A stretch of DNA of 64,000 bases from an uncultured Acidimicrobiia bacterium (lineage in GTDB: Bacteria; Acidobacteriota; Terriglobia; Versatilivoradales; Versatilivoraceae). Made by a program: the position numbers and the translations under genes. The DNA lies in contig CAWBAT010000003.1 of assembly GCA_963786955.1 (NCBI GenBank), forward strand, positions 64,001-128,000. Direction: 5' to 3'. Below the pieces are notes generated by a model. It was not told where the DNA came from and searched no databases. It saw only the letters and a program-made list of their open reading frames with translations. Shown here one piece after another: positions 1-64,000 of this stretch; the first letter of the stretch is position 1, and the number at the start of each line of letters is the position of its first letter.

Positions 1-699
1 AGGGTCTGACCAGAGAGCCGCCAACAGGCGCAGGCACTGATTCTTGAAGGATTAGTCTTCGCCAATGAACAGCGAATCGAAAAGCCTGGAACCCGGGTGG
101 ACGTGTCTTCCAGTATTCGATTAAAGAAATTGCCGCCTCCTTACGTCTCAAGAGGAGGCCTGAAATTAGAGAAGGCCTTGAAAGTCTTTGCGTTGTCCAT
201 TAAAGATTGGGTTTGTCTTGATGTCGGAGCCTCGACAGGCGGATTCACTGATTGTCTGCTGCAACATGGCGCGGCAAAAGTATTTGCCGTCGATGTCGGA
301 CACAATCAACTGGATTGGAAATTACGAAGTGATCCTCGAGTCGTGTCATTTGAAGGCGTTAACGCACGTTACCTTAGTTTCGACACAATAGGCGCCAAAG
401 TAGACTTGATTACAATGGATCTTTCCTTTATTTCACTCACGCTTGTGTTGCCTGTCATTCCCCAGTTTACTAAGCCTGGAACATCGGTCATTTGCCTGGT
501 GAAACCTCAGTTTGAAGTCGGAAAAGGAGAAGTTGAAAAAGGCGGACTTGTAACGGACCCAGGGAAGCATATTCAAGTCGTTCAGAAAATCCGGGTCGGG
601 GCAGTAGGCTTAGGATTCCGCGAACTCGGAGTCATCGAGTCACCTATTGAAGGCATGGAAGGAAATAAAGAGTTCCTGATGGGACTGGTCATGGACTAG
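1..699 (+). CDS. tlyA: TlyA-family RNA methyltransferase (5' end outside window)
   Basis: Motifs YVSRGGLKL, LDVGASTGGFTD, VDVGHNQL, DLSFISL, LVKPQFE and GNKEF. An S4-like segment (ESRQQAQALILEG) lies upstream of 97, with an indel near position 10. Confidence 0.93.
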
Positions 700-960
700 C
701 AATCTGGCACCATTGGGGTGGTGTCCGGGATTGAAAGCTTGAAAAGCCTCCAGGGGTAGGTATTGAGAGCGCCACAGGGACTTGGTAATCGTTAGTGTTT
801 ATCTCTCTCTCCCCCAACGCGTGGGATACAGGGGTGGTGCTTTTTTTTCTCTTCTCATCTCCAGCCTTGCTCTATGATTGCCGGCCAATCCTCATCCCCG
901 TCGGGGCGTCCTATCTATAGCTCTGCATCCGCCGGCGAAAATTTCCCCTCTCCTCCAGTT

Positions 961-985
961 GTAGGCCGGGTCCCCCGACCTGGCG
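961..985 (+). repeat. GTAG-type REP-like hairpin
   Basis: gtag-gccgggtc-cccc-gacctggc: GTAG foot followed by a 7/8 stem. Confidence 0.35.
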
Positions 986-1147
986 TCACAGCGGGTCGGG
1001 TGTGGTGGATAAGCATTATCTTCCCATTGCGGGATAGGGAAAAATTAGTTGATGGAAATTTTACCTGGGTTTGCTGCGCTGAACTCTGGGCTATTTATAG
1101 GTCGCTCCTAGCGGGGCTCTTTAGGGATCGCAGCCCCCGTCGGCCAA

Positions 1148-2376
1148 TTATGATCTGTGCTGAAGTGATTGGCCTGTTGGGTCGCCTGGCCCCAACCACA
1201 CTGTGAGACGTCGCCGGAGCCTATGCCGCATAGGCTCCTCGACGAGCAAGAAAGCCAGAATTGACACACCAATGGCAACGAACACATATGCGACAAACAA
1301 TGGCCAGGTGTTTGGCGATTCGGCCCTAAACCAAGCCCGAGAAATAAAATACGTCCAGAAAATAAGTGGTATATGGAGCAAGTAAAGTGCATAACTGGCG
1401 TTCCCTAACAGCACCATCAACCGCGAAGACAGGACTTTTGCTAGCAGTCCGCCTCCCAAAGCTAATCCGAAAATAAGCAGGGCGTTCAACGGTGCCACCA
1501 GACTTCGACTCTGCGTTACGGGAAAGGGATACTCGGAACTGAAGGCAACAGCGGCGACCATCAAGCCTAGCCCCACTAGCGAAAGGGTTCCACCCAACTG
1601 GCGCAGCTTGACTTGGTTCGCCGGCGGATCGTCGCCGTGCAAGAGGTACAGCCGACCCAAGAGAATCCCAATCACGAAATCCGGCAGTCGCAAAAGCGGA
1701 TTCATTTGCACTGCTTTGATCAGTAGTGGCATTGCTGACTGATCCACGATTCCGCGTCCGTCTGGCCCTATGATCTGTGCAAGCACCGGCGGAACTTGTG
1801 CCGCCACCCAGACAACCAACATGGAGACCAGCAATTGCAATCGCGTGAGTGCTCGTAAACGCCGTAGCAACCAAGGAAAGCACCAGTAAAAGAACGTTTC
1901 ATCGGAAAGTGACCAAGAAGGGAAATTCCACCACCAAGCGGTTTGTGGCAACCAGGATTGAACTAAACAACCCACCAAGACCGTTGCTGCTATCTTCGAG
2001 AGTAGCGGAGTTCGATCATTGAGCGAGAGGTCTCCGAGGAGCTGCGGGATTGCAATGACCAACCCGAGCAGATAAACCGGGTAGACACGAGCCAGTCGCG
2101 CGGCCCAAAACTGCTGATCCGCAACCCGGCATCCGCGCTCGCGGTCGAGGTAGTTGTACGTTAGGATGAACCCCGACAAAAGAAGAATAGACTGACACTC
2201 AAGTCTGCGTGCCAGGCGACGTTCTGGATCCACACCGGCACGCCAGGCAATTGACCCAAACCGGCATGGAAAATCAGAACGTGAAAAGCCGCGAGAAAAC
2301 GTAGTCCAGTCAATGCTCCCAGACGGCTTTCTGGGCGCTTTTGAACAGCTGGGGAGTAGTCTTTTCCTTGGCCCAT
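1148..2376 (-). CDS. Acyltransferase-3 (OafA-like) membrane acyltransferase, frameshifted near 2170
   Basis: LTGLRFLAAFHVLIFH, LSGFILTY, RLARVYPVY, WSLSDETFFY, LGNASYALYLLH and VEEPMR, spread across ORFs 2161..2376 and 1148..2233. Confidence 0.88.
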
Positions 2377-2588
2377 CCGAGATTATACCGCGCTATCGAG
2401 TTTCCAGAGTCGCATTCACAAGATATTTTGCTATGAATACTTATGACACGATGAAATATTCACGGATCGGCGGACAACGGTTTTCGAAAAGCTTCCATCC
2501 CGGTAATATCCCAGAGATCTTTCTTTTCCGGCAAATTGGAGCGCGAAAGAGCGTAAACCTCATCCTTGACCCGCGCGTGAACGCAGCT

Positions 2589-2646
2589 GGCGGGGTTGCT
2601 GCCCGCATCTCATTGGGTTAGCACACGTTGCCACTTGCTGATGGAA
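2589..2646 (-). repeat. Degenerate 58-bp copy of the cstA 3' end (direct repeat with 4461..4518)
   Basis: Manual ungapped alignment gives 52/58 identity. It translates SISKWQRVLTQ*DAGSNPA versus cst[20 protein letters not shown]. Confidence 0.85.
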
Positions 2647-3585
2647 CGCCTGAAGATTGGAGAAGTTTCTCAGATTCGGTTCGATAGAAACCGAAGCGGG
2701 CATTGTCGCCTACGAGCCAGAAAGCCAGCGCCTGCTGCAGCGTGCCTTCTGTCCAAACGGTGTCGCGGTCAGTATTCAGATCGAACCCTGTCACTTGTTT
2801 TTTCCCCGAGTAGCGCTGCGTAGCTTTGGTGTAGGACTCCACCCAGAAACTGCCGTTCGAATAGCCCGCCCCCAAAACTTGCGTCCCGAGCGCCTGGGCG
2901 TCGGTCACGATCGTTGGATCGACCTTGCCCGTCAAGAACCGCGTTCCATTCCAACATTCCCGAACCAGGAAATCTCGAATCAGCATGGCTCGACTCCCGT
3001 AGGCAGGCAAATTCTGAACCAGAGCGAGATTGGAGATGGCTGAGTAAGCAGCCAGGTTGTTTTCGGTGCTCTTCCAGGCAACACCAGGCCGGGCAAGAAC
3101 CCCGCGTCTGTGCTGTCCTGCAACGTGACCAGGAAGTCAGCAATCCCCCGCGCAATACTGTCGTAACGGTGGTCACCCGTTCGCCATGAGAAGAGATTCA
3201 TCGCCTGAAGCAGGTATGCATTGTGTCCTGTTGCCAGAATGCCGCCCGCACTGGCGCCTGTGGTTTGGTAGCGATGTAGAAACCCGCCACCTGGAGCCTG
3301 GCCAATCCCGACGAATCCATCCAAAACACGTTGTGCCGAGAGGCGGTCTCCAGCTGAAAGAAAGGCCATCGCGGCAAGCGCATTGTCATATGTGTAGGAA
3401 TAGTTAGTTCTATCTTCAACGAACGAATCCAGGAGGCCGGCGGTTCCCATGCGACTCCTTAGAAAATCTAGGGCCGCCTCGCCGGGAGTCGCCCCTTGCA
3501 ATCCCCGCGGAATTGACATCAAGCCAACCAAAACAATCACTGGACCCAGGGGGAGTTTGAGGAAGTAAGACCGACAGGTATTCAT
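2618..3585 (-). CDS. Secreted protein, possibly six-hairpin (alpha/alpha) glycosidase-like; frameshifted and apparently 3'-truncated
   Basis: Signal-like N-terminus and motifs YTYDNALAAMAF and VWTEGT. Two ORFs (2980..3642, 2618..3010) join by a frameshift, and the frame ends inside the cstA-like repeat. Confidence 0.5.
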
Positions 3586-3841
3586 TGATGCACCATTTCT
3601 ATCAACATCAAGTTTGCAAGGATAGGATTCCGACCAGACCAAACCAGGGTTGTGAGGATCAAGTTACAATTAGGCTGCCTCAGTTTGAATTGCTTTGAGT
3701 AAAGAAGAGCAGTTTGAGGAACCCGTTTCGAATGAGAGAGTTAACTGCTCAACCATTTAACTGACCCAGTAGAGCCATTCACGGGTTAAGAGAAAAACTC
3801 TTCCACCTAGCAGAATGAACTAACCCTAAGGCGTCCTTGAT

Positions 3842-4098
3842 TCACCTTTCGCACGTGCCGCCCTGTCGCACTATCTCAACATGCGGAATTCCATCTTCAA
3901 TATGAGTGGGAGAGGTCGTTACAAATCCAAATTCGGAGTAAAACATTTCCAGATACTGTAGGGCGCCGATGCGAATCACAAGACCTGGGTAGAGTTTGTC
4001 CATTGCCTGGACAGCTCTCCGCTTCAATTCTTTCCCAAACTTTGCCCCCTGAGCTCAGGTAAGGCGATCACTCTTCCGATTGAAGGCTTGCGATACTA
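3842..4098 (-). pseudogene. ElaA-family GNAT acetyltransferase, C-terminal fragment
   Basis: PSIGRVIALPELRG...IRIGALQYLEMFYSEFGF...EDGIPHVE. The N-terminal half is not recognisable upstream. Confidence 0.75.
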
Positions 4099-4439
4099 CT
4101 GATAAGAAATTGGTTTTAAGGCGGCACGGCCACAAGCGTGTTCGGTCCGACTGAAACAGCGCTATAATGGGGGAGAGTTTGCCATAGGGTGGGTGACGAA
4201 GGCAAGGATGAAGGCAAACGTCCCCTGCGATCGGACCGGGTTTGCCCGCAGGGGACGTGATCGTGTCTGAATCTGGCGGCGAGAGACAAACCGGTGCCGT
4301 CGCTAGGGCTCAACCGTTCGTGTACATGAGCGGTTCGCTGTCGTAGTCGGGAAACGGGTCATCCCTGCATTGTTCGATGACACAGTCGGGCCGAATTCAT
4401 TCTTATTCTGCTGCGGTGGGGAAATTCGAGTGTTGCCAC

Positions 4440-6266
4440 CTAGAGAGGCTCTACAGGGAGGGCGGGGTTGGTGCCCGCATATCTTTGGGTTAGCACACGT
4501 CGCCATTTGTTGATGGAATCCACCAAGACAATGATCAGGCAAACCATCATGACAGCAGTCAGAAATACGTTTAGGATCCCTTGAAAACCCTCTCCCGGAA
4601 TTGGGCTCCGGGCAAGGGGTAGAAAGTTATCCACGATGCTGAGATAGCCAGCAGTCAACGTCGTGCTGGACACAAAACATAAGGGGAGGAGGGTCACCAG
4701 CGCGAATTTCGCTCTTCCCATGTTGATGATGAAAGTGGTTCCGACGCACAGTGCAATGGCTGCCAATAGCTGATTCGAAATTCCAAACATGGGCCAAATC
4801 GTGCTGATGCTGCCTGTAAAGATGAAGAAGGACCAACCGCTGACGACAAGCACACTGGAAAGAATCGTGCCTGGCATCCAGTCGGTCCTCCCCATCGGTT
4901 TGTAAAATCGGCCAATAAATTCCTGAACCAGAAAGCGGGCGACCCGCGTGCCCGCATCGATCGTCGTCAAAATGAATAAGGCTTCAAACATGATGGCAAA
5001 GTGATACCAATAGGACATGAGCCCTTTCATGCCGGGGATCGCTGTGAAGATTTGAGCCATCCCCACTGCCAAAGAGACCGCTCCTCCCGGCCTTCCGGTC
5101 ACTACTTCACCTACCTCGCGTTCCAGTTCCGGAAGATTCACGACACTGAGTCCGAGATGAGAAAATTTCTCGGGGGAGACGTTGATCGCGAAATAGTCTC
5201 CAGGGAATAGCGCTGCGGCAGCGATGAGGGCAGTCACCCCGACCACGCCCTCCATTAGCATTGCCCCGTAGCCGATCGGTCGAATGTGAGATTCCAAAGA
5301 GATCATCTTAGGAGTCGTCCCAGAACCCACCAGAGAATGAAAACCCGAAATCGCTCCACAAGCGATCGTGATGAACACGAAAGGAAACATCTTTCCCGGG
5401 ATGATGGGTCCACCCCCGTCTACAAATTGACTGAAAGCAGGCATTTTCAATTGGGGATGGACAATGAACACTCCCAGGATCAGGAAAGCGATCGTCCCAA
5501 TCTTCATGAAAGATGAGAGATAATCCCGCGGACAAAGCAGCATCCAGACAGGCAAAACCGAGGCAGCCAGGCCATAGATAGCCAAACAGAGCGTGATTTG
5601 GTCCTTAGATAGGGTGAAGAAGCTTCCGAGAGGTGATCCCGGGATCAGTTTGCCACCTATTACGGCGAGGCTTAGTGCTACAACTCCGATGATAGTGGCC
5701 TCCCGAGTCTTGCCGACTCGAAAGCGAAACATGTAGAACCCCATAAATATGGCGATGGGGATGGTTGTGGCAATCGTAAAAGTTCCCCAGGCGCTCTCCT
5801 TAAGTGCATTAACGACAGCCAAACCTAAACCAGCCAATGCAATGACGACAATAAAAAGGATCGCCAACGCCGTGGTAAATCCTGCTAACGGTGAGATTTG
5901 GTTCCGTGCAATTTCAGCCAGCGATTTCCCATCACTGCGAACGGATGCAAACAGAATGACGAAATCGTGCACGGCCCCTGCGAGAACCACTCCAATGACC
6001 AACCAGAGTAATCCTGGCAAGAAACCAAACTGGGTAGCCAGAACCGGTCCAATTAAGGGGCCCGCCCCTGTAATTGCGGCAAAATGGTGACCAAAGAGGA
6101 CCCATTTACTGGTTGGATAATAGTTTTGTCCGTCATACAAACGGTAAGCAGGAGTTTGTCTTGTATCGTCTAAGACCAGTACCTTGGTGGCGATGAAGGC
6201 ACTGTAGTAGCGATAGGCGATCGCGACAACGCAAAGCATTCCGAGCATTAGAGGCAGGGCATTCAT
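4440..6266 (-). CDS. cstA: Carbon starvation CstA-family transporter
   Basis: [58 protein letters not shown]. Likely start MNALPLML at 6266. Confidence 0.96.
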
Positions 6267-6288
6267 GTGATTACTCCGTATGGCTCGA

Positions 6289-7086
<798 letters not shown>

Positions 7087-7273
7087 CGTCGATACAGAAA
7101 TTCTTTTATTGGCCTACAAGGATATCCTGTTAGAAATGTCGATCTCAAGACAGGAGATCATTTTAGCACAGTCCAAGATATGGATTGCGAACGTCGATCA
7201 ATCCGGTTAATATTTTGCGCTTCAGATGGGAGTCAGATTCTCATCTGTCTAGCAGTCAGGAGCCAAAGATTTT

Positions 7274-8119
7274 ATGTCCATTCGCCATATCACGGTTGCC
7301 CATAGCCCCGATTCTGACGACGCATTCATGTTCTATGCTCTGGCAACCAATAAAATTAAAACCGGGGATTTGAAATTTCGACACGTGCTCAGCGACATCG
7401 AGACCCTTAACCGAAAGGCCATGGAAGGTGAGTACGATGTCACGGCCATTTCATTCCATGCCTATTCCTATTTGGCAGACAAATATGCTTTCTTAAGAAC
7501 AGGAGCCAGCATGGGCGATCGATATGGCCCCATCATCGTGGCAGAAATGCCCATCAAGCCTCAAGACCTGAAAGGCAAGATTATCGCTGTCCCCGGATCA
7601 CTGACAACGGCGTTTCTGGTGCTTAAACTATTCGAGCCGGATTTCACGCCCTTAGTAGTTCCATTCGACAAGGTTTTTGAGAGTGTCTTAAAACAAAAAG
7701 CCGATGCGGGGCTCGTCATTCATGAGGGGCAATTGACATTTGCAGATTCGGGTTTGCACAAGGTTGTTGACCTCGGCGAATGGTGGCAGAAAGAGACTCA
7801 GTTGCCGTTGCCGTTGGGAGGAAATGTCGTCAAGAAGGATCTCGGACCTCAGCTCATTTCCGAGATTGGACGCTACCTTCGACAAAGCATTGAATACGCC
7901 CTGGATCACCGTGAAGAAGCGTTGAATTATGCCCTGCAATTTGCGCGAGATATGGAAACTCATTTGGTCGACAAATTTGTCGGGATGTACGTGAACGAGC
8001 GCACGCTCGACTACGGTGAAGCGGAATGCCGGGCAGTCCAGTTACTGCTCGACATGGGGTATGAAAAAAGAGTGATCGACCACCCCGTTAAATTTGAATT
8101 TGCGGAAGACCCCCTCTAG
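7274..8119 (+). CDS. mqnD: 1,4-dihydroxy-6-naphthoate synthase (futalosine menaquinone pathway)
   Basis: AHSPDSDDAFMF, DIETLN, LVIHEGQ, DLGEWW, LPLPLGG, GMYVN. Confidence 0.92.
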   Translation: MSIRHITVAHSPDSDDAFMFYALATNKIKTGDLKFRHVLSDIETLNRKAMEGEYDVTAISFHAYSYLADKYAFLRTGASMGDRYGPIIVAEMPIKPQDLKGKIIAVPGSLTTAFLVLKLFEPDFTPLVVPFDKVFESVLKQKADAGLVIHEGQLTFADSGLHKVVDLGEWWQKETQLPLPLGGNVVKKDLGPQLISEIGRYLRQSIEYALDHREEALNYALQFARDMETHLVDKFVGMYVNERTLDYGEAECRAVQLLLDMGYEKRVIDHPVKFEFAEDPL

Positions 8120-8376
8120 TAGATTTCAGCGCGCAACGCAGCACAGCCACCCTTTTACTCCGGGCCAAGACCATCTATGGGACTCCCATCGTTTGCCGGT
8201 AACCAACCTAACTTTCAGTCTCGACTTGGAGTGTCTTGTCTGAGCTTCGCCAGCAAAAGTCAGAACTAAAAGAATCGCAATGCTCAGAAGGAGTTTATTT
8301 TCTCTCATGGCCATTCGTTACTTATTATAAAATCGAGTGGAAAGGTAGAAGGAGAAGGAGTGGAGGCGTATGCACG

Positions 8377-9173
8377 ATGTTCGGACTGATGAATAAGATT
8401 GTGATTATTACTGGCGGAGGCGCAGGCGTAGGCAGAGCCACCGCGCTTGCCTTTGCCGAAATCGGCGCCCGGGTTGTGGTGGCTGATGTCAATCGGGATC
8501 CTGCTCAAGAAGTGATCGAACAAATTAAGTCCAGAGGGCAAGAGGCCGTATTTGTCGAGGCAGATATTTCTGTCTCCAGTGAGGCCCAAAGCGTTGTTTC
8601 CTCATCGATCGAGACCTTTGGAGGGGTTGATATCCTTTTCAATAACGCGGGAATCCAGCCAGCCGCGAGTTACGCGAACGCGGAAGATCATTCCGAAGAA
8701 TTATGGGACCGGATCATGGCCGTCAACGTTAAAGGTGCTTTCTTGATGGCGAAGCACGCTATTCCTGAGATGAAGAAAAGAAAGGCCGGGGTTATCATTA
8801 ACAATGCGAGTGTCCAGGGACTGCACTCTCAGAAATTTGTTCCTGCTTATGCGGCGAGTAAGGGAGCCTTGTTATCTTTGACCCGAAATCTTGCCCTGGA
8901 TTATGCGGAACACAATATCCGAGTCTTGGCTATCTGCCCCGGCTCGGTGAACACACCACTGTTACAGGAGGCGGCAGAAACGATTCTCTCCCTCAAGACC
9001 CAGCCGGCGCTATCGTCTCATGGGGGAGGAAGCATCCCTTGGGTCGCGTTGCCAGCCCGGAAGAAGTAGCACAGGTTGTCGTCTTTCTCTCCGGAGAAGG
9101 GGCTTCATTTATGACGGGAGAACACATCTGTGTTGACGGTGGACTCACAGCAAAGGGATCCTGGAATGACTAG
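8377..9173 (+). CDS. SDR-family oxidoreductase, frameshift near 8990
   Basis: [12 protein letters not shown] and YAASK. The C-terminus ([13 protein letters not shown]...[11 protein letters not shown]) continues in another frame. Confidence 0.92.
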
Positions 9174-9276
9174 TGCTCAGTTGCATAAATTCGAGGTAAT
9201 TGCTCTAGCCGGGGACGTTGACCCCGGCCGGCCAGCCGGGCCAGCACCAACACGGACTTCTGCAACTAAATGCTAG
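9170..9276. mobile_element. Possible MITE-like element with CTAG ends
   Basis: Imperfect terminal inverted repeats (17/24, core agttgca/tgcaact), both ends CTAG, and an internal hairpin gccgggg...ccccggc. Confidence 0.35.
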
Positions 9277-9342
9277 ACTGAAAGCCGATGGCTATTTTCA
9301 AGAATTGAATTCTATCATTTAAAACAAAGGAGGAAATTTCAA

Positions 9343-9723
9343 ATGGTTCGACAGAGCGATTGTTTTATTCTTAGGCGGCGTTTTTTCTTGTTTCTGTTGG
9401 AGGGATGAGTTCCGCGGAAAAGACGGCCACAGTTAAAGGCTATGTCCTCGACTCTGCCTGCGCTTTTACTAAGAAGTCTGGAAAAGCCAATTAGCTCGGA
9501 ATGTGCTGTGTCATGCGCAAAGGCGGGATCCCCCTTAGTCATTCTGGCTGAGGATGGGAGGATCTATTTGCCTATCGCTAAGGAGATGCCTGCCAAAGGG
9601 CAGAATGGAACACTCATGAAGTGGGCGGGTCAAAAAGTCGTGGTTACAGGTTCGGTCTATCAAAGAAGCGGGTCCCACGCCATCGTCATTGAAAAGATTG
9701 AAGCGGACAGCGCGGGAAAATAG
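9343..9723 (+). CDS. Small secreted Cys-containing hypothetical protein, frameshifted
   Basis: RBS aggagg, hydrophobic N-terminus, VKGYVLDSAC...CAVSCAKAGSPLVIL...GQKVVVTGSV. Confidence 0.65.
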
Positions 9724-10052
9724 TGCTGAACTGAACGACTAAAACAATTCACTCTATTCCCAGAAAGATTCTCTGGGATGCGGGGAATCGTGGCGGCGTT
9801 CACACCGCCCCCTTTCTCGTGCACCGAAGGGCGCGTTGTCTTTGCCCTTATTGAGTTGTTTCTCAGTCATCTTCGGACCCAAGGCGTCTGCGCTTAGTGT
9901 TGAATTCACTACACTAACCCGAAGACCTGACTCTCATCCCAATGTGCAAGATGGCCCGCCCCCTCAAACTCTGCCATTCTGGCATCTAGCTCCCAACCTA
10001 CCGATTGAAAGGAAAGGCATCCGCCCACGACAGATAATCATAGGGGACGACC

Positions 10053-13000
10053 ATGCTGAAATTATACCGATGGTGGAACCTCCCTAAATTTGCCCTTGCC
10101 GTAGCATTGTTATCCTTTGTACGTTGCCTGGCTCGAATCATTCACAGTAACGGACAACAAGCCCTTGCTCCATGAGTCAGAACTTGACCGGGTACTCAAT
10201 CCACAAGCATTGAAATCCATCCACTTCTCCCGAAAGTACTGAACAACTGCGAATCCGTTTCGCCAACCCGCCCATGGATTATCGCTCCATGCCACTATGG
10301 GTATGGAATGATGAACTCGATTGGGCTCATCTTAAGCAACAATTATCCCAGTTTAAAGAACAAGGAATGGGAGGGGTTTTATTCATCCTCGTCCTGGGTT
10401 AATGACGGAATATTTGGGAGACGAAAGGTTCCGGCTTTGGAAGCTGTCGGCTGAGGAGGGGGAAAGACTCGGTATTAGTGTAGAAAGAAGCCCGGACGGT
10501 ACGGTTCGAGAAATTCACCGGGTTTACAAGGCGGACGATGGGAAATCTGGAAAACCACTACTCCGTTTCCGGCTCTTCCGATCTGCAGGAAATCCTTGGA
10601 CGGCTGATTTCCCCTATACGGATTTGATCAATCCTGAAACCACCCGCCTCTTTATTGAAACCACCTATGAGGCTTATCGAAAGCAAGTCGGTGAATTTTT
10701 TGGAAACACTGTCAAATGGGCATTTGATGATGAGCCATTACTTGCCGGTGGTATTTATGACTTCGCCTCTTTATCGCTTCCATTGAGCCGCTATATCTTG
10801 TCTGAGTTCCAAAAGCGATGCCAATATGATCTCGCAGACCATCTTCCCTCCCTTTTCTGGGATGTCGGAAATTACCGGAAGGTTCGATTTGATTACTACC
10901 AGACCACTCACGATTTATGGAAAGAAAATTATCTTTCGTACCTCTTTTTTTATGGTGTGATCGCAATAACCTATTGTTCACCGGGCACGGGTTGGAACAT
11001 GAATGGCCCGAATCCATGGCTCAGTCCTGCGGACGGGTCATTCTACGCTTATGAGCATGCTCCAGGGATTGACCTATTGCGAGGGGCTGAACTTCGGGAA
11101 AATGGCTCGGATCCGTGGAGGCTTTTTCATATCAAACAGGCAGCCAGCGTTTCCCATCAACTGGGCCGAAGGACTTTGTGTGAAGCATACGGGGTAGCCG
11201 GATGGGATAGTACTTTCGAACACTATAAACGCGTTGGCGACTGGTTGATGGTGCACGGAATCGATTTCATGGATCAGCATCTTTCTCTGTCAACTATCCG
11301 TGGGGCCAGGAAGCGAGACCATCCGCAAAGCTTTTCAGATATATCTGCCTGGTGGCCGTACTACAAATTGCACGGTGATTACCTGGGGCGTGTTTCCTAT
11401 ATGCTGAGCCGGGGAAGTCCAGCCAATCGGCTCCTTGTGTTAAAGCCGACCACCAGTGGTTTTATTTCCACTTACCGCTATGGGTTAACCCCAGAGCTGC
11501 AGAATCTGCGAAGCACATACAGTGAACTCATGCAGGCTCTGGCTGACCATCAAATCGACTTCGACCTGGGTGATGAGTATCTCCTGGAGTGGTTTGGGAA
11601 AGTTGAAGGCAAGAGACTTAGCCATTGCAAAAACCTCTTATGATTTGCTGGTATGGCCCGTCGGGATGGTCAATGTGCGACATGAGACGGTGCCGATCTT
11701 GACAAAATACCTTGAAGCCGGGGGTGAAGTATTGGCGCTTTCCCCGCCAGCTGACTATGTTGATGGCGAACCTTCAGAAGACGTTAAAAAACTTGCCCAG
11801 CGGTATTCTTCTCAGTGGCATTTTATGGACTCCCTGCCGAATTTGCTTTCGGGGATCCGGAGTCGTCTGGAACCCGGATTGTTTCAGACAGCGAATTGCC
11901 CAATGTGGGACTCTCTGAGCGATTTCTGGAGAATGGGGATCGAATCCTATTTATTGCCAATATTGGATTAGAAAAAGTGACTGCTCAATGTCGCTGTGCG
12001 CGGTGGGAGCCTTGAGAGGTGGGATCTTGTCACAGGAGCAACAGAGCCTGCCCCGTATAAGCGGGTTGACGGTGGGCGACTTCAGTTTCCGTTAAGTCTC
12101 CCGCCTGCTGGGTCTGAAATGTATCTGATCAAACAGGAAACCCTGATTTCCTCCTCCTTCTCCCAAACCATTTATATTTTCTGCTCTCAACCAGGCCATT
12201 GGAAAATTCACCCGATGGTTCTAATGTTCTGGTTCTCGACTACTGTGGGGTGAAAGTGGCCGGAGCCGATTTCCCCGATATCAACACCTGGGAAGCCAAC
12301 TGGATAATCTGGCAAAAACACGGCTTTGACAGGCCGTTTTGGGATAATGCGGTACAGTTTAAGACACGTGTTTACGACCGCAATCACTACCCTCCGGATT
12401 CGGGTTTTGATGCGACCTTTCGCTTTTATGTGGATGATGGGGGAGTCTTGCCAGACTTGGAATTGGCTATCGAGGTTCCAGAGCTCTACCAGATCAGCCT
12501 CAACGGACAGTTGCTTTCTTTCAAGGGAAGCGCCCAATGGCTCGATCCGAGACTCAGAAGTCTCTCCGTCACGAAATGGGCGAAGGTAGGGGAAAACGTG
12601 GTGAGAATCCTAGGTCAGCCTTTTGACGTTCGAATGGAATTGGAAAATATTTATTTAAAAGGTAATTTCGATGTTGTGAGCGCTGAAAAAGGATTTCGGC
12701 TGATCTCAACGCAGCCTTTTGATTTGGGCTCATGGGCAAAACAAGGTTGGCCTTTTTTCTCGGGAAGTGTCTACTATCAGACGGAATTGACTGTTCCTCA
12801 GAAAGATGACTCGGCTTCGTGTTCAACTGGGGGACTGGGCCGGGAGTGTTGTCGCTGTTGATTTAGATAATAAAGGAGGTTTCGGTGCTCGGATGGCAGC
12901 CTTATGAAATTGAAGTCCCGGTGACTCCTGGAAAGCATACGGTAGGCATTCGCGTCATTGCAAATCCCCGAAACTTGTTTGGTCCCTTTCATAACCCCAA

Positions 13001-13103
13001 CAAACCACGGATGGAGGCCTGGCCCAAGTTCTGGGCGGAGTTTCCGGAACATCAGCCGCCTGGTGCAAGCTACGATGTTCTAAACTACGGTTTGATGCAA
13101 TAG
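10053..13103 (+). CDS. Large secreted glycoside hydrolase (GH106 alpha-L-rhamnosidase-like), multiple frameshifts
   Basis: Signal peptide at 10053 and motifs FANPPMDYRSMPLWVWND, GMGGVFIHPRPGL, FDDEP, CEAYG, RKRDHP and LGSW...PFFSG across consecutive ORFs. Confidence 0.8.
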
Positions 13104-13231
13104 CCGGTCATCAGTATTGGTTTGCAAACCAAGAAATAAGGGGACACGCCGCTGGGACGGATTAGGATCTAGGTCAACATACAGGCCGATCTGCTCCCTC
13201 TCCGGCATTTAGGCTAGGACGATTGGGAAAG

Positions 13232-14593
13232 CTAATTCCGTGCTCGGTCTCGGTTGAACGCGAGAGAAGTGTTGTCGGCAGATTTCCAATAATCGGGAAG
13301 GTTTTGTTTTGTGTCCAGAAGAATTTGGTAGATCGCTTCTCGATCTGACGGGCTGAGTGACGCGAAGTCTTTGGATTTCTCTTGTCCTGTTAAGATTTCC
13401 CATAGCCTACGATAGGCGCGTTCTTGCGCGAGTTTGGGCAACGAATCAAAAGCCTGCGAATAGATCAAGAAGCTACAAGGATAGCGGAATATTCGTGTTT
13501 TCAGATCGAAATCTCGCAGCGAGCGACCCTTTTGGTCCCGGGGACCTTTCTTTACAAATTCCTCCTCAAATCCTGACGTTCCTTTCACCGGTTCCACGAG
13601 TTTCGCTTCTTCACTGAAAAGCATATATTTCAACATGGATTCGACTGTGCTGTTGATCCGGCGCCGAGTAGCATCGGACAACTGCTCCAGAGGGAGGCCC
13701 AGTGCGCGGTTCATGGCCTCCTGCTGATTGATGGCCATCCGGGTTTCCCAATTCGCCCGCGTCAAAAGATTATGCATGCGGACCTGATGCTCAAGGACCA
13801 TGAGGGCCACGATATCGCTATGGGGGCGAACGTAGGGGGCTAAATCTACCAACCTCCAGAGGTTGGTCACATTTGCCCCTAGGTCAAGATCGAGGTTATC
13901 CGGATGGTCCTTGTCTGTCACAGTGTTATTGCCCATGTGCCGCTGTGAACCATGGGTTCCTGTGACATACCATCCGCCCCATCTTTCCTTGAATGGGCTG
14001 GTATCGTCAGTCCGAAATGATCCCGCCTGCAGTTGGGGTATACCCTGTTTATCCGGATACACCGAACGGACAATATGCCCCGGTACGCCAAGCGTATTCG
14101 GCGATGCGTGACACTGGATGCACTCTTCCCTACGGACAAACTTCGGAGTTACCGATTTTCTTTGGTCGAGCGTGTAGAACATGGCTCCTTTTTCGGGATC
14201 CACAGAGGATGCTTCCACCACATCTCCTCCTTGAACCCAACCAATATAGACATCGTCATTGAAGTAGAGCGCTCGAGGGGCATCAGGGGAAATCAGGTGT
14301 TGCTGAAAACTTGTCTTCGAGAACACCAGAACTTGTGAGGACAGTGGAATCTGCAACTCCCTGAGCACAGACAGGAGGTAACCTTGGGGCTGAACATATT
14401 CGAGTTTTACCTCTCCTTTGTTGATTTGCTCCTGTAGCTTGGCAATAGGATCGTCCTTTGGCGTAGCAGAGTATTGAATAATGTCGTCGTCCAGAGGCAA
14501 TACAAACGAGGATTGGGCCATGAGAAGTAGCGAAAATAGAATTGCCGGGATGGATAACAATATCAAGCGAATGATCCAATTTTTCCTTCGCAT
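13232..14593 (-). CDS. Exported hypothetical protein with one CxxCH motif
   Basis: Signal peptide, CIQCH, VFSKTSFQ, ERWGGWYVTG and YPCSFLIYS. The ORF is intact. Confidence 0.8.
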   Translation of the reverse strand: MRRKNWIIRLILLSIPAILFSLLLMAQSSFVLPLDDDIIQYSATPKDDPIAKLQEQINKGEVKLEYVQPQGYLLSVLRELQIPLSSQVLVFSKTSFQQHLISPDAPRALYFNDDVYIGWVQGGDVVEASSVDPEKGAMFYTLDQRKSVTPKFVRREECIQCHASPNTLGVPGHIVRSVYPDKQGIPQLQAGSFRTDDTSPFKERWGGWYVTGTHGSQRHMGNNTVTDKDHPDNLDLDLGANVTNLWRLVDLAPYVRPHSDIVALMVLEHQVRMHNLLTRANWETRMAINQQEAMNRALGLPLEQLSDATRRRINSTVESMLKYMLFSEEAKLVEPVKGTSGFEEEFVKKGPRDQKGRSLRDFDLKTRIFRYPCSFLIYSQAFDSLPKLAQERAYRRLWEILTGQEKSKDFASLSPSDREAIYQILLDTKQNLPDYWKSADNTSLAFNRDRARN

Positions 14594-14601
14594 GTTTCGA
14601 G

Positions 14602-15039
14602 TCAGATTCCTTTCGTAGAGATTGAGACGCACAAGGAGGGCTGCGAGTAGGGGGTTAACAAATCGGCCAAGGTTGCGTTTGCAAAAGATTCTTCAAAAAT
14701 CTCCATGGCGTGATCCAACCGCTTGTGCAGTGGGCACAAACTTTGGCTATGTTGTTTCAAGCCCAGAGGACAAGTCCGAATTCTCTGGATGGGTTCCACG
14801 ACATTGATGATTTCCAGCACTGACGTGGAGGATGGAGATTTGGCTAACTCAAAACCTCCATGTTTTCCCCGCAATGCGCGAACCAGTCCAGCCTTCCCTA
14901 GAGACTGCAGCACCTTCGAGAGGTAATTCAAGGGGACACAAGTAGCAGTGGCAATTTGCTGGGTAGTTTGAGGCAACCCCTGATTCTCCGCTAACCAAAC
15001 TGTTGCACGTAAAGCGTATTCTGTCGTGAGTGAAAACAT
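14602..15039 (-). CDS. Rrf2-family transcriptional regulator
   Basis: EYALRA, YLSKVLQSL, RGKHGGFEL and a C-terminal CPLGLKQH...LCPLH motif. Confidence 0.93.
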   Translation of the reverse strand: MFSLTTEYALRATVWLAENQGLPQTTQQIATATCVPLNYLSKVLQSLGKAGLVRALRGKHGGFELAKSPSSTSVLEIINVVEPIQRIRTCPLGLKQHSQSLCPLHKRLDHAMEIFEESFANATLADLLTPYSQPSLCVSISTKGI

Positions 15040-15050
15040 CAGATTACCTT

Positions 15051-15080
15051 AAGTGGATATCTGGACAAACATGTCCACTT
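15051..15080. promoter_or_regulatory. Inverted repeat, probable Rrf2 operator
   Basis: aagtggatat-N10-atgtccactt (9/10 arms), about 11 nt upstream of the Rrf2 start codon. Confidence 0.55.
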
Positions 15081-15400
15081 TAAAGGAATCTTGCCCTCTT
15101 TGTCGATTTTTTTTGGCTCCCCCCTTTTGCATTCTTAATGATCTCGACAAATTCACCCTGTTCCCAAGCAGGCGATTTAGCGGGCAGGACGTTGTCGGAC
15201 GTCGGAATCTTGATTAATGCGGTAGACCTGGCGGCAAGCTTCGCATCGACTGGAGCGCTACTAATGGAAGCTTAAAGGAGCAGGCTCAAACCCAGATCGA
15301 TGCTGAAGTAAAGCCCCGCGCTGCTAGCGCTTCTGCCTGATATGAATCGCATCTTACGATGACCTCTGGGAGCGCCACTTTTTTTAGTGCTAGCAAGGGA

Positions 15401-16234
15401 TCAAGGTCGAATGCTTAGCTCCTGCATCATTTTATTGGTTTGTTCATAGGCCTCAGTGACCCAGCTGATGACGCCTTCCCTGGACGGATCCGGTGGCCAT
15501 TCCAGTTCGATGGAAACGCTGCCCTGGAAACCGGCTGTGGCAAGCTGGCCGAGATAAGCCTTGAGCGGTGCTCTGCCACGCCCCGGAGGCAAGTCGCCGT
15601 GTTTGTCGATGGCATCGGAAAGATGCACATGGGCAATGCGGCCCCTCAGCTTCTGGATTTCTTCGGGAGGCGTCTTCGCCAGGAAAAGATGGGAGCAATC
15701 GACATTTGCCATCACAACGCCAGGCAGGTCCACGGCTTTCAAAAAGGCGTCCATACTTTCAATCGAATTGACAATCGACATTCGGAATGGCTCCAGCTCA
15801 ACCGCAATGCGAATACCTGCGGCAGCGGCATGCTGCCCTATTTGGCGCATCCCTTCTACTACTGTGTTCCAGATCCACTCGCGAGTGAATCCCGTCTCGA
15901 GCTGCCAGAAGTACTCTCCGTTGACGATCAGAACGTTGTCGGCTTCCAGCAATGAAGCCAGGTCCACCAGACGGCGGCCAATTTCCACCGAATGCAAACG
16001 GGCTGAGCGGTTTGGATCAAAGAGCCCAAACAAGATCAAAGGAACCGAACGAATCGGCAATCCTGCCTGACGAGCATTGTCCTTTAAACTCTTAAGCTGT
16101 GTGCCGGACAACTCTCCCTCAACCGGCAATACGTCGATTGTGTCAAAGCCGATCTGCTTGGTCACCCAAATCCCTTCGTTATAGGGATCAATCGCAGTCC
16201 CTAACCAAACTGAATTAATCAAGCCAAGCTTCAT
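15401..16234 (-). CDS. Sugar phosphate isomerase/epimerase (xylose-isomerase-like TIM barrel)
   Basis: AVELEP, NVDCSH, HVHLSD, HGDLPPGRG and SIELE metal-ligand motifs. Confidence 0.88.
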   Translation of the reverse strand: MKLGLINSVWLGTAIDPYNEGIWVTKQIGFDTIDVLPVEGELSGTQLKSLKDNARQAGLPIRSVPLILFGLFDPNRSARLHSVEIGRRLVDLASLLEADNVLIVNGEYFWQLETGFTREWIWNTVVEGMRQIGQHAAAAGIRIAVELEPFRMSIVNSIESMDAFLKAVDLPGVVMANVDCSHLFLAKTPPEEIQKLRGRIAHVHLSDAIDKHGDLPPGRGRAPLKAYLGQLATAGFQGSVSIELEWPPDPSREGVISWVTEAYEQTNKMMQELSIRP

Positions 16235-16279
16235 AGGTATGGACCTCCTTAGGATTGGCAGAAGCAGGGCGCGACCGCT

Positions 16280-17419
16280 CTATGGTTTTTCAGTATCAAC
16301 TCCATTGCCCATGATCTCCGCCAGAGCCACCGCGCGATGCTCGTCTAGGGATTTGTAACAGGCATCCACTAGTGCCATAGTCTTCAAGTTATCCTGGCCG
16401 CTAATTTCAGGGTCCCCATCCTCATAGACAGCCCGCATGAGCTGTGCCATTGTGCCCTCGAACGCATCCGGGAACCAACGTTCTTTCCAGCGTGGCTGAA
16501 AAATATAGCTGGGCTGCTGCCGGCTGGTAAAGTTGAGTGTGCTGGGACTTCCCTCGGGATAGTCGGGCCAGCCGATGGTTCCCCAGGCGGCACCCTTCGC
16601 TGCCCTCGACGCGCCATTGAATGGAAGGCGCGCCTAAGGCGCCGTCCCGAGTAGGCCCTGTCCAGACATCATCCCACGACGTGGCGCGCAGGCCATTAGC
16701 ATACTCAAGAATGTAAAGGGCAATGCCATCACGGTGTTTATGCTTAAGGCGCGGATCGGGGCAGGCACTGGCAAACACCCGCTCCGGATCACCAAAGAGA
16801 AAGCGAAAACAATCCAGGTGATGAATGCTTAAGTTCAGCAATGTCAGTCGATTATAGTTCTGCAGAAAAGTCTGCCAGTGGGGAATCGCACGCAGTTCGA
16901 TGGTGGCCAGCACCGGCGATCCCAGAATTCCTCGCTTCAGCAAGGTCTTTAAGGCCCGGATCGATTGGTCGTAACGCATGTTCTGGTTGACGCCCAGCTT
17001 CTTTCCGCTGTAGCTTCACAAAGTTGGACGATTTGACAGGCTTCGAGATAGTTCATCGCCAAAGGTTTTTGGGCGAGTATGGCGCGAATGTGCGGCCTCC
17101 GGACGGCTTCGCGAATGATGTCGTGCTGTAAATCTGGAGGGAAAGCGATATCGACGATTTCTACGTGGGGATCATCCAGCAATGTTTGCCAGCTGTCGTA
17201 TACCTTCGGGATATTTCGTATCCTGGCAACTGCTCTGGCATTCTCAGGTGAGCGGGAGGCCAGGGCAACGACATGGAAATCGGCATTCTTGTAGGCAACC
17301 AGGTGAATATCCCGCATGATAAAACCCGCCCCGATACAACCAATTCCGTAATCGGTTTTGGCGGGGAAATGCGGGAGATAATCCAGGTCGAGATCAATGG
17401 GTAAGAACGTTTCTGGCAT
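16280..17419 (-). CDS. Gfo/Idh/MocA oxidoreductase, frameshifted
   Basis: IGCIGAGFI, AQKPLA, NQNMRY, IHHLD and ISGQDNLKTMALVDACY across three frames. Confidence 0.88.
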
Positions 17420-17633
17420 GGTGCGGCCTCTATTTTGTTATGTTGCCCCGGATACCAGCTCTCACCATGCTGTTACCCGGAGGAACATCCTCGACTCGAG
17501 TTAGCTGAATTCAAATCTTGACTCATGTCCATTCGGCATTCCAGGAGGAATACTTTTTTTTAGATTCCTTTGAATACAACAGCCGATCATACCTTTCTGC
17601 AAAAGCCTGCTTCCGCAAATTGTCATCTCTGAC

Positions 17634-19688
17634 TTAAGGGGGATAAGATCGCAGCCCAACCGCCTCCAGAGGCGAGACGAACATGCAGATAGTCTGCTCG
17701 ATGAACTCGCATTTCTGCTGATTTTTACGCTGGTAGCAACTTTGTCGGCGTCCGGTTCCATCCGCAAAAATGAGTGCCTCGTACTCCCCCTGGCCAAGGA
17801 AATCCAAGGACACTTCCAAATCCCGGGAGTCCCAATTCGTCATGCTGCCTAGATACCAGGTCTCGCCATGTTGCCGCGCTATCGTGATGTACTTTGCCGG
17901 TTCTCCATTGAGGACCTTCGTCTCGTTCCATACCGTTGGAACTCTTTCAATGAACTCAAAAGCGGGTTGGTCTTCATAAGCTGCCGGGTAATCCGCAAGC
18001 ATGGCCAATGGCATCTCATAGACAACGTACATGGCAAGCTGGCGTGCGCGGGTTCCCTGTGACATGGGTTCGATCATGCGTGGCTTGAACTCTTCACGTG
18101 TGGCGTTATGAAACGACCCGGGCGTGTAGTCCATCGGCCCAGCCAGCATTCGGGTGAAAGGGATAGTCACTTCGTGCTCCAGGGTTTGCCCGATCCCCCA
18201 CCTTGTGGTATTCCATGGCCAGAATGCCTTCACTAACCAGCTCATTGGGATAAGTCCGACGCAGTCCCGCGGATTTATGAGCGCCATGGAAATCCACAAC
18301 CAGATGGTGTTCGGCAGCCTTGCGCGCCATCTTTTCGTAGAAGTTCACCATCTCCTGATCATCCCGATTCATAAAGTCAATTTTCACACCCGATACGCCC
18401 CACTTCTCGTAAAGCGGAAAAGCGGTTCCATCTGCTCTCTCACAGCAGTCCAGATCATCCACAGGAGTATCCGGACTCCCCGGCGCTTGGCGTGGGCGAG
18501 GATATCCGGTAAATCGACTTCCGCGATTGGTCGTGTGATGTCATTAAAAGGCGACCAATTGCCGTCAATCAACATGTACTCCAAGTGGTGTTCGGCGGCA
18601 AAATCAATGTAATGTTTCAACGTGGCCGTATTCATCCCTGGCTCGAAGTCCACGCCTCTTTGCCAGACGGCCAGACCACCAGTCCCACGCGGCCTTGCCT
18701 GGCTTGATCCAGGACGTATCAGCCAGGGCACAAGGCGGGCTTAGATTCAGGATCAAGATAATTGGATTCGATGAGTCCGCCAGGGCGAGAGTCAATCATG
18801 AAAACCCGCCATGGTGATGCTTTTGGAGTTTTTCCCAGAACGATGTCCTCTGATCCGACTTGATCGCTACGGCGGCGGGACGAAATTAAGATGGCTGCTT
18901 GAGCCGACTTCCAGGTTCTCTCAAGCTCACTTTCGATAGCGACCGCGTCGATGTACGTTCCCATGGTCGAAGCGTCAAAGCTCGGCATCGGCGATAGCTT
19001 GCTCATCAAAGCATTTCGGACTCCGTAAACCGCAGATAAGTACATGCCGGCGTAATCCGTCAAATCAGCTTCAAGCAGTGCTACCCAAGGGCCTTTCGGG
19101 AATTCGATAAGCAAAGGCAATCCTATGGTCGAAGTGGGCTTGATTTGATCCAGAGTGACGCGATTAAAATGAGCTTCATAAGGAGTCGTATAAGCTTCCC
19201 AAATTAAGGGCATACACGAAGACATCTTGTGGAAAATAAAATCCTGTGTTCTCGGAAGAAAGGACAAATTGGTTGATCGCTTCCTGTTTTGGCAGGAAAT
19301 AGCGGAAGGCCACGCCCTCATTGTAGGCGCGGAAAATGAGGTCCAGTCGACGTCCTAGGGGTGGTTGCTCGCACAACGACACGATCAATTCGTTATAATG
19401 GTCACGGACAATGCGTTTTGCTCCAAACTCATTTTGCCAAGTTCCATCGTGAGAATGTCGCTCGGTTCCGACAATTTCGAAATCATGGTCAAGGGGTGGC
19501 AAATCTTTGAAATCCAGGCCCAACGGCGAGTCTGCCAAAACTAGGTTGGCCGATGTACGAGATCCGATAGTAGGCTCGTTCACCCGGAGGATAGGGCTGG
19601 AGGAGGGTTTTTAACTCGAAAGAGATGGAGTTGTTGCTCGTCCGGTGAAGTAACCGCTAGTGGCTGAAGAAGTGGTCTCTTGCATCAT
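17634..19688 (-). CDS. Glycoside hydrolase family 97, multiple frameshifts
   Basis: FRAYNEGVAFRY, SWIKPGKAAWDWW, GVKIDFM, VDFHG and PFTRMLAGPMDYTPG. RBS aaggag precedes 19688. Confidence 0.9.
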
Positions 19689-20397
19689 AACTCCTTAAAG
19701 TCAGATGGTATATGGTTTGTAAACCCACTGGGCTAAGGAATTATTGCTGGACCTTGAAGCTGTGCCTCATCAAAGAGATTGTGAAACCCATAGGGCTAAA
19801 AAGATGCAAATACCCCTGTGGCAACTCACATTTTGGTCTTCCTGGAATGTCCTTGGCAAGGTCAAAAGAGAACTTGCATTCGATGAATTGAGACGATCAA
19901 ATCCGCAGGGTTGTCACTATACGTGGGATTCGGTTCTCGCAACGGCAAAAAGTGGCCTCCAGAAACTTGTAGAAGGCGGCAGCCTTCCTGGTGTGTTCCT
20001 CAACATTGCATTGCCCATCATGTCTTCATTGACTAGCTCGTGCCCGGAGTTTACCTAAGTTGTGATTCCGCAATTAACGCTTGGATCTTGAATGTCCAAT
20101 GCATCTCGAATAAGATGGTCAGCCATGGGGCATCTTATGCCTGTACACGCAGAAGCTCTCCGCCGTAAAAGTGACTTAAACGTCTTTGATTTTGATCCGG
20201 CAGCTAATCTGCCGATTTGCTCAGCGTTGCCGCAGCGACAGGTCTCCAGGAATGTCGGGGCACGCAATGGCGTGGCTCTTGATAGCTTTCAGTCATCGAG
20301 CACTCAGCGATGCCTGCCCCTACGTTGTCGAAGTTAAAGTCTCATAAAGCCACTCCCGGAACATGTTCGTTCATCAAATTCATAGGAGGCAAAACTC

Positions 20398-23300
20398 ATG
20401 CTTACATACCCTCTCAATGTATTGTTTCAAGAAGTCGGGACACCAAGTTTGAACCGGCATATACGTTGGGTCTTCAGCTTGCTAGGGGTGTTGTTTTTCC
20501 TTCAGTCGGTACTGGTCGCTGATCTGTGGGCTGGGGAGACTCGTCCTAAACCCAAGCCCGCTTCTCTTTCTCGAGAGATTCTCCTCAGTGGCGAAGATTG
20601 GAGGCTGGGGGCCTTCCCCTTCGAAGAAGGCGAACGTCGCGGAGTTAACGCGGCAAAGTTTGATGACAGCGGGTTTAGAACCGTCAAAGTTCCAGGCGAG
20701 GTCCAGCTGCAAATTGGGCTCAAGGGGATGGATCTTTACTACCAGAGCAAAGAACTGACTCTGGTAAACGAGAAGGAATGGTGGTACCGCAAGCAGTTCG
20801 TCGCTTCACCAGAATCAGCCGGTAGAGTCGTGCGTCTGATCTTTGATGGGGTGGATTACTTTGCAACCGTCTGGCTCAATGGGGAAAAACTTGGAGAGCA
20901 TGAAGGCTGCTACGTCCCCTTTTCATACGACGTCAGTTCCAAGTTGAAATTTGGTGGCGAAAACCAGCTAGCAATAAAAGTCACTTGTCCCTGGGTTCCC
21001 AAAGGACGAGGCTTCCTGGAATATATGAAGGGAGAATGGACGTTGGTTTCTCCCGGGAATATCATGCGTTTCCCTTTCCCACCCTTTATTCTAGGTCCTT
21101 ACTGGGATGGGATCCCCGCCGCTGGGAACGCGGTTTTTCCAATGGGACTCTTTCGAGATGTGAAGTTAGTCGTTTCGGGACCGATCGTAGTCGGTGATCT
21201 TTTTGTAAACACGAAGTCGCTTAATCCTGATGGTAGTGCAACGCTCGGAATTTCCGGGGTGATCGCCAACTTTGGGAAGCAAGACGCCTCGGCTACATTA
21301 GATTTGAAAATTACGCCCGATAATTTCACCGGCGATCCCATCCCGTTACCCAGACAAAGTTTGACAGTTCATCCGGGCGAGAACAATTTTAGCGCAGAAG
21401 TCGTCGTCAAGACCCCTCAATTGTGGTGGACCTGGGATCTGGGTGCGCAGAACTTGTACAAAGCAACCGCCACGGTGGCCCCATCAGGGGGAAGTCCGGA
21501 GACGAAGGAAACGGTGTTTGGAATCCGGACTATCGCCCGAAAAGAAGATATGAGTTATTGGCTGAATGGCAAGCGCCTTTATCTAAAAGGCGCCTGGTAT
21601 CCGATGGGCGATTACTATGGAAGCAAACCGACACGCGAGACCTATGAAAAAGATCTCGAACTGTACAGGGCCGCCAACCTGAATCATCTGGTTGCCTTTA
21701 CGGTTGTTGAAAAACCAGATTTTTACGACCTGTGCGACCGACTCGGCATCCTTGAGTTCTTTGAGTTTCCTTTTGAACAATTTGGGCCGATAGAGGTTTT
21801 GTCTCACACCAACCCGCGCCGCGAGACTTTTGTCCAAGAGTCGCTTCGCCAGGTTCGACAGATCCTCATTCAGCTTCGAAATCATCCTTCAATCATCGTA
21901 TGGGCAGCTTTTGCCGAGGCTCGGATGAGTGGCAAAGGGTGGGGAGTCGGAGAGGAAGATTGGGAGCAGTATGGCTACAGCAAGTATTCGGAGGATATCG
22001 GCAAGCTGGTTGCAGAATTGGCTCCTGGAACCATCTATCATCCGAGCCTTTGTGATGTAGGGGAACAACACTTCTGGATGGGCAATTCCGGGATGGGAGT
22101 TACCGGAACTTATTTGGAACATTTCAATGCCAACACCGGATTTGTCTCCGAGTATGGAGGCATCGCCATTCCCGCTTATGAGAGTTTGAAAAAAATACTG
22201 TCGCCCGAGGACATGTGGTCTAACCAGAACTTGACTCTTCCTCAGTGGTACAACCTCCCAATCAATGTGCCGGCATACTCTTATCATACGAGTTTTGAGT
22301 ACAACGGTTTTGCGAGCGTGCTGAACCGGGTCCATAAGTTTGTGGATCGCAACATCAAGTCGGTTCAGGAACTCATTGATGACTCCCAACTCTATCAAGC
22401 ATTCATCTTTAAATATGCGACTGAAGGCTATCGCCGGAAGAAGTACAACTCCATCAACGGGACCCGGATCTGGGCCTACGGCGAAGTAACGCCCGGAATT
22501 CGTTTCAATTTTCTGGATTACTACCGGGTGCCCAAGATGGGTTACTACTTCCTGAAGAGAGCTCAGGAGCGATTCGCCATTAATTTTGCCTATGAAGAAG
22601 CCTTGGAGTCTCAGGTGTCCGGCAAGTCTCTGCGGATTCCTGTCTGGGTCATCAACGATTACCGGCAGGCGGTACCCTTTGAAGTTCACTGTGAAATTTT
22701 GGATTTACAGGGGAAAAAACTTTGGAGCCAGGACTTTCCCGGGACCGTGGACAGTGATGGAAGCAAGGAAGTCGGAATCGTCGATTGGGTAACGCCGGAT
22801 ACTCCTGGAGTTTATGTTCTGCGAGGCCGGGTTGTAGGAAAGGGAGAAGGGAATTGGGTCGCTGAGAATTCGACCTTCATCAAGGTGACTCCGAAACTTT
22901 TCGCTCGCCCCTTTAATGTGCTCCTCATCGGAGAACAAAAATACAACCCTCCGATTGCGGCCATGCTCCGTGCAGTAGGGGTTCATGTGGATGTGATTCA
23001 GGAGAACTCTGTCTTCGATCTTGCTCAGCTGCGGAATCCGGGAGAAATCCGGAAGCGGTATGACGTGGTTTGGCTGGCATGCTTCGATTCACTGTGGAAA
23101 ATTCTGGACAATGAAATGGCCGAGGGATTGAAACAGGCCATCCAAGAAGGAGTCGGGTTCATCCATACCGGCGGGCCAGGAAGTTTTCATGGAGGCTTTG
23201 GCCGGGCTGCTTTGCTGGATGTCCGGCCGCTGGCGGAGGTTTTGCCGGTATCGCTTCACAACCGCAACGATGCCGTTTTCGGGCAAGTCAAAGAAGCATA

Positions 23301-24074
23301 TCAAAACTTCTGCTGACATCTTGGCCCAGTCCTTCCTGGAGATTAAAGACATTCAAGTGGCAGGAGACGCAGGGCAAGGATTGAGTGACACTGAATGGAA
23401 GCTGTACGGCCTGCCCGGGTTTAATAATGTGGAATTGAAACCCGGCACAAGACAGCTACTCACAATCTCAGGACGGCCACTGCTGGTGATGGGGCAGTAC
23501 GGGAAGGGGAAGACTGTCGTTTTCACGGGATTCACCCCAGTCTATTCGGAAAAAAAATCTCCCTGGGACCCCAAACTTAACGCTCCGTATGCACTGGATC
23601 AGGAATTTGTTACCCATCCCGTTACTAAAGCCTATTTTGACCTGTTCGTGAGGGTGATTGCGGCTGCTACTAGCCGAGAAGCCAGTGGGAGATTTTGGCC
23701 AAATCCTAAGCATGCGGGAAAAGCCATTGTTTGAAATGCTGCAAGACCAGGCACCCGCAACGGTTAACACGGCGGATTCAGTCAAGGCTACGGCTTCGGG
23801 TAATCGGGCATCCACATCTTTGAATTTTACCAACGGAACAAAATACGCACGCTTGATTCGAGTCCGCGCAGAATGGGACGAGGCCCAGCCCGGGAACCCT
23901 TATCTCATCCTCTACAAGGACAATTACTTCGATTTAATGCCGGAAGAAAGCAAGTCGCTCGCTCTGGATCTATTCCTGCCGCCGGGCCAGGGAAGGCAGG
24001 TTCACGGCCGGCTGATTGTAGAGGGAAGCAATACGTCGCCACGGGAGATTCCAATCACAATCGATCGCAAGTAA
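20398..24074 (+). CDS. GH2 beta-mannosidase-like glycosidase with C-terminal class-I-GATase-like and Ig-like domains; frameshifts near 23290 and 23670
   Basis: FDGVDYFATVWLNG, FGIRTI, FYDLCDRLGI, RNHPSIIVW and FVSEYG. C-terminal GVGFIHTGGPGSF...LAEVLPV and DNYFDLMPEE. Confidence 0.85.
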
Positions 24075-24115
24075 ACGACCCAAATCTTTCCTCCGCGAAG
24101 GGGAGTCGCCTCAAT

Positions 24116-24257
24116 TCCCCTCCGCTGGAGGGAAGCTGTGAAAGAATTGGCTGCAGCGGCGCTCTATGAGCGCCATTTCTTTTCATTTCAACGGCCTGAC
24201 CGGCGCTCATAGAGCGCCGCTACAATTTCTTCACACTTTAGGGGTGCAGGGGTGGGT
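24116..24257. repeat. Nested REP-like elements
   Basis: Inverted pair gcagcggcgctctatgagcgcc / ggcgctcatagagcgccgctac with outer arms tgtgaaagaattg / caatttcttcaca. It is flanked by ttcccctccgctggagg and ggggtgcaggggtgggt. Confidence 0.6.
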
Positions 24258-24273
24258 CTCAACCTCGTAATCA

Positions 24274-25347
24274 TCACTGTTTGATTCTCGAGAAGTTGAC
24301 TCGAATCCCGGTAGTGAAAAGGATGTCATTGTTTTTGCGGCCTTCAACCGGGTTGCTTTGGTACCGATCGCTGAAGGTCAATTGCCAGGCGAGCAACTTG
24401 GTCAAGGTAGTTACGGTACCGAACTCAAAATTAATTCGGTACTGTCCCAGATCTGTCATATTCGGGAAGATCCGGAGAGCCTGGGTAAGAGACGTAGCCT
24501 TAGAGATTTTATGGGTGAGAGTATTACCAAAAGATAACTCCGCTGAATTCCGGGTCAACGGGGTTGAGTATTTCTCACGATTGTAATCGGCTCCTCCGAG
24601 CAGATCCAATCGGGTCCGTTCATTCTTGATGACACTGTAGCCAAGGCCTCCTCCGATGACGAAGCGCAAATCCAAATCCTGGAACTTGTCATATTCATAA
24701 TTGTTGAAGATGTTGACGAACAGGCGAGGGCTCAAGTTTTTATCGTAGGCCCAACCTCCGAGGATGGCTTGGGCGGTGCTTGCCGTTGTCCCGTCGACCA
24801 GTTTTCCGGTTGCGTAGATCTGGTTAAAATAGGCTATGGTCTTGTCTGTGCGGGTTACGCGCGAAGCGTTCATGGCAGAGTTGATTGTCGTTGTGTCGGC
24901 GTTCCCGCGGGCAAGGCTGACGCCTAGATCCGCATAACCGGTCCAGAGGTTGAAGATACTGGGATGTTGCAGCCGTTCGTAGGCTTTTTGCTCATCCGTA
25001 TTGCGAATGGCAGAAACGCTGGCAAACGGGACGGATTCTCTCGTAGTCGGCGTGGTGACCTCCAGCTTATTGTCTTGAGTGTCTACTTTTCCCAGAACCG
25101 ACTTCCCGTCCGGTAAGACCACGGTTACGTCCTCATCCGAGGTAACCTGTTCGACTTTTTCCCACGGAATTGTGACCTCTCCAAATACGCTACTCTTAAA
25201 GGCAAGGCTGGCTCCATCCTTCTTCAGGATTTTTCCAGACACTCGGTCGCCGTTCTTAAGTGTCACTTGATCGGCCCAAACCAGGCAGACAAAAAAAGGC
25301 AAAATAGCAATCGACAGTTTTCTTGAAATCATGATCAATGGCCTCAC
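24274..25347 (-). CDS. DUF481 outer-membrane beta-barrel protein
   Basis: Signal peptide, ADQVTLKNGDRVSG, GVSLARGN, YEYDKFQDLDLR, amphipathic strands and C-terminal TGIRVNF. Confidence 0.85.
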   Translation of the reverse strand: MRPLIMISRKLSIAILPFFVCLVWADQVTLKNGDRVSGKILKKDGASLAFKSSVFGEVTIPWEKVEQVTSDEDVTVVLPDGKSVLGKVDTQDNKLEVTTPTTRESVPFASVSAIRNTDEQKAYERLQHPSIFNLWTGYADLGVSLARGNADTTTINSAMNASRVTRTDKTIAYFNQIYATGKLVDGTTASTAQAILGGWAYDKNLSPRLFVNIFNNYEYDKFQDLDLRFVIGGGLGYSVIKNERTRLDLLGGADYNREKYSTPLTRNSAELSFGNTLTHKISKATSLTQALRIFPNMTDLGQYRINFEFGTVTTLTKLLAWQLTFSDRYQSNPVEGRKNNDILFTTGIRVNFSRIKQ

Positions 25348-25674
25348 TTTGAAATTTGAAAAGCGGAATGGGTCACTAAATTCTAGATCAGGTTGTAGGA
25401 ATTGTACGTGGTTGGATGCGGATTACCTTCCCCCCCGAATGAATGGGGTCGAAGTCGATTAGTGGATTGTGATCGTGGCGAAGTGCGGATAACGGAACTC
25501 TATTCCAAAAAGTTGCCTACCAGGGAGAGAAGATTCGAAGGTGCAGGAATAATTAGAGCTGTTCGGACGATCCCCTGATGAACAGCCCAGCTCTCTTCCA
25601 AAACGATCATACGTTTTCTCATTTGTTGTACCCGGTTTGCAGATCATTCTGCAAACCCCTATTTGGCCTCAATC

Positions 25675-26397
25675 TCAGGCTGTGGCTGTCCGGATGGTTT
25701 TGCGACGACGAGCTCGCTTGATTCCATATTTCGTCATTTTGTTATAGAGAGTCCGACGTGGAATCTCCATGAACTGAGATGTGCGGGTAACATTCCAATG
25801 ATTCTTTTCAAGAATCGCAGTCAATTGCTGACGCTCAATCTCGTCAATCGTCCGCTCAGCCAAAAAATCGCTTACTGATATCGTCGGTACTTTCAGATCC
25901 ATATCAGGGAATTTCTGCCCATGCAGCAGCGCCTTCGTCACCAATTTCCCAAACCGAACCAATCTTTCTTTATCGAGAGAAGTGAATAATCGGGCATTCG
26001 TCGTGCTGTCGAGATAAAGAATCCCACAAAAGGATCCATCGACGCGCAAGGGAACGGAAGCCAACGAGAGGGTATCGATCCACTTGAACGCCGCAGTCTT
26101 TCGAAACTTCTCTTCCTTGCGAGTGTCGGGAATATAAATGACATTCGGATTGTTGCGGAGCTCTGCCAGATAATGGTTACAGACTACTTCGATCGTCTTA
26201 ATGGACGCCGGATCCCCTCCAATAAAGGCTCTCGGATCCAAATTTCCTTCTGCATCTAAGACGAAAATAGCGCCTCGCTCAGAGTTTGACATCTTGACAA
26301 CCACAGACAAGAGCTTCTGGAGCAGCTTCCCCGGGACTAAAATACTCTCTACCAAATCCGATATTTGATCAATCAGCTCAATTTTGGTTTCCTTCAT
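25675..26397 (-). CDS. GAF domain plus Fis-type HTH regulator, no AAA+ domain
   Basis: GAF motifs SERGAIF, SLASVPL and GILYLDS...FTSLD. C-terminal EIERQQLTAILEKNHWNVTRTSQFMEIPRRTLYNKMTKYGI. RBS ggggga upstream. Confidence 0.85.
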   Translation of the reverse strand: MKETKIELIDQISDLVESILVPGKLLQKLLSVVVKMSNSERGAIFVLDAEGNLDPRAFIGGDPASIKTIEVVCNHYLAELRNNPNVIYIPDTRKEEKFRKTAAFKWIDTLSLASVPLRVDGSFCGILYLDSTTNARLFTSLDKERLVRFGKLVTKALLHGQKFPDMDLKVPTISVSDFLAERTIDEIERQQLTAILEKNHWNVTRTSQFMEIPRRTLYNKMTKYGIKRARRRKTIRTATA

Positions 26398-26671
26398 GGA
26401 CTAATTTCCCCCTTTTCTTCACGGAATTTGTGATTATCATATTCCCTGTGCAAGAACCGACACGGTATTATACCATTTGAACAGCCTCTCTTAAAAACAA
26501 CCCATTTCTTTGAAGACTCTTTCTTGATCGGAAAACTGAAGAACCAGGAGCTATTCGAAAGGAGAACGGAAGTAATGATCCGCGCCCCATAGTCTGCTAG
26601 ATCAACGTTCCGAGTACCCCGTATTTTACACCTAATTAACTTTCCACAATCAACAATAAAAAGGAGAAAAA

Positions 26672-27334
26672 ATGAGATCGAAAAACGTAGTTCTCATCAT
26701 TGGGTTAGTGTTTCTTGGAATATGTGCTAAAAATAGCACCTGTTTAGGTAAGGTAATAAGCACACAAGCGTCACCACTTTCTCGATACGCCGGACCGAAC
26801 TCGATCGGCCCGTCCAAGCTTTTTGCTGGGCCTGAATTGACACGATCTGCCGAATTGACAGTTCGAGACGGCTCTGAGGGGATTCCGCCACAAGCTCTTT
26901 TGATCAGAGATGGCTCCGAAGGGATTCCGCCACAAGCTCTTTTGATCAGGGATGGTTCGGAGGGGATTCCGCCACAAGCTCTTTTGATCAGGGATGGTTC
27001 GGAGGGGATTCCGCCACAAGCTCTTTTGATCAGGGATGGTTCGGAGGGGATTCCGCCACAAGCTCTTTTGATCAGGGATGGTTCGGAGGGGATTCCGCCA
27101 CAAGCTCTGTTGATCAGAGATGGCTCTGAGGGGATTCCGCCACAAGCTCTTTTGATCAGGGATGGTTCGGAGGGGATTCCGCCACAAGCTCTTTTGATCA
27201 GAGATGGCTCTGAGGGGATTCCGCCACAAGCTCTTTTGATCAGGGACGGCTCCGAAGGGATTCCGCCACAAGCTCTTTTGATCAGAGATGGCTCTGAAGG
27301 GATTCCGCCCGTTGCAAATTTGAGCATTGGTTAG
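26672..27334 (+). CDS. Secreted multi-copy peptide precursor (signal peptide, pro-region, 11 x RDGSEGIPP)
   Basis: RBS aaggag at 26661-26666, N-terminal MRSK plus a hydrophobic stretch, and synonymous-only repeat variation in this frame. Confidence 0.85.
   Translation: MRSKNVVLIIGLVFLGICAKNSTCLGKVISTQASPLSRYAGPNSIGPSKLFAGPELTRSAELTVRDGSEGIPPQALLIRDGSEGIPPQALLIRDGSEGIPPQALLIRDGSEGIPPQALLIRDGSEGIPPQALLIRDGSEGIPPQALLIRDGSEGIPPQALLIRDGSEGIPPQALLIRDGSEGIPPQALLIRDGSEGIPPQALLIRDGSEGIPPVANLSIG
26864..27310 (+). repeat. 42-bp tandem repeat, 10 full units plus 1 partial
   Basis: Unit (a/c)g(a/g) ga(t/c) gg(c/t) tc(t/c/g) ga(g/a) ggg att ccg cca caa gct ct(t/g) ttg atc, counted by hand. Confidence 0.97.
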
Positions 27335-27484
27335 ATCTGGGTTAGAGAGTTAGCTAATTGCTGGTAGAATCGCTCTCGTATTTCTTCAAGTCGCAGGGGC
27401 TTCCAGGAAAATCCTCACGTGGGGCAGGGAAGATTCCGACGAATCTTCCTTTGCCCTAACAAGGATATACGGGATTATCAGGGT

Positions 27485-28198
27485 ATGAGCGGACTCCAGC
27501 AGGCAATCGCAACGATTGGTCAGGTGATTCACTTTTTTCTCCTCCTGATTGGATTACGTCACCAACGGTTCCGGAGGTGTATTACCTTCTATTTATACCT
27601 ACTGGTCTCATTCATTTCCTCTATTGTGATTTCTTATCTTGTAAGCGAAAAAGAGTTGAGGAGGCAACTTTACTACCTCAAAGAGTTTCTATTGGATTTG
27701 ATTAAGATTGGAATGCTCATTGAGTTAAATAAGAATATTTTTGGTTTTTTCCCGAAAGTCCAACGGTCCAACCGAGCCTTATTTGGCATAACAGGCATCC
27801 TGTTTGTTGTCTACGCGTTTGCGTTGCCTGCGGAATCCAGAACTTGGTGGGGGTCTCTTCCCTTTGATTTACACTCTAAAGTGTTGCAAACTACGTGCTT
27901 AGCCTACTTGATGATGGTGTTTTCAGCGCTTTATTATCGCATTGAGGTCGCAACAGATTATAAGTTTCTGCTGGTTGGATACTTGTTTTCGCAACTGCCT
28001 GTTGCTCTAGGGTTTGCCTATGTTGCAATCGCTGGGGAGGCCGCAAGGAATAGAGTGAGTCTATTGAACTCTATATTCTTTGTGCTTGCAATGGTCGTCT
28101 GGACGAGAGTATATTGGGCAAATGATAAGGATACTGATTCCCCTGATATTATTGGCCGTGGGGTGGATCTTCCTGTTTCTTTTAGGGCGCCGGAATGA
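27485..28198 (+). CDS. Seven-TM integral membrane protein of unknown function
   Basis: About 237 aa from MSGLQQ, with seven hydrophobic segments by eye and a short polar tail. No kinase or enzyme motif. Confidence 0.75.
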   Translation: MSGLQQAIATIGQVIHFFLLLIGLRHQRFRRCITFYLYLLVSFISSIVISYLVSEKELRRQLYYLKEFLLDLIKIGMLIELNKNIFGFFPKVQRSNRALFGITGILFVVYAFALPAESRTWWGSLPFDLHSKVLQTTCLAYLMMVFSALYYRIEVATDYKFLLVGYLFSQLPVALGFAYVAIAGEAARNRVSLLNSIFFVLAMVVWTRVYWANDKDTDSPDIIGRGVDLPVSFRAPE

Positions 28199-28844
28199 AC
28201 GTAAAGTGCGCTCAGAATGGCACGCCCTGCTAAGTCCTCGAGGACAAATTCTATTCGAATCTGCCCGCAAAGAAGTTGAATCCCATTCCTTAATGCTGGA
28301 TGTAGCCATGAACGAAGCGTTAAGCATCAAGAAATTGGGTGATATTGATGAAGCCATCCGATTCTTGAATATAGGTTGTGAGGTCATTGAAAGATTTACT
28401 CCAGATCTTCTTTCTCTGCTATCCGTCATGGCTAAGTTTTCAAGGATGGTTAGCGCCATAGCACCTGTTGAACCGCTTGTTCCCAAGGATTTTCATCTGG
28501 CAGAGTTAGTCAGTTTGGCGCACCTTCACAGGTTAATGAACCAGGTCGTTGTCTCTACAAAACAGCGATTTCGCATGAGAATTTACATCCTCGGCAAGGG
28601 AATATCGATCGCCAGCCGTTATTTGATTTCCAAGATCAAGGATATCGTCGTGACCAAAAGCCAGGACCAGAAGGAATGGCGGGAAATTGTTGAAATCGAG
28701 CAAGATTTCAATACACTGTCACGCGAGTCTCTGCAGAGTTTTCGTACTCTTCTCGAAGTCTTGTCTGGCGAAGATGCTCGGAGGTTATCGCAAGACCTGT
28801 GTATTAAGACCGCTTCAACCCGCCAGACAAATCACGTCGCATAA
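28122..28844 (+). CDS. N-terminally membrane-anchored alpha-helical hypothetical protein
   Basis: MIRILIPLILLAVGWIFLFLLGRR anchor followed by about 215 aa of charged amphipathic helices. It overlaps the 7TM gene by 77 nt. Confidence 0.72.
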   Translation: MIRILIPLILLAVGWIFLFLLGRRNERKVRSEWHALLSPRGQILFESARKEVESHSLMLDVAMNEALSIKKLGDIDEAIRFLNIGCEVIERFTPDLLSLLSVMAKFSRMVSAIAPVEPLVPKDFHLAELVSLAHLHRLMNQVVVSTKQRFRMRIYILGKGISIASRYLISKIKDIVVTKSQDQKEWREIVEIEQDFNTLSRESLQSFRTLLEVLSGEDARRLSQDLCIKTASTRQTNHVA

Positions 28845-29198
28845 TTTCCTCTACCCTAGCAGGGCTTTCCCTACGCTCGTCAATCTTTCCAGTCCCTGAC
28901 ATTGAAACTATCCCCAATTTGCCAGTTCATGATGGCCAGTTATAGCACTCCGATTTCAATGGATGTGCCAAGAATAGATCAAATATTCGTAAGCTATCTA
29001 TGGTAGATTCCGATAACTTTCTTGTGCCTTATAAATGACCAAGGAAGTTCTATGCAAAATTCTTCCAGGCTTCACTCAATGTTCTTTAGCCGAAATTGAG
29101 GAGGCGGAAGTTCTGGTCATTAAAAGTAGTGTGAAACTGTTTCGTGATCAGACATGTTTTGGCACACGAGTGAATAGTGCCGAGAGAATAGGAAATTT

Positions 29199-29986
29199 GT
29201 GAGTGAGTCGAGACTTAAAATATTGGTTGTCGACCATGAAGATGCGGAATTTTTGCGCGCTTCCGTAAGTCTCTTTGGCGAAGCGGGGTTCAATGTTGAC
29301 TCATGTTCCGATTGGGACGCCATGCAAAGGAAACTCAACCCCTCGGTTCGGACTACGGATATTCTGATTATGGACATTACCTGTTTTCAAGACCGGGATA
29401 GCTACCTCCTGTTGATGGAACTCCGGGGAAAAGAATATACCAAGGACCTGAAGATCATTCTCACAACAGATACCCTTGTGGAGGAGTTATTGCTGCGGAC
29501 TCGTCGAGAGTTGGGAATTGTCGCCTCGTTTAATAAGAAGCGGCCTGTAGAGGAACTACTCTACGTCCTCACGAACATTTTTCCGCCCAGCGGTGAAAAT
29601 TTGCGACGCTCCCGAAGGGTCCCGGCTCGTTTCTTGGTCCAATCCTCTTTGGAGGGTAAGACCAAAGTACTCTGTGCAAGGAATCTAAGTCGAGACGGTA
29701 TTTTCGTTGAAAACCATATCCCCGACCCGGTTGGAACTGCGGTTGAACTTTCGTTTACCCTCCCGGGAGAAGCTCCAAACTGCTTGTCAAAGCGAGAGTT
29801 GCCCGGGCGACTGCTGGCTCTCAAGTTACAAAACAAGAAGTATTCCCAGCCGGGAATGGGTTTGAATTTGTTGATGTTTCTGACGTTGACGCTCGCTTCT
29901 TGAAAGAATACTTGGAGCATGAGGAATTGAGAATCTTTGGTTCTGATGAAGAGCCCAGTCCAACGCAAGCCTACACTGGGACATAA
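29199..29986 (+). CDS. Response-regulator receiver plus PilZ domain protein, frameshift near 29780
   Basis: REC motifs KILVVDHED and DILIMD. PilZ motifs RRSRRVP and NLSRDG, continuing LVKARVAR...GNGFEFVDV...LKEYL in another frame. Confidence 0.82.
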
Positions 29987-30116
29987 TTCGAAAGCGGAGC
30001 TGACGCAACAGGGCTAGTCTTGCGGGGATGATAGGGGATTGCAAATCATCGATGGGTTCATAGAGTTCCTAACCTTTCTGGTATACCGTTCCCGGCTTTC
30101 TCCAATGCCTCCATCC

Positions 30117-32164
30117 CTACACTCCTCCAGCGAAGTGGAATAACCCGAGTCGTCCAACATGGAAGCGATTCACATTCAAAGCTCCAGAGCCATAAAGATT
30201 GGCCATGGTCATTCCACAAGGTGACGTGGATCGATGGAAATTTGGGTTGTGCGTCGCTGGCAAATTCAACAATGGGCCAGGCTTGCGGAATTCGCCCGCC
30301 ATTTCACCGAGCAGATCCCGTTTGAAATACTGACCCGTTGCCGCCCGAGGGGTATTTCCTGAAAAAGACCACTTCAGGGTGAGCGCATTAATGTCAACTT
30401 CGATGTTCATATCGGCATAAGCACCAGTCTTGTCGAAGCCGAAATACTTCTGCCATGCTTCCAAATCCAGAATTAAGGGTGGCGTAACCAAGAAAGCCAA
30501 TTCAGCCCGCGACCCAATGGCTGTGTCTCTTCCATCACCTCGCCCCAATCTTTCTGATAGAGGTTTCCCTCCACGGTGTTGTCAGGATTAGAAAGGTCGA
30601 TAGCCTTGCCACAGTGGTAGAAGACATTGTCTAAGACTTTATTCCGGCGCGTCGTGCCGCCACGCGGTCCGACGATCCGCCCCTCGATGTTCCTAAATTT
30701 GATGCCAGCGTCCTGGGTATAGCCGATCAAGTTATGGGCGATAATAGTTTCGTCGCTCCCATCCACTGTGATCCCCCATCCGCCATGGGGAGACATGTTG
30801 GGTGAACCTCCGCCCTTGCCTTCGGTCGCCTTCCAAATGATGTTGTTATCCAGCATGTTGGGGAATTGCGAGGCTTCCAGATAGATTCCGCCTCGCAGAG
30901 TTTCCAGGTTGTCACCCATCACGTTCCCAGTGACCCTTGTATTCGTATTCTTATAGTCGAGCCAGATCGCTTCCGCATGGACCGTATGGCGAATGACATT
31001 GTTCCGCAACAGACAGTCCTTGGTTAATGTAGTTTGATGCCTCCCGTCTCCCAAGATAACTCCACGTCCTGATAACCCACTTGTTCGATGAGGTTCCCTT
31101 CGACAAGCGTATCCTGCACGCCCATCCCTGCTAGCCCGCACACACCGGCGTCAATGATGTGATTTCGGCGCACAATGCTGTGCCCAATAACCTCAGGGTA
31201 TTCCATATCCCAATCCTGCGCACCGATATCGAGTGCGACACTATTGGCGTGCCGCAGCACGCAATCCTCGAAGATCCAGAAATTCCCGCGGCTTGCTGAC
31301 ACCATTCCCCGCTGCGGGACCGGAAACGCGTTGGCAGCGTGTTCAAAGGCGATACCTTTCACCCGGATGTAACTCAGTCCCCGCGTCCGTGGGGCCAGTA
31401 TCTGCTCCTGGATTGTCAACTCGATCTCGTGCTGGGCAGGGTCAGCATCCCCGGAAAGCCGCAGATGGATTGTCAAGCCCGTCGTGCTCACACCAGAAGG
31501 CTCCGTCTTTCTTAGCGAGCTCCTGATAGAGTTCTACTTGCTCCAGCCGCTTCCCATCGACGAAAACCATCCCACGCCGAAGCAGGTGCTGTCTCAACTC
31601 TTCCGGCTTGGGCTTCAAGTACACACGGTCTTGCATAATGTTTACCATGCCAAAGGGGTTGTAGCCCTGGAAATCAAGGTCGTCCAGACGTCGCTCGTAA
31701 ATTTTCACTATGGAGCGAGGCGGCGGGTGAGGGCCCAACTTGTAACTTGTGGAAATTGCCCAACCGGTCTTCACTAGCCGAGAACCTTTGATCATCACAT
31801 TTGCGCCAGGAGCAGATTCGTAACTGATCATCTTGTCGGGGCCAGTGCCGCCGCGTCTTGGATCCACAAACTCCCGATAGACGCCACTCATGATCACCAC
31901 TCGCTCGCCGGGTTGCAGTACCTGTGCAGCTTTGTTTACGGTGGAAAAAGGCAGTTCTGTCGTGCCCGGGTTCGTGTCACTTGCGCGAGGGTTTCTATTG
32001 TCCACATAGTAGGTCCTGGAAAATTGGAGCGGTTTTTCCCAGGAAACAAACTCTCGCCCGTCAGGCAGCAGCACACCGGTACCCGTTGGCCCGGCAGTTA
32101 ATGATCCACCAACGAGAATTCTTAGACTGAGGGCAGCAACAAGCAGCATTCGCCAGCTAATCAT
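30117..32164 (-). CDS. Secreted right-handed beta-helix protein (DUF1565-like N-terminus), frameshifted
   Basis: YYVD...ASDTNPGT..PFSTVNKAA..LQPGE...GVYRE, GGIKLH, and AIWLD with parallel beta-helix Asn ladders. Confidence 0.82.
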
Positions 32165-32771
32165 TGCAGGCAGTTCTACTTGAGGTTTTGTCTGGGACAG
32201 GTATTTCACGCCGGGGATTTGCAGGAGTTTCCTGTTGCCGGGTTTTTGTTTCATTGGATCGCGAGCTCCTTTTGAGGCGTAAACCGCAAGACATTTATTG
32301 GTTTATCGTTGTTAATGCAAGCTTCTGCCAGCGTGATTTCAGTCTAAAGAAGCATTCAGTTCATCTTTTGCTAATGCAGCGGAAGCCTGATTTCATATCT
32401 TCGAGCAGTTTGGGGACATTAATGACAGCTTTGGAGAGTTCTCTCCTTAGGGTTAGATGCGGAGAGTGGACATTCAAAACCCCTGCTCTTGACTCTGGCT
32501 TCGCTTTCGGCAAGGTCATTTGCCGCGGCGAAGAAGTAAAGAAGAGAATATGATGTTTTCAATAGAGGTTGCAATCTTTAGCTGAGAAAAGGAGATAGAA
32601 TTTATTGTCGGATAAGGGGTGTGCGCGCACAGGGAAGGAATATTAGTTCCGCCCCACAGTTATCGAAATGTACAATAATAAGATTTGAAAATTAGACCGG
32701 CAATTCTCAGTCAATCCCATGGATAATATTCTTGAATCACGTAAATGATAGCCGAGGGGCTTTACTTTAAA

Positions 32772-33830
32772 ATGCTATTCTCCGCTCGGAGAAATCTAAT
32801 TTTTCCGTTTCTGGTTATCGGAGCTGTCTCTCCTTGCCAGTCTGATTCTCATAGAGTCAGCCTACCGGATTCAGGTAATCGACTTCTACCGTCCGGAATT
32901 GATCGCCTTTAATTCAGACAACGATCTCCATGATTCCTCCCAAAAGCCAACGTTACTTGTTTTTGGAGACTCTTTTTCAGCTTGGAACGAATCCTATCTC
33001 AACAGTTTGCGAACTCAGTTGCATTGCCTCAGGATCATCAACTCCAGCATTTCGGGTTCTGGGATTGTTCAGGCCTCCTAATCGCTAAATCAAGAATTCA
33101 ACAGTTTCGGCCGTCCAAGTTGATGGTCCAGATTTATGTCGGCAATGATTTGTTTGATATCACTTATCCGACCAACTGGAAAACTCTCTCTCTGATTCAG
33201 AAATATTGTATTGGGGAAGCTTCTAATAATTTTCGTTCTCTGGCATTTATTAATTACCGTTTGGGCCAGGTTAATGCAAGGGCATTGGCCACCGGGCTAT
33301 CGGCCCTACCAGCCCCAAAATCCGTTTATCGCAAGTCATGAAGAATTTTCACCAGACAAGTTTCAGAACAATGAAAAATTGATTCTTAATAGCTGATCCG
33401 CGATTGATCGAGAAAGAGATTCTTCTTCTCGACGATCGTATCAAGGATTTTGATTTCCTAGTGAAGAAGCTCCAATGGATCGCTTCCATTAAAGCGCCAG
33501 ACTGTACTCTCTATCTTCTGGTAATCCCCCATTCATGTCAGGTCAGCCAGGCTTACCTCGAGAGAACGAAAAGGTTGGGTGCGAAGTTTGAAAACCAGAC
33601 TGGATCGAGCAAAATGAGTATCCCTTTGTCCAACAACTGCGGCAAAGAGTCAAAGAGGCCATTGTTATCAATCCCTTGAAGAGTATTCAAGAAGCGGAAA
33701 ATCGGGATTCCTCTGTATTTGGCCCAATGATATTCACCTCAATCCCAATGGGAATGAAGTTCTGGCCAATTACGTCTCAGCCATTTTAATGACCGATCAT
33801 CAACGAACTGAATGTGCGTCCAACCAATAA
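32772..33830 (+). CDS. SGNH/GDSL hydrolase-like protein, heavily frameshifted
   Basis: VFGDSF, NSSISGSG, YVGND and DIHLNPNGN blocks. Confidence 0.75.
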
Positions 33831-34176
33831 ACTCATGACAACAGACTGCCATCCTTACTTTGCTCGTTTCCCGCGAGAACGGTCATTCACAGCTTCTTGT
33901 CTAAACAATAATCGAAGCTCGCGGCAACGGTGAAACTGAAAGTTGGGTTCAAGCCAAATCCATTCATCATCTTGTATTCTCGGCAAAGCTGATGAGGTGA
34001 GATCAAAGCTGCGCCAGAGTTTGGAACGCCGTTTAGGAAAAGGTAATTTGAGAGAAATTCGAGAAGAGTGTAAGCTAAGAGATGTAGGGTGAGTTCACCC
34101 TGGTTAGGATTGCACCTGCGCTGTCTGTCCGAGACCCTCATCCAATGGATAGTCGATTTCATATGGGAACTGAAAA

Positions 34177-35097
34177 ATGAAGTTTCGGCGGTTAATGACG
34201 ATCCTGACTCTCATCCTAATCGCAACCCTTCCAAGTCTAGGCCAGCACCAGCCACCCCTGCCATTCTCATTCCGCCCACAGCTTCGACTCCTGCATCCAA
34301 TGATGAAATTCTTGCAGACGGAATTGATCAGGATGCAGATGGAATTGAGCCGCATTGCCCAGGACATGGACTCCGTTGATGCCAAGATGATGCTGGGAAT
34401 CGCCAACATAGCCTCCAGTGGAAATCCCAAGACTATCTCGGAGGCTCACGAATTGCTCTTCGGCTTACGGTGCGAGCCGTACGATCAAGGTTTTTACCGA
34501 TCCTGCGGGTAATTCCATCAAGTGGGAATCGTGTGTGAAGACCAGCAAACTATATATGGGTCTCTTTGACAAGGTCTTCGAGCTCATGAAGGCCGCAAAC
34601 CGCGCAATGAAAGAACTCTGACGGCTTCATCGGTCGCCGGCGGAATCCCCAGAACTGGTTCAACTCGTATTTCTAGCAAGAATGATGACAGAACTGCAAT
34701 TGCGCTGTTCAGAGTTGCAGTCTCAACTGATGAAAACCCCAGATGCTAAGGAGCAAGGACTCTGGCGTGGATTGCGCGAGGCTATTCAAAATGATGACCG
34801 GTCTTACCTGGACAGGTTAATGTACTCTTGACTCAGTCGGGTATGTCCATGCCCCAATTTGCGGCAAGAGTGGTCCTCGAAGTACAAAAGACGAATCACA
34901 CGGCAGCTGCCACCGTTGTCGAAGGAATGGCGATTGTCAATTCCGGGGAGGATATCTGGAGGTTATCTGAGATTCCGGAGATCAATCCTGAATTTCATCC
35001 GGTCTCTCGATTGCGACAAAAAAGCAATGAAGGATTTCATTGCAACAGGTTCCGATACCGCTTTCCTTCAGGTCCAAAAGTGCAGGAAATCTGCTGA
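34177..35097 (+). CDS. Secreted hypothetical helical protein, fragmented
   Basis: Signal peptide MKFRRLMTILTLILIATLPSLG followed by consecutive + strand ORFs. Confidence 0.45.
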
Positions 35098-35816
35098 GGG
35101 TCCATCCATTCTGGCTTTTAATACCAGACCCACCTGACCCGGAAAAATCTGCAATCGTTGTCGGCAAGACTCAGCCAAATTTTCGCGAGCTTTCCGAGCA
35201 TCCAGATATCTTTCAATTGCCGACAAGGACAGTCCAGTGGAGAATCGTCAAGCACTTACAAAGGGGATCCGAAAGTTGGGGCAGACCCTCCCCCATCCGA
35301 GGATAAAGGTGCTGCCTTTGGAGCCACATTCAAGGTGCGCCTCAGCAGAAGATCCCATCCTGGTGGATTCGATGTATGTGTCCCGAGCGACCATTCGGAT
35401 GCCGGCATGGTCGTCAGCGGCGTTCGATGGCATGCACCCGTACTCCAATGTCCAAACCCTGAATTAAAGCGTTATGAAGTGAAATAGCCGTATGCCTGAA
35501 AAACCTTAACGCGAGCGTCGCATAGAAGGAGTTGACAGGGAACATGTGTATCCTAAAAGGGCGTGGGTTGAAGAATGATCTCCTTCAAACGGCCTACCAT
35601 CTTTACTATCGAGACACTAGTGGTTACTTCTTTATCAAGTAGCTCTTTATATGAAGTCGATGCAGATGAACGACACTTGCGATTGGGAATGGAAACAGCG
35701 CTCCACATTTGTCCACGTGATTGGGCGCAGGATGAGTGAATGATAATTATCATGATCGAGCTTCCGATTAACACCCACTGATGATCAATCAAGCATGATA
35801 ACCCTCTAAAGAAACC

Positions 35817-37211
35817 GTGGCCGAACGCAAGCTCACGAATCACGATATAAATCCCGAGATATTTAAAACCATCATCGAGCCATTCAAAATCAAGACGGTC
35901 GAACCCATTCGTTGGACATCCCAGAATGAGCGCGAGACGTTGCTTCTCCGGGCTCACCATAACTTGTTTCTGCTTCCGGCGGATGCCATTCTCATTGATC
36001 TCTTGACTGATTCAGGCACGGCCGCCATGAGCACGCGACAATGGTCTGCCATGATGGTAGGCGATGAGAGTTATGCTGGGAGCCACAGTTTTGAACACTT
36101 TCGCCAGACAGTTCAGAATATTTTTGGTTTTTCACATGTCATTCCCAACCCATCAAGGCCGGGCTGCTGAGCGCATCCTTTTTACAGTAATGTGCAAGAA
36201 AGGGGATATCGTTCCGAACAACACTCATTTTGACACCACTCGGGCCAACATTGAGTTTGTTGGCGCTGAAGCCCTCGACCTGATAATCCCGGAAGGGACG
36301 CGACCCGGCTTATCTCCACCCTTTCAAGGGGAACATGGACATTGGCAAGTTAGAGCAACTCATCGACCGGGTTGGAGCCGCTCGGATTCCCCTCGTCATG
36401 TTGACGATCACGAATAATTCGGGTGGTGGTCAGCCTGTTTCGTTGGAAAATATGCGCGCCGTTAAGGCCATCTGTCGGCGTCATTCCATTCCGCTTTATT
36501 TTGACGCTTGCCGTTTTGCGGAAAATTCCTATTTCATCAAACTGCGGGAACAGGGGTATGAGAACAAGACACCCCGAGAAATTGCGCGTGAGATGTTCTC
36601 CCTCGGGGACGGCTGCACCATGTCGGCTAAGAAAGATGGACTCGCAAATATTGGGGGATTTCTTTGCACCAACGATGACGGTCTCGCGCAGCAGGAGGAG
36701 AATCTACTGATCCTGACGGAAGGGTACCCCACTTACGGCGGTTTGGCAGGGCGCGATCTCGAGGCCGTTGCGGTCGGACTTGAAGAAGCCCTCGAAGAGG
36801 ATTACTTAAAGTATCGAATCGTCTCCACAGCCTATTTGGGCAGCCACATTGCGGAACGAGGAGTGCCAATCGTTCAGCCCCCGGAGGGCATGCGATCTAC
36901 ATTGATGCCCGGGCCTTCTTGCCTCACATCCCCCCGGAAAATTTCCCCGGGGTGGCCCTCGCCAATAAGCTCTATCTGGTGGCGTGGGATCCGTTCCGTT
37001 GAAATCGGGTCCCTCATGTTTGGGCAACATGCGAGAATGGATTTGGTGACGGCTCGCGATCCCCCGCCGAGTCTATACGCAAAGTCATATGGACTACGTG
37101 ATCGAGGCTATTTTGAAAGTATGGGAGAAGCGAGATGAAATCCGCGGGCTAAGACTTACTTACGAAGCGCCATTTCTCCGGCATTTTACGGCCCGGCTGG
37201 AGCTTCTGTAG
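35817..37211 (+). CDS. tnaA: Tryptophanase (beta-eliminating lyase), frameshifted
   Basis: [45 protein letters not shown] lysine motif SAKKD and [14 protein letters not shown]-terminal LRHFTA favours TnaA over tyrosine phenol-lyase (LRFFTA). Confidence 0.85.
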
Positions 37212-37312
37212 TCATGCGGGGCGCATTCAGGCATCCACTTTGGGAGGGGCGAAGCAGTCCTTCAGCTCGGGGGATGGTACCGCCCCACTCCATCGAGTAA
37301 AAAGGAGGATTT

Positions 37313-38164
37313 ATGAAGGGAAGTGCGGAAAGCGAAATTAGAAACGTCACTGATTTGTGTGAACCCGCCCACCAGTTCCAAAAGAATAGGGCTATCTTTC
37401 CCGATCGCTACTCTTTCTTTTTTGATTGTCGAGTGCTGATCCATGCCGCTTACGGCCAAGAATCCAGTTTGTCACAGCCGGGGATCAAATTGTCGGAGCA
37501 ACAAATAATTGAAAAGCTGGAGAGCCTCGGAGGCCGTATTTTCAAGGAGTCAGGACGTGTTGTTGACGTGAACATGGACGAACCAAAATTGAGGACAAGG
37601 ACTTGTCTCTCATTGCTTCGCTCGCAGACGTGACGGATCTCTCCTTGGAACAAACCCAGATGGGTGACTCTGGGAATCGCTATCTCGAAAGCCTCAAAAA
37701 ACTCGAATGGCTGAATTTGTACGGTACGCAAGTGACTGATGCCGGAATGAAGGTGTTGCAAGGATTCAATAACCTCCAGCATCTGCCCATCGGTAGGACA
37801 AAGGTGACGGACGTCGGGATTGGCGGAGTTGGGCAAAATGTCGCAACTCAATTATCTTGGACTTCGTGGCGATAACGTGTCTGATAGCGGGGTGAAATAA
37901 TTGGGAAACTTAACAAATCTCACCGGACTCCACCTTGGCGAAACGAAGATCACTGACAACGGTCTGGTCTATTTGCAGACCTTGACCAAGCTTAAGAAAC
38001 TCTGGTTAAACAATACCTTCATATCCGATGAAGGATTAGCCCACCTGGCCACGCTCAAGAATCTCGAGCAACTTCATATTTACGAAACGCAAGTTACGGA
38101 AGAAGGGTACAGGCAACTTCATTCGGAATTGCCTGAATGTCTGATCATTTATCGTGTGGAGTAA
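37313..38164 (+). CDS. Secreted leucine-rich repeat protein, frameshifted with an in-frame stop near 37898
   Basis: Repeated LxxLxxLxLxxTxITDxGL units after a signal-like N-terminus. Confidence 0.8.
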
Positions 38165-38345
38165 AAGATCTAGAACAGACGCGCTCCCCGAGGACTGCTA
38201 AAGCGGAGCATTTCGAAGGACTATAGAAGCGAAGGTGGGGATCCAGTATCAGTATCCTTCATGGTTGAAAGAATCAACGGACGAGCGATTGAGAAAAGGT
38301 CCCATGCGACCTAGATAAGAGCGTTCAGCTTTGTCAAGCTTAACC

Positions 38346-38525
38346 CTAGGCTACCTTATTGGTTTCATCAACCTCCGCCGATACATCTTGCGTGAGTTTG
38401 TCATCAATGGATTTAAACATATAGGATTTTTTCCGCATTTGCAGCAATGAATGACCGATGAGTAACAATCCCCATACTCCATACAACAAAGCAAAACTCA
38501 GGATCACAATTCGTTCTAGATCCAT
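38346..38525 (-). CDS. Possible 59-aa single-TM small protein
   Basis: Translated by hand: MDLERIVILSFALLYGVWGLLLIGHSLLQMRKKSYMFKSIDDKLTQDVSAEVDETNKVA. It falls below the ORF-track cutoff and the RBS is weak. Confidence 0.4.
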   Translation of the reverse strand: MDLERIVILSFALLYGVWGLLLIGHSLLQMRKKSYMFKSIDDKLTQDVSAEVDETNKVA

Positions 38526-39073
38526 ACTCTTGTCTCAGTGTACTTAATTGCGGTTATCCGATTTGCCTTCGAAACGCGAAAGCAACTGGGCACGGATTTA
38601 ATGGTTGTTTGCCTAAAGAGATCTGGTTTGGCTACAAATCGTGCAAGAATTTCCAATCTCTGCAGAAGCCATCATCGCAACAATTGATCTACCACATATT
38701 TTTAGGGCATGAATCATGCCAAACTCCATTCTCTGTTTTCCTTGAGGATTAGAGGAAGCTAGAGGCAAACGACAACGGAAAAATTACATGGTTTGACTTT
38801 GGATCAGCAAAAATTACCAATCGTTTTGCTGACCGCACCCCAGAGTATTGATTTCTTTGCCTGAAAAGGGAATTGCATCTGAGCAACTATTGTTGCCAGA
38901 AGTCCAAGTTCACACGCCATATTGAACACGGGTCTGGAGAAATCATCGGAAACACGATTTGTTCTCATCACGCACGTGTCGATCAGATTCTCTCCTGCTG
39001 CTGATCTGAGGATTCCTTGTACGGGATCACCAGTACCGGACGATCGACGCGAGACAGGACTTGAAGGATCAAG

Positions 39074-40879
39074 CTATCCACGGCAACACTCTTGCGGGAG
39101 TCCGGATCTGTGCTGTCCTATCACAAGGATCTCATGATGTCCCGTATGGAATTCAGCGATAATCCCTTGCACAGGTGTGGAAGCCTGACGAAGGCTCAAA
39201 TCACAGCTGACTCCAAGCTCTTTCAATGCTGTAAGCTCGCGATTCAGATGGGATTCGGTCTCAGGGGTTAGCTTGTCTGTGGCTGAAGCCAAATGCAGGA
39301 GCGTTACCGGCAGTCCCAAACGCTGGGCTAACCGGCCTCCGACAAGAACATCGATCAGGTCTTTCTCACCGTCTGCCAAGTAGATGACCATGCGTTCCAT
39401 CTCATGGCTTCTTCCGTTGACCACGAGCACCGGTATCGTCGCGTTTTTCAAGATTCTCATGAGCGTTGAACTGATTCGATTGGGGCGGGGATCGAATCTT
39501 CCAAACAGTCTGGGTTTGACCGACAGAATTAACATCTCATAAAGTGTTTCCGTCTGCTCACGGGTGATTTGGTGAACGGGATTTCCGTATCGGAGACGCA
39601 AGTCAGCATGGGAAAAGCCCGCCTTTTTCTGACGTTTCGTCAGTCTGTTCATAAACGCGTCACCCGATTCAGAGTCCTGGCTAATTCCAACTAAACTAGC
39701 CGCTGCATTTAGCCGTTCGACGAGTTGACGGGCTATTTTCAGCGCAGTTATGGGACCTCTGCCATCATCGTAGACCAACAGACGGGCCGGTGGTTGCTCC
39801 AGAATGTGCCACTCTTTTAAGCTGATCCAGGGATCACATTCGGGCAGCTTTAAATCTGTAGGGAGAATAGCGTCGAACCGCAGTCCTTCTTCTCCGAATG
39901 GGAGCGGGGGAGAAATCTGGTGGGTCTCAGTCAATCGAGGAAGGGACACTCGGACTCGCCGAGAGGCCGCTGCAAAACTCGTCTCTATAATTTCACCCCG
40001 ACCGAGCAATGGTTTGTCATTGTCCGGTTTTTCGGGGGTAAGAATCACATGCTCAGGCCTGAAGAGCAGTTGTATCGACGTTCCCTCGGTATGCGGGACA
40101 GATGAAGGTATCGGGAGTCGAACGGGACCGAAGCACCCAGCGCCATCTTTGACTTTCCCGACGAGCACGGTCCCATTGCCAAGGAACGTTGCGCCAAAGA
40201 GCGTCTTCGGTTTTCCATAAAGTTTTTCCGCAACGCCAATCTCCAAAAGCTTTCCATGTTCGATGACCCCAATCCGGTCTGCTAGCTCAAAAGCTTCCTC
40301 CTGATCGTGAGTCACCAAGATCGTCGTGATTCGGAGCCTCTGTTGGATTGCCTTAAGGCTCCTTCGCAGTTGGGTGCGCGTCTTCCCATCCAACGCCCCG
40401 AAGGGTTCGTCGAGCAACAAGACCTTGGGTTGATAGGCCAAAGCCCTCGCCAGAGCTACCCGCTGTTGCTGTCCTCCGGAAAGCTGGTTTGCATAGCGGC
40501 TTCCGAAACCGGGCAGTCCGACTAGGTCGAGCAACTGGGCGAGTCTTCGCGCCCGGTCGGCTGCTGGCATTTTGCGGATCTTCATCCCGAAATCAACATT
40601 TTGGGCGACATTCAGGTGTTGGAAAATTGAGTAATTTTGAAATACAAATCCAATTCTGCGTTTTTGGGGAACCCATTGAGTGACATCTTTCCCCCCCAGC
40701 AAGATTCTTCCTCCGTCCGGTATTGAAAGACCCGCGATCATCTTCAGGATCGTACTTTTGCCACTGCCACTAGCCCCTAACAAAACAAAGAACTCCCCAT
40801 CCTGAATGTCGAGCGAAAGATCGTCGACGATTGTCTGGTTTCCATATCGCTTGGTGAGCTGTTTCAGAATGATGGACAT
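39074..40879 (-). CDS. cysA: Sulfate/thiosulfate-type ABC ATPase fused to C-terminal universal-stress-protein-like domains
   Basis: GASGSGKS, LSGGQQQRVALARALA and LLLDEPFGALD. C-terminal LRYGNPVHQI...ILKNATIPVLVV and TPVQGII...ILVIG. Confidence 0.8.
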   Translation of the reverse strand: MSIILKQLTKRYGNQTIVDDLSLDIQDGEFFVLLGASGSGKSTILKMIAGLSIPDGGRILLGGKDVTQWVPQKRRIGFVFQNYSIFQHLNVAQNVDFGMKIRKMPAADRARRLAQLLDLVGLPGFGSRYANQLSGGQQQRVALARALAYQPKVLLLDEPFGALDGKTRTQLRRSLKAIQQRLRITTILVTHDQEEAFELADRIGVIEHGKLLEIGVAEKLYGKPKTLFGATFLGNGTVLVGKVKDGAGCFGPVRLPIPSSVPHTEGTSIQLLFRPEHVILTPEKPDNDKPLLGRGEIIETSFAAASRRVRVSLPRLTETHQISPPLPFGEEGLRFDAILPTDLKLPECDPWISLKEWHILEQPPARLLVYDDGRGPITALKIARQLVERLNAAASLVGISQDSESGDAFMNRLTKRQKKAGFSHADLRLRYGNPVHQITREQTETLYEMLILSVKPRLFGRFDPRPNRISSTLMRILKNATIPVLVVNGRSHEMERMVIYLADGEKDLIDVLVGGRLAQRLGLPVTLLHLASATDKLTPETESHLNRELTALKELGVSCDLSLRQASTPVQGIIAEFHTGHHEILVIGQHRSGLPQECCRG

Positions 40880-40922
40880 GAAATGTGTGTTCGGTACCCC
40901 TCATGACATTTTCTTCAGTCAA

Positions 40923-41771
40923 TCAAAAATCGTCTCCAGCATTTCCAGGTCGGCCCGTAGAGTGAATGAGAAGGAAGAATATGCAGAATGAGACGAGGGC
41001 TAAAAGGGCCGCCACTGCGTTAGCAGTCGCGATGTTGCCCGCCTCAAATTGAGAGAAGATATATAAAGGTGCGGTCTGTGTTCTGAGTTGGAGATTACCT
41101 GAAACGAGAACCGTAGCCCCAAATTCACCCAAAGAGTGAGAAAAAGTTAAGAGAGTTCCGCTGAAGAGACCCCCTTTCAGCGAAGGCAGGATGATGTACC
41201 AGAAGGTTTGCCAACGGTTGGCTCCAATCGTATAGGCGGCCTGCTCGTAAGTGGTCTCTTGTTCATCGAGAAGTGGTTTTACGGCTCCCAGCATGTAAGG
41301 AAAGGTCACAAATAGATGTGCCAGCAAGACGGCTGCTGGCGTAAACATCGGCTGTAGGCCAAGTGGATCAATCCAACGCCCTAGAAGACCAATGGGGCCC
41401 CACAGTAACAGGAGAGAAGTCCCGACGACGACTGTGGGAATTGCCACAGGCAAATTGATCATGATGTTCAAGGGCCGCTTGCCAACAAACTGGAATTTGC
41501 TGAGTACATAGGCAGTAAAAGTCCCGAGGGCAGCATTAATTGTGGCCGTAGCGAAGGCGATGAGAAAACTGAAGCGCAAGGCAAACTGGGCATCAGGGGT
41601 TGACAAAGCCGCAACGAAAGCAGATATGCCTCCTTTGAAGGCAAAAAAGAAGATCGCTCCCAGCGGCAAGATCAACAAGGGAAGTAAGAAAAGAATCAGA
41701 AATCCGACAGGAAGAGCGGCGGATGGCCGGTTTAACCGTATATTCCGTGAACCCAGAAAAGACACATTCAT
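40923..41771 (-). CDS. Sulfate ABC permease (CysT/CysW family)
   Basis: NLPVAIPTVV, LFVTFPY, YEQAAYTIGA (EAA-like), SLGEFGA, TQTAPLYI. Confidence 0.88.
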   Translation of the reverse strand: MNVSFLGSRNIRLNRPSAALPVGFLILFLLPLLILPLGAIFFFAFKGGISAFVAALSTPDAQFALRFSFLIAFATATINAALGTFTAYVLSKFQFVGKRPLNIMINLPVAIPTVVVGTSLLLLWGPIGLLGRWIDPLGLQPMFTPAAVLLAHLFVTFPYMLGAVKPLLDEQETTYEQAAYTIGANRWQTFWYIILPSLKGGLFSGTLLTFSHSLGEFGATVLVSGNLQLRTQTAPLYIFSQFEAGNIATANAVAALLALVSFCIFFLLIHSTGRPGNAGDDF

Positions 41772-42817
41772 CTCCTTATTCCCTTTAGAGCCTGGTTCTT
41801 CCAGATTCCCTCAATGATGTCTGATTTGGCTTTCCCCCATCCTCCAAATTCTTCGATGGAACAGAGATCGGGTATATTTCCGAAATCGGATCGCTCTTCA
41901 TTCAAGCAGTCATTGATACTTCGAAAGCCATAATTGACAAAGATCCGTTGAGCCTGATCACTCCACAAAAATGTGACGAAGGCATCCACAAGACCACGTC
42001 CCTCCGGGGGGATGTTTTTGTCTAATAAAACCAAGGTGTTCTCACATAAAATAGATGTTTTCGGATAGATAATCTCACCCCGCAAAATGCCTTTGGAACG
42101 ATCGAAGAGAACTTCTTGCTCGTCGGTGACCAACACATCACCAAAACCGTTTTCAAACATGGTTCGAGCCGCACGAGCTGAAGAAGCGCGAGCGACAACG
42201 TTGTTCCAAATGCCCGAGAGCATGTCAGCTGCGGCTGGCGAATTTCCCGAGTTAAGAGCCAGGGCAGAGCCGTATTCGGCCACAATCGCCCAGTTGGCCC
42301 CTCCCGAAGTCGAGGGATCGGGATGAATGAGTCGTATTCCGGGACGGGCCAGGTCTGCAAAATCCTGAACTCCTTTGGGATTTCCGGGCCGAACGAGCAA
42401 AACAATCGGAGTACGATTGAGAACCCCTCGATGCGGCAGGCGATGCCAACTCTGATCTTCAATCAAATGCGAGGCACTGAGTCTCTGGGCATCCAGTTGG
42501 AGGGAAAGCAAAGCCATTTCAGCTGGCACACCCAGCAGAAGCTGATTCGTGATTGTGCCGGATCCAGCGAAGGAGCTGATTATCTCGAGTCGTTCGCCGG
42601 ATTTCATGAACCAGAGATTCTCGAAGGCCGGAAAAGCGACTTGCTTCATCACCCGCTCTAGAATACTGCTGCCATAAAAAATGAGAGTCTTGGGCCGCGT
42701 TTCCCGCAGGCGGAAGGGTAACCAGGGCCAAAGGGCATAGATAAAGAGCATCCCCAGAAGTACACCAGTGATGGATCTCAGGAGGAAACGACCCAGCATC
42801 TTGCCGGTGATGACCAT
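41768..42817 (-). CDS. Sulfate-binding protein (Sbp/CysP family)
   Basis: SFAGSG, LVRPGNPKGVQDFADL, PDPSTSGGA, GFGDVLVTDEQE, AQRIFVNYGFR, FGGW. Confidence 0.88.
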   Translation of the reverse strand: MVITGKMLGRFLLRSITGVLLGMLFIYALWPWLPFRLRETRPKTLIFYGSSILERVMKQVAFPAFENLWFMKSGERLEIISSFAGSGTITNQLLLGVPAEMALLSLQLDAQRLSASHLIEDQSWHRLPHRGVLNRTPIVLLVRPGNPKGVQDFADLARPGIRLIHPDPSTSGGANWAIVAEYGSALALNSGNSPAAADMLSGIWNNVVARASSARAARTMFENGFGDVLVTDEQEVLFDRSKGILRGEIIYPKTSILCENTLVLLDKNIPPEGRGLVDAFVTFLWSDQAQRIFVNYGFRSINDCLNEERSDFGNIPDLCSIEEFGGWGKAKSDIIEGIWKNQALKGIRR

Positions 42818-42900
42818 TTTAGTCCCATTCTTCTTGTCTTATTCCAGATGTGATCCGAAGTCGTGCTTGAGCCATCGAGCAGATAAGGCGTCACTTACGA

Positions 42901-42916
42901 TGCAAGCAATGGACCA
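42901..42916 (-). promoter_or_regulatory. Candidate sigma-54 (-24/-12) promoter of the sulfate ABC operon
   Basis: The minus strand reads TGGTCCATTGCTTGCA (GG-N10-GC with TTGCA), about 85 nt upstream of the binding-protein gene. Confidence 0.4.
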
Positions 42917-43338
42917 TTAATATACTTATTTAGCTGAGGTCATTGCTCTACTCAAGTACTTATAAAACATGATTTTACAAGAACTAGGGAGTGTGGGAGA
43001 GGCGAGGTCCCTGGAGAGGTCGTGAGATGAGGTAGCAAAAATTACACATGTCCAGGGGGTTGGGAAAAGATTTGTACTGTTAAAACCATTTGCCAGTGTA
43101 GGCACTTTCACTATCCAGTCTAATATTTCCCCTGAGTCCGTAGAGAATCGTCGTAGGCCAAGAGGCTGCCCTGAGAAAAAGTGTATGGACGCTAATTTGG
43201 GAGGAAGTCATCATCTATCGATAATCCCTGTGATCCTGAAGAGAGTCGATGTATTCTCTCCATTGCACAGACAGAAGGAGTCTCACGAACGAGAAAGTTA
43301 CAGTCTTAATTCAATGAACCGCCGTTAGGGAGGAAATC

Positions 43339-43809
43339 ATGATTGTGGGTGAGCTGAAGCAATGGAAGAACATTAGTGGATTGGCTGGATTGGAAGGAGC
43401 TTTCGAGTTCTTGGAGAAAAATCAAAACCAGGAATTACCCCTAGGAAGATATCCGATCGATGGGGACGACATCTATGCCATCATCGTTCGTGCGCCATCA
43501 CGGCCCGATGAGGCGGGGCAATTTGAATCTCACCGGAAATACATAGACGTGCAGTATCTGGATGCGGGTATGGAGAGCATTGGCTACGCACCCATCGCCA
43601 ACTTAAATGTAGCGACTCCCTATCTGGAATCCAAAGATGTTGAATTCTATGAACTCCCCGAAAATTACGAAAAACTCTCCATGTATCCGGGCCGATTTGC
43701 AGTTTTTTTCCCAGGCGAAGGTCATCTCCCGAACTGCCACTTGGGGGGAGAACACCCGTTGAGCAAAATTGTCGTCAAGATCCTATCCTCGTTGCACAGA
43801 AGAAGTTGA
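43339..43809 (+). CDS. YhcH/YjgK/YiaL-family protein
   Basis: GRYPIDGD, FESHRKYIDVQY, FAVFFPGEGH, KIVVK. RBS ggagg. Confidence 0.92.
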   Translation: MIVGELKQWKNISGLAGLEGAFEFLEKNQNQELPLGRYPIDGDDIYAIIVRAPSRPDEAGQFESHRKYIDVQYLDAGMESIGYAPIANLNVATPYLESKDVEFYELPENYEKLSMYPGRFAVFFPGEGHLPNCHLGGEHPLSKIVVKILSSLHRRS

Positions 43810-43822
43810 ATCATTATTCAGT

Positions 43823-44039
43823 GTAGGGGCAAAGCATTTGCAACTGCCGCGTGATGGTCTCCAACATTTCTGAGGCGAATGCTTTGCCCTTAGAATCAGA
43901 CCCTGCCGATTTCACAAGGGCGAAGGATCAAGCGTGTGGCAAACGACAATCACGAGGGCGACGAAGGATCAAGCGCGTCGCAAACGTCAATCACGAGGGC
44001 GAAGCATCCGTCAGTTGACGGATGCTTCGCCCCTACAAG
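43823..44039. repeat. REP cluster left of RAYT
   Basis: Multiple gtaggggc(g/a)aagcat / atgcttcgcccctac units. Confidence 0.88.
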
Positions 44040-44056
44040 CGGTTTGTTTGAAACAA

Positions 44057-44629
44057 ATGCCATTTGATCCTGAAAAAGACCATCGGCGTTCGATTCGCCT
44101 GCGAAGTTATGACTATTCTCAGCCTGGCGCCTATTTTGTGACGATCTGCACGCATCAGCGTAAGTGCCTATTGGGCTGTGAAGAAGACGGAAAGATCATC
44201 CTTTCAGCCTTTGGTTACCTAGTAGAAAGAACCTGGCAGGCTCTGCCAAAACATTTTCCAGGGATTGAATTGGATGCCTATGTGATCATGCCGAATCACA
44301 TTCACGGGATTATCAGGCGTAGGGGCGAAGCATTTTCGGCTGAAACATCCAGAATTACATCCATCTCGTGGGCCAATGCTTCGCCCCCTTCTCCATTTCT
44401 TGGCACGAAGCCAAATTCATTGGCAGCCATCATCCAGAATTTCAAATCGGTTTCGACGCGGAAAATGAATCAGAGGACCAACAGTACTGGAACCCAATGG
44501 TGGCAACGTAATTATTACGAACAAGTGATTCGGAATGAGAAGTCACTGTTGAAGGCTCAACAATACATATCCGAAAACCCGCTACGGTGGGCATTTGACA
44601 AGGAAAATCCCACCAAAATAGTTCTGTAG
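44057..44629 (+). mobile_element. REP-associated tyrosine transposase (RAYT, IS200/Y1 HUH family)
   Basis: RRSIRL..YDYSQPGAYFVTICT, HUH motif MPNHIHGI, WQRNYYE and catalytic YISENP. REPs flank the gene. Confidence 0.93.
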
Positions 44630-44801
44630 GGGTGAAGTATTCGCAACTTCAGCCTGATGGTCTCCAATATTTTTGAGGCGAATGCTTTGCCCCTGGGATC
44701 AGACCCTGCAAATTTCATAAGGGCGAAGGATCTGCTGTGTGGCAAACGCCAATCATAAGGGCGAAGCATCCGTTAGCTGACGGATGCTTCGCCCCTACAA
44801 G
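44626..44801. repeat. REP cluster right of RAYT; direct repeat of 43823..44039
   Basis: Same REP units and similar spacers (gatggtctccaa, tcagaccctgc, gtgtggcaaacg). Confidence 0.88.
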
Positions 44802-44843
44802 ACGAATTATTCTGTGATTGTGGCGTTTGCAATCTGCGAGACT

Positions 44844-46413
44844 TCATCCGGAGTTGGAATGCCCCCGGTGACGGAATAACGAATCTTGTTTTTCCTCTGG
44901 GCCATTAAGCCGGATTTCATAACGCTGGCAATAGTTGGAAGATTGCTCGACTAAAAGTTTAATCCAAGTCCGCCAAGTCATCTGACGAAAGTAAATCCCA
45001 CGAAACAAAAGACGGGCGACAAAATGCATTAGTTGCGGGCCAAAGGTCTTTTGATTATCCAGCAGCCATTTTTGTGCCCGACGAAATGCCGCAGGATCGT
45101 AGCAATGAGTCCACGCCTGCCGTATTTCCTCTTCCGCTGCATCAGCAGAAATATTTTTGGGAATGTAAGCAGACTTAAAGGCCTGAAAGTCAAGCCAGTG
45201 TTCCGGCCGAGTCAGACGCCCTTCTTTTTGCAAACGATAGTACAAAGGGGTAGCGGGGTAAGGGGTGAGAATTCCGAATACCGGCAATCCGGGCGGCCAG
45301 GTATCGATCTTACGGTAAGTTTGCTCGGAAACACCTCGCCGGTCGCCCTCCATTCCAAAAATAAACGAGGTAATTGCATACAGATGGTACTTGGCGAGCA
45401 AGTTTAGAATCTCCTGGTATTCTTCCGGTTTATTAAATTCCTTGTGCGCCACCTTGAGGCTTTCCGGATCCATGGACTCCAGTCCCATGAATATCCAACG
45501 CCCGCCACTGGCCGCGATCAATTGTACGAGTTCCTCATCTCGCAGGAGATTCATGCTGATCTGGGCGATCCAAGGCATGCAAGCATCCTGTTTGATCATC
45601 TCGCGTAGAAGAGACTTCGTCCGTTTACGATTAATGGCAAAGTTATCATCAATAAAAAAGACCATGGTCAAGGCATTCTTCTCTTTGGCCATGGCCTTCA
45701 AGTTCAGTAATTCTTGAATGACATTGTCATTATCCCGAAATCGAATCTCGTCTCCGAAGAAGCCGGTCACGGTGCAAAACTCGCACCCATAGGGGCAGCC
45801 TCGGCCAGATTCCATGGGGATAATATAAACGTTTTCGTAGCCGATTCCGATTGCCTTCAATACTCTCCTGGCCGTTCTCGGGACAAAACGCATCATATCA
45901 AAAAGAGTCAAATTAGCTTTGTCCCAGGCCATGGCCGGATAATTTTTAAGAGTCGGTTTTACGTCTTTTCCTTCGTGTTTTGCGGGCTCATAGACTTTCT
46001 GCAATCGTCCGAGAGAGGCATCTCGAACCACTAACGGCCAAGTATCGTCTGCTTCACCGAGGACGACGGTATCGGCATATTGTGGATGTCCTGTCAGTCC
46101 CAACGGTTCGTCCGGGACTTCGGTCACGTGAGGGCCTCCCATCACGATCGGTACAGTTGGTGGCACAGCGAATGGCATCTGCCATGCGATAGGCTTTTTG
46201 CGCCATCCGCGTCATGAAGCCCATGCCGACTAACTCAATCCTTTCGCGAATAATAAATTCGACCAGCTCTTGCTCTGTATAGTGTTGTGCGTTGCCATCG
46301 ATGATGGTAACGCGATGCTCACTTGGCGTGAGTCGCTTCAGCACAAAGGGCCAAAGTTGTGGGACGAAGTTGTTGGTGATCTGGTTGTCAGGAACATACA
46401 AGAGGATGTGCAT
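44844..46413 (-). CDS. Cobalamin-binding radical SAM protein, frameshifted near 46170
   Basis: N-terminal B12-binding region (GMGFMT...IVMGGPHVT), CxxxCxxC motif GRGCPYGCEFC, FIDDNF, GLES and TPYPATP. Confidence 0.9.
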
Positions 46414-46863
46414 AAAGACTCCTATCGAAACTCAGAGAGTTCATCGAACGAGGGAATGCAAATTTGACCATTCACCATTCAAGGTCAATCTGCTTCCGCA
46501 GCGAATCAATGAACACGTTCAAATTCTGTATGTGCCTGGGAAGATTAATTTTTGTCCCGCTGAGAAGTTGCGTCTGTTTTGCGAGGAAGCCTCGGATGAG
46601 TGGGTAACAATAGAGAGAGTTCCATCGGACCAATTTGAGATACCGCAGAGCTTGAAAGGAAGAACAGAGGCAAAGGCAGGATGTCATCTCGCATGATCTC
46701 ACCGGGATCAATACTAAAAGACTAAAACAAACAAAAAGCTACCCAAGTCAATTGACTGGTGGCTCCAAGAACCCAAGTGAAGACCAGGAGTCGATATCTT
46801 GACAGCCAGGATTAACCGACTTTAGTACAGTATTTAATCGGTTGTCAAACGCCATTTACTGAA

Positions 46864-46936
46864 GTGGGTGCGAAACATTTGCGGCTGAGACCTCCTGGGA
46901 TGGCTTCTCATCTCATGACCAATGCTCCGCCCCTAC
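46864..46936. repeat. Degenerate REP pair of the RAYT family
   Basis: gtgggtgcgaaacattt ... aatgctccgcccctac. Confidence 0.6.
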
Positions 46937-46978
46937 ACAGGACTAGACCAGAACCGGGACAAGGATTCAAAGACTGAC

Positions 46979-48124
46979 TTACGACCGGCCCACGAGTCGC
47001 GGTGGACGAGCAGAATATTTGCCATCGCCTAATAGACCCACGACAGGCGAGAATTGCGAGTGGACAACCAGACCCTCGTATGTTTGGCCATCCAGCAACT
47101 GGTGAAAATAGCTTTCAAAGTCGATAGGTGTAAAATCACAAGCGAATAGCGCGATTCGTCCTTGCAATTTCGCGCGCAGCGCATGAAAGCGTTTGGTGTC
47201 GTGAAGCAAATAATTATTGATGGCCAGCAGTCCTTCGGTTGCCAGAAAGTTGTCTGCCTGATGCGTCGCGCAGCCGCAATAGTGGAGACATCCGCCGCCA
47301 AATTCCCTTAAGATTCTGGAATTGTACGGTACAACGAATTCTTGATAAGTCTTCGCTGACATGAGAACGGCGTCATCGTCAGAAAACCAAATGCCAGCAT
47401 GGCGACCCGTGTAGACTTGCTGATCGGAAATGCACTCATGGGCGGGCTCGCCGATGATTTTCTTCTGCTTTTTCACCCACCGGATCAAAGCCCAAGTGAC
47501 TTTATCCATTAACTCGTGAGTTGCGACGGGGTCATCCTGCATCAGGTAAATGAGTTTATCGTAGCCCATAAGCTGATTGGCGGTGGTCAACGGTCCTTGA
47601 AAATCAGTGATCCCGATTGGCAAAAAGCTATGGGTCTTCATATAACTCATAAAATCAAGAACCTTGGGCATCAACCCATCTTTTTCGGGATCGGGGATCT
47701 CAAGCTTCCGGACATCTGCAGCCGTTCTGACAGGATAATGACGAGGGTCGACAGCCGGATCCTGTTTTGAAGGGAATACAATTTGGCATCCGAAAGCCGA
47801 TGCGGCGACTCCAGTGCCAAACCAAGGCATGAGATAAGGGACGAAGTCATCTTCGATTTCCCTGATTTGATTATAATAGCTGCGCTCTTGGAAGTGAGTC
47901 ATCACTCCCGCATCGTCAAAGTAGTCAGCCGGAAAGGATTCTGTGTCCAGGCCAAACACCCAGTAGAAGGCGCTATTGACCACGAATGGGGGCCGATCCA
48001 CTTTCTTAAACGCAAAGACTTCGGCCGTCTTCGCTTTTACAGTTTCGATTCGTTTTTCAAACCGCTTACGGAAATCTTCTCGTTCAGAGGGCGACAATGG
48101 AGTGGTCCGAGATTCTGGATTCAT
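46979..48124 (-). CDS. Uroporphyrinogen-decarboxylase/MtaA-like family protein
   Basis: DFQGPLTTA, SDDDAVLMS..YQEFVVPY, LHYCG. Confidence 0.78.
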   Translation of the reverse strand: MNPESRTTPLSPSEREDFRKRFEKRIETVKAKTAEVFAFKKVDRPPFVVNSAFYWVFGLDTESFPADYFDDAGVMTHFQERSYYNQIREIEDDFVPYLMPWFGTGVAASAFGCQIVFPSKQDPAVDPRHYPVRTAADVRKLEIPDPEKDGLMPKVLDFMSYMKTHSFLPIGITDFQGPLTTANQLMGYDKLIYLMQDDPVATHELMDKVTWALIRWVKKQKKIIGEPAHECISDQQVYTGRHAGIWFSDDDAVLMSAKTYQEFVVPYNSRILREFGGGCLHYCGCATHQADNFLATEGLLAINNYLLHDTKRFHALRAKLQGRIALFACDFTPIDFESYFHQLLDGQTYEGLVVHSQFSPVVGLLGDGKYSARPPRLVGRS

Positions 48125-48147
48125 TTTCTTAGAACAAAGAACTCATG

Positions 48148-48218
48148 GTAGGGGCAAAGCATTTGCGGTGATATGTGCCGTTCAATCGTTTCACGTCATA
48201 CAAATGCTTCGGCCCTAC
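48148..48218. repeat. REP pair of the RAYT family
   Basis: gtaggggcaaagcatttgc ... aaatgcttcggccctac. Confidence 0.78.
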
Positions 48219-48253
48219 GGCGCACACACAGAACTCGTGCACGGATTGATTAT

Positions 48254-49284
48254 TTAGTAACAACCATACTTTCTACTTGCTTCAACAAGGGCGTGGATAT
48301 TGTCTGCCGGTGTTTGGGTCCCCAGGGCACAACCCGGCCCTAAAATGAATCCGCTATCCGGCTTCCAAATTGTAATCAGCTCGCGGCAGGCAGCGTCCAC
48401 ATCTTCGGGTTTGCCGAAGGCCAGCAATCCTGTATCAATATTGCCTAGGAGGCAAGTCCTGTGGCGGGCGGCTTCCTTGATCTTGATGCAGATCGGTCTT
48501 ATGGTCCACTTCTAAGACTTGCGCGCCGGTCGAAATAAAATCCTCCAGAATCTCGCGTTGTGTTCCCGCAGATATGGTTGTGTAGAATGACTCCGTGCTG
48601 CTTCAGTTCTTCCGCCATCGCCTTTTCATGCCGCCACGGATATTGACGATAGTGTTTTGGTGACAATAAGTCAGGTCCAGCGACAGGCTCACCAATTGAA
48701 GTGGAATGCCCGCCGCATTCGATCAGAGCGTAAGCATAACGAGTAGCGACACGCCGGCAGAAATCGAGGAGGTCATGAACCCATTCTTCTTGCTCGCCAA
48801 GGGCAATATCGATCATCAACTCGCTCATCCCACGCAGTTGAGCGGCCAAGTCCATGGGCCCCTGATCGGCTCGGGCGCAGATCCAGACTTTGTCCCCCAA
48901 CTCCTTCGATAATATGCGGGTGGCCTTCAAGATTTCAGACATGGGAAAGGTTGTATAGGGGTCCGGCACCAGAAGATCGCGAACCTCTTCCAGCCGACTG
49001 ATCAAAGGCTTTTCGACTGCCGGAGCCGATTCATCTCGATAGACCACTGTTGCTCCACAGGCCTGCGCGTTGCAGGCTGTGCCATTCTCGAGCAGGATCA
49101 TGTCGTGGCCGAATTCCCTCCAGGCCTTCAGCATGGCTTCAGCTAAAAGTTCGCCACTTCGAAAGACCTCACTCAGAGGCAATCCCGTGGCATAAGCCGC
49201 AGGCTGGAAATTATGCAAATCCACAGGGACACGGTCAGGAGGGCGAAGCTCAATTGCCGCTAGGACACGCTCGATGGAGTTCAT
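48254..49284 (-). CDS. Uroporphyrinogen-decarboxylase/MtaA-CmuA family protein, frameshifted near 48550
   Basis: PDRVPV, QGPMDLAAQLRG, LLSPKHY, HNHICG, LGNID, GFILGPGC..TPADN. Confidence 0.85.
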
Positions 49285-49521
49285 GCTTTCGAATGGCACC
49301 TTTGTTTGCCAGGGATTCCGGTAGTGACTATGGCAGTGCGGGTTCAATTCATATTCCCGCTCTTTTCGGCTGGATCCATTGTCGCCCTCGCGTCATTTGC
49401 GACGTCAAGGAATTCTGAATTTCAATAGAGTTCTGGCTAGATCAATAGGAACGCTCGGATTTGAATCATTCAGCGGAGACCACCATATTATTGGCTCCGT
49501 GTGAAGCTCGGGAGGCTGGTC

Positions 49522-50771
49522 TCAGAAAGGCCAAAAGAGCAACAGCAGTATTCCACCAATTAGCGCAACGCCGTAGAGGACTGCAATTCTGACGAACAAT
49601 TGCCGATGTCCTAATATCCAAATCACCGCAGCCTTGAAAATCAGATTGGATAAGGCTGCCACCAGAATAATCCGCCACCCGCTGGCGGGCACCGAGTGTT
49701 CCCGAATTGACCAACTGAGCCGTTGACAGAGAGATGGCATCCATGTCGGTCAGTCCCGAGAGGCCGGCCACGAAATAAAGCCCGCCTTGGCCGAGACGCT
49801 CTTTGGCTGCGGCTACTGCAAGGAGAACAATGGCAAAGAGCAGACCAAACCACAAAGCTGCCTTGAGTTCAGTAGGATTTTCCTGAATCGGCATAGGCGC
49901 TTTGCTCTTGGCGAGCCCAGAGCCAGATCCCCAAAGACAGCAGAGCGAGGAGAGCCAGCATGAGAAGCAGCGGAGGGAACACGGCCGGGAAAAATGCGGG
50001 TGACAAGAGACCGACAATCAGCAGCACGCGCACGAATACAATGGTTGAGGCAATCATCACGACGATTGCCGCTCCGGCACTGCTTTTAGGGGTTTCCGCA
50101 GTGCGTCGCGCGTAACTCACCGCTGTGGCAGTACTAGAGATCAGGCCGCCCAGGATACCCCCCAGGACAATGCCGGCTTTTTCCCCGACGAATTTATAGA
50201 CAATGTAGCCACCGAGGCTGATCCCAACGATGAGACACACCATGAGCCAGATATGATGTGGATTCAGCACCGCATAGGGACCATAAGCCCTGTTTGGCAG
50301 GATCGGAAGGATCACTAGGGACAACAACACGAACTGCATGATCGCCTTGAGATCTTCATCGCCTAGTCTTCGAGCGATCTCCATGCATCTGCCCCTTGGC
50401 CTGGAGCAAGACAGCGACTCCTCCACCGATGACAATCGCTACTTCTTTGTGACCAATGACGAGGTAGGCGCCGACCGCAAACATGAGCAACATGGCCACT
50501 TCCGTGGTTAAACCCGGATCGGCAGACCCCTCCCTGAACTCGGAATATTCCCCACAATGATGATGCCAGCCAGCGCCACCAAGCCCATGGCCACTGGCCA
50601 GCCACCGAAGCTTTGACCGAGCATCGCACAAACTGTGCCGAGAATGGTGACCATTGGAAAGGTTCGAATTCCGGCCAGACGGGAGGCTGCGTGTTCCCGC
50701 TGCAAACCTACCAGTAGGCCTAATCCCAGCGCGATGCTAAGCTGTTGAAGTGAGTTTGAGAGATCGATCAT
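49522..50771 (-). CDS. MgtC/SapB plus DUF4010 membrane protein, frameshifted
   Basis: [46 protein letters not shown]. Confidence 0.88.
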
Positions 50772-51879
50772 GATCCATTACCGGGAGCCGGCGTGCGCGG
50801 CACAAGATGGATTGCTGTAGCCTTGACAATAGCGGTTACTTGTCTCCATCCTTGAGATTCAATTCTTCACAGGACTGCCGGGTCACAAGGGCACATAATG
50901 GAATCCCACAATCCAGCATCACTTTTACCAGAACACCCTCGAAGATGATCGAAGTGATGCGGCCGGGCAGATGATTCCGGGCACTGTCTCGGCTCGTGGG
51001 TCCTCGTTCTATAATTACATCTTCAGCCCGAATGCAGAAATAGACATCCCGCCCGCCAAGGTCTCCGGGGTCGACACTGGTGATCCGGACCTGTCCTGCC
51101 TGCACAGTCAACAACCCATTCCTTGCTTCGGTGATTTCGCCCGGGGTCAGAGTCTCCGTTCCGACCGACTGAGCGACCGCGTGATTGGCGGGAAAACTGA
51201 AAACCTCTCGAACCGGCCCCGTTTGCTGGATTCGTCCGTCCACCATGACAACCAGACGGTCCCCCAAAGCAATAGCCTCCACGCGGTCATGCGTCACTAA
51301 CAAGGTAGGAATTCCAACCTGGTTGAGCAGACGCCGGAGCTCACTCCGTAAGCGACTTCGCGTAGGGTCGTCCAGAGCAGAAAGGGGTTCATCCAGCAAC
51401 AGAAGTCGAGGACGGGGAGCAAGCGTTCGAGCTAACGCGACTCTTTGCAACTGACCCCCGGAGAGCTGCCGGGGAAAACGACCCTCAATCCCGTTGAGCT
51501 GAAAGAGGTGAATCAAGTGACTGACCCGTTCTGCTCGTTGTTCCCGGCTGCAGCCGGTCAATCCAAACTCCAAATTTCCTTTTACCGTCTTATGAGGAAA
51601 CAATGCGTATTCTTGGAAGAGATAACCTATGTGCCGTTGCTGGGGAGAAAGTGATATTCCGCGACTGCTCTCGTACCAGATTTCCTTACCACGGAAGATG
51701 AAGCCGCGGTCGGGCTGCTCCAATCCCGCCAGGCAGCGCAAAAGAGTGGTCTTCCCCGAACCCGAGGGTCCAAACAAAACGGTGACTGATGGAGGACTTT
51801 GAGGGAGTTCCAGCTCCGCTTCGACCGTCGCCCCGCTCGGGAACCGCTTCTCAATTTTCAGCGTTAAGTCGTCGGCCAT
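50768..51879 (-). CDS. modC: Molybdate ABC transporter ATPase with TOBE domain
   Basis: [39 protein letters not shown] (TOBE). Confidence 0.92.
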
Positions 51880-52538
51880 CCGGTTGACACTCGCCGCTGC
51901 AGCCCATAGGTGATGACGAGAACTACAAAAGAAAAACAAAGCAGCAGCAGGGAAGTTTGACCTGCCAGGTTGTAATTCAAAGCCTGAACATCATCATAGA
52001 TGGAAATCGAGACGGTCCGGGTAATCCCCGGCAAATTGCCTCCAACCATCAAGACGACTCCGAACTCACCCAACGTGTGTGCAAAGCTCAGTACCATCCC
52101 CGCGACAATTCCCGGGATGGATAAAGGAATGATCACCTGCCAGAAGGTCCTGAATCGGGAAATTCCCAAACACCACGAGGCTTCAATGAGACGCCGATCG
52201 ACGACCTTAAAGGCCGAAGCAAAAGGTTGCACCGCAAAGGGGAGGCTATAGAGAACTGAGGCAACGAGCAAGCCTCGAAAGGAGAAGGGTAATAACTCGC
52301 CGGTCAACTGCTGATAGAATCGCCCGACAGGGCTCCTGGGACCAATGGCAATCAGCACGTAAAATCCCAGGACCGTGGGGGGCAACACTATCGGCAAGGC
52401 GACTATCGCTTCAATGGCCACTTTCCAGCGTCTGGGAGAAAAGGTCAGCCAATGGGCAATGGGCAATCCCAGAAGCAGCAAAATGAAGGTTGTCCAAAAG
52501 GACAAACGTAAGCTTAAACCGATAGCAGCCCAGTCCAA
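51864..52538 (-). CDS. modB: Molybdate ABC permease
   Basis: LPIVLPPTVLGFY, YSLPFAVQP, FAHTLGEFGVVLMVGGN. Confidence 0.95.
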   Translation of the reverse strand: MDWAAIGLSLRLSFWTTFILLLLGLPIAHWLTFSPRRWKVAIEAIVALPIVLPPTVLGFYVLIAIGPRSPVGRFYQQLTGELLPFSFRGLLVASVLYSLPFAVQPFASAFKVVDRRLIEASWCLGISRFRTFWQVIIPLSIPGIVAGMVLSFAHTLGEFGVVLMVGGNLPGITRTVSISIYDDVQALNYNLAGQTSLLLLCFSFVVLVITYGLQRRVSTGWPTT

Positions 52539-52541
52539 ATT

Positions 52542-53378
52542 TTATTTATCTCCTGGCAAACTGAAGCCATAGCGCTTCAAGAGCAAACGGCCTTTTGATC
52601 CCGTGACAAACTCGCGAAAATCTTTGAGCGCCGCTTTGGGTTCTTAGTCCATTTGAGAATGACTCCGCCTTGCTCCAAGCGGGGATAAGCGTCGGGCGGG
52701 ATCTGCCAATAACGGCCTTGGTCTTTTATTCGGGGCGCCATAGCCAACGAGAGGGCTACAATACCAATCTCGGCATTTCCAGTCTGGACAAATTGCAATG
52801 CCTGCGACACATTTTCTCCTAAAACGACTTTGTGCTGCACGACCTCCCAGAGAGTTGAAGAGCGCAGAGTCACTTCCGCAGCCTTCCCATAAGGCGCATG
52901 CTTGGGATTCGCTATGGCGATGTGATGCACCGATTCATCCCGAACGGCTTCCATCTTTAGACGCTCAACATCAATGGGCGATGAGTTGGGCACCCAGATC
53001 ACCAGATTCCCCACCGCATATAAAAACTCAGATCCCGGCAATGTCAGTCCTTGTTCACTTAATTTGTGAGGATAACCAATGTCTGCGGAGAAGAATAGAT
53101 CATAAGGAGCTTGATTGGATAATTGTGAATAAAAGTTTCCTGATGAACCATAAACGACCTTTACTGTGATTTCGGGATGATCCTTCTGAAACTCCTGGAT
53201 CATCTCATCCATGACAAACTTGAGGTCGGCGGCTGCGGCCACCAACAGCTCTCTTGGAGCCTGAGCGGCGTCCTGTCGGCTTGCCGCCCTTGGATCTCGA
53301 AAGAATCTGAATGTCCCAATTCGGGAATAGAAACACCAACCCGAGGATTAAGGATTTGATGCAATCTCTTCTGTTCAT
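52542..53378 (-). CDS. modA: Molybdate-binding periplasmic protein, frameshifted
   Basis: VAAAADL, YGSSGN, DLFFSAD, IANPKHAPYG, GENVSQA. N-terminus MNRRDCIK is in another frame. Confidence 0.93.
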
Positions 53379-53434
53379 GCGAAACACATCCTTAATAGGA
53401 ACTCTTCGAAACAATATGTTGGAGGAGTCTCGGA

Positions 53435-54556
53435 TCACACCAAGATCCGTCCCGTTTGACTGGTATCGTAACCTCCGAGCGCTTCTAGCTCTCGCTTTAA
53501 GGACGAGCGGTTTAGCACATCCAGTATGATCTGAACCGCCTCTAGATCGAAATAGGCCTCGGGAAGAATCAGGTCGTAACGCTCACTCAGGAGCGGAATA
53601 AACCCTAAACCAAAGACCTGTGCGGCCGCCCGCACTGCGATGCAACAGTCCACTTCCCCGCTGAAAACATGCCAGGCAGCGGGGATATGTCCATAAGCGA
53701 TTCGTTCATAGCCGCGCACCGCTCCGGCTGCGATGCCGTGTTTTTGCAAAAATGAGTCCAACAGGAATCGGCTGCCTGCACCAGGCTCACGATTCACCCA
53801 AATCAAGTCCTTGCGCGCCAGCTGTTCAACGTTGCGAATCCGCTTCGGGTTGCCTTTTGCGACGACCAAGCCTTCCTCCCAGTTTGCGAATGTGACCGCG
53901 CGATAACCTCCACAGGGAAACAGCTTCTTCACCGCCGGCAAGTTGGATTCTCCCGTGGCTTCATCGCGGAGGTGAGTTCCTGCAATATGAATTCTTTTCT
54001 GCTTGAGCCATTGGAGAGCCTGGGAACTGGAACACCCCGCCACGATAAGTTGGAAATCGCTATAACGGTTCAGTTGGCGGGCCAGGACTGACATGCCTGG
54101 ATCACACCCCGCTACCACTAAGCTTTTGGTGAGGGTGGCTTCGAGATTCAATGGTTGTACTGTAGCCCTCCGCAAACGGTCCATACTGAGCACGATACCG
54201 TCGGCCCTCGGCAACCCGATCGAAATGGGCGAGGACGGGATACCCACACGTGTTTGTCAACCCGACACAGACGAACAGGTTGGCGAGGATGGAGGCTTTC
54301 TCCGAGATTTGAAACGAGCAGGTCGACTTCTTCGTAATGTCTGCAAGACCCCAGGATTTTCCTCAATTGAGAAGAGATCTTCGACAGAAACATCAAATGC
54401 TTTGGCTAGCTTTAAAGCCACCACAGTATTTGGAATATAGCTCCCCGCTTCAATTGCATAGATAGTCTGTCGCTTGATTCCCACTTGGTCGGCTAAAGCG
54501 ACTACCGTGAGGCCACTTTTCTGACGAATTTTGGCCAGGTTATTTTTTGCCCGCAT
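53435..54556 (-). CDS. XRE-HTH plus periplasmic-binding-protein-like (molybdate-sensing) regulator, frameshifted
   Basis: HTH LADQVGIKRQTIYAIEAG. PBP motifs AGCDP, HIAGTHL, VNREPGAGSR and GGYD. It heads the modABC operon. Confidence 0.85.
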
Positions 54557-54681
54557 TGAAAAAGCTCCTCGATATGAAAATTATGCTATCATACTGTCTT
54601 TTTAAAATGACTAATTACTCGTAAACTTTACTTCGTGGATGTGAAGTAAATCAAGAACGGAAAGAAGGGGAGGACTTTTAG

Positions 54682-57600
54682 GTGCTTCGAATAATCCGAA
54701 AAACCGTTTGGCATATTGTTGGAGCCGTGTTTATCTAACTATAATTCCAGTGGCAAATGCCCAAGTGGGACAAGCGGATTTGACAGGAGAAATTCGTGAT
54801 CCCTCCGCGGCGATTGTTTCATCAGCTAAGGTAACTGTAACGGAGTTGCAAACCAACCAGTCCTATATCGCGACCACAGACCAAGCCGGCGTATACGATT
54901 TTGGCTACCTTAAGCCAGGAGTGTATACCCTGACCGTTGAAGCCCAGGGGTTCAAACGTTATGTGCGAGAGGGCATCCAGCTGGCGACGGGAGAATTGAT
55001 TCGTGTGGATGCGGCACTGGTGCTTGGAAGCGAAAGTGAAATCGTCACCGTGACCGAAAACGCGTCCCTTCTTCGAACCGAGTCTGGCACGCTAGGCCAG
55101 GTCATCAGCAATCGCAAGATTATCGATTTGCCTCTTAATGGCCGCAATTTCATCCCGTTAGTTGCACTTGTTCCTGGTGTGGCGTTGCCTCCTGGGTCCT
55201 CTTTCCCGCGTATCAATGGAGGCAGGCCGCGAGTGAACGAGTACTTGTTTGATGGTATCTCGGTCCTGCAGCCTGAACCTGGGCAGGTAGCGTATTTCCC
55301 GATCATTGACGCCATCCAGGACTTCAAAGTCGTTACGAACAGCCCGCCGGCTGAGTTCGGGCGTTTTAATGGTGGAGTTATAAATCTGACCACGAAATCT
55401 GGCACCAATGGTTTTCATGGTTCGATTTTTGAGTTCTTCAGAAACGAAGCGCTGAACGCGCGGAATCTTTTCGCTCCCCCGACGCCATCCAATCCCGACA
55501 AGCCGCGCTTTCGACGCAATCAGTTCGGATTTGTGTTTGGTGGCCCAATCATTCAGGATAAGACTTTCTTTTTTTGGGACTATCAGGGAACCCGCCAGGA
55601 CATTGGACGGGTGAGGGTCTCCACCGTGCCAACGCTGTTCCAGCGCCAAGGAATCTTTACCGAAAAAATTGCCGGCAGTGTCCCCAAAATCTATGACCCG
55701 GCGACCACGGCGCCAAAGCCCGGTGGTGGCTTCGTCCGCGATCCATTTGCCAATAATACAATCCCCCAAGCGCGGATTGATCCCGTAGCACTGACCTTGC
55801 TGCAACGTTATCCCCTGCCCACCAGCGGGGGCACCGCCAACAACTATCGCAGAATAGACAACGAAGGCGATAGTCAAGACCAGCTTGACTTTCGCGTCGA
55901 TCATCGTTTTTCAGACCGTGATCAGATGTTTGGTCGCTTTTCTTATGCGAACGATGTCATTAATCCCGTCACGCCTTTACCGGATGGGAGCGGAAGTATC
56001 ACGAGCGGCGCCATTGCGTTGACCCAGACTCCGAGTTACTCCGTAGCTTCGAACTATTTGCATACTTTTAATGCCCGATTTATCAATGAACTCCGATTTG
56101 GTTACACGCGTCGATCCATCGATCGTAGAGCGCTCTTGCTGAACAGTCCTCCCTCTGAAAGCTTGAATTTACCGGGGATTCCTACGAATAGTGCTTTTCA
56201 GAACGAACTCCCCACTTTTCTAATCGATGGCATTCAGCAACAAGGTCCTGCGCCCAACACGGACTCTGTTTTTCGCACCGATGTCACGCAGCTTACCGAT
56301 GTATTCTCCGTCTTACGTGGCAGACACTCCCTTAAGTTCGGCCTTGATTTTCGTTGGGAACGCCTGGATGTGGTCCAGCCTCCCTCTCCGACGGGCCAAT
56401 TCCGCTTTAGTACTCTATTTACCGATCTGCCGGGAGTGACCGGTACAGGGAATTCCCTGGCTAGCTTTCTTTTAGGGCAGGTGCAAACCTTCTCGATTGA
56501 CCTGCAAAATAACGTTCTTCGTCCCAGGGCCGCCATTCAGGAATATTTCATACAGGATGATTGGAAAGTCACCCCTCGATTGACGATTAATGCCGGCCTT
56601 AGATATACCCTGAACTTTCCGTCGACGGAGGTGGATAATCAGGGAGCGGTGTTTAACCTACAAACCGAACAAATGGACTATCTTGGCAAAGATGGAATTT
56701 CCCGGAGTGCCCGAGAGTTGCAGTTGCACGACTTCGGCCCCCGGCTTGGCATCGCTTATCGGCTTAGGGAAAAAACCGTAATTCGTTCCGGCTATGGTTT
56801 GGTGTGGCTAGAACAGGCCGGAATCACGACGCCCTTCACAGTACCGCAGTTCCCGTTTCTTCAGACTGTGAACCAGCGGAATCTAGACAATATCAACCCG
56901 GCATTTGTGCTGGCGAAAGGACCCACTGTGGCGCCCAGCCCTCTCACGCCGGATGCCGGGCTGGGACAGGGCGTATTTTCGGTGGATTCTGGACTAGGCT
57001 CCGGTTATGCCCAGCAATGGAACCTGGCGATCCAGCAAGAGCTCAGCCGCAATTTCGTATTTGAAGTGGCCTACGCCGGATCCAAAATCACTCATATTGG
57101 TATCCCTGATACCAATATCAATCAGCTCACCGCTGAACAGCTCAGCTTGGGGTCGGCCTTACTCCAACGGGTACCCAATCCCTTTTTCGGAGAGATTCCT
57201 CGGTCTTCGTCTTTGGGTGACCCCACAATCCCCCGAGGGCAACTTTTGAAGCCTTACCCTCGTTTCACCGCGGTGAGCTTGTACCGGAATAATGTCGGCA
57301 ACACCAATTACAATGCCCTGCAGGTGAAACTTGAAAAGCGTTTCGCTTCCGGCTTCTCTTTCTTAATTAGCTATACTCGCTCGAAGTTGATCGATGACGC
57401 CTCTTCGGTTTTTGATGCGAGCATTTTGACAGGTCCTGTGGCCAACTACCCGGTGGCAGATAGCTTTAATCGAAGGCTGGAACGGGACCTTTCCATGGGC
57501 GATATCCCCAATGTCTTTGTGGCCAGTTACGTCTATGAGCTGCCATTTGGGCCGGGACGCCGCTTTGACCCCAGAGGATTTTCGGGGAAGCTCTTGCGCG

Positions 57601-58040
57601 GTTGGGAACTGGCCGGGGTAGTCACCTTCCAATCAGGAATACCTCTAGCCGTTACCCAGGCAACCAATTTCAATGCTTTTGCCGGTTTTGGGACGCAAAG
57701 GCCGAACCGTGTAGCCAACCCGGAGTTGCCCAGTGATGAACGCAGCACGGCCCAGTTTTTTAACACCGCTGCTTTCTTGGTGGCGCCGCAGTTTACTTTG
57801 GGGAGTAGCTCACGAAATCCAGTTCGCGGCCCCAACTATCAGAACGTCGACCTGGCGTTGATCAAACGAACCTACGTCCGAGAGCAGATGAACGTCGAAT
57901 TTCGGGCCGAGACTTTTAACCTTACCAACACACCACCCCTCAACGCTCCGAATGCCGTCTTAGGTACACCGGGGTTTGGCTCAATCAACTCGGCAGGAGA
58001 TCCAAGAGTGATCCAGTTCGCTTTGAAATTCAATTTCTGA
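54682..58040 (+). CDS. TonB-dependent receptor-like protein with N-terminal CarboxypepD_reg domain
   Basis: LPLNGRNF, AEFGR..GGVIN..TKSGTN.FHG, RNQFG, QDDWK, FGPRLG and C-terminal PRVIQFALKFNF. There is an indel near the start. Confidence 0.93.
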
Positions 58041-58253
58041 CGCCTTGGACATCTGATTCAGGCAGTTTTTATGATCAGCCCATGACTCTGGACAGGAAGC
58101 TTAATCTGGACTAAAATGTAATGAAATTGTTTGTCCCTCTCAGGAAACGGAGGTTACTGGCTTGAGACAGTAAAGATATTCACAATCCTCAAATCTGCAT
58201 ACTGGGCTTTCCCAGGAATTCCCAAGGGATCGCTGTTTTTTCTGGAGGAAAGA

Positions 58254-59890
58254 ATGTCTCTACTGAATGTTCAGGTCTCAGTTTCCGCCACCCCTCTCAA
58301 TCTGATCCCCTATTCGAAAAAGTTTCTTTCGAAATCAATCCAGGTGACCATATTGGGCTTGTCGGTCCCAATGGTTCTGGCAAGTCAACTTTGCTTCGCC
58401 TGCTTACTGGCGAGTTGGAACCGAACACCGGTTCCATTGTCCGCCGCCATCCACTCCGTGTGAGCTATGTACCGCAGGAGAGCAATGCGCCGGACGAACT
58501 GTCGCTTGGGGATTATCTGCATGATGGCCAACCCAGAGCTTGGAGCGATTTATCGACAGATCCGTGCCCTGGAGTCTCAATTGGATAGCAGTGAACAGGC
58601 CAGCCGGTACGCTGAACTCTTAAATACATACCAAGAGCGAGATGGATTCCGGCTGCAGGCAGAAGCAGAAAAATCATGGCGGGACTTGGATTCAGCCCCA
58701 GGAGAAGAAACTTGCCAATGGGCCTGCTGTCCAGTGGTCAACGCGCTCGGTCCGAGTCGTCAGGCTATTGCTCTCCCCGACAGACCTCTTCTGATCGATG
58801 AGCCTAGCAACCATCTTGATATTGCAGCTAGAGAATGGCTGGAGGAATATCTGTCCCGTCTGAATGCAGCCTATCTGGCGGTATCACATGACCGGTTTTT
58901 TTTAAACGAAGCGACAAGTCGGATACTTGAAATATGCCATTGAAGCTTTGCCGTGTATGAAGGGAATTATGAGTTCTATCTTGAACAGCGTGATCTTCGG
59001 GAAAGACAAGCTTGGGAGCAGTATCAAGCCCAACAGCGACGGTCGGAGACCGCCGACTATTCGGCTCGACGGCGCATGGGTCTGGCAAATAAAGTGGCCA
59101 GAACTCCCCGGGGCATTCGATCCGGCCATGACTTCTATAGAAGCCAAGGCTGCCAAGGTTGCTCGCACAGCCCGTATTCTCCGCGAGAGAGTTCAGTCGA
59201 GAGCCCATCGCCAAAAAACCCTGGCAAGAAGATCCCATTCCTACACTCCATTTTGCTAATGTGGTTGCTTCGTCTGACGTTGCACTCCGGGTCGAGGGCC
59301 TGAGCAAGGCCTATCCTGGGAAAGAGCTGTTTCGGGATTTGAGTTTTACCGTCCGTTCAGGAGAACGGTGGGCGATTCTCGGATCAAACGGCTCAGGGAA
59401 GACCACGCTGCTGCGTGTTTTACTGGGACAAATGCCTGCCGATGCAGGAACCGTTCAGATTGGATCGAAAGTAAGAATTGGTTATTACGCGCAAGAGGGC
59501 GAAAATCTGGATCCTGACAGGTCGCCTGTTGAGCTCGGTCTTGCAGTCAACCCAGACGAAACTTGGGTTCGTACGATCCTCGGTTGTCTGCGTTTGCGCG
59601 GGGAAAAGGCGAATGGTCCCGATACAAAACAATGAGTGCCGGAGAACGCGCCAAAGGTCGCCTTGGCGAGAATCCTCTTCAGCGGAGCCAATCTGCTATT
59701 TCTTGACGAGCCGACAAATCATCTCGACATCGATGCACGGGAAGCCGTCGAAGAGACGCTCTCGTACTATCCGGGCACTCTTCTCTTTGTTTCGCACGAT
59801 CGCTATTTCATCAAGACTCTGGCAGACGAGATTCTCGAACTTTCAACAATAGCAGGTGGGTCCGAACTCAACCCCCAATCGATGCTCTGA
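58254..59890 (+). CDS. ABC-F family ATPase, multiple frameshifts
   Basis: Two NBDs (GPNGSGK, IDEPSNHLD, VSHDRFF, YEGNY; GSNGSGKT, LDEPTNHLD, VSHDRYF) and no TM segments. Confidence 0.88.
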
Positions 59891-60032
59891 TGAAAAGTAA
59901 AAGCACGAACAAGGGTTCGCAAATATCCTCAAAACGCCTCTGCTGTTTGCTTGAGTTGTTCTAGAAGGAAATCTATAATGAATCTACTTGCAAACAAGAT
60001 GGTTCAAAAGGAACCCGTGAGAAGGAGGAGCT

Positions 60033-61533
60033 ATGAATGCACCCGCTATTCAAATTGATCCCCGTGTCAGTTCAACTCTGGCGAAGCAGGGAAGATTGTT
60101 GATCAACAATCGCTGGGAAGAAGCTGCTTCAGGAAAGTCTTTCCCAACCTACAATCCCGCCACTGGAGAAGTTCTAGCCCGAGTGGCCGAGGGAGATAAA
60201 GATGACGTTAATCAGGCCGTGAAGGCAGCACGGTCTGCCTTCGAAAAGGGGCCGTGGCCCAAGATGACACCTTCAGAGAGGGGTCGTTTGATTTGGAAAC
60301 TGGGCGATCTCATTAGAAGTTCACCTCGAAGAATTTGCAGAGCTCGAAAGTCTCGACAATGGCAAACCGCTGACGGTAGCTCGAGTAGCAGACGTCCCGC
60401 TAGCGGCGGATTTGTTCCGCTATATGGCCGGCTGGGCCACGAAGATTGAAGGGCACACGATTCCGATCTCGGTTCCCTATACTCCGGGAGCCAGCTACCA
60501 CGCTTATACCCTGCGCGAACCGGTGGGTGTGGTTGCCCAGATCATCCCATGGAATTTCCCGTTGCTTATGGCAGCCTGGAAACTAGGTCCAGCCTTAGCG
60601 ACTGGTTGCACAGTTATCCTGAAACCAGCAGAACAAACTCCTCTGACGGCATTACGACTCGGGGAAGTGATTCTTGAGGCGGGATTTCCCGAAGGAGTCG
60701 TGAATATTGTTACGGGCTTCGGAAATGCAGGGGCTGCTCTCGCCAGCCACCCGGATGTGGATAAGGTGGCCTTTACCGGCTCAACAGAGGTAGGCAAGCT
60801 CATCGTCCAAGCTGCAGCCGGAAATCTTAAGAAAGTCTCTCTGGAACTGGGTGGAAAATCTCCCAACATTATTCTAAAAGATGCCGACATCGAAACTGCC
60901 GTGCAGGGTGCCGCCAGCGCCATTTTCTTCAATCATGGCCAGTGCTGCTGCGCCGGCTCACGTCTCTACGTGGAAAGCAGCATTTTTGACAAGGTGGTCG
61001 ATGGCGTGGCCGAGCTCGCCAAGAAGATCAAACTAGGATCAGGATTTGACCCAGCCACCGAAATGGGACCCCTGGTATCCACTGAGCAACTCGACCGGGT
61101 GTGTGGTTATCTGGAGGCGGGTATTGCTGAGGGAGCCAGCGCGGTGGCGGGAGGACACAAAATTCCGGGTAAGGGATACTTTGTCGAGCCGACGGTTCTG
61201 GTGAATACAAACGAAAGAATGAAAGTGGTCGAGGAAGAAATTTTTGGCCCCGTCGTCGCAGCGCTTCCTTTCAAGGATCTTGATGAAGTCATGCCCAGGG
61301 CCAACGACTCCGCATATGGTCTGGCTGCAGGAATCTGGACATCGGATATTACGAAAGCGCATCACTTGGCCTCCAAGTTGCGTGCAGGAACGGTTTGGAT
61401 CAACTGCTATAACATTTTCGACGCCGCATTGCCTTTCGGTGGCTACAAACAATCGGGATGGGGAAGAGAGATGGGGCATGATGTGCTCGAGATGTATACG
61501 GAAGTCAAAGCCATCTGCGCCAGAATAGGCTAG
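60033..61533 (+). CDS. NAD-dependent aldehyde dehydrogenase, frameshift near 60315
   Basis: [49 protein letters not shown]. Confidence 0.96.
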
Positions 61534-61582
61534 GGTCAGACTCTTTTGATTCTCTTGGATGTGGCACCTTGTATCGAGGACT

Positions 61583-61760
61583 GGTCACCCCTTGCGGTGC
61601 TAATGTATCTTCAACGCCCGCCTATTGATTGGTCGCCCTACGGGGCTTTATGCCATGCTATTCAAGGGTTTATGGTGTGTAGACTTGAAGTCCCGTTAGG
61701 GACGACCTATTTATAGAACGCGTTTCCCGCATTTACCCTGAGCCCCACTAGGGGCGGCCT
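61583..61760. repeat. Cluster of short palindromic REP-like units (second family)
   Basis: ggtcgccctacggggct (61631), agtcccgttagggacgacct (61689), agccccactaggggcggcct (61741) and a degenerate copy at 61583. Confidence 0.6.
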
Positions 61761-61935
61761 ATTTAGCGGTGATGAACTTGTCGATCCGGCATCGATATTG
61801 AAAATTGAATCTTGTGATAGTGTGCTCTCCCCGGCCCCTCTTTGTTTAGCCCGAGACATACTGACAGTGTTCGGGGACATCACTGACACTTTAATTTAGG
61901 AAGCCCTAATTCCCAAAAACCCAGGAGAACATGCG

Positions 61936-62517
61936 ATGAAGAAGACAAGTATTTTAGCAGTGTTAATTTTTATTTTCGCGAGTGTTTCCTCTTGGATTCA
62001 GGCAGGGGACTCAGCAAAAGGAGGCAATACTCCATTGATCTATGATTTTGTTCTTAAAAGCATCGATGGCAAAGAGGTGAAATTGGATCAATACCGCGGG
62101 AAAACTCTTCTGCTGGTGAACGTTGCCAGCCAGTGTGGCTACACTCCACAGTATGAAGGCCTGCAGAAGATCTACCTGAAGTATAAAGATCAGGGATTCG
62201 TTGTTCTCGGGTTCCCGGCCAATAATTTTGGCGCTCAGGAGCCAGGCACTGATCAAGAGATCAAAACTTTTTGTTCTACTCGCTATCAAGTGACGTTTCC
62301 CATGTTTTCCAAGATTTCCGTGAAAGGTCCTGACAAAAATCCACTTTATAAGTTTTTGACGGAAGAGAAAACCGACCCTAAATTTGCGGGAGAGATTAAG
62401 TGGAACTTTAGCAAGTTCTTGGTTGATAAGAATGGCAATATCGTTGCCCGCTTCGACTCTAAAGATACTCCCGAAAGTGAAAAAGTTGTCGAGGCCATTG
62501 AGCAGGCCGTGAAATAA
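61936..62517 (+). CDS. Glutathione-peroxidase family protein (Cys type) with signal peptide
   Basis: VNVASQCGYT, GFPANNFGAQEPG, WNFSKFL. Confidence 0.95.
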   Translation: MKKTSILAVLIFIFASVSSWIQAGDSAKGGNTPLIYDFVLKSIDGKEVKLDQYRGKTLLLVNVASQCGYTPQYEGLQKIYLKYKDQGFVVLGFPANNFGAQEPGTDQEIKTFCSTRYQVTFPMFSKISVKGPDKNPLYKFLTEEKTDPKFAGEIKWNFSKFLVDKNGNIVARFDSKDTPESEKVVEAIEQAVK

Positions 62518-62545
62518 ATAAGGACGATTTCATCCTAGCTGCCTC

Positions 62546-63097
62546 TTGCTGATGGTGACTGAGAAGGTCGTGGATACAAAAAACCCAGAATCGCCGGGTT
62601 CCGGGAGTTCTAAGCTCCATTCTTTCGAGTCCTACGAACGAGCTTCAGGCGCAAGTTATAGTTGGACCGTTCGCGCTCGCGGAAGTGATCGGGCGGAAGC
62701 CGCAGCCTACGCCCGTAACCAGGCATTCACTGTCTGCGGGCAGGCCAGTTTCAGAGCATCGGACCCCCATCCGAGCGCGGTTGAATATTTGCTAGGCGCC
62801 CTCGGTGGGGATCTTCTCACAGGATTTGCTGTGAGTGCCGCCCGACGAGCAATCCAGCTGCATGACACGGAAGTCAGCATTTCGGGTTGCCTCAACAATC
62901 CGCTGGTGTTTTTGGGCGTGATTGGGGAAAAAGGTCATCCTGGCTTCGAGACAATCACTGGAACTCTGTATGTCAGCGCAGATGCCGAAGCTTCGACCTT
63001 ACGGCAGATCTGGGAAGAGGTGCTGGCACAATCTCCCCTTGTCAACACATTGCGGCGAGCCGTAAATCTTGCTTTGGAGCTTCAGATCACCGTCTAA
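62546..63097 (+). CDS. OsmC-like protein lacking the canonical cysteines
   Basis: PSAVEYLLGALGGDL, PGFETI, SPLVNTL. Confidence 0.75.
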   Translation: MLMVTEKVVDTKNPESPGSGSSKLHSFESYERASGASYSWTVRARGSDRAEAAAYARNQAFTVCGQASFRASDPHPSAVEYLLGALGGDLLTGFAVSAARRAIQLHDTEVSISGCLNNPLVFLGVIGEKGHPGFETITGTLYVSADAEASTLRQIWEEVLAQSPLVNTLRRAVNLALELQITV

Positions 63098-63338
63098 ATG
63101 TTTTTGATTTTGGATTCACCGCCAAGTAGAGTGTGGCAACCGTCCCATCCTCAATGAACCTACCCTTATCCTCTCGTCGAAATTCATAGGATGTGAACGA
63201 TAGGAGAATCTTTGGTGGAATGGACATTGTTCCGTCCATTTGTGGGAGGGAGGACTATGAGGACTGTCAAGTTAAGCGTGCATGGTAGCGACTCATCATA
63301 AATGAATAATATAAATCCCAAATTGCTCGAGGAGAATT

Positions 63339-64000
63339 ATGTACCGACTCAACGAAAAGCAGACCGTTTTGATCGACCAGATCCGTCGTCTCGCTGACGA
63401 AACGATTGCCCCCAATGCGGCGGAAGTCGATGAAAAGGGCCGTTTCCCGCGGCAGAGTATAGAAGCCCTGGCCAAGCACGGTTTCCTGGGATTAACGATT
63501 CCCCAGGAGTATGGCGGTCTGGGTGAAGGGATGCGCACGTCCTGTGCGGTTCTCGAAGAAGTTGCCCGGCGCTGCGCTTCGACGGGGATGGTCTATTTGA
63601 TGCACTTGTGCGGCTGCGCTTGCTACACGGCCCATCCTAAAGGGCATGAGGAGACTTTGCGGCAGGCCGCGCGCGGGGAGCATCTCTCCACACTAGCGTG
63701 GAGCGAAAGAGGCTCGCGTAGCCATTTCTGGGCTCCGGTTAGCCAGGGCATCAAAAAGAATGGAAACATTCTCCTGCAGGCGCAAAAATCCTGGGTGACA
63801 TCGGCCGGAGAAGCAGATGGATATGTGGTCTCTACACGAATGCCCGGCAGCGAGCAAGCGAATGATACCATCCTTTATTTGGTGCGAAAGGGAGATGCCG
63901 GGGTGGCGGTAAGTGGTGTCTGGAACAGTCTGGGAATGCGAGGGAATGCGAGCGCGCCCATGGCTTTGGATCAGTGCGAGATTCCACTGGAACGGGCGTT
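63339..64000 (+). CDS. Acyl-CoA dehydrogenase family protein (runs off the window)
   Basis: RBS gaggag, IAPNAAEVDEKGRFP, IPQEYGGLG, CASTGMVYLMH, AWSERGSRSHF, KSWVTS, LGMRGNAS. Confidence 0.92.
   Translation, partial: MYRLNEKQTVLIDQIRRLADETIAPNAAEVDEKGRFPRQSIEALAKHGFLGLTIPQEYGGLGEGMRTSCAVLEEVARRCASTGMVYLMHLCGCACYTAHPKGHEETLRQAARGEHLSTLAWSERGSRSHFWAPVSQGIKKNGNILLQAQKSWVTSAGEADGYVVSTRMPGSEQANDTILYLVRKGDAGVAVSGVWNSLGMRGNASAPMALDQCEIPLERA

Follow-up and report, generated by a model that had tools for sequence, protein, structure and literature searches.

It is tentatively proposed, at somewhat less than even confidence, that the cluster described here encodes a periplasmic peptide ligand, a seven-transmembrane (7TM) sensor, an adaptor and a transcription factor that would operate in a loop; that these genes constitute a four-gene sensory module specific to Acidobacteriota is part of the same explanation and is put forward with the same caution. 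The cluster comprises a divergent gene for a GAF-Fis regulator and genes for a repeat-bearing precursor (REP), a stand-alone 7TM protein and a membrane-anchored helical protein (ANCH), and lies in a window of 64 kb, which is the whole stretch of DNA analysed. These four genes and a downstream REC-PilZ gene were all found where a first-pass annotation had placed them, and its view of the central three as a conserved unit is borne out by their recurrence; its interpretation as a whole is partly supported.

The REP gene (26672..27334, + strand; ORF and translation) encodes 220 aa and is preceded by a candidate Shine-Dalgarno sequence, AAGGAG at 26661-26666, 5 nt ahead of the ATG. The N-terminus is signal-peptide-like (about residues 1-19) and is followed by a spacer of ~45 residues and then by a repeat array (26864..27310, + strand) with a 42-nt (14-residue) period. 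Ten full 14-residue units, DGSEGIPPQALLIR, and one final DGSEGIPP, which runs into VANLSIG, make up 11 identical cores, each with R directly before it; this number had been claimed from the outset and agrees with the unit table, and TRF reported a period of 42, 10.5 copies and 93% matches. All six variable DNA columns among the ten full units are third codon positions and synonymous in the + frame, and the chance of six third-position-only columns is ~(1/3)^6 = 0.0014 by our own arithmetic; the array is therefore under selection as protein, not as DNA. A long antisense ORF (26650-27327) was rejected as a by-product of the repeat, given its K/N change and the lack of orthologue support. REP has no match in Pfam, NCBIfam or PADLOC, and orthologues of like architecture are present in other genera.

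The 7TM gene (27485..28198, + strand), encoding 237 aa from its ATG, begins 150 nt past the REP stop, as first described. Its AF2 model consists of seven helices (pLDDT 79), for which the positive-inside rule predicts an outer N-terminus and an inner C-terminus. The protein carries no kinase domain, again as first described, and no other Pfam or NCBIfam domain, and the same holds for 45 relatives. The top 50 rows of a VIA-align search with the model were all GPCR-type 7TM receptors (Z 13.1-9.9), Z 13 being the level at which VIA-align warns of helical bundles that match by arrangement alone; Foldseek returned nothing at E <= 0.001, with the Ste2 structure 7ad3 at rank 47 of its list. The protein thus matches no transporter or enzyme family, and its model resembles GPCR-type bundles only, in keeping with the receptor role first suggested for it. 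The family, with 241 representative relatives, keeps a length of about 225-255 aa throughout, and only G165 and W206 are invariant across it, so that no catalytic set is present. Conservation is concentrated in the cytoplasmic half (family-wide mean 0.578 vs 0.404 for the outer half), with 23 of the 25 best-conserved positions on the inner side and inner identity exceeding outer identity in 13/16 sister pairs. Membrane proteins commonly evolve faster on their outer side, and a pair of loci without a peptide gene (L115/L089) shows this pattern as well; in the clade sharing DG-x3-IPP, conservation does not differ between the two halves (0.83 and 0.80). The peptide cores follow the 7TM tree, a result that the first-pass annotation had proposed to look for, and adjacent, co-inherited genes would give such agreement anyway.

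ANCH (240 aa; 28122..28844, + strand; alignment and AF2 model) starts at an ATG within the 7TM gene, which it overlaps by 77 nt, and has one N-terminal transmembrane helix, a basic stretch and then a cytoplasmic helical-bundle domain, in agreement with its initial description as an overlapping single-anchor helical protein. It matches no Pfam or NCBIfam family, and its all-helical AF2 model (pLDDT 77) finds generic helical bundles only. The regulator (240 aa; 25675..26397, - strand), divergent from the precursor operon, combines a GAF domain (Pfam, E 1.8e-6) with a Fis-type HTH (HTH_8, E 4.8e-11), and Pfam found no AAA+ domain in it. The REC-PilZ protein (29199..29903, + strand) shows weak matches, below the curated cut-offs, to Response_reg (E 3.3e-4) and TIGR02266 (E 2.6e-7); by eye it has an acidic pocket, D58, T89 and K113 and the PilZ motifs RxxxR and N-x-S-x-x-G, which we take to be the defining residues. 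Both flanking regulators had been called doubtful members. This doubt was justified for REC-PilZ, a homologue of which occurs, among all loci compared, only here and in same-genus genome G002, so that it is a neighbour rather than a supported module member and the suggested link of the module to a phosphorelay or c-di-GMP is unsupported. It was not justified for the GAF-Fis regulator, which is a core member with an adjacent homologue in 27 of the 28 loci of this kind (type A).

These 28 loci, in which the GAF-Fis regulator, a proline-rich precursor, the 7TM protein and ANCH are found together, come from at least two classes of Acidobacteriota; ANCH is present in 26 and an upstream peptide gene in 25 (by eye), the three loci without a peptide gene between regulator and 7TM being L115, L117 and L089. 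The four-gene synteny is kept in six further genomes from five genera of the family, in two loci of another class (G655) and in 17/17 Vicinamibacteria-type loci. In the wider 7TM family in Acidobacteriota, a coupled single-pass partner always adjoins the 7TM gene on its 3' side, and a transcription factor always accompanies the module, in two types: ANCH pairs with GAF-Fis, and another partner family pairs with an XRE-HTH and a 140-aa protein (14 loci). Partner type and regulator type switch together, with no mixed cases, and this switch may represent a single evolutionary event. Under a fixed rule, 35 of 63 loci have a small ORF upstream of the 7TM gene that is proline-rich and hydrophobic at its N-terminal end, where the background in the rest of these loci predicts 3.4; a stricter rule gave 20/46. 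The 7TM homologues accordingly do have the upstream ORF with DG-x-PP-like cores that the earlier work proposed to seek, with one to eleven cores each. As had been noted, the cluster has no gene for a maturase, protease or transporter next to it in the 64-kb window, and the neighbours there include GH2, DUF481 and beta-helix genes (Pfam); Pfam analysis of 140 neighbour ORFs across the loci detected no recurring outer-membrane export route or conserved protease.

The core consensus is D/E-G-x3-[IV]PP, represented at this locus by DGSEGIPP in 14-residue units. Core number is 11, about 9 and 3 inside one genus; at least three unit copies are present in 15 loci, with units unrelated in sequence between lineages, and from one genus to another the linkers vary while the cores are conserved. 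Precursors with a single core have a length of 45-65 aa and carry it at the extreme C-terminus, and one locus (L062) has four separate 39-codon peptide genes. Read from their sequences, the cores have an acidic or neutral character that sets them apart from cationic antimicrobial peptides, and those of L068, L076, L071, L085 and L086 contain two Cys. A conserved classical processing site is absent from the unit junctions: the residue before the D/E-G core is most commonly Ala (35 of 73 distinct units, some matches being spurious), DG directly follows an A-x-A type site in L068 and L076, and Arg, not Ala, precedes DG in the REP array. The Vicinamibacteria-type precursors have W-L-E-R after the hydrophobic N-terminus and no clear A-x-A site, and their N-termini may therefore be uncleaved anchors. 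Family f4 (6/6 loci) encodes leaderless peptides of 20-25 aa, without a hydrophobic N-terminus, right after a Shine-Dalgarno sequence, the ORFs stopping a few codons past P-x-PP; being leaderless, these have no Sec route to the outer 7TM face and fit a secreted-ligand reading poorly.

The divergent control region (26398..26671) was aligned among three same-genus genomes (G000, G002 and G001), which share two conserved blocks at about 26398-26464 and 26622-26671, the latter being the precursor gene leader. A promoter-like site lies on the - strand at 26494-26467, and no inverted repeat was found in the region. RNA folding predicts a strong stem-loop between the precursor and 7TM genes (27411..27466, + strand), with an inner 15-bp stem at 27420-27458 and no U tract after it; the fold of 27300-27500 has a z of -3.2. 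An alternative upstream GTG of the 7TM gene, at 27419, lies inside this hairpin. Hairpins of -22 to -33 kcal/mol occupy the equivalent place in 7/7 family-f1 loci, and their energy was reached by none of 40 shuffles in four loci and by one to three in the other three. The stem-loop may act as a partial terminator or stabilise the mRNA, and would in this way uncouple the level of the precursor from that of the receptor. Parts of the locus are covered by RNA-library contigs, one spanning the divergent promoter, and such libraries can hold DNA.

The closest known design is that of yeast MFalpha1/Ste2, in which a signal-peptide precursor likewise contains several identical copies of one short peptide and the receptor, the class D GPCR Ste2, is likewise a stand-alone seven-helix bundle with its N-terminus outside. 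However, there is no sequence relation, REP has no Kex2-type dibasic spacers, transduction would fall to a single-pass helical protein and GAF-Fis instead of a G protein, and the host is a diderm bacterium, in which Sec reaches the periplasm only and any export beyond it would be hypothetical. The RRNPP systems of Firmicutes (Phr/Rap, PapR/PlcR and the arbitrium pair AimP/AimR) share short Sec-type pro-peptides with an active C-terminal end, a peptide gene beside an HTH regulator and fast diversification, but their receptor is a cytoplasmic TPR protein reached via Opp import, whereas no TPR domain (Pfam) occurs here, the 7TM and single-pass pair is conserved and precursors can be multi-core. 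In Agr and ComCDE, too, a multi-pass membrane sensor and a transcription factor are encoded next to the peptide gene and autoregulation is likely, yet these systems use histidine kinases and a dedicated protease or exporter (AgrB, ComAB), and such domains are absent here. 7TMR-DISM and 7TMR-HD proteins are bacterial seven-helix membrane sensors too; they carry extracellular and cytoplasmic output domains in the same polypeptide and are covered by Pfam models, in contrast to the stand-alone 7TM protein, which has no Pfam match.

It is unlikely that the proline-rich protein belongs, as a fixed subunit or a tethered regulator, to a complex with the 7TM and single-pass proteins, for example an envelope-state sensor, with no released signal and with the repeats providing multivalent binding or a spacer, although this would account for the tight linkage of three membrane or periplasmic proteins, the lack of a protease nearby, the location given by Sec, which is the periplasm only, and the possibly uncleaved Vicinamibacteria-type N-termini. 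A copy number of 1 to 11 among close relatives would be odd for a fixed subunit; moreover, the single-core forms are tiny with a C-terminal core, the hairpin points to precursor message in large excess, and the leaderless forms are likewise left unexplained. It is very unlikely that, with the linkage being real, REP is no more than a secreted repeat or structural protein of an ordinary kind, functionally unconnected with the 7TM protein in any direct way, and that the latter senses something else. Proteins as short as the single-core forms hardly suit a structural role, even very distantly related 7TM genes retain the ORF in the same position and on the same strand although its peptide is completely different, and the upstream ORFs are in roughly tenfold excess over background. 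In favour of this reading, proline-rich repeats are common in envelope proteins and 3/28 close loci miss the peptide gene.

A small, fast-diverging peptide gene adjoining multi-pass membrane proteins and a regulator could also suggest a bacteriocin-like proline-rich toxin, with the 7TM protein and its partner serving immunity or export and the regulator controlling production. Bacteriocin operons often have a hairpin behind the structural gene, and one is present here; multi-copy proline-rich antimicrobial precursors exist in insects, and the f4 peptides are reminiscent of leaderless bacteriocins, for which a dedicated exporter is required. This reading is nevertheless rather improbable, considering that the cores begin with a conserved acidic residue and are not cationic, that the 140 neighbour ORFs include no recurring ABC exporter, C39 peptidase or outer-membrane factor, that PADLOC and Pfam gave nothing, and that the conserved 7TM face is cytoplasmic, which immunity does not need. 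By our estimate it is improbable that REP is a multi-core RiPP-like precursor and that the 7TM protein, ANCH or both are an undescribed maturase, protease or exporter. Tandem identical cores, variable linkers and a leader-then-core build do resemble such precursors, including those of cyanobactins and microviridins, two Cys occur in the core of some lineages, and both membrane proteins are of unknown family; on the other hand, known maturase families are absent from the window and none recurs among the neighbour ORFs, no protease or cyclase is nearby, the two invariant 7TM residues offer no catalytic set, the ANCH domain is a plain helical bundle, conservation between genera lies in the cores rather than the linkers, and a Sec-type signal peptide, which is the leader here, is unusual for cytoplasmic maturation. 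The remaining alternative, that the upstream ORF acts in cis through X-P-P ribosome stalling to set membrane-gene expression, as in SecM, VemP, MifM, TnaC or ApdA/ApdP, is remote. An export signal and proline motif do precede membrane-protein genes, single-core precursors stop just past the proline run, and the f4 ORFs end just after theirs. From the end of the last REP core, however, it is ~100 nt to the hairpin and 175 nt to the 7TM start, distances at which a stalled ribosome could influence neither; eleven copies, or the four genes of L062, would be needless, the conserved D/E-G and linkers would be left unexplained, and the downstream genes encode neither Sec nor YidC components.

In the ligand, sensor, adaptor and regulator loop that we favour, the precursor would be exported by Sec and, in the periplasm, would present or be cut into many short acidic proline-rich peptides. 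These would be the cognate ligand of the adjacent 7TM protein, a GPCR-like bundle with no output domain, which may act with the translationally linked ANCH, whose cytoplasmic domain would be the adaptor to the soluble GAF-Fis regulator. The regulator would in turn control the divergent promoter region, forming a self-regulating loop, and the hairpin would keep precursor message above receptor message. Sec delivery in a diderm reaches the periplasm only, which counts against a simple secreted ligand, as do the leaderless f4 peptides and the three type-A loci that have no peptide gene, and the signal may pass between cells or stay in the producer's own periplasm. Judged from its sequence, the cluster has the look of a peptide-sensing system of a novel bacterial type.

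Both the ORF list and the sequence bear out the first-pass annotation in placing five adjacent genes here. A divergent regulator gene (GAF-Fis, 25675-26397, minus strand), whose product matches Pfam HTH_8 (E 4.8e-11) and GAF (E 1.8e-6) with NCBIfam in agreement, is followed on the plus strand by the genes for the repeat precursor REP (26672-27334), the seven-helix protein 7TM (27485-28198), the helical protein ANCH with its single membrane pass (28122-28844, sharing 77 nt with the 7TM gene) and a REC-PilZ protein (29199-29903). REP, 7TM and ANCH match no Pfam or NCBIfam family; REP and 7TM are each single-copy in the 5.65-Mb genome. The runs of DNA that contain the stretch are sediment metagenomes. 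Parts of 25600-29000 are covered by contigs from three RNA libraries, which can hold DNA, and one DNA run; transcript ends and levels are not readable from such contigs, and gaps in their cover mean nothing. An Rfam search of 24000-31000 gave only four rows (E 0.24-0.62), all far under the gathering scores, and PADLOC returned chance-level rows only.

The conserved unit is the cluster of the first four genes. The 7TM query finds a match in 14 of 41 related genomes (the window's own counted) and in 10 of the 24 genomes of the same family, and the order divergent regulator, REP, 7TM and ANCH is kept in G002, G001, G004, G007, G006 and G016, which represent five genera; this count omits G008, G010 and G019, whose matches lie on very short contigs. 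In G014, cut by a contig end, a two-core precursor, 7TM and ANCH are present. The REP orthologues share a signal-like N-terminus, a 14-residue period and the core D-G-x3-[IV]-P-P with varying linkers; the core reads DGVDRIPP in G001 (3 copies), DGPEEIPP in G007 (7 copies), DGAEPIPP in G006 (9 copies) and DGGGPIPP in G016 (10 copies). At class level strong matches to the 7TM profile are confined to the family of the window, in 10 of 30 genomes, with weak ones in two other families; with a broader profile, matches appear in 36 of the 401 genomes of the phylum, among them 20 of the 33 of one family. A genome of another class (G655) has two loci with a GAF/HTH_8 regulator and an ANCH homologue, the precursors carrying DGMTGIPP three times and DGGSGIPP two to three times. 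A pattern scan of the species-genome collection with the 10-row alignment A7 yielded 17 loci, all in Acidobacteriota or Vicinamibacteria MAGs; the regulator is present in all 17 (divergent in 15, co-directional in 2) and ANCH in 16, the missing case lying at a contig end. The precursors of these loci carry the cores DGGGGIPPHYS (x4-5), ADGSTGIPPHY (x3), MDGGNGQPP (x3), AEGGAAFPTY (x3), AEGIKG[MF]PP (x6-10) and AHGFTSGPP (x7-8), or a single C-terminal core, e.g. MDDPYPPPKP followed by the stop codon. Altogether, the 28 loci with GAF-Fis and ANCH, hereafter type A, contain the regulator in 27 cases, ANCH in 26 and a peptide gene, judged by eye, in 25; in L115, L117 and L089 no peptide gene was found between the regulator and 7TM. 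The membership of GAF-Fis, about which the first-pass annotation had been less certain, is thus upheld.

The same cannot be said of the REC-PilZ gene, which recurs only in G002, as do the neighbouring DUF481 and GH2 genes. Its product matches TIGR02266 at E 2.6e-7, below the cut-off of that model, and no Pfam PilZ family at E <= 0.01; both motifs of PilZ c-di-GMP receptors, RxxxR and D/N-x-S-x-x-G, can be read in it. Of 20 distant loci, three have a PilZ protein no more than about 2.5 kb away from 7TM (L090 3367-4648, L096 4439-4801 and L100 3190-3744), one of them with a GGDEF protein beside it; together with the window gene they provide a lead, which could be chance in PilZ-rich genomes. Two further neighbours appear broken. 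The GH2-family gene (20398-24074, plus strand; a 972-aa ORF) seems to continue in other frames through ORFs 23189-23734 and 23658-24074, and its copy in G002 has a frame break at another place, so that either frame-shifted genes or assembly indel errors may be involved. A right-handed beta-helix gene (NosD / Pel9A-like, 30117-32254, minus strand) is split into three or four overlapping ORFs, which suggests frameshifts or assembly indels.

The precursor REP starts 5 nt past an AAGGAG sequence, and its N-terminus is basic and then hydrophobic. The array that follows consists of 10 full units DGSEGIPPQALLIR and an eleventh core; Tandem Repeats Finder reports a period of 42 with 10.5 copies. The DNA copies differ at six columns, all of them third codon positions and all synonymous in the plus frame, which argues that the peptide sequence, not the DNA repeat, is what selection keeps. 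An antisense ORF of 225 aa (26650-27327, minus strand; unit GGIPSEPSLIKRAC) has one non-synonymous unit difference, no start context and no orthologue support, and is a by-product of the repeat. A lipoprotein reading of REP was dropped, L-G-I-C not being a canonical lipobox. In the orthologous arrays of G002 (L016 6673-7233, minus strand) and G004 (L018 5390-5936, plus strand) the reading frame changes several times, in G004 at C5 versus C6 runs, with the core readable in all three frames by turns; assembly indels are the likely cause, slippage or slipped-strand switching being the alternative. The core in the window is preceded by Arg. Among 73 distinct units Ala is the most frequent residue ahead of the D/E-G core (35 units, some matches being spurious), and in L068 and L076, two of the compared loci, DG directly follows a site of the A-x-A type; these features suggest a common cleavage point, as far as can be predicted from the units.

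In the intergenic regions, the 50 nt ahead of the REP start codon are near-identical in three same-genus genomes while the mid-intergenic part has diverged, and a search of the divergent region (26398-26671) for operators in the form of inverted repeats found none. A GC-rich hairpin (27420-27458 in the window) lies between the REP and 7TM genes in all seven loci of the window's family; its position is conserved, its sequence is not, and few or no shuffled sequences fold equally well. We read it as a device for surplus precursor message. An in-frame GTG at 27419, 66 nt upstream of the 7TM ATG (27419-27484, plus strand), would add 22 residues to 7TM. The ATG at 27485 is the likelier start, because the GTG falls inside the hairpin and the extension shows mostly non-synonymous changes in G002.

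The family of 7TM is much wider than type A. A full HMM search recovered 241 representative relatives at E <= 0.001, of which 30 pass 1e-10; almost all of them stand alone and are 225-255 aa long, and a Pfam scan of 45 gave no family match. The ESM Atlas holds only 'hypothetical protein' clusters for the family, most frequent in Acidobacteriota; the close relatives carry the source names 'Terriglobia bacterium' and 'Acidobacteriota bacterium', and one record labelled as an archaeon is taken as a binning problem. In every distant locus the gene after 7TM, its start often overlapping the 7TM stop codon, encodes a protein of 175-200 aa, in which a single TM helix at the N-terminus precedes a helical part in the cytoplasm. 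A comparison of ANCH with this partner family by hhalign gave a probability of 2%, over the TM helix only; the two are alike in build and cannot be called homologous. Upstream of the distant 7TM genes lies a small ORF with a proline-rich core, examples being arrays of ADGGSPVPP (four units), VPIGPVHLPPP (six), VPMNPFPTG (five) or a 24-residue unit (eight), single cores with 8-10 terminal prolines and two-cysteine cores. In L062 (genome G163, about 800-1430 of the oriented locus) four tandem 39-codon precursor genes precede 7TM, each encoding a signal peptide and a core with APPPTPHG, so that multiple copies arise by gene duplication and not by internal repeats. L096 (G093) has tandem 7TM paralogues (5777-6571 and 6638-7432) behind a single six-core precursor, and G032, of the same genus, has four 7TM matches.

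The first-pass annotation had proposed to test whether a signal-peptide ORF with DG-x(2-4)-PP-like cores sits upstream of 7TM homologues. A fixed rule was applied, which takes ORFs of 30-240 aa that end between 450 nt upstream of the 7TM start and 60 nt downstream of it, open with a hydrophobic stretch, consist of Pro to at least 12% and contain PP or PxP. It picks out 35 of 63 loci, where 3.4 would be expected judging by all other positions and the opposite strand of those loci. The figure is a lower bound, since arrays with frame shifts, several of the Vicinamibacteria precursors and every leaderless form escape the rule. A stricter version finds 20 of 46. The outcome is positive well beyond the window. 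The companion test, on whether the core co-varies with the 7TM phylogeny, shows similar cores in sister 7TMs, a pattern that linked genes would show in any case.

Sorting by tblastn with the regulators and partners gave two types besides type A. Type B has an XRE-type HTH protein of about 268 aa, a 140-aa protein and the other partner family. The XRE protein occurs in 14 distant loci (L023, L049-L051, L090, L092-L095, L098, L099, L101, L103 and L105). The 140-aa protein accompanies it in 12 of them and is also present in a 15th locus, cut by a contig end, and the partner was found by tblastn in 8 of the 14. Neither the XRE protein, which has an unannotated C-terminal domain, nor the 140-aa protein matches a Pfam family above the cut-off, and the former has no TPR match in Pfam and no sequence relative in the PDB. 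Type C is family f4, with six loci (L047, L048, L052, L024, L053 and L054), in which the type A and B queries found no regulator. Its peptides are leaderless, with no signal peptide in any; they have 20-25 aa, are encoded shortly before the 7TM gene and immediately behind a conserved Shine-Dalgarno sequence, and are built as M-x8-12-G-x-P-[WMF]-P-x-PP, the motif lying near the C-terminal end and one peptide having four tandem cores. Parts of A and B are mixed in no locus, and in a tree of 43 7TM proteins type A forms a well-supported clade (97/95).

The model of 7TM has seven helices (pLDDT 79). Foldseek against the PDB gave nothing at E <= 0.001, the best rows being GPCRs and two rhodopsins. 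With the exhaustive aligner VIA-align all top 50 rows are GPCR-type receptors, led by the GPCR domain of LYCHOS/GPR155 (Z 13.1, rmsd 3.4, 183 aligned) and followed by the oxytocin receptor (Z 12.0) and then adhesion, class C, Frizzled and secretin-class receptors, where Z values of this size (the aligner sets the mark at about 13) can mirror helix arrangement alone. Profiles of 7TM (family-wide alignment A4) and ANCH (alignment A2) gave chance-level rows only against PDB sequences, with no GPCR chain matched. Of the class-specific motifs of GPCRs, DRY at the end of TM3 and NPxxY in TM7 are absent; in the 7TM alignments A1 and A4 TM3 instead ends in E-L-N/x-R-x-F and TM7 in W-x-x-V/A-Y/W. Family-wide (A4), basic residues are concentrated in the loops that follow TM1, TM3 and TM5, which by the positive-inside rule puts the N-terminus outside and the C-terminus inside. 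One Gly and one Trp are invariant family-wide, and the alignment has no catalytic residue set. Over the whole family the cytoplasmic half is better conserved than the outer half (0.578 versus 0.404), and all but two of the 25 best-conserved positions lie in it. Of 16 sister pairs, 13 have a higher identity in the inner than in the outer half, and in the clade with the common DG-x3-IPP cores the halves are equally conserved. This asymmetry would fit a receptor whose ligand face varies and whose signalling face stays constant, with the caveat that it is also seen in a peptide-less pair and is a common trend. In ANCH a TM helix is followed by the basic segment RRNERKVRS and by a helical bundle, whose structural matches are all generic (talin rod, Z 13.2); its domain is placed in the cytoplasm by the positive-inside rule.

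These parts differ from those of known peptide systems. Agr depends on an AgrB-type membrane protease and an HPK10 histidine kinase, whereas Pfam and NCBIfam find no AgrB, HisKA or HATPase in the five genes. ComCDE uses a double-glycine leader, a C39-peptidase ABC exporter and a kinase/response regulator pair, whereas the N-terminus of REP is a hydrophobic Sec-type signal and no ABC, C39 or kinase gene is among the window neighbours. RRNPP receptors are cytoplasmic TPR proteins for re-imported peptide, whereas the regulator here has GAF and HTH_8 without TPR; the single-core precursors of 45-65 aa, which end in the core, do resemble the small Sec-exported RRNPP pro-peptides, whose mature peptide is C-terminal, if they are exported and cleaved as predicted. 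The regulator differs from the NtrC type, with its central AAA+ sigma-54 domain, in having 240 aa with GAF (24-157) and HTH_8 (184-224) only; NifA and NtrC-type models match just its two ends, far under cut-off. Receptors of the 7TMR-DISM and 7TMR-HD kinds have Pfam 7TM models and fused sensor or output domains, whereas 7TM is stand-alone with no Pfam match. Exosortase/PEP-CTERM systems have a Cys/Arg/His multi-pass enzyme and a C-terminal TM sorting signal; there is no such NCBIfam or Pfam match here, and REP ends in a short non-TM tail. Because the defining parts of known systems are absent, three of the four families are unannotated, and our literature searches gave no description of the module, we place it outside the known kinds, with a function that is inferred.

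What the module does can be explained in several ways. A loop of ligand, sensor, adaptor and regulator is the best fit to sequences and models, and we hold it tentatively, at somewhat short of an even chance. In its favour are the linkage and the precursor anatomy, a 7TM model that resembles GPCRs, a cytoplasmic partner that looks like an adaptor, a transcription factor that is always present, and the lack of signatures of enzymes or transporters; it leaves the leaderless type C peptides and the three peptide-less loci unexplained. The small proline-rich protein may instead be a fixed subunit of a membrane complex, which we consider unlikely. A complex prediction that paired three repeat units (alignment A5) with residues 1-215 of 7TM (A1) scored 0.00 without controls and speaks neither for nor against binding.

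The remaining explanations are weaker. Multi-core RiPP precursors are accompanied by a maturase or protease of known class, whereas Pfam and NCBIfam find none in the window, and among 140 neighbour ORFs of 20 loci Pfam reveals no recurring protease, ABC exporter, kinase or RiPP enzyme. A peptide toxin, with 7TM and its partner in immunity or export, is given a small chance, and the precursor of a modified peptide served by unknown enzymes a slightly smaller one. As to a processing enzyme, in L099 (G433) a prolyl oligopeptidase (S9) gene (1713-3761, minus strand) lies about 2 kb from 7TM and the local precursor ends in nine prolines, a lead from one case. That the repeat protein is an unrelated structural protein is improbable, given that proline-rich ORFs recur upstream of 7TM. 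Least probable of all is a cis-acting proline leader. In SecM, VemP, MifM and ApdA ribosome stalling exposes the start of a sec or yidC gene further down, whereas the genes after REP are neither Sec nor YidC; the last REP core is separated by about 100 nt from the hairpin and by 175 nt from the start that follows.

A bolder form of the signalling loop, which we regard as possible though rather doubtful, is that Acidobacteria use a hormone-like design hitherto described only in eukaryotes, in which a polyprotein would release a short proline-rich peptide in many copies, acting through a stand-alone receptor of GPCR fold and a single-pass adaptor on a soluble transcription factor. Acidobacteriota are among the most abundant bacteria of soil and sediment, and to our knowledge almost nothing has been reported on their sensing of one another or of the envelope; peptide signalling is regarded as a Gram-positive trait. 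The module is conserved across the phylum, Pfam and NCBIfam lack three of its four protein families, and the presumed ligand is encoded beside 7TM, often in multiple copies. It makes testable a long-standing question, whether GPCR-like ligand receptors that lack fused output domains occur in bacteria: the sequence is enough to synthesise the peptide, the divergent promoter is a ready reporter, and cultured relatives with complete single-contig genomes probably carry type B loci. Should the ligand reading prove wrong, the multi-core proline-rich precursors would still make up a new family, next to two new families of membrane proteins. If the hormone-like reading is true, the module would represent a new bacterial receptor class and the first peptide signalling system of the phylum, with hundreds of receptor/peptide pairs already diversified in nature.
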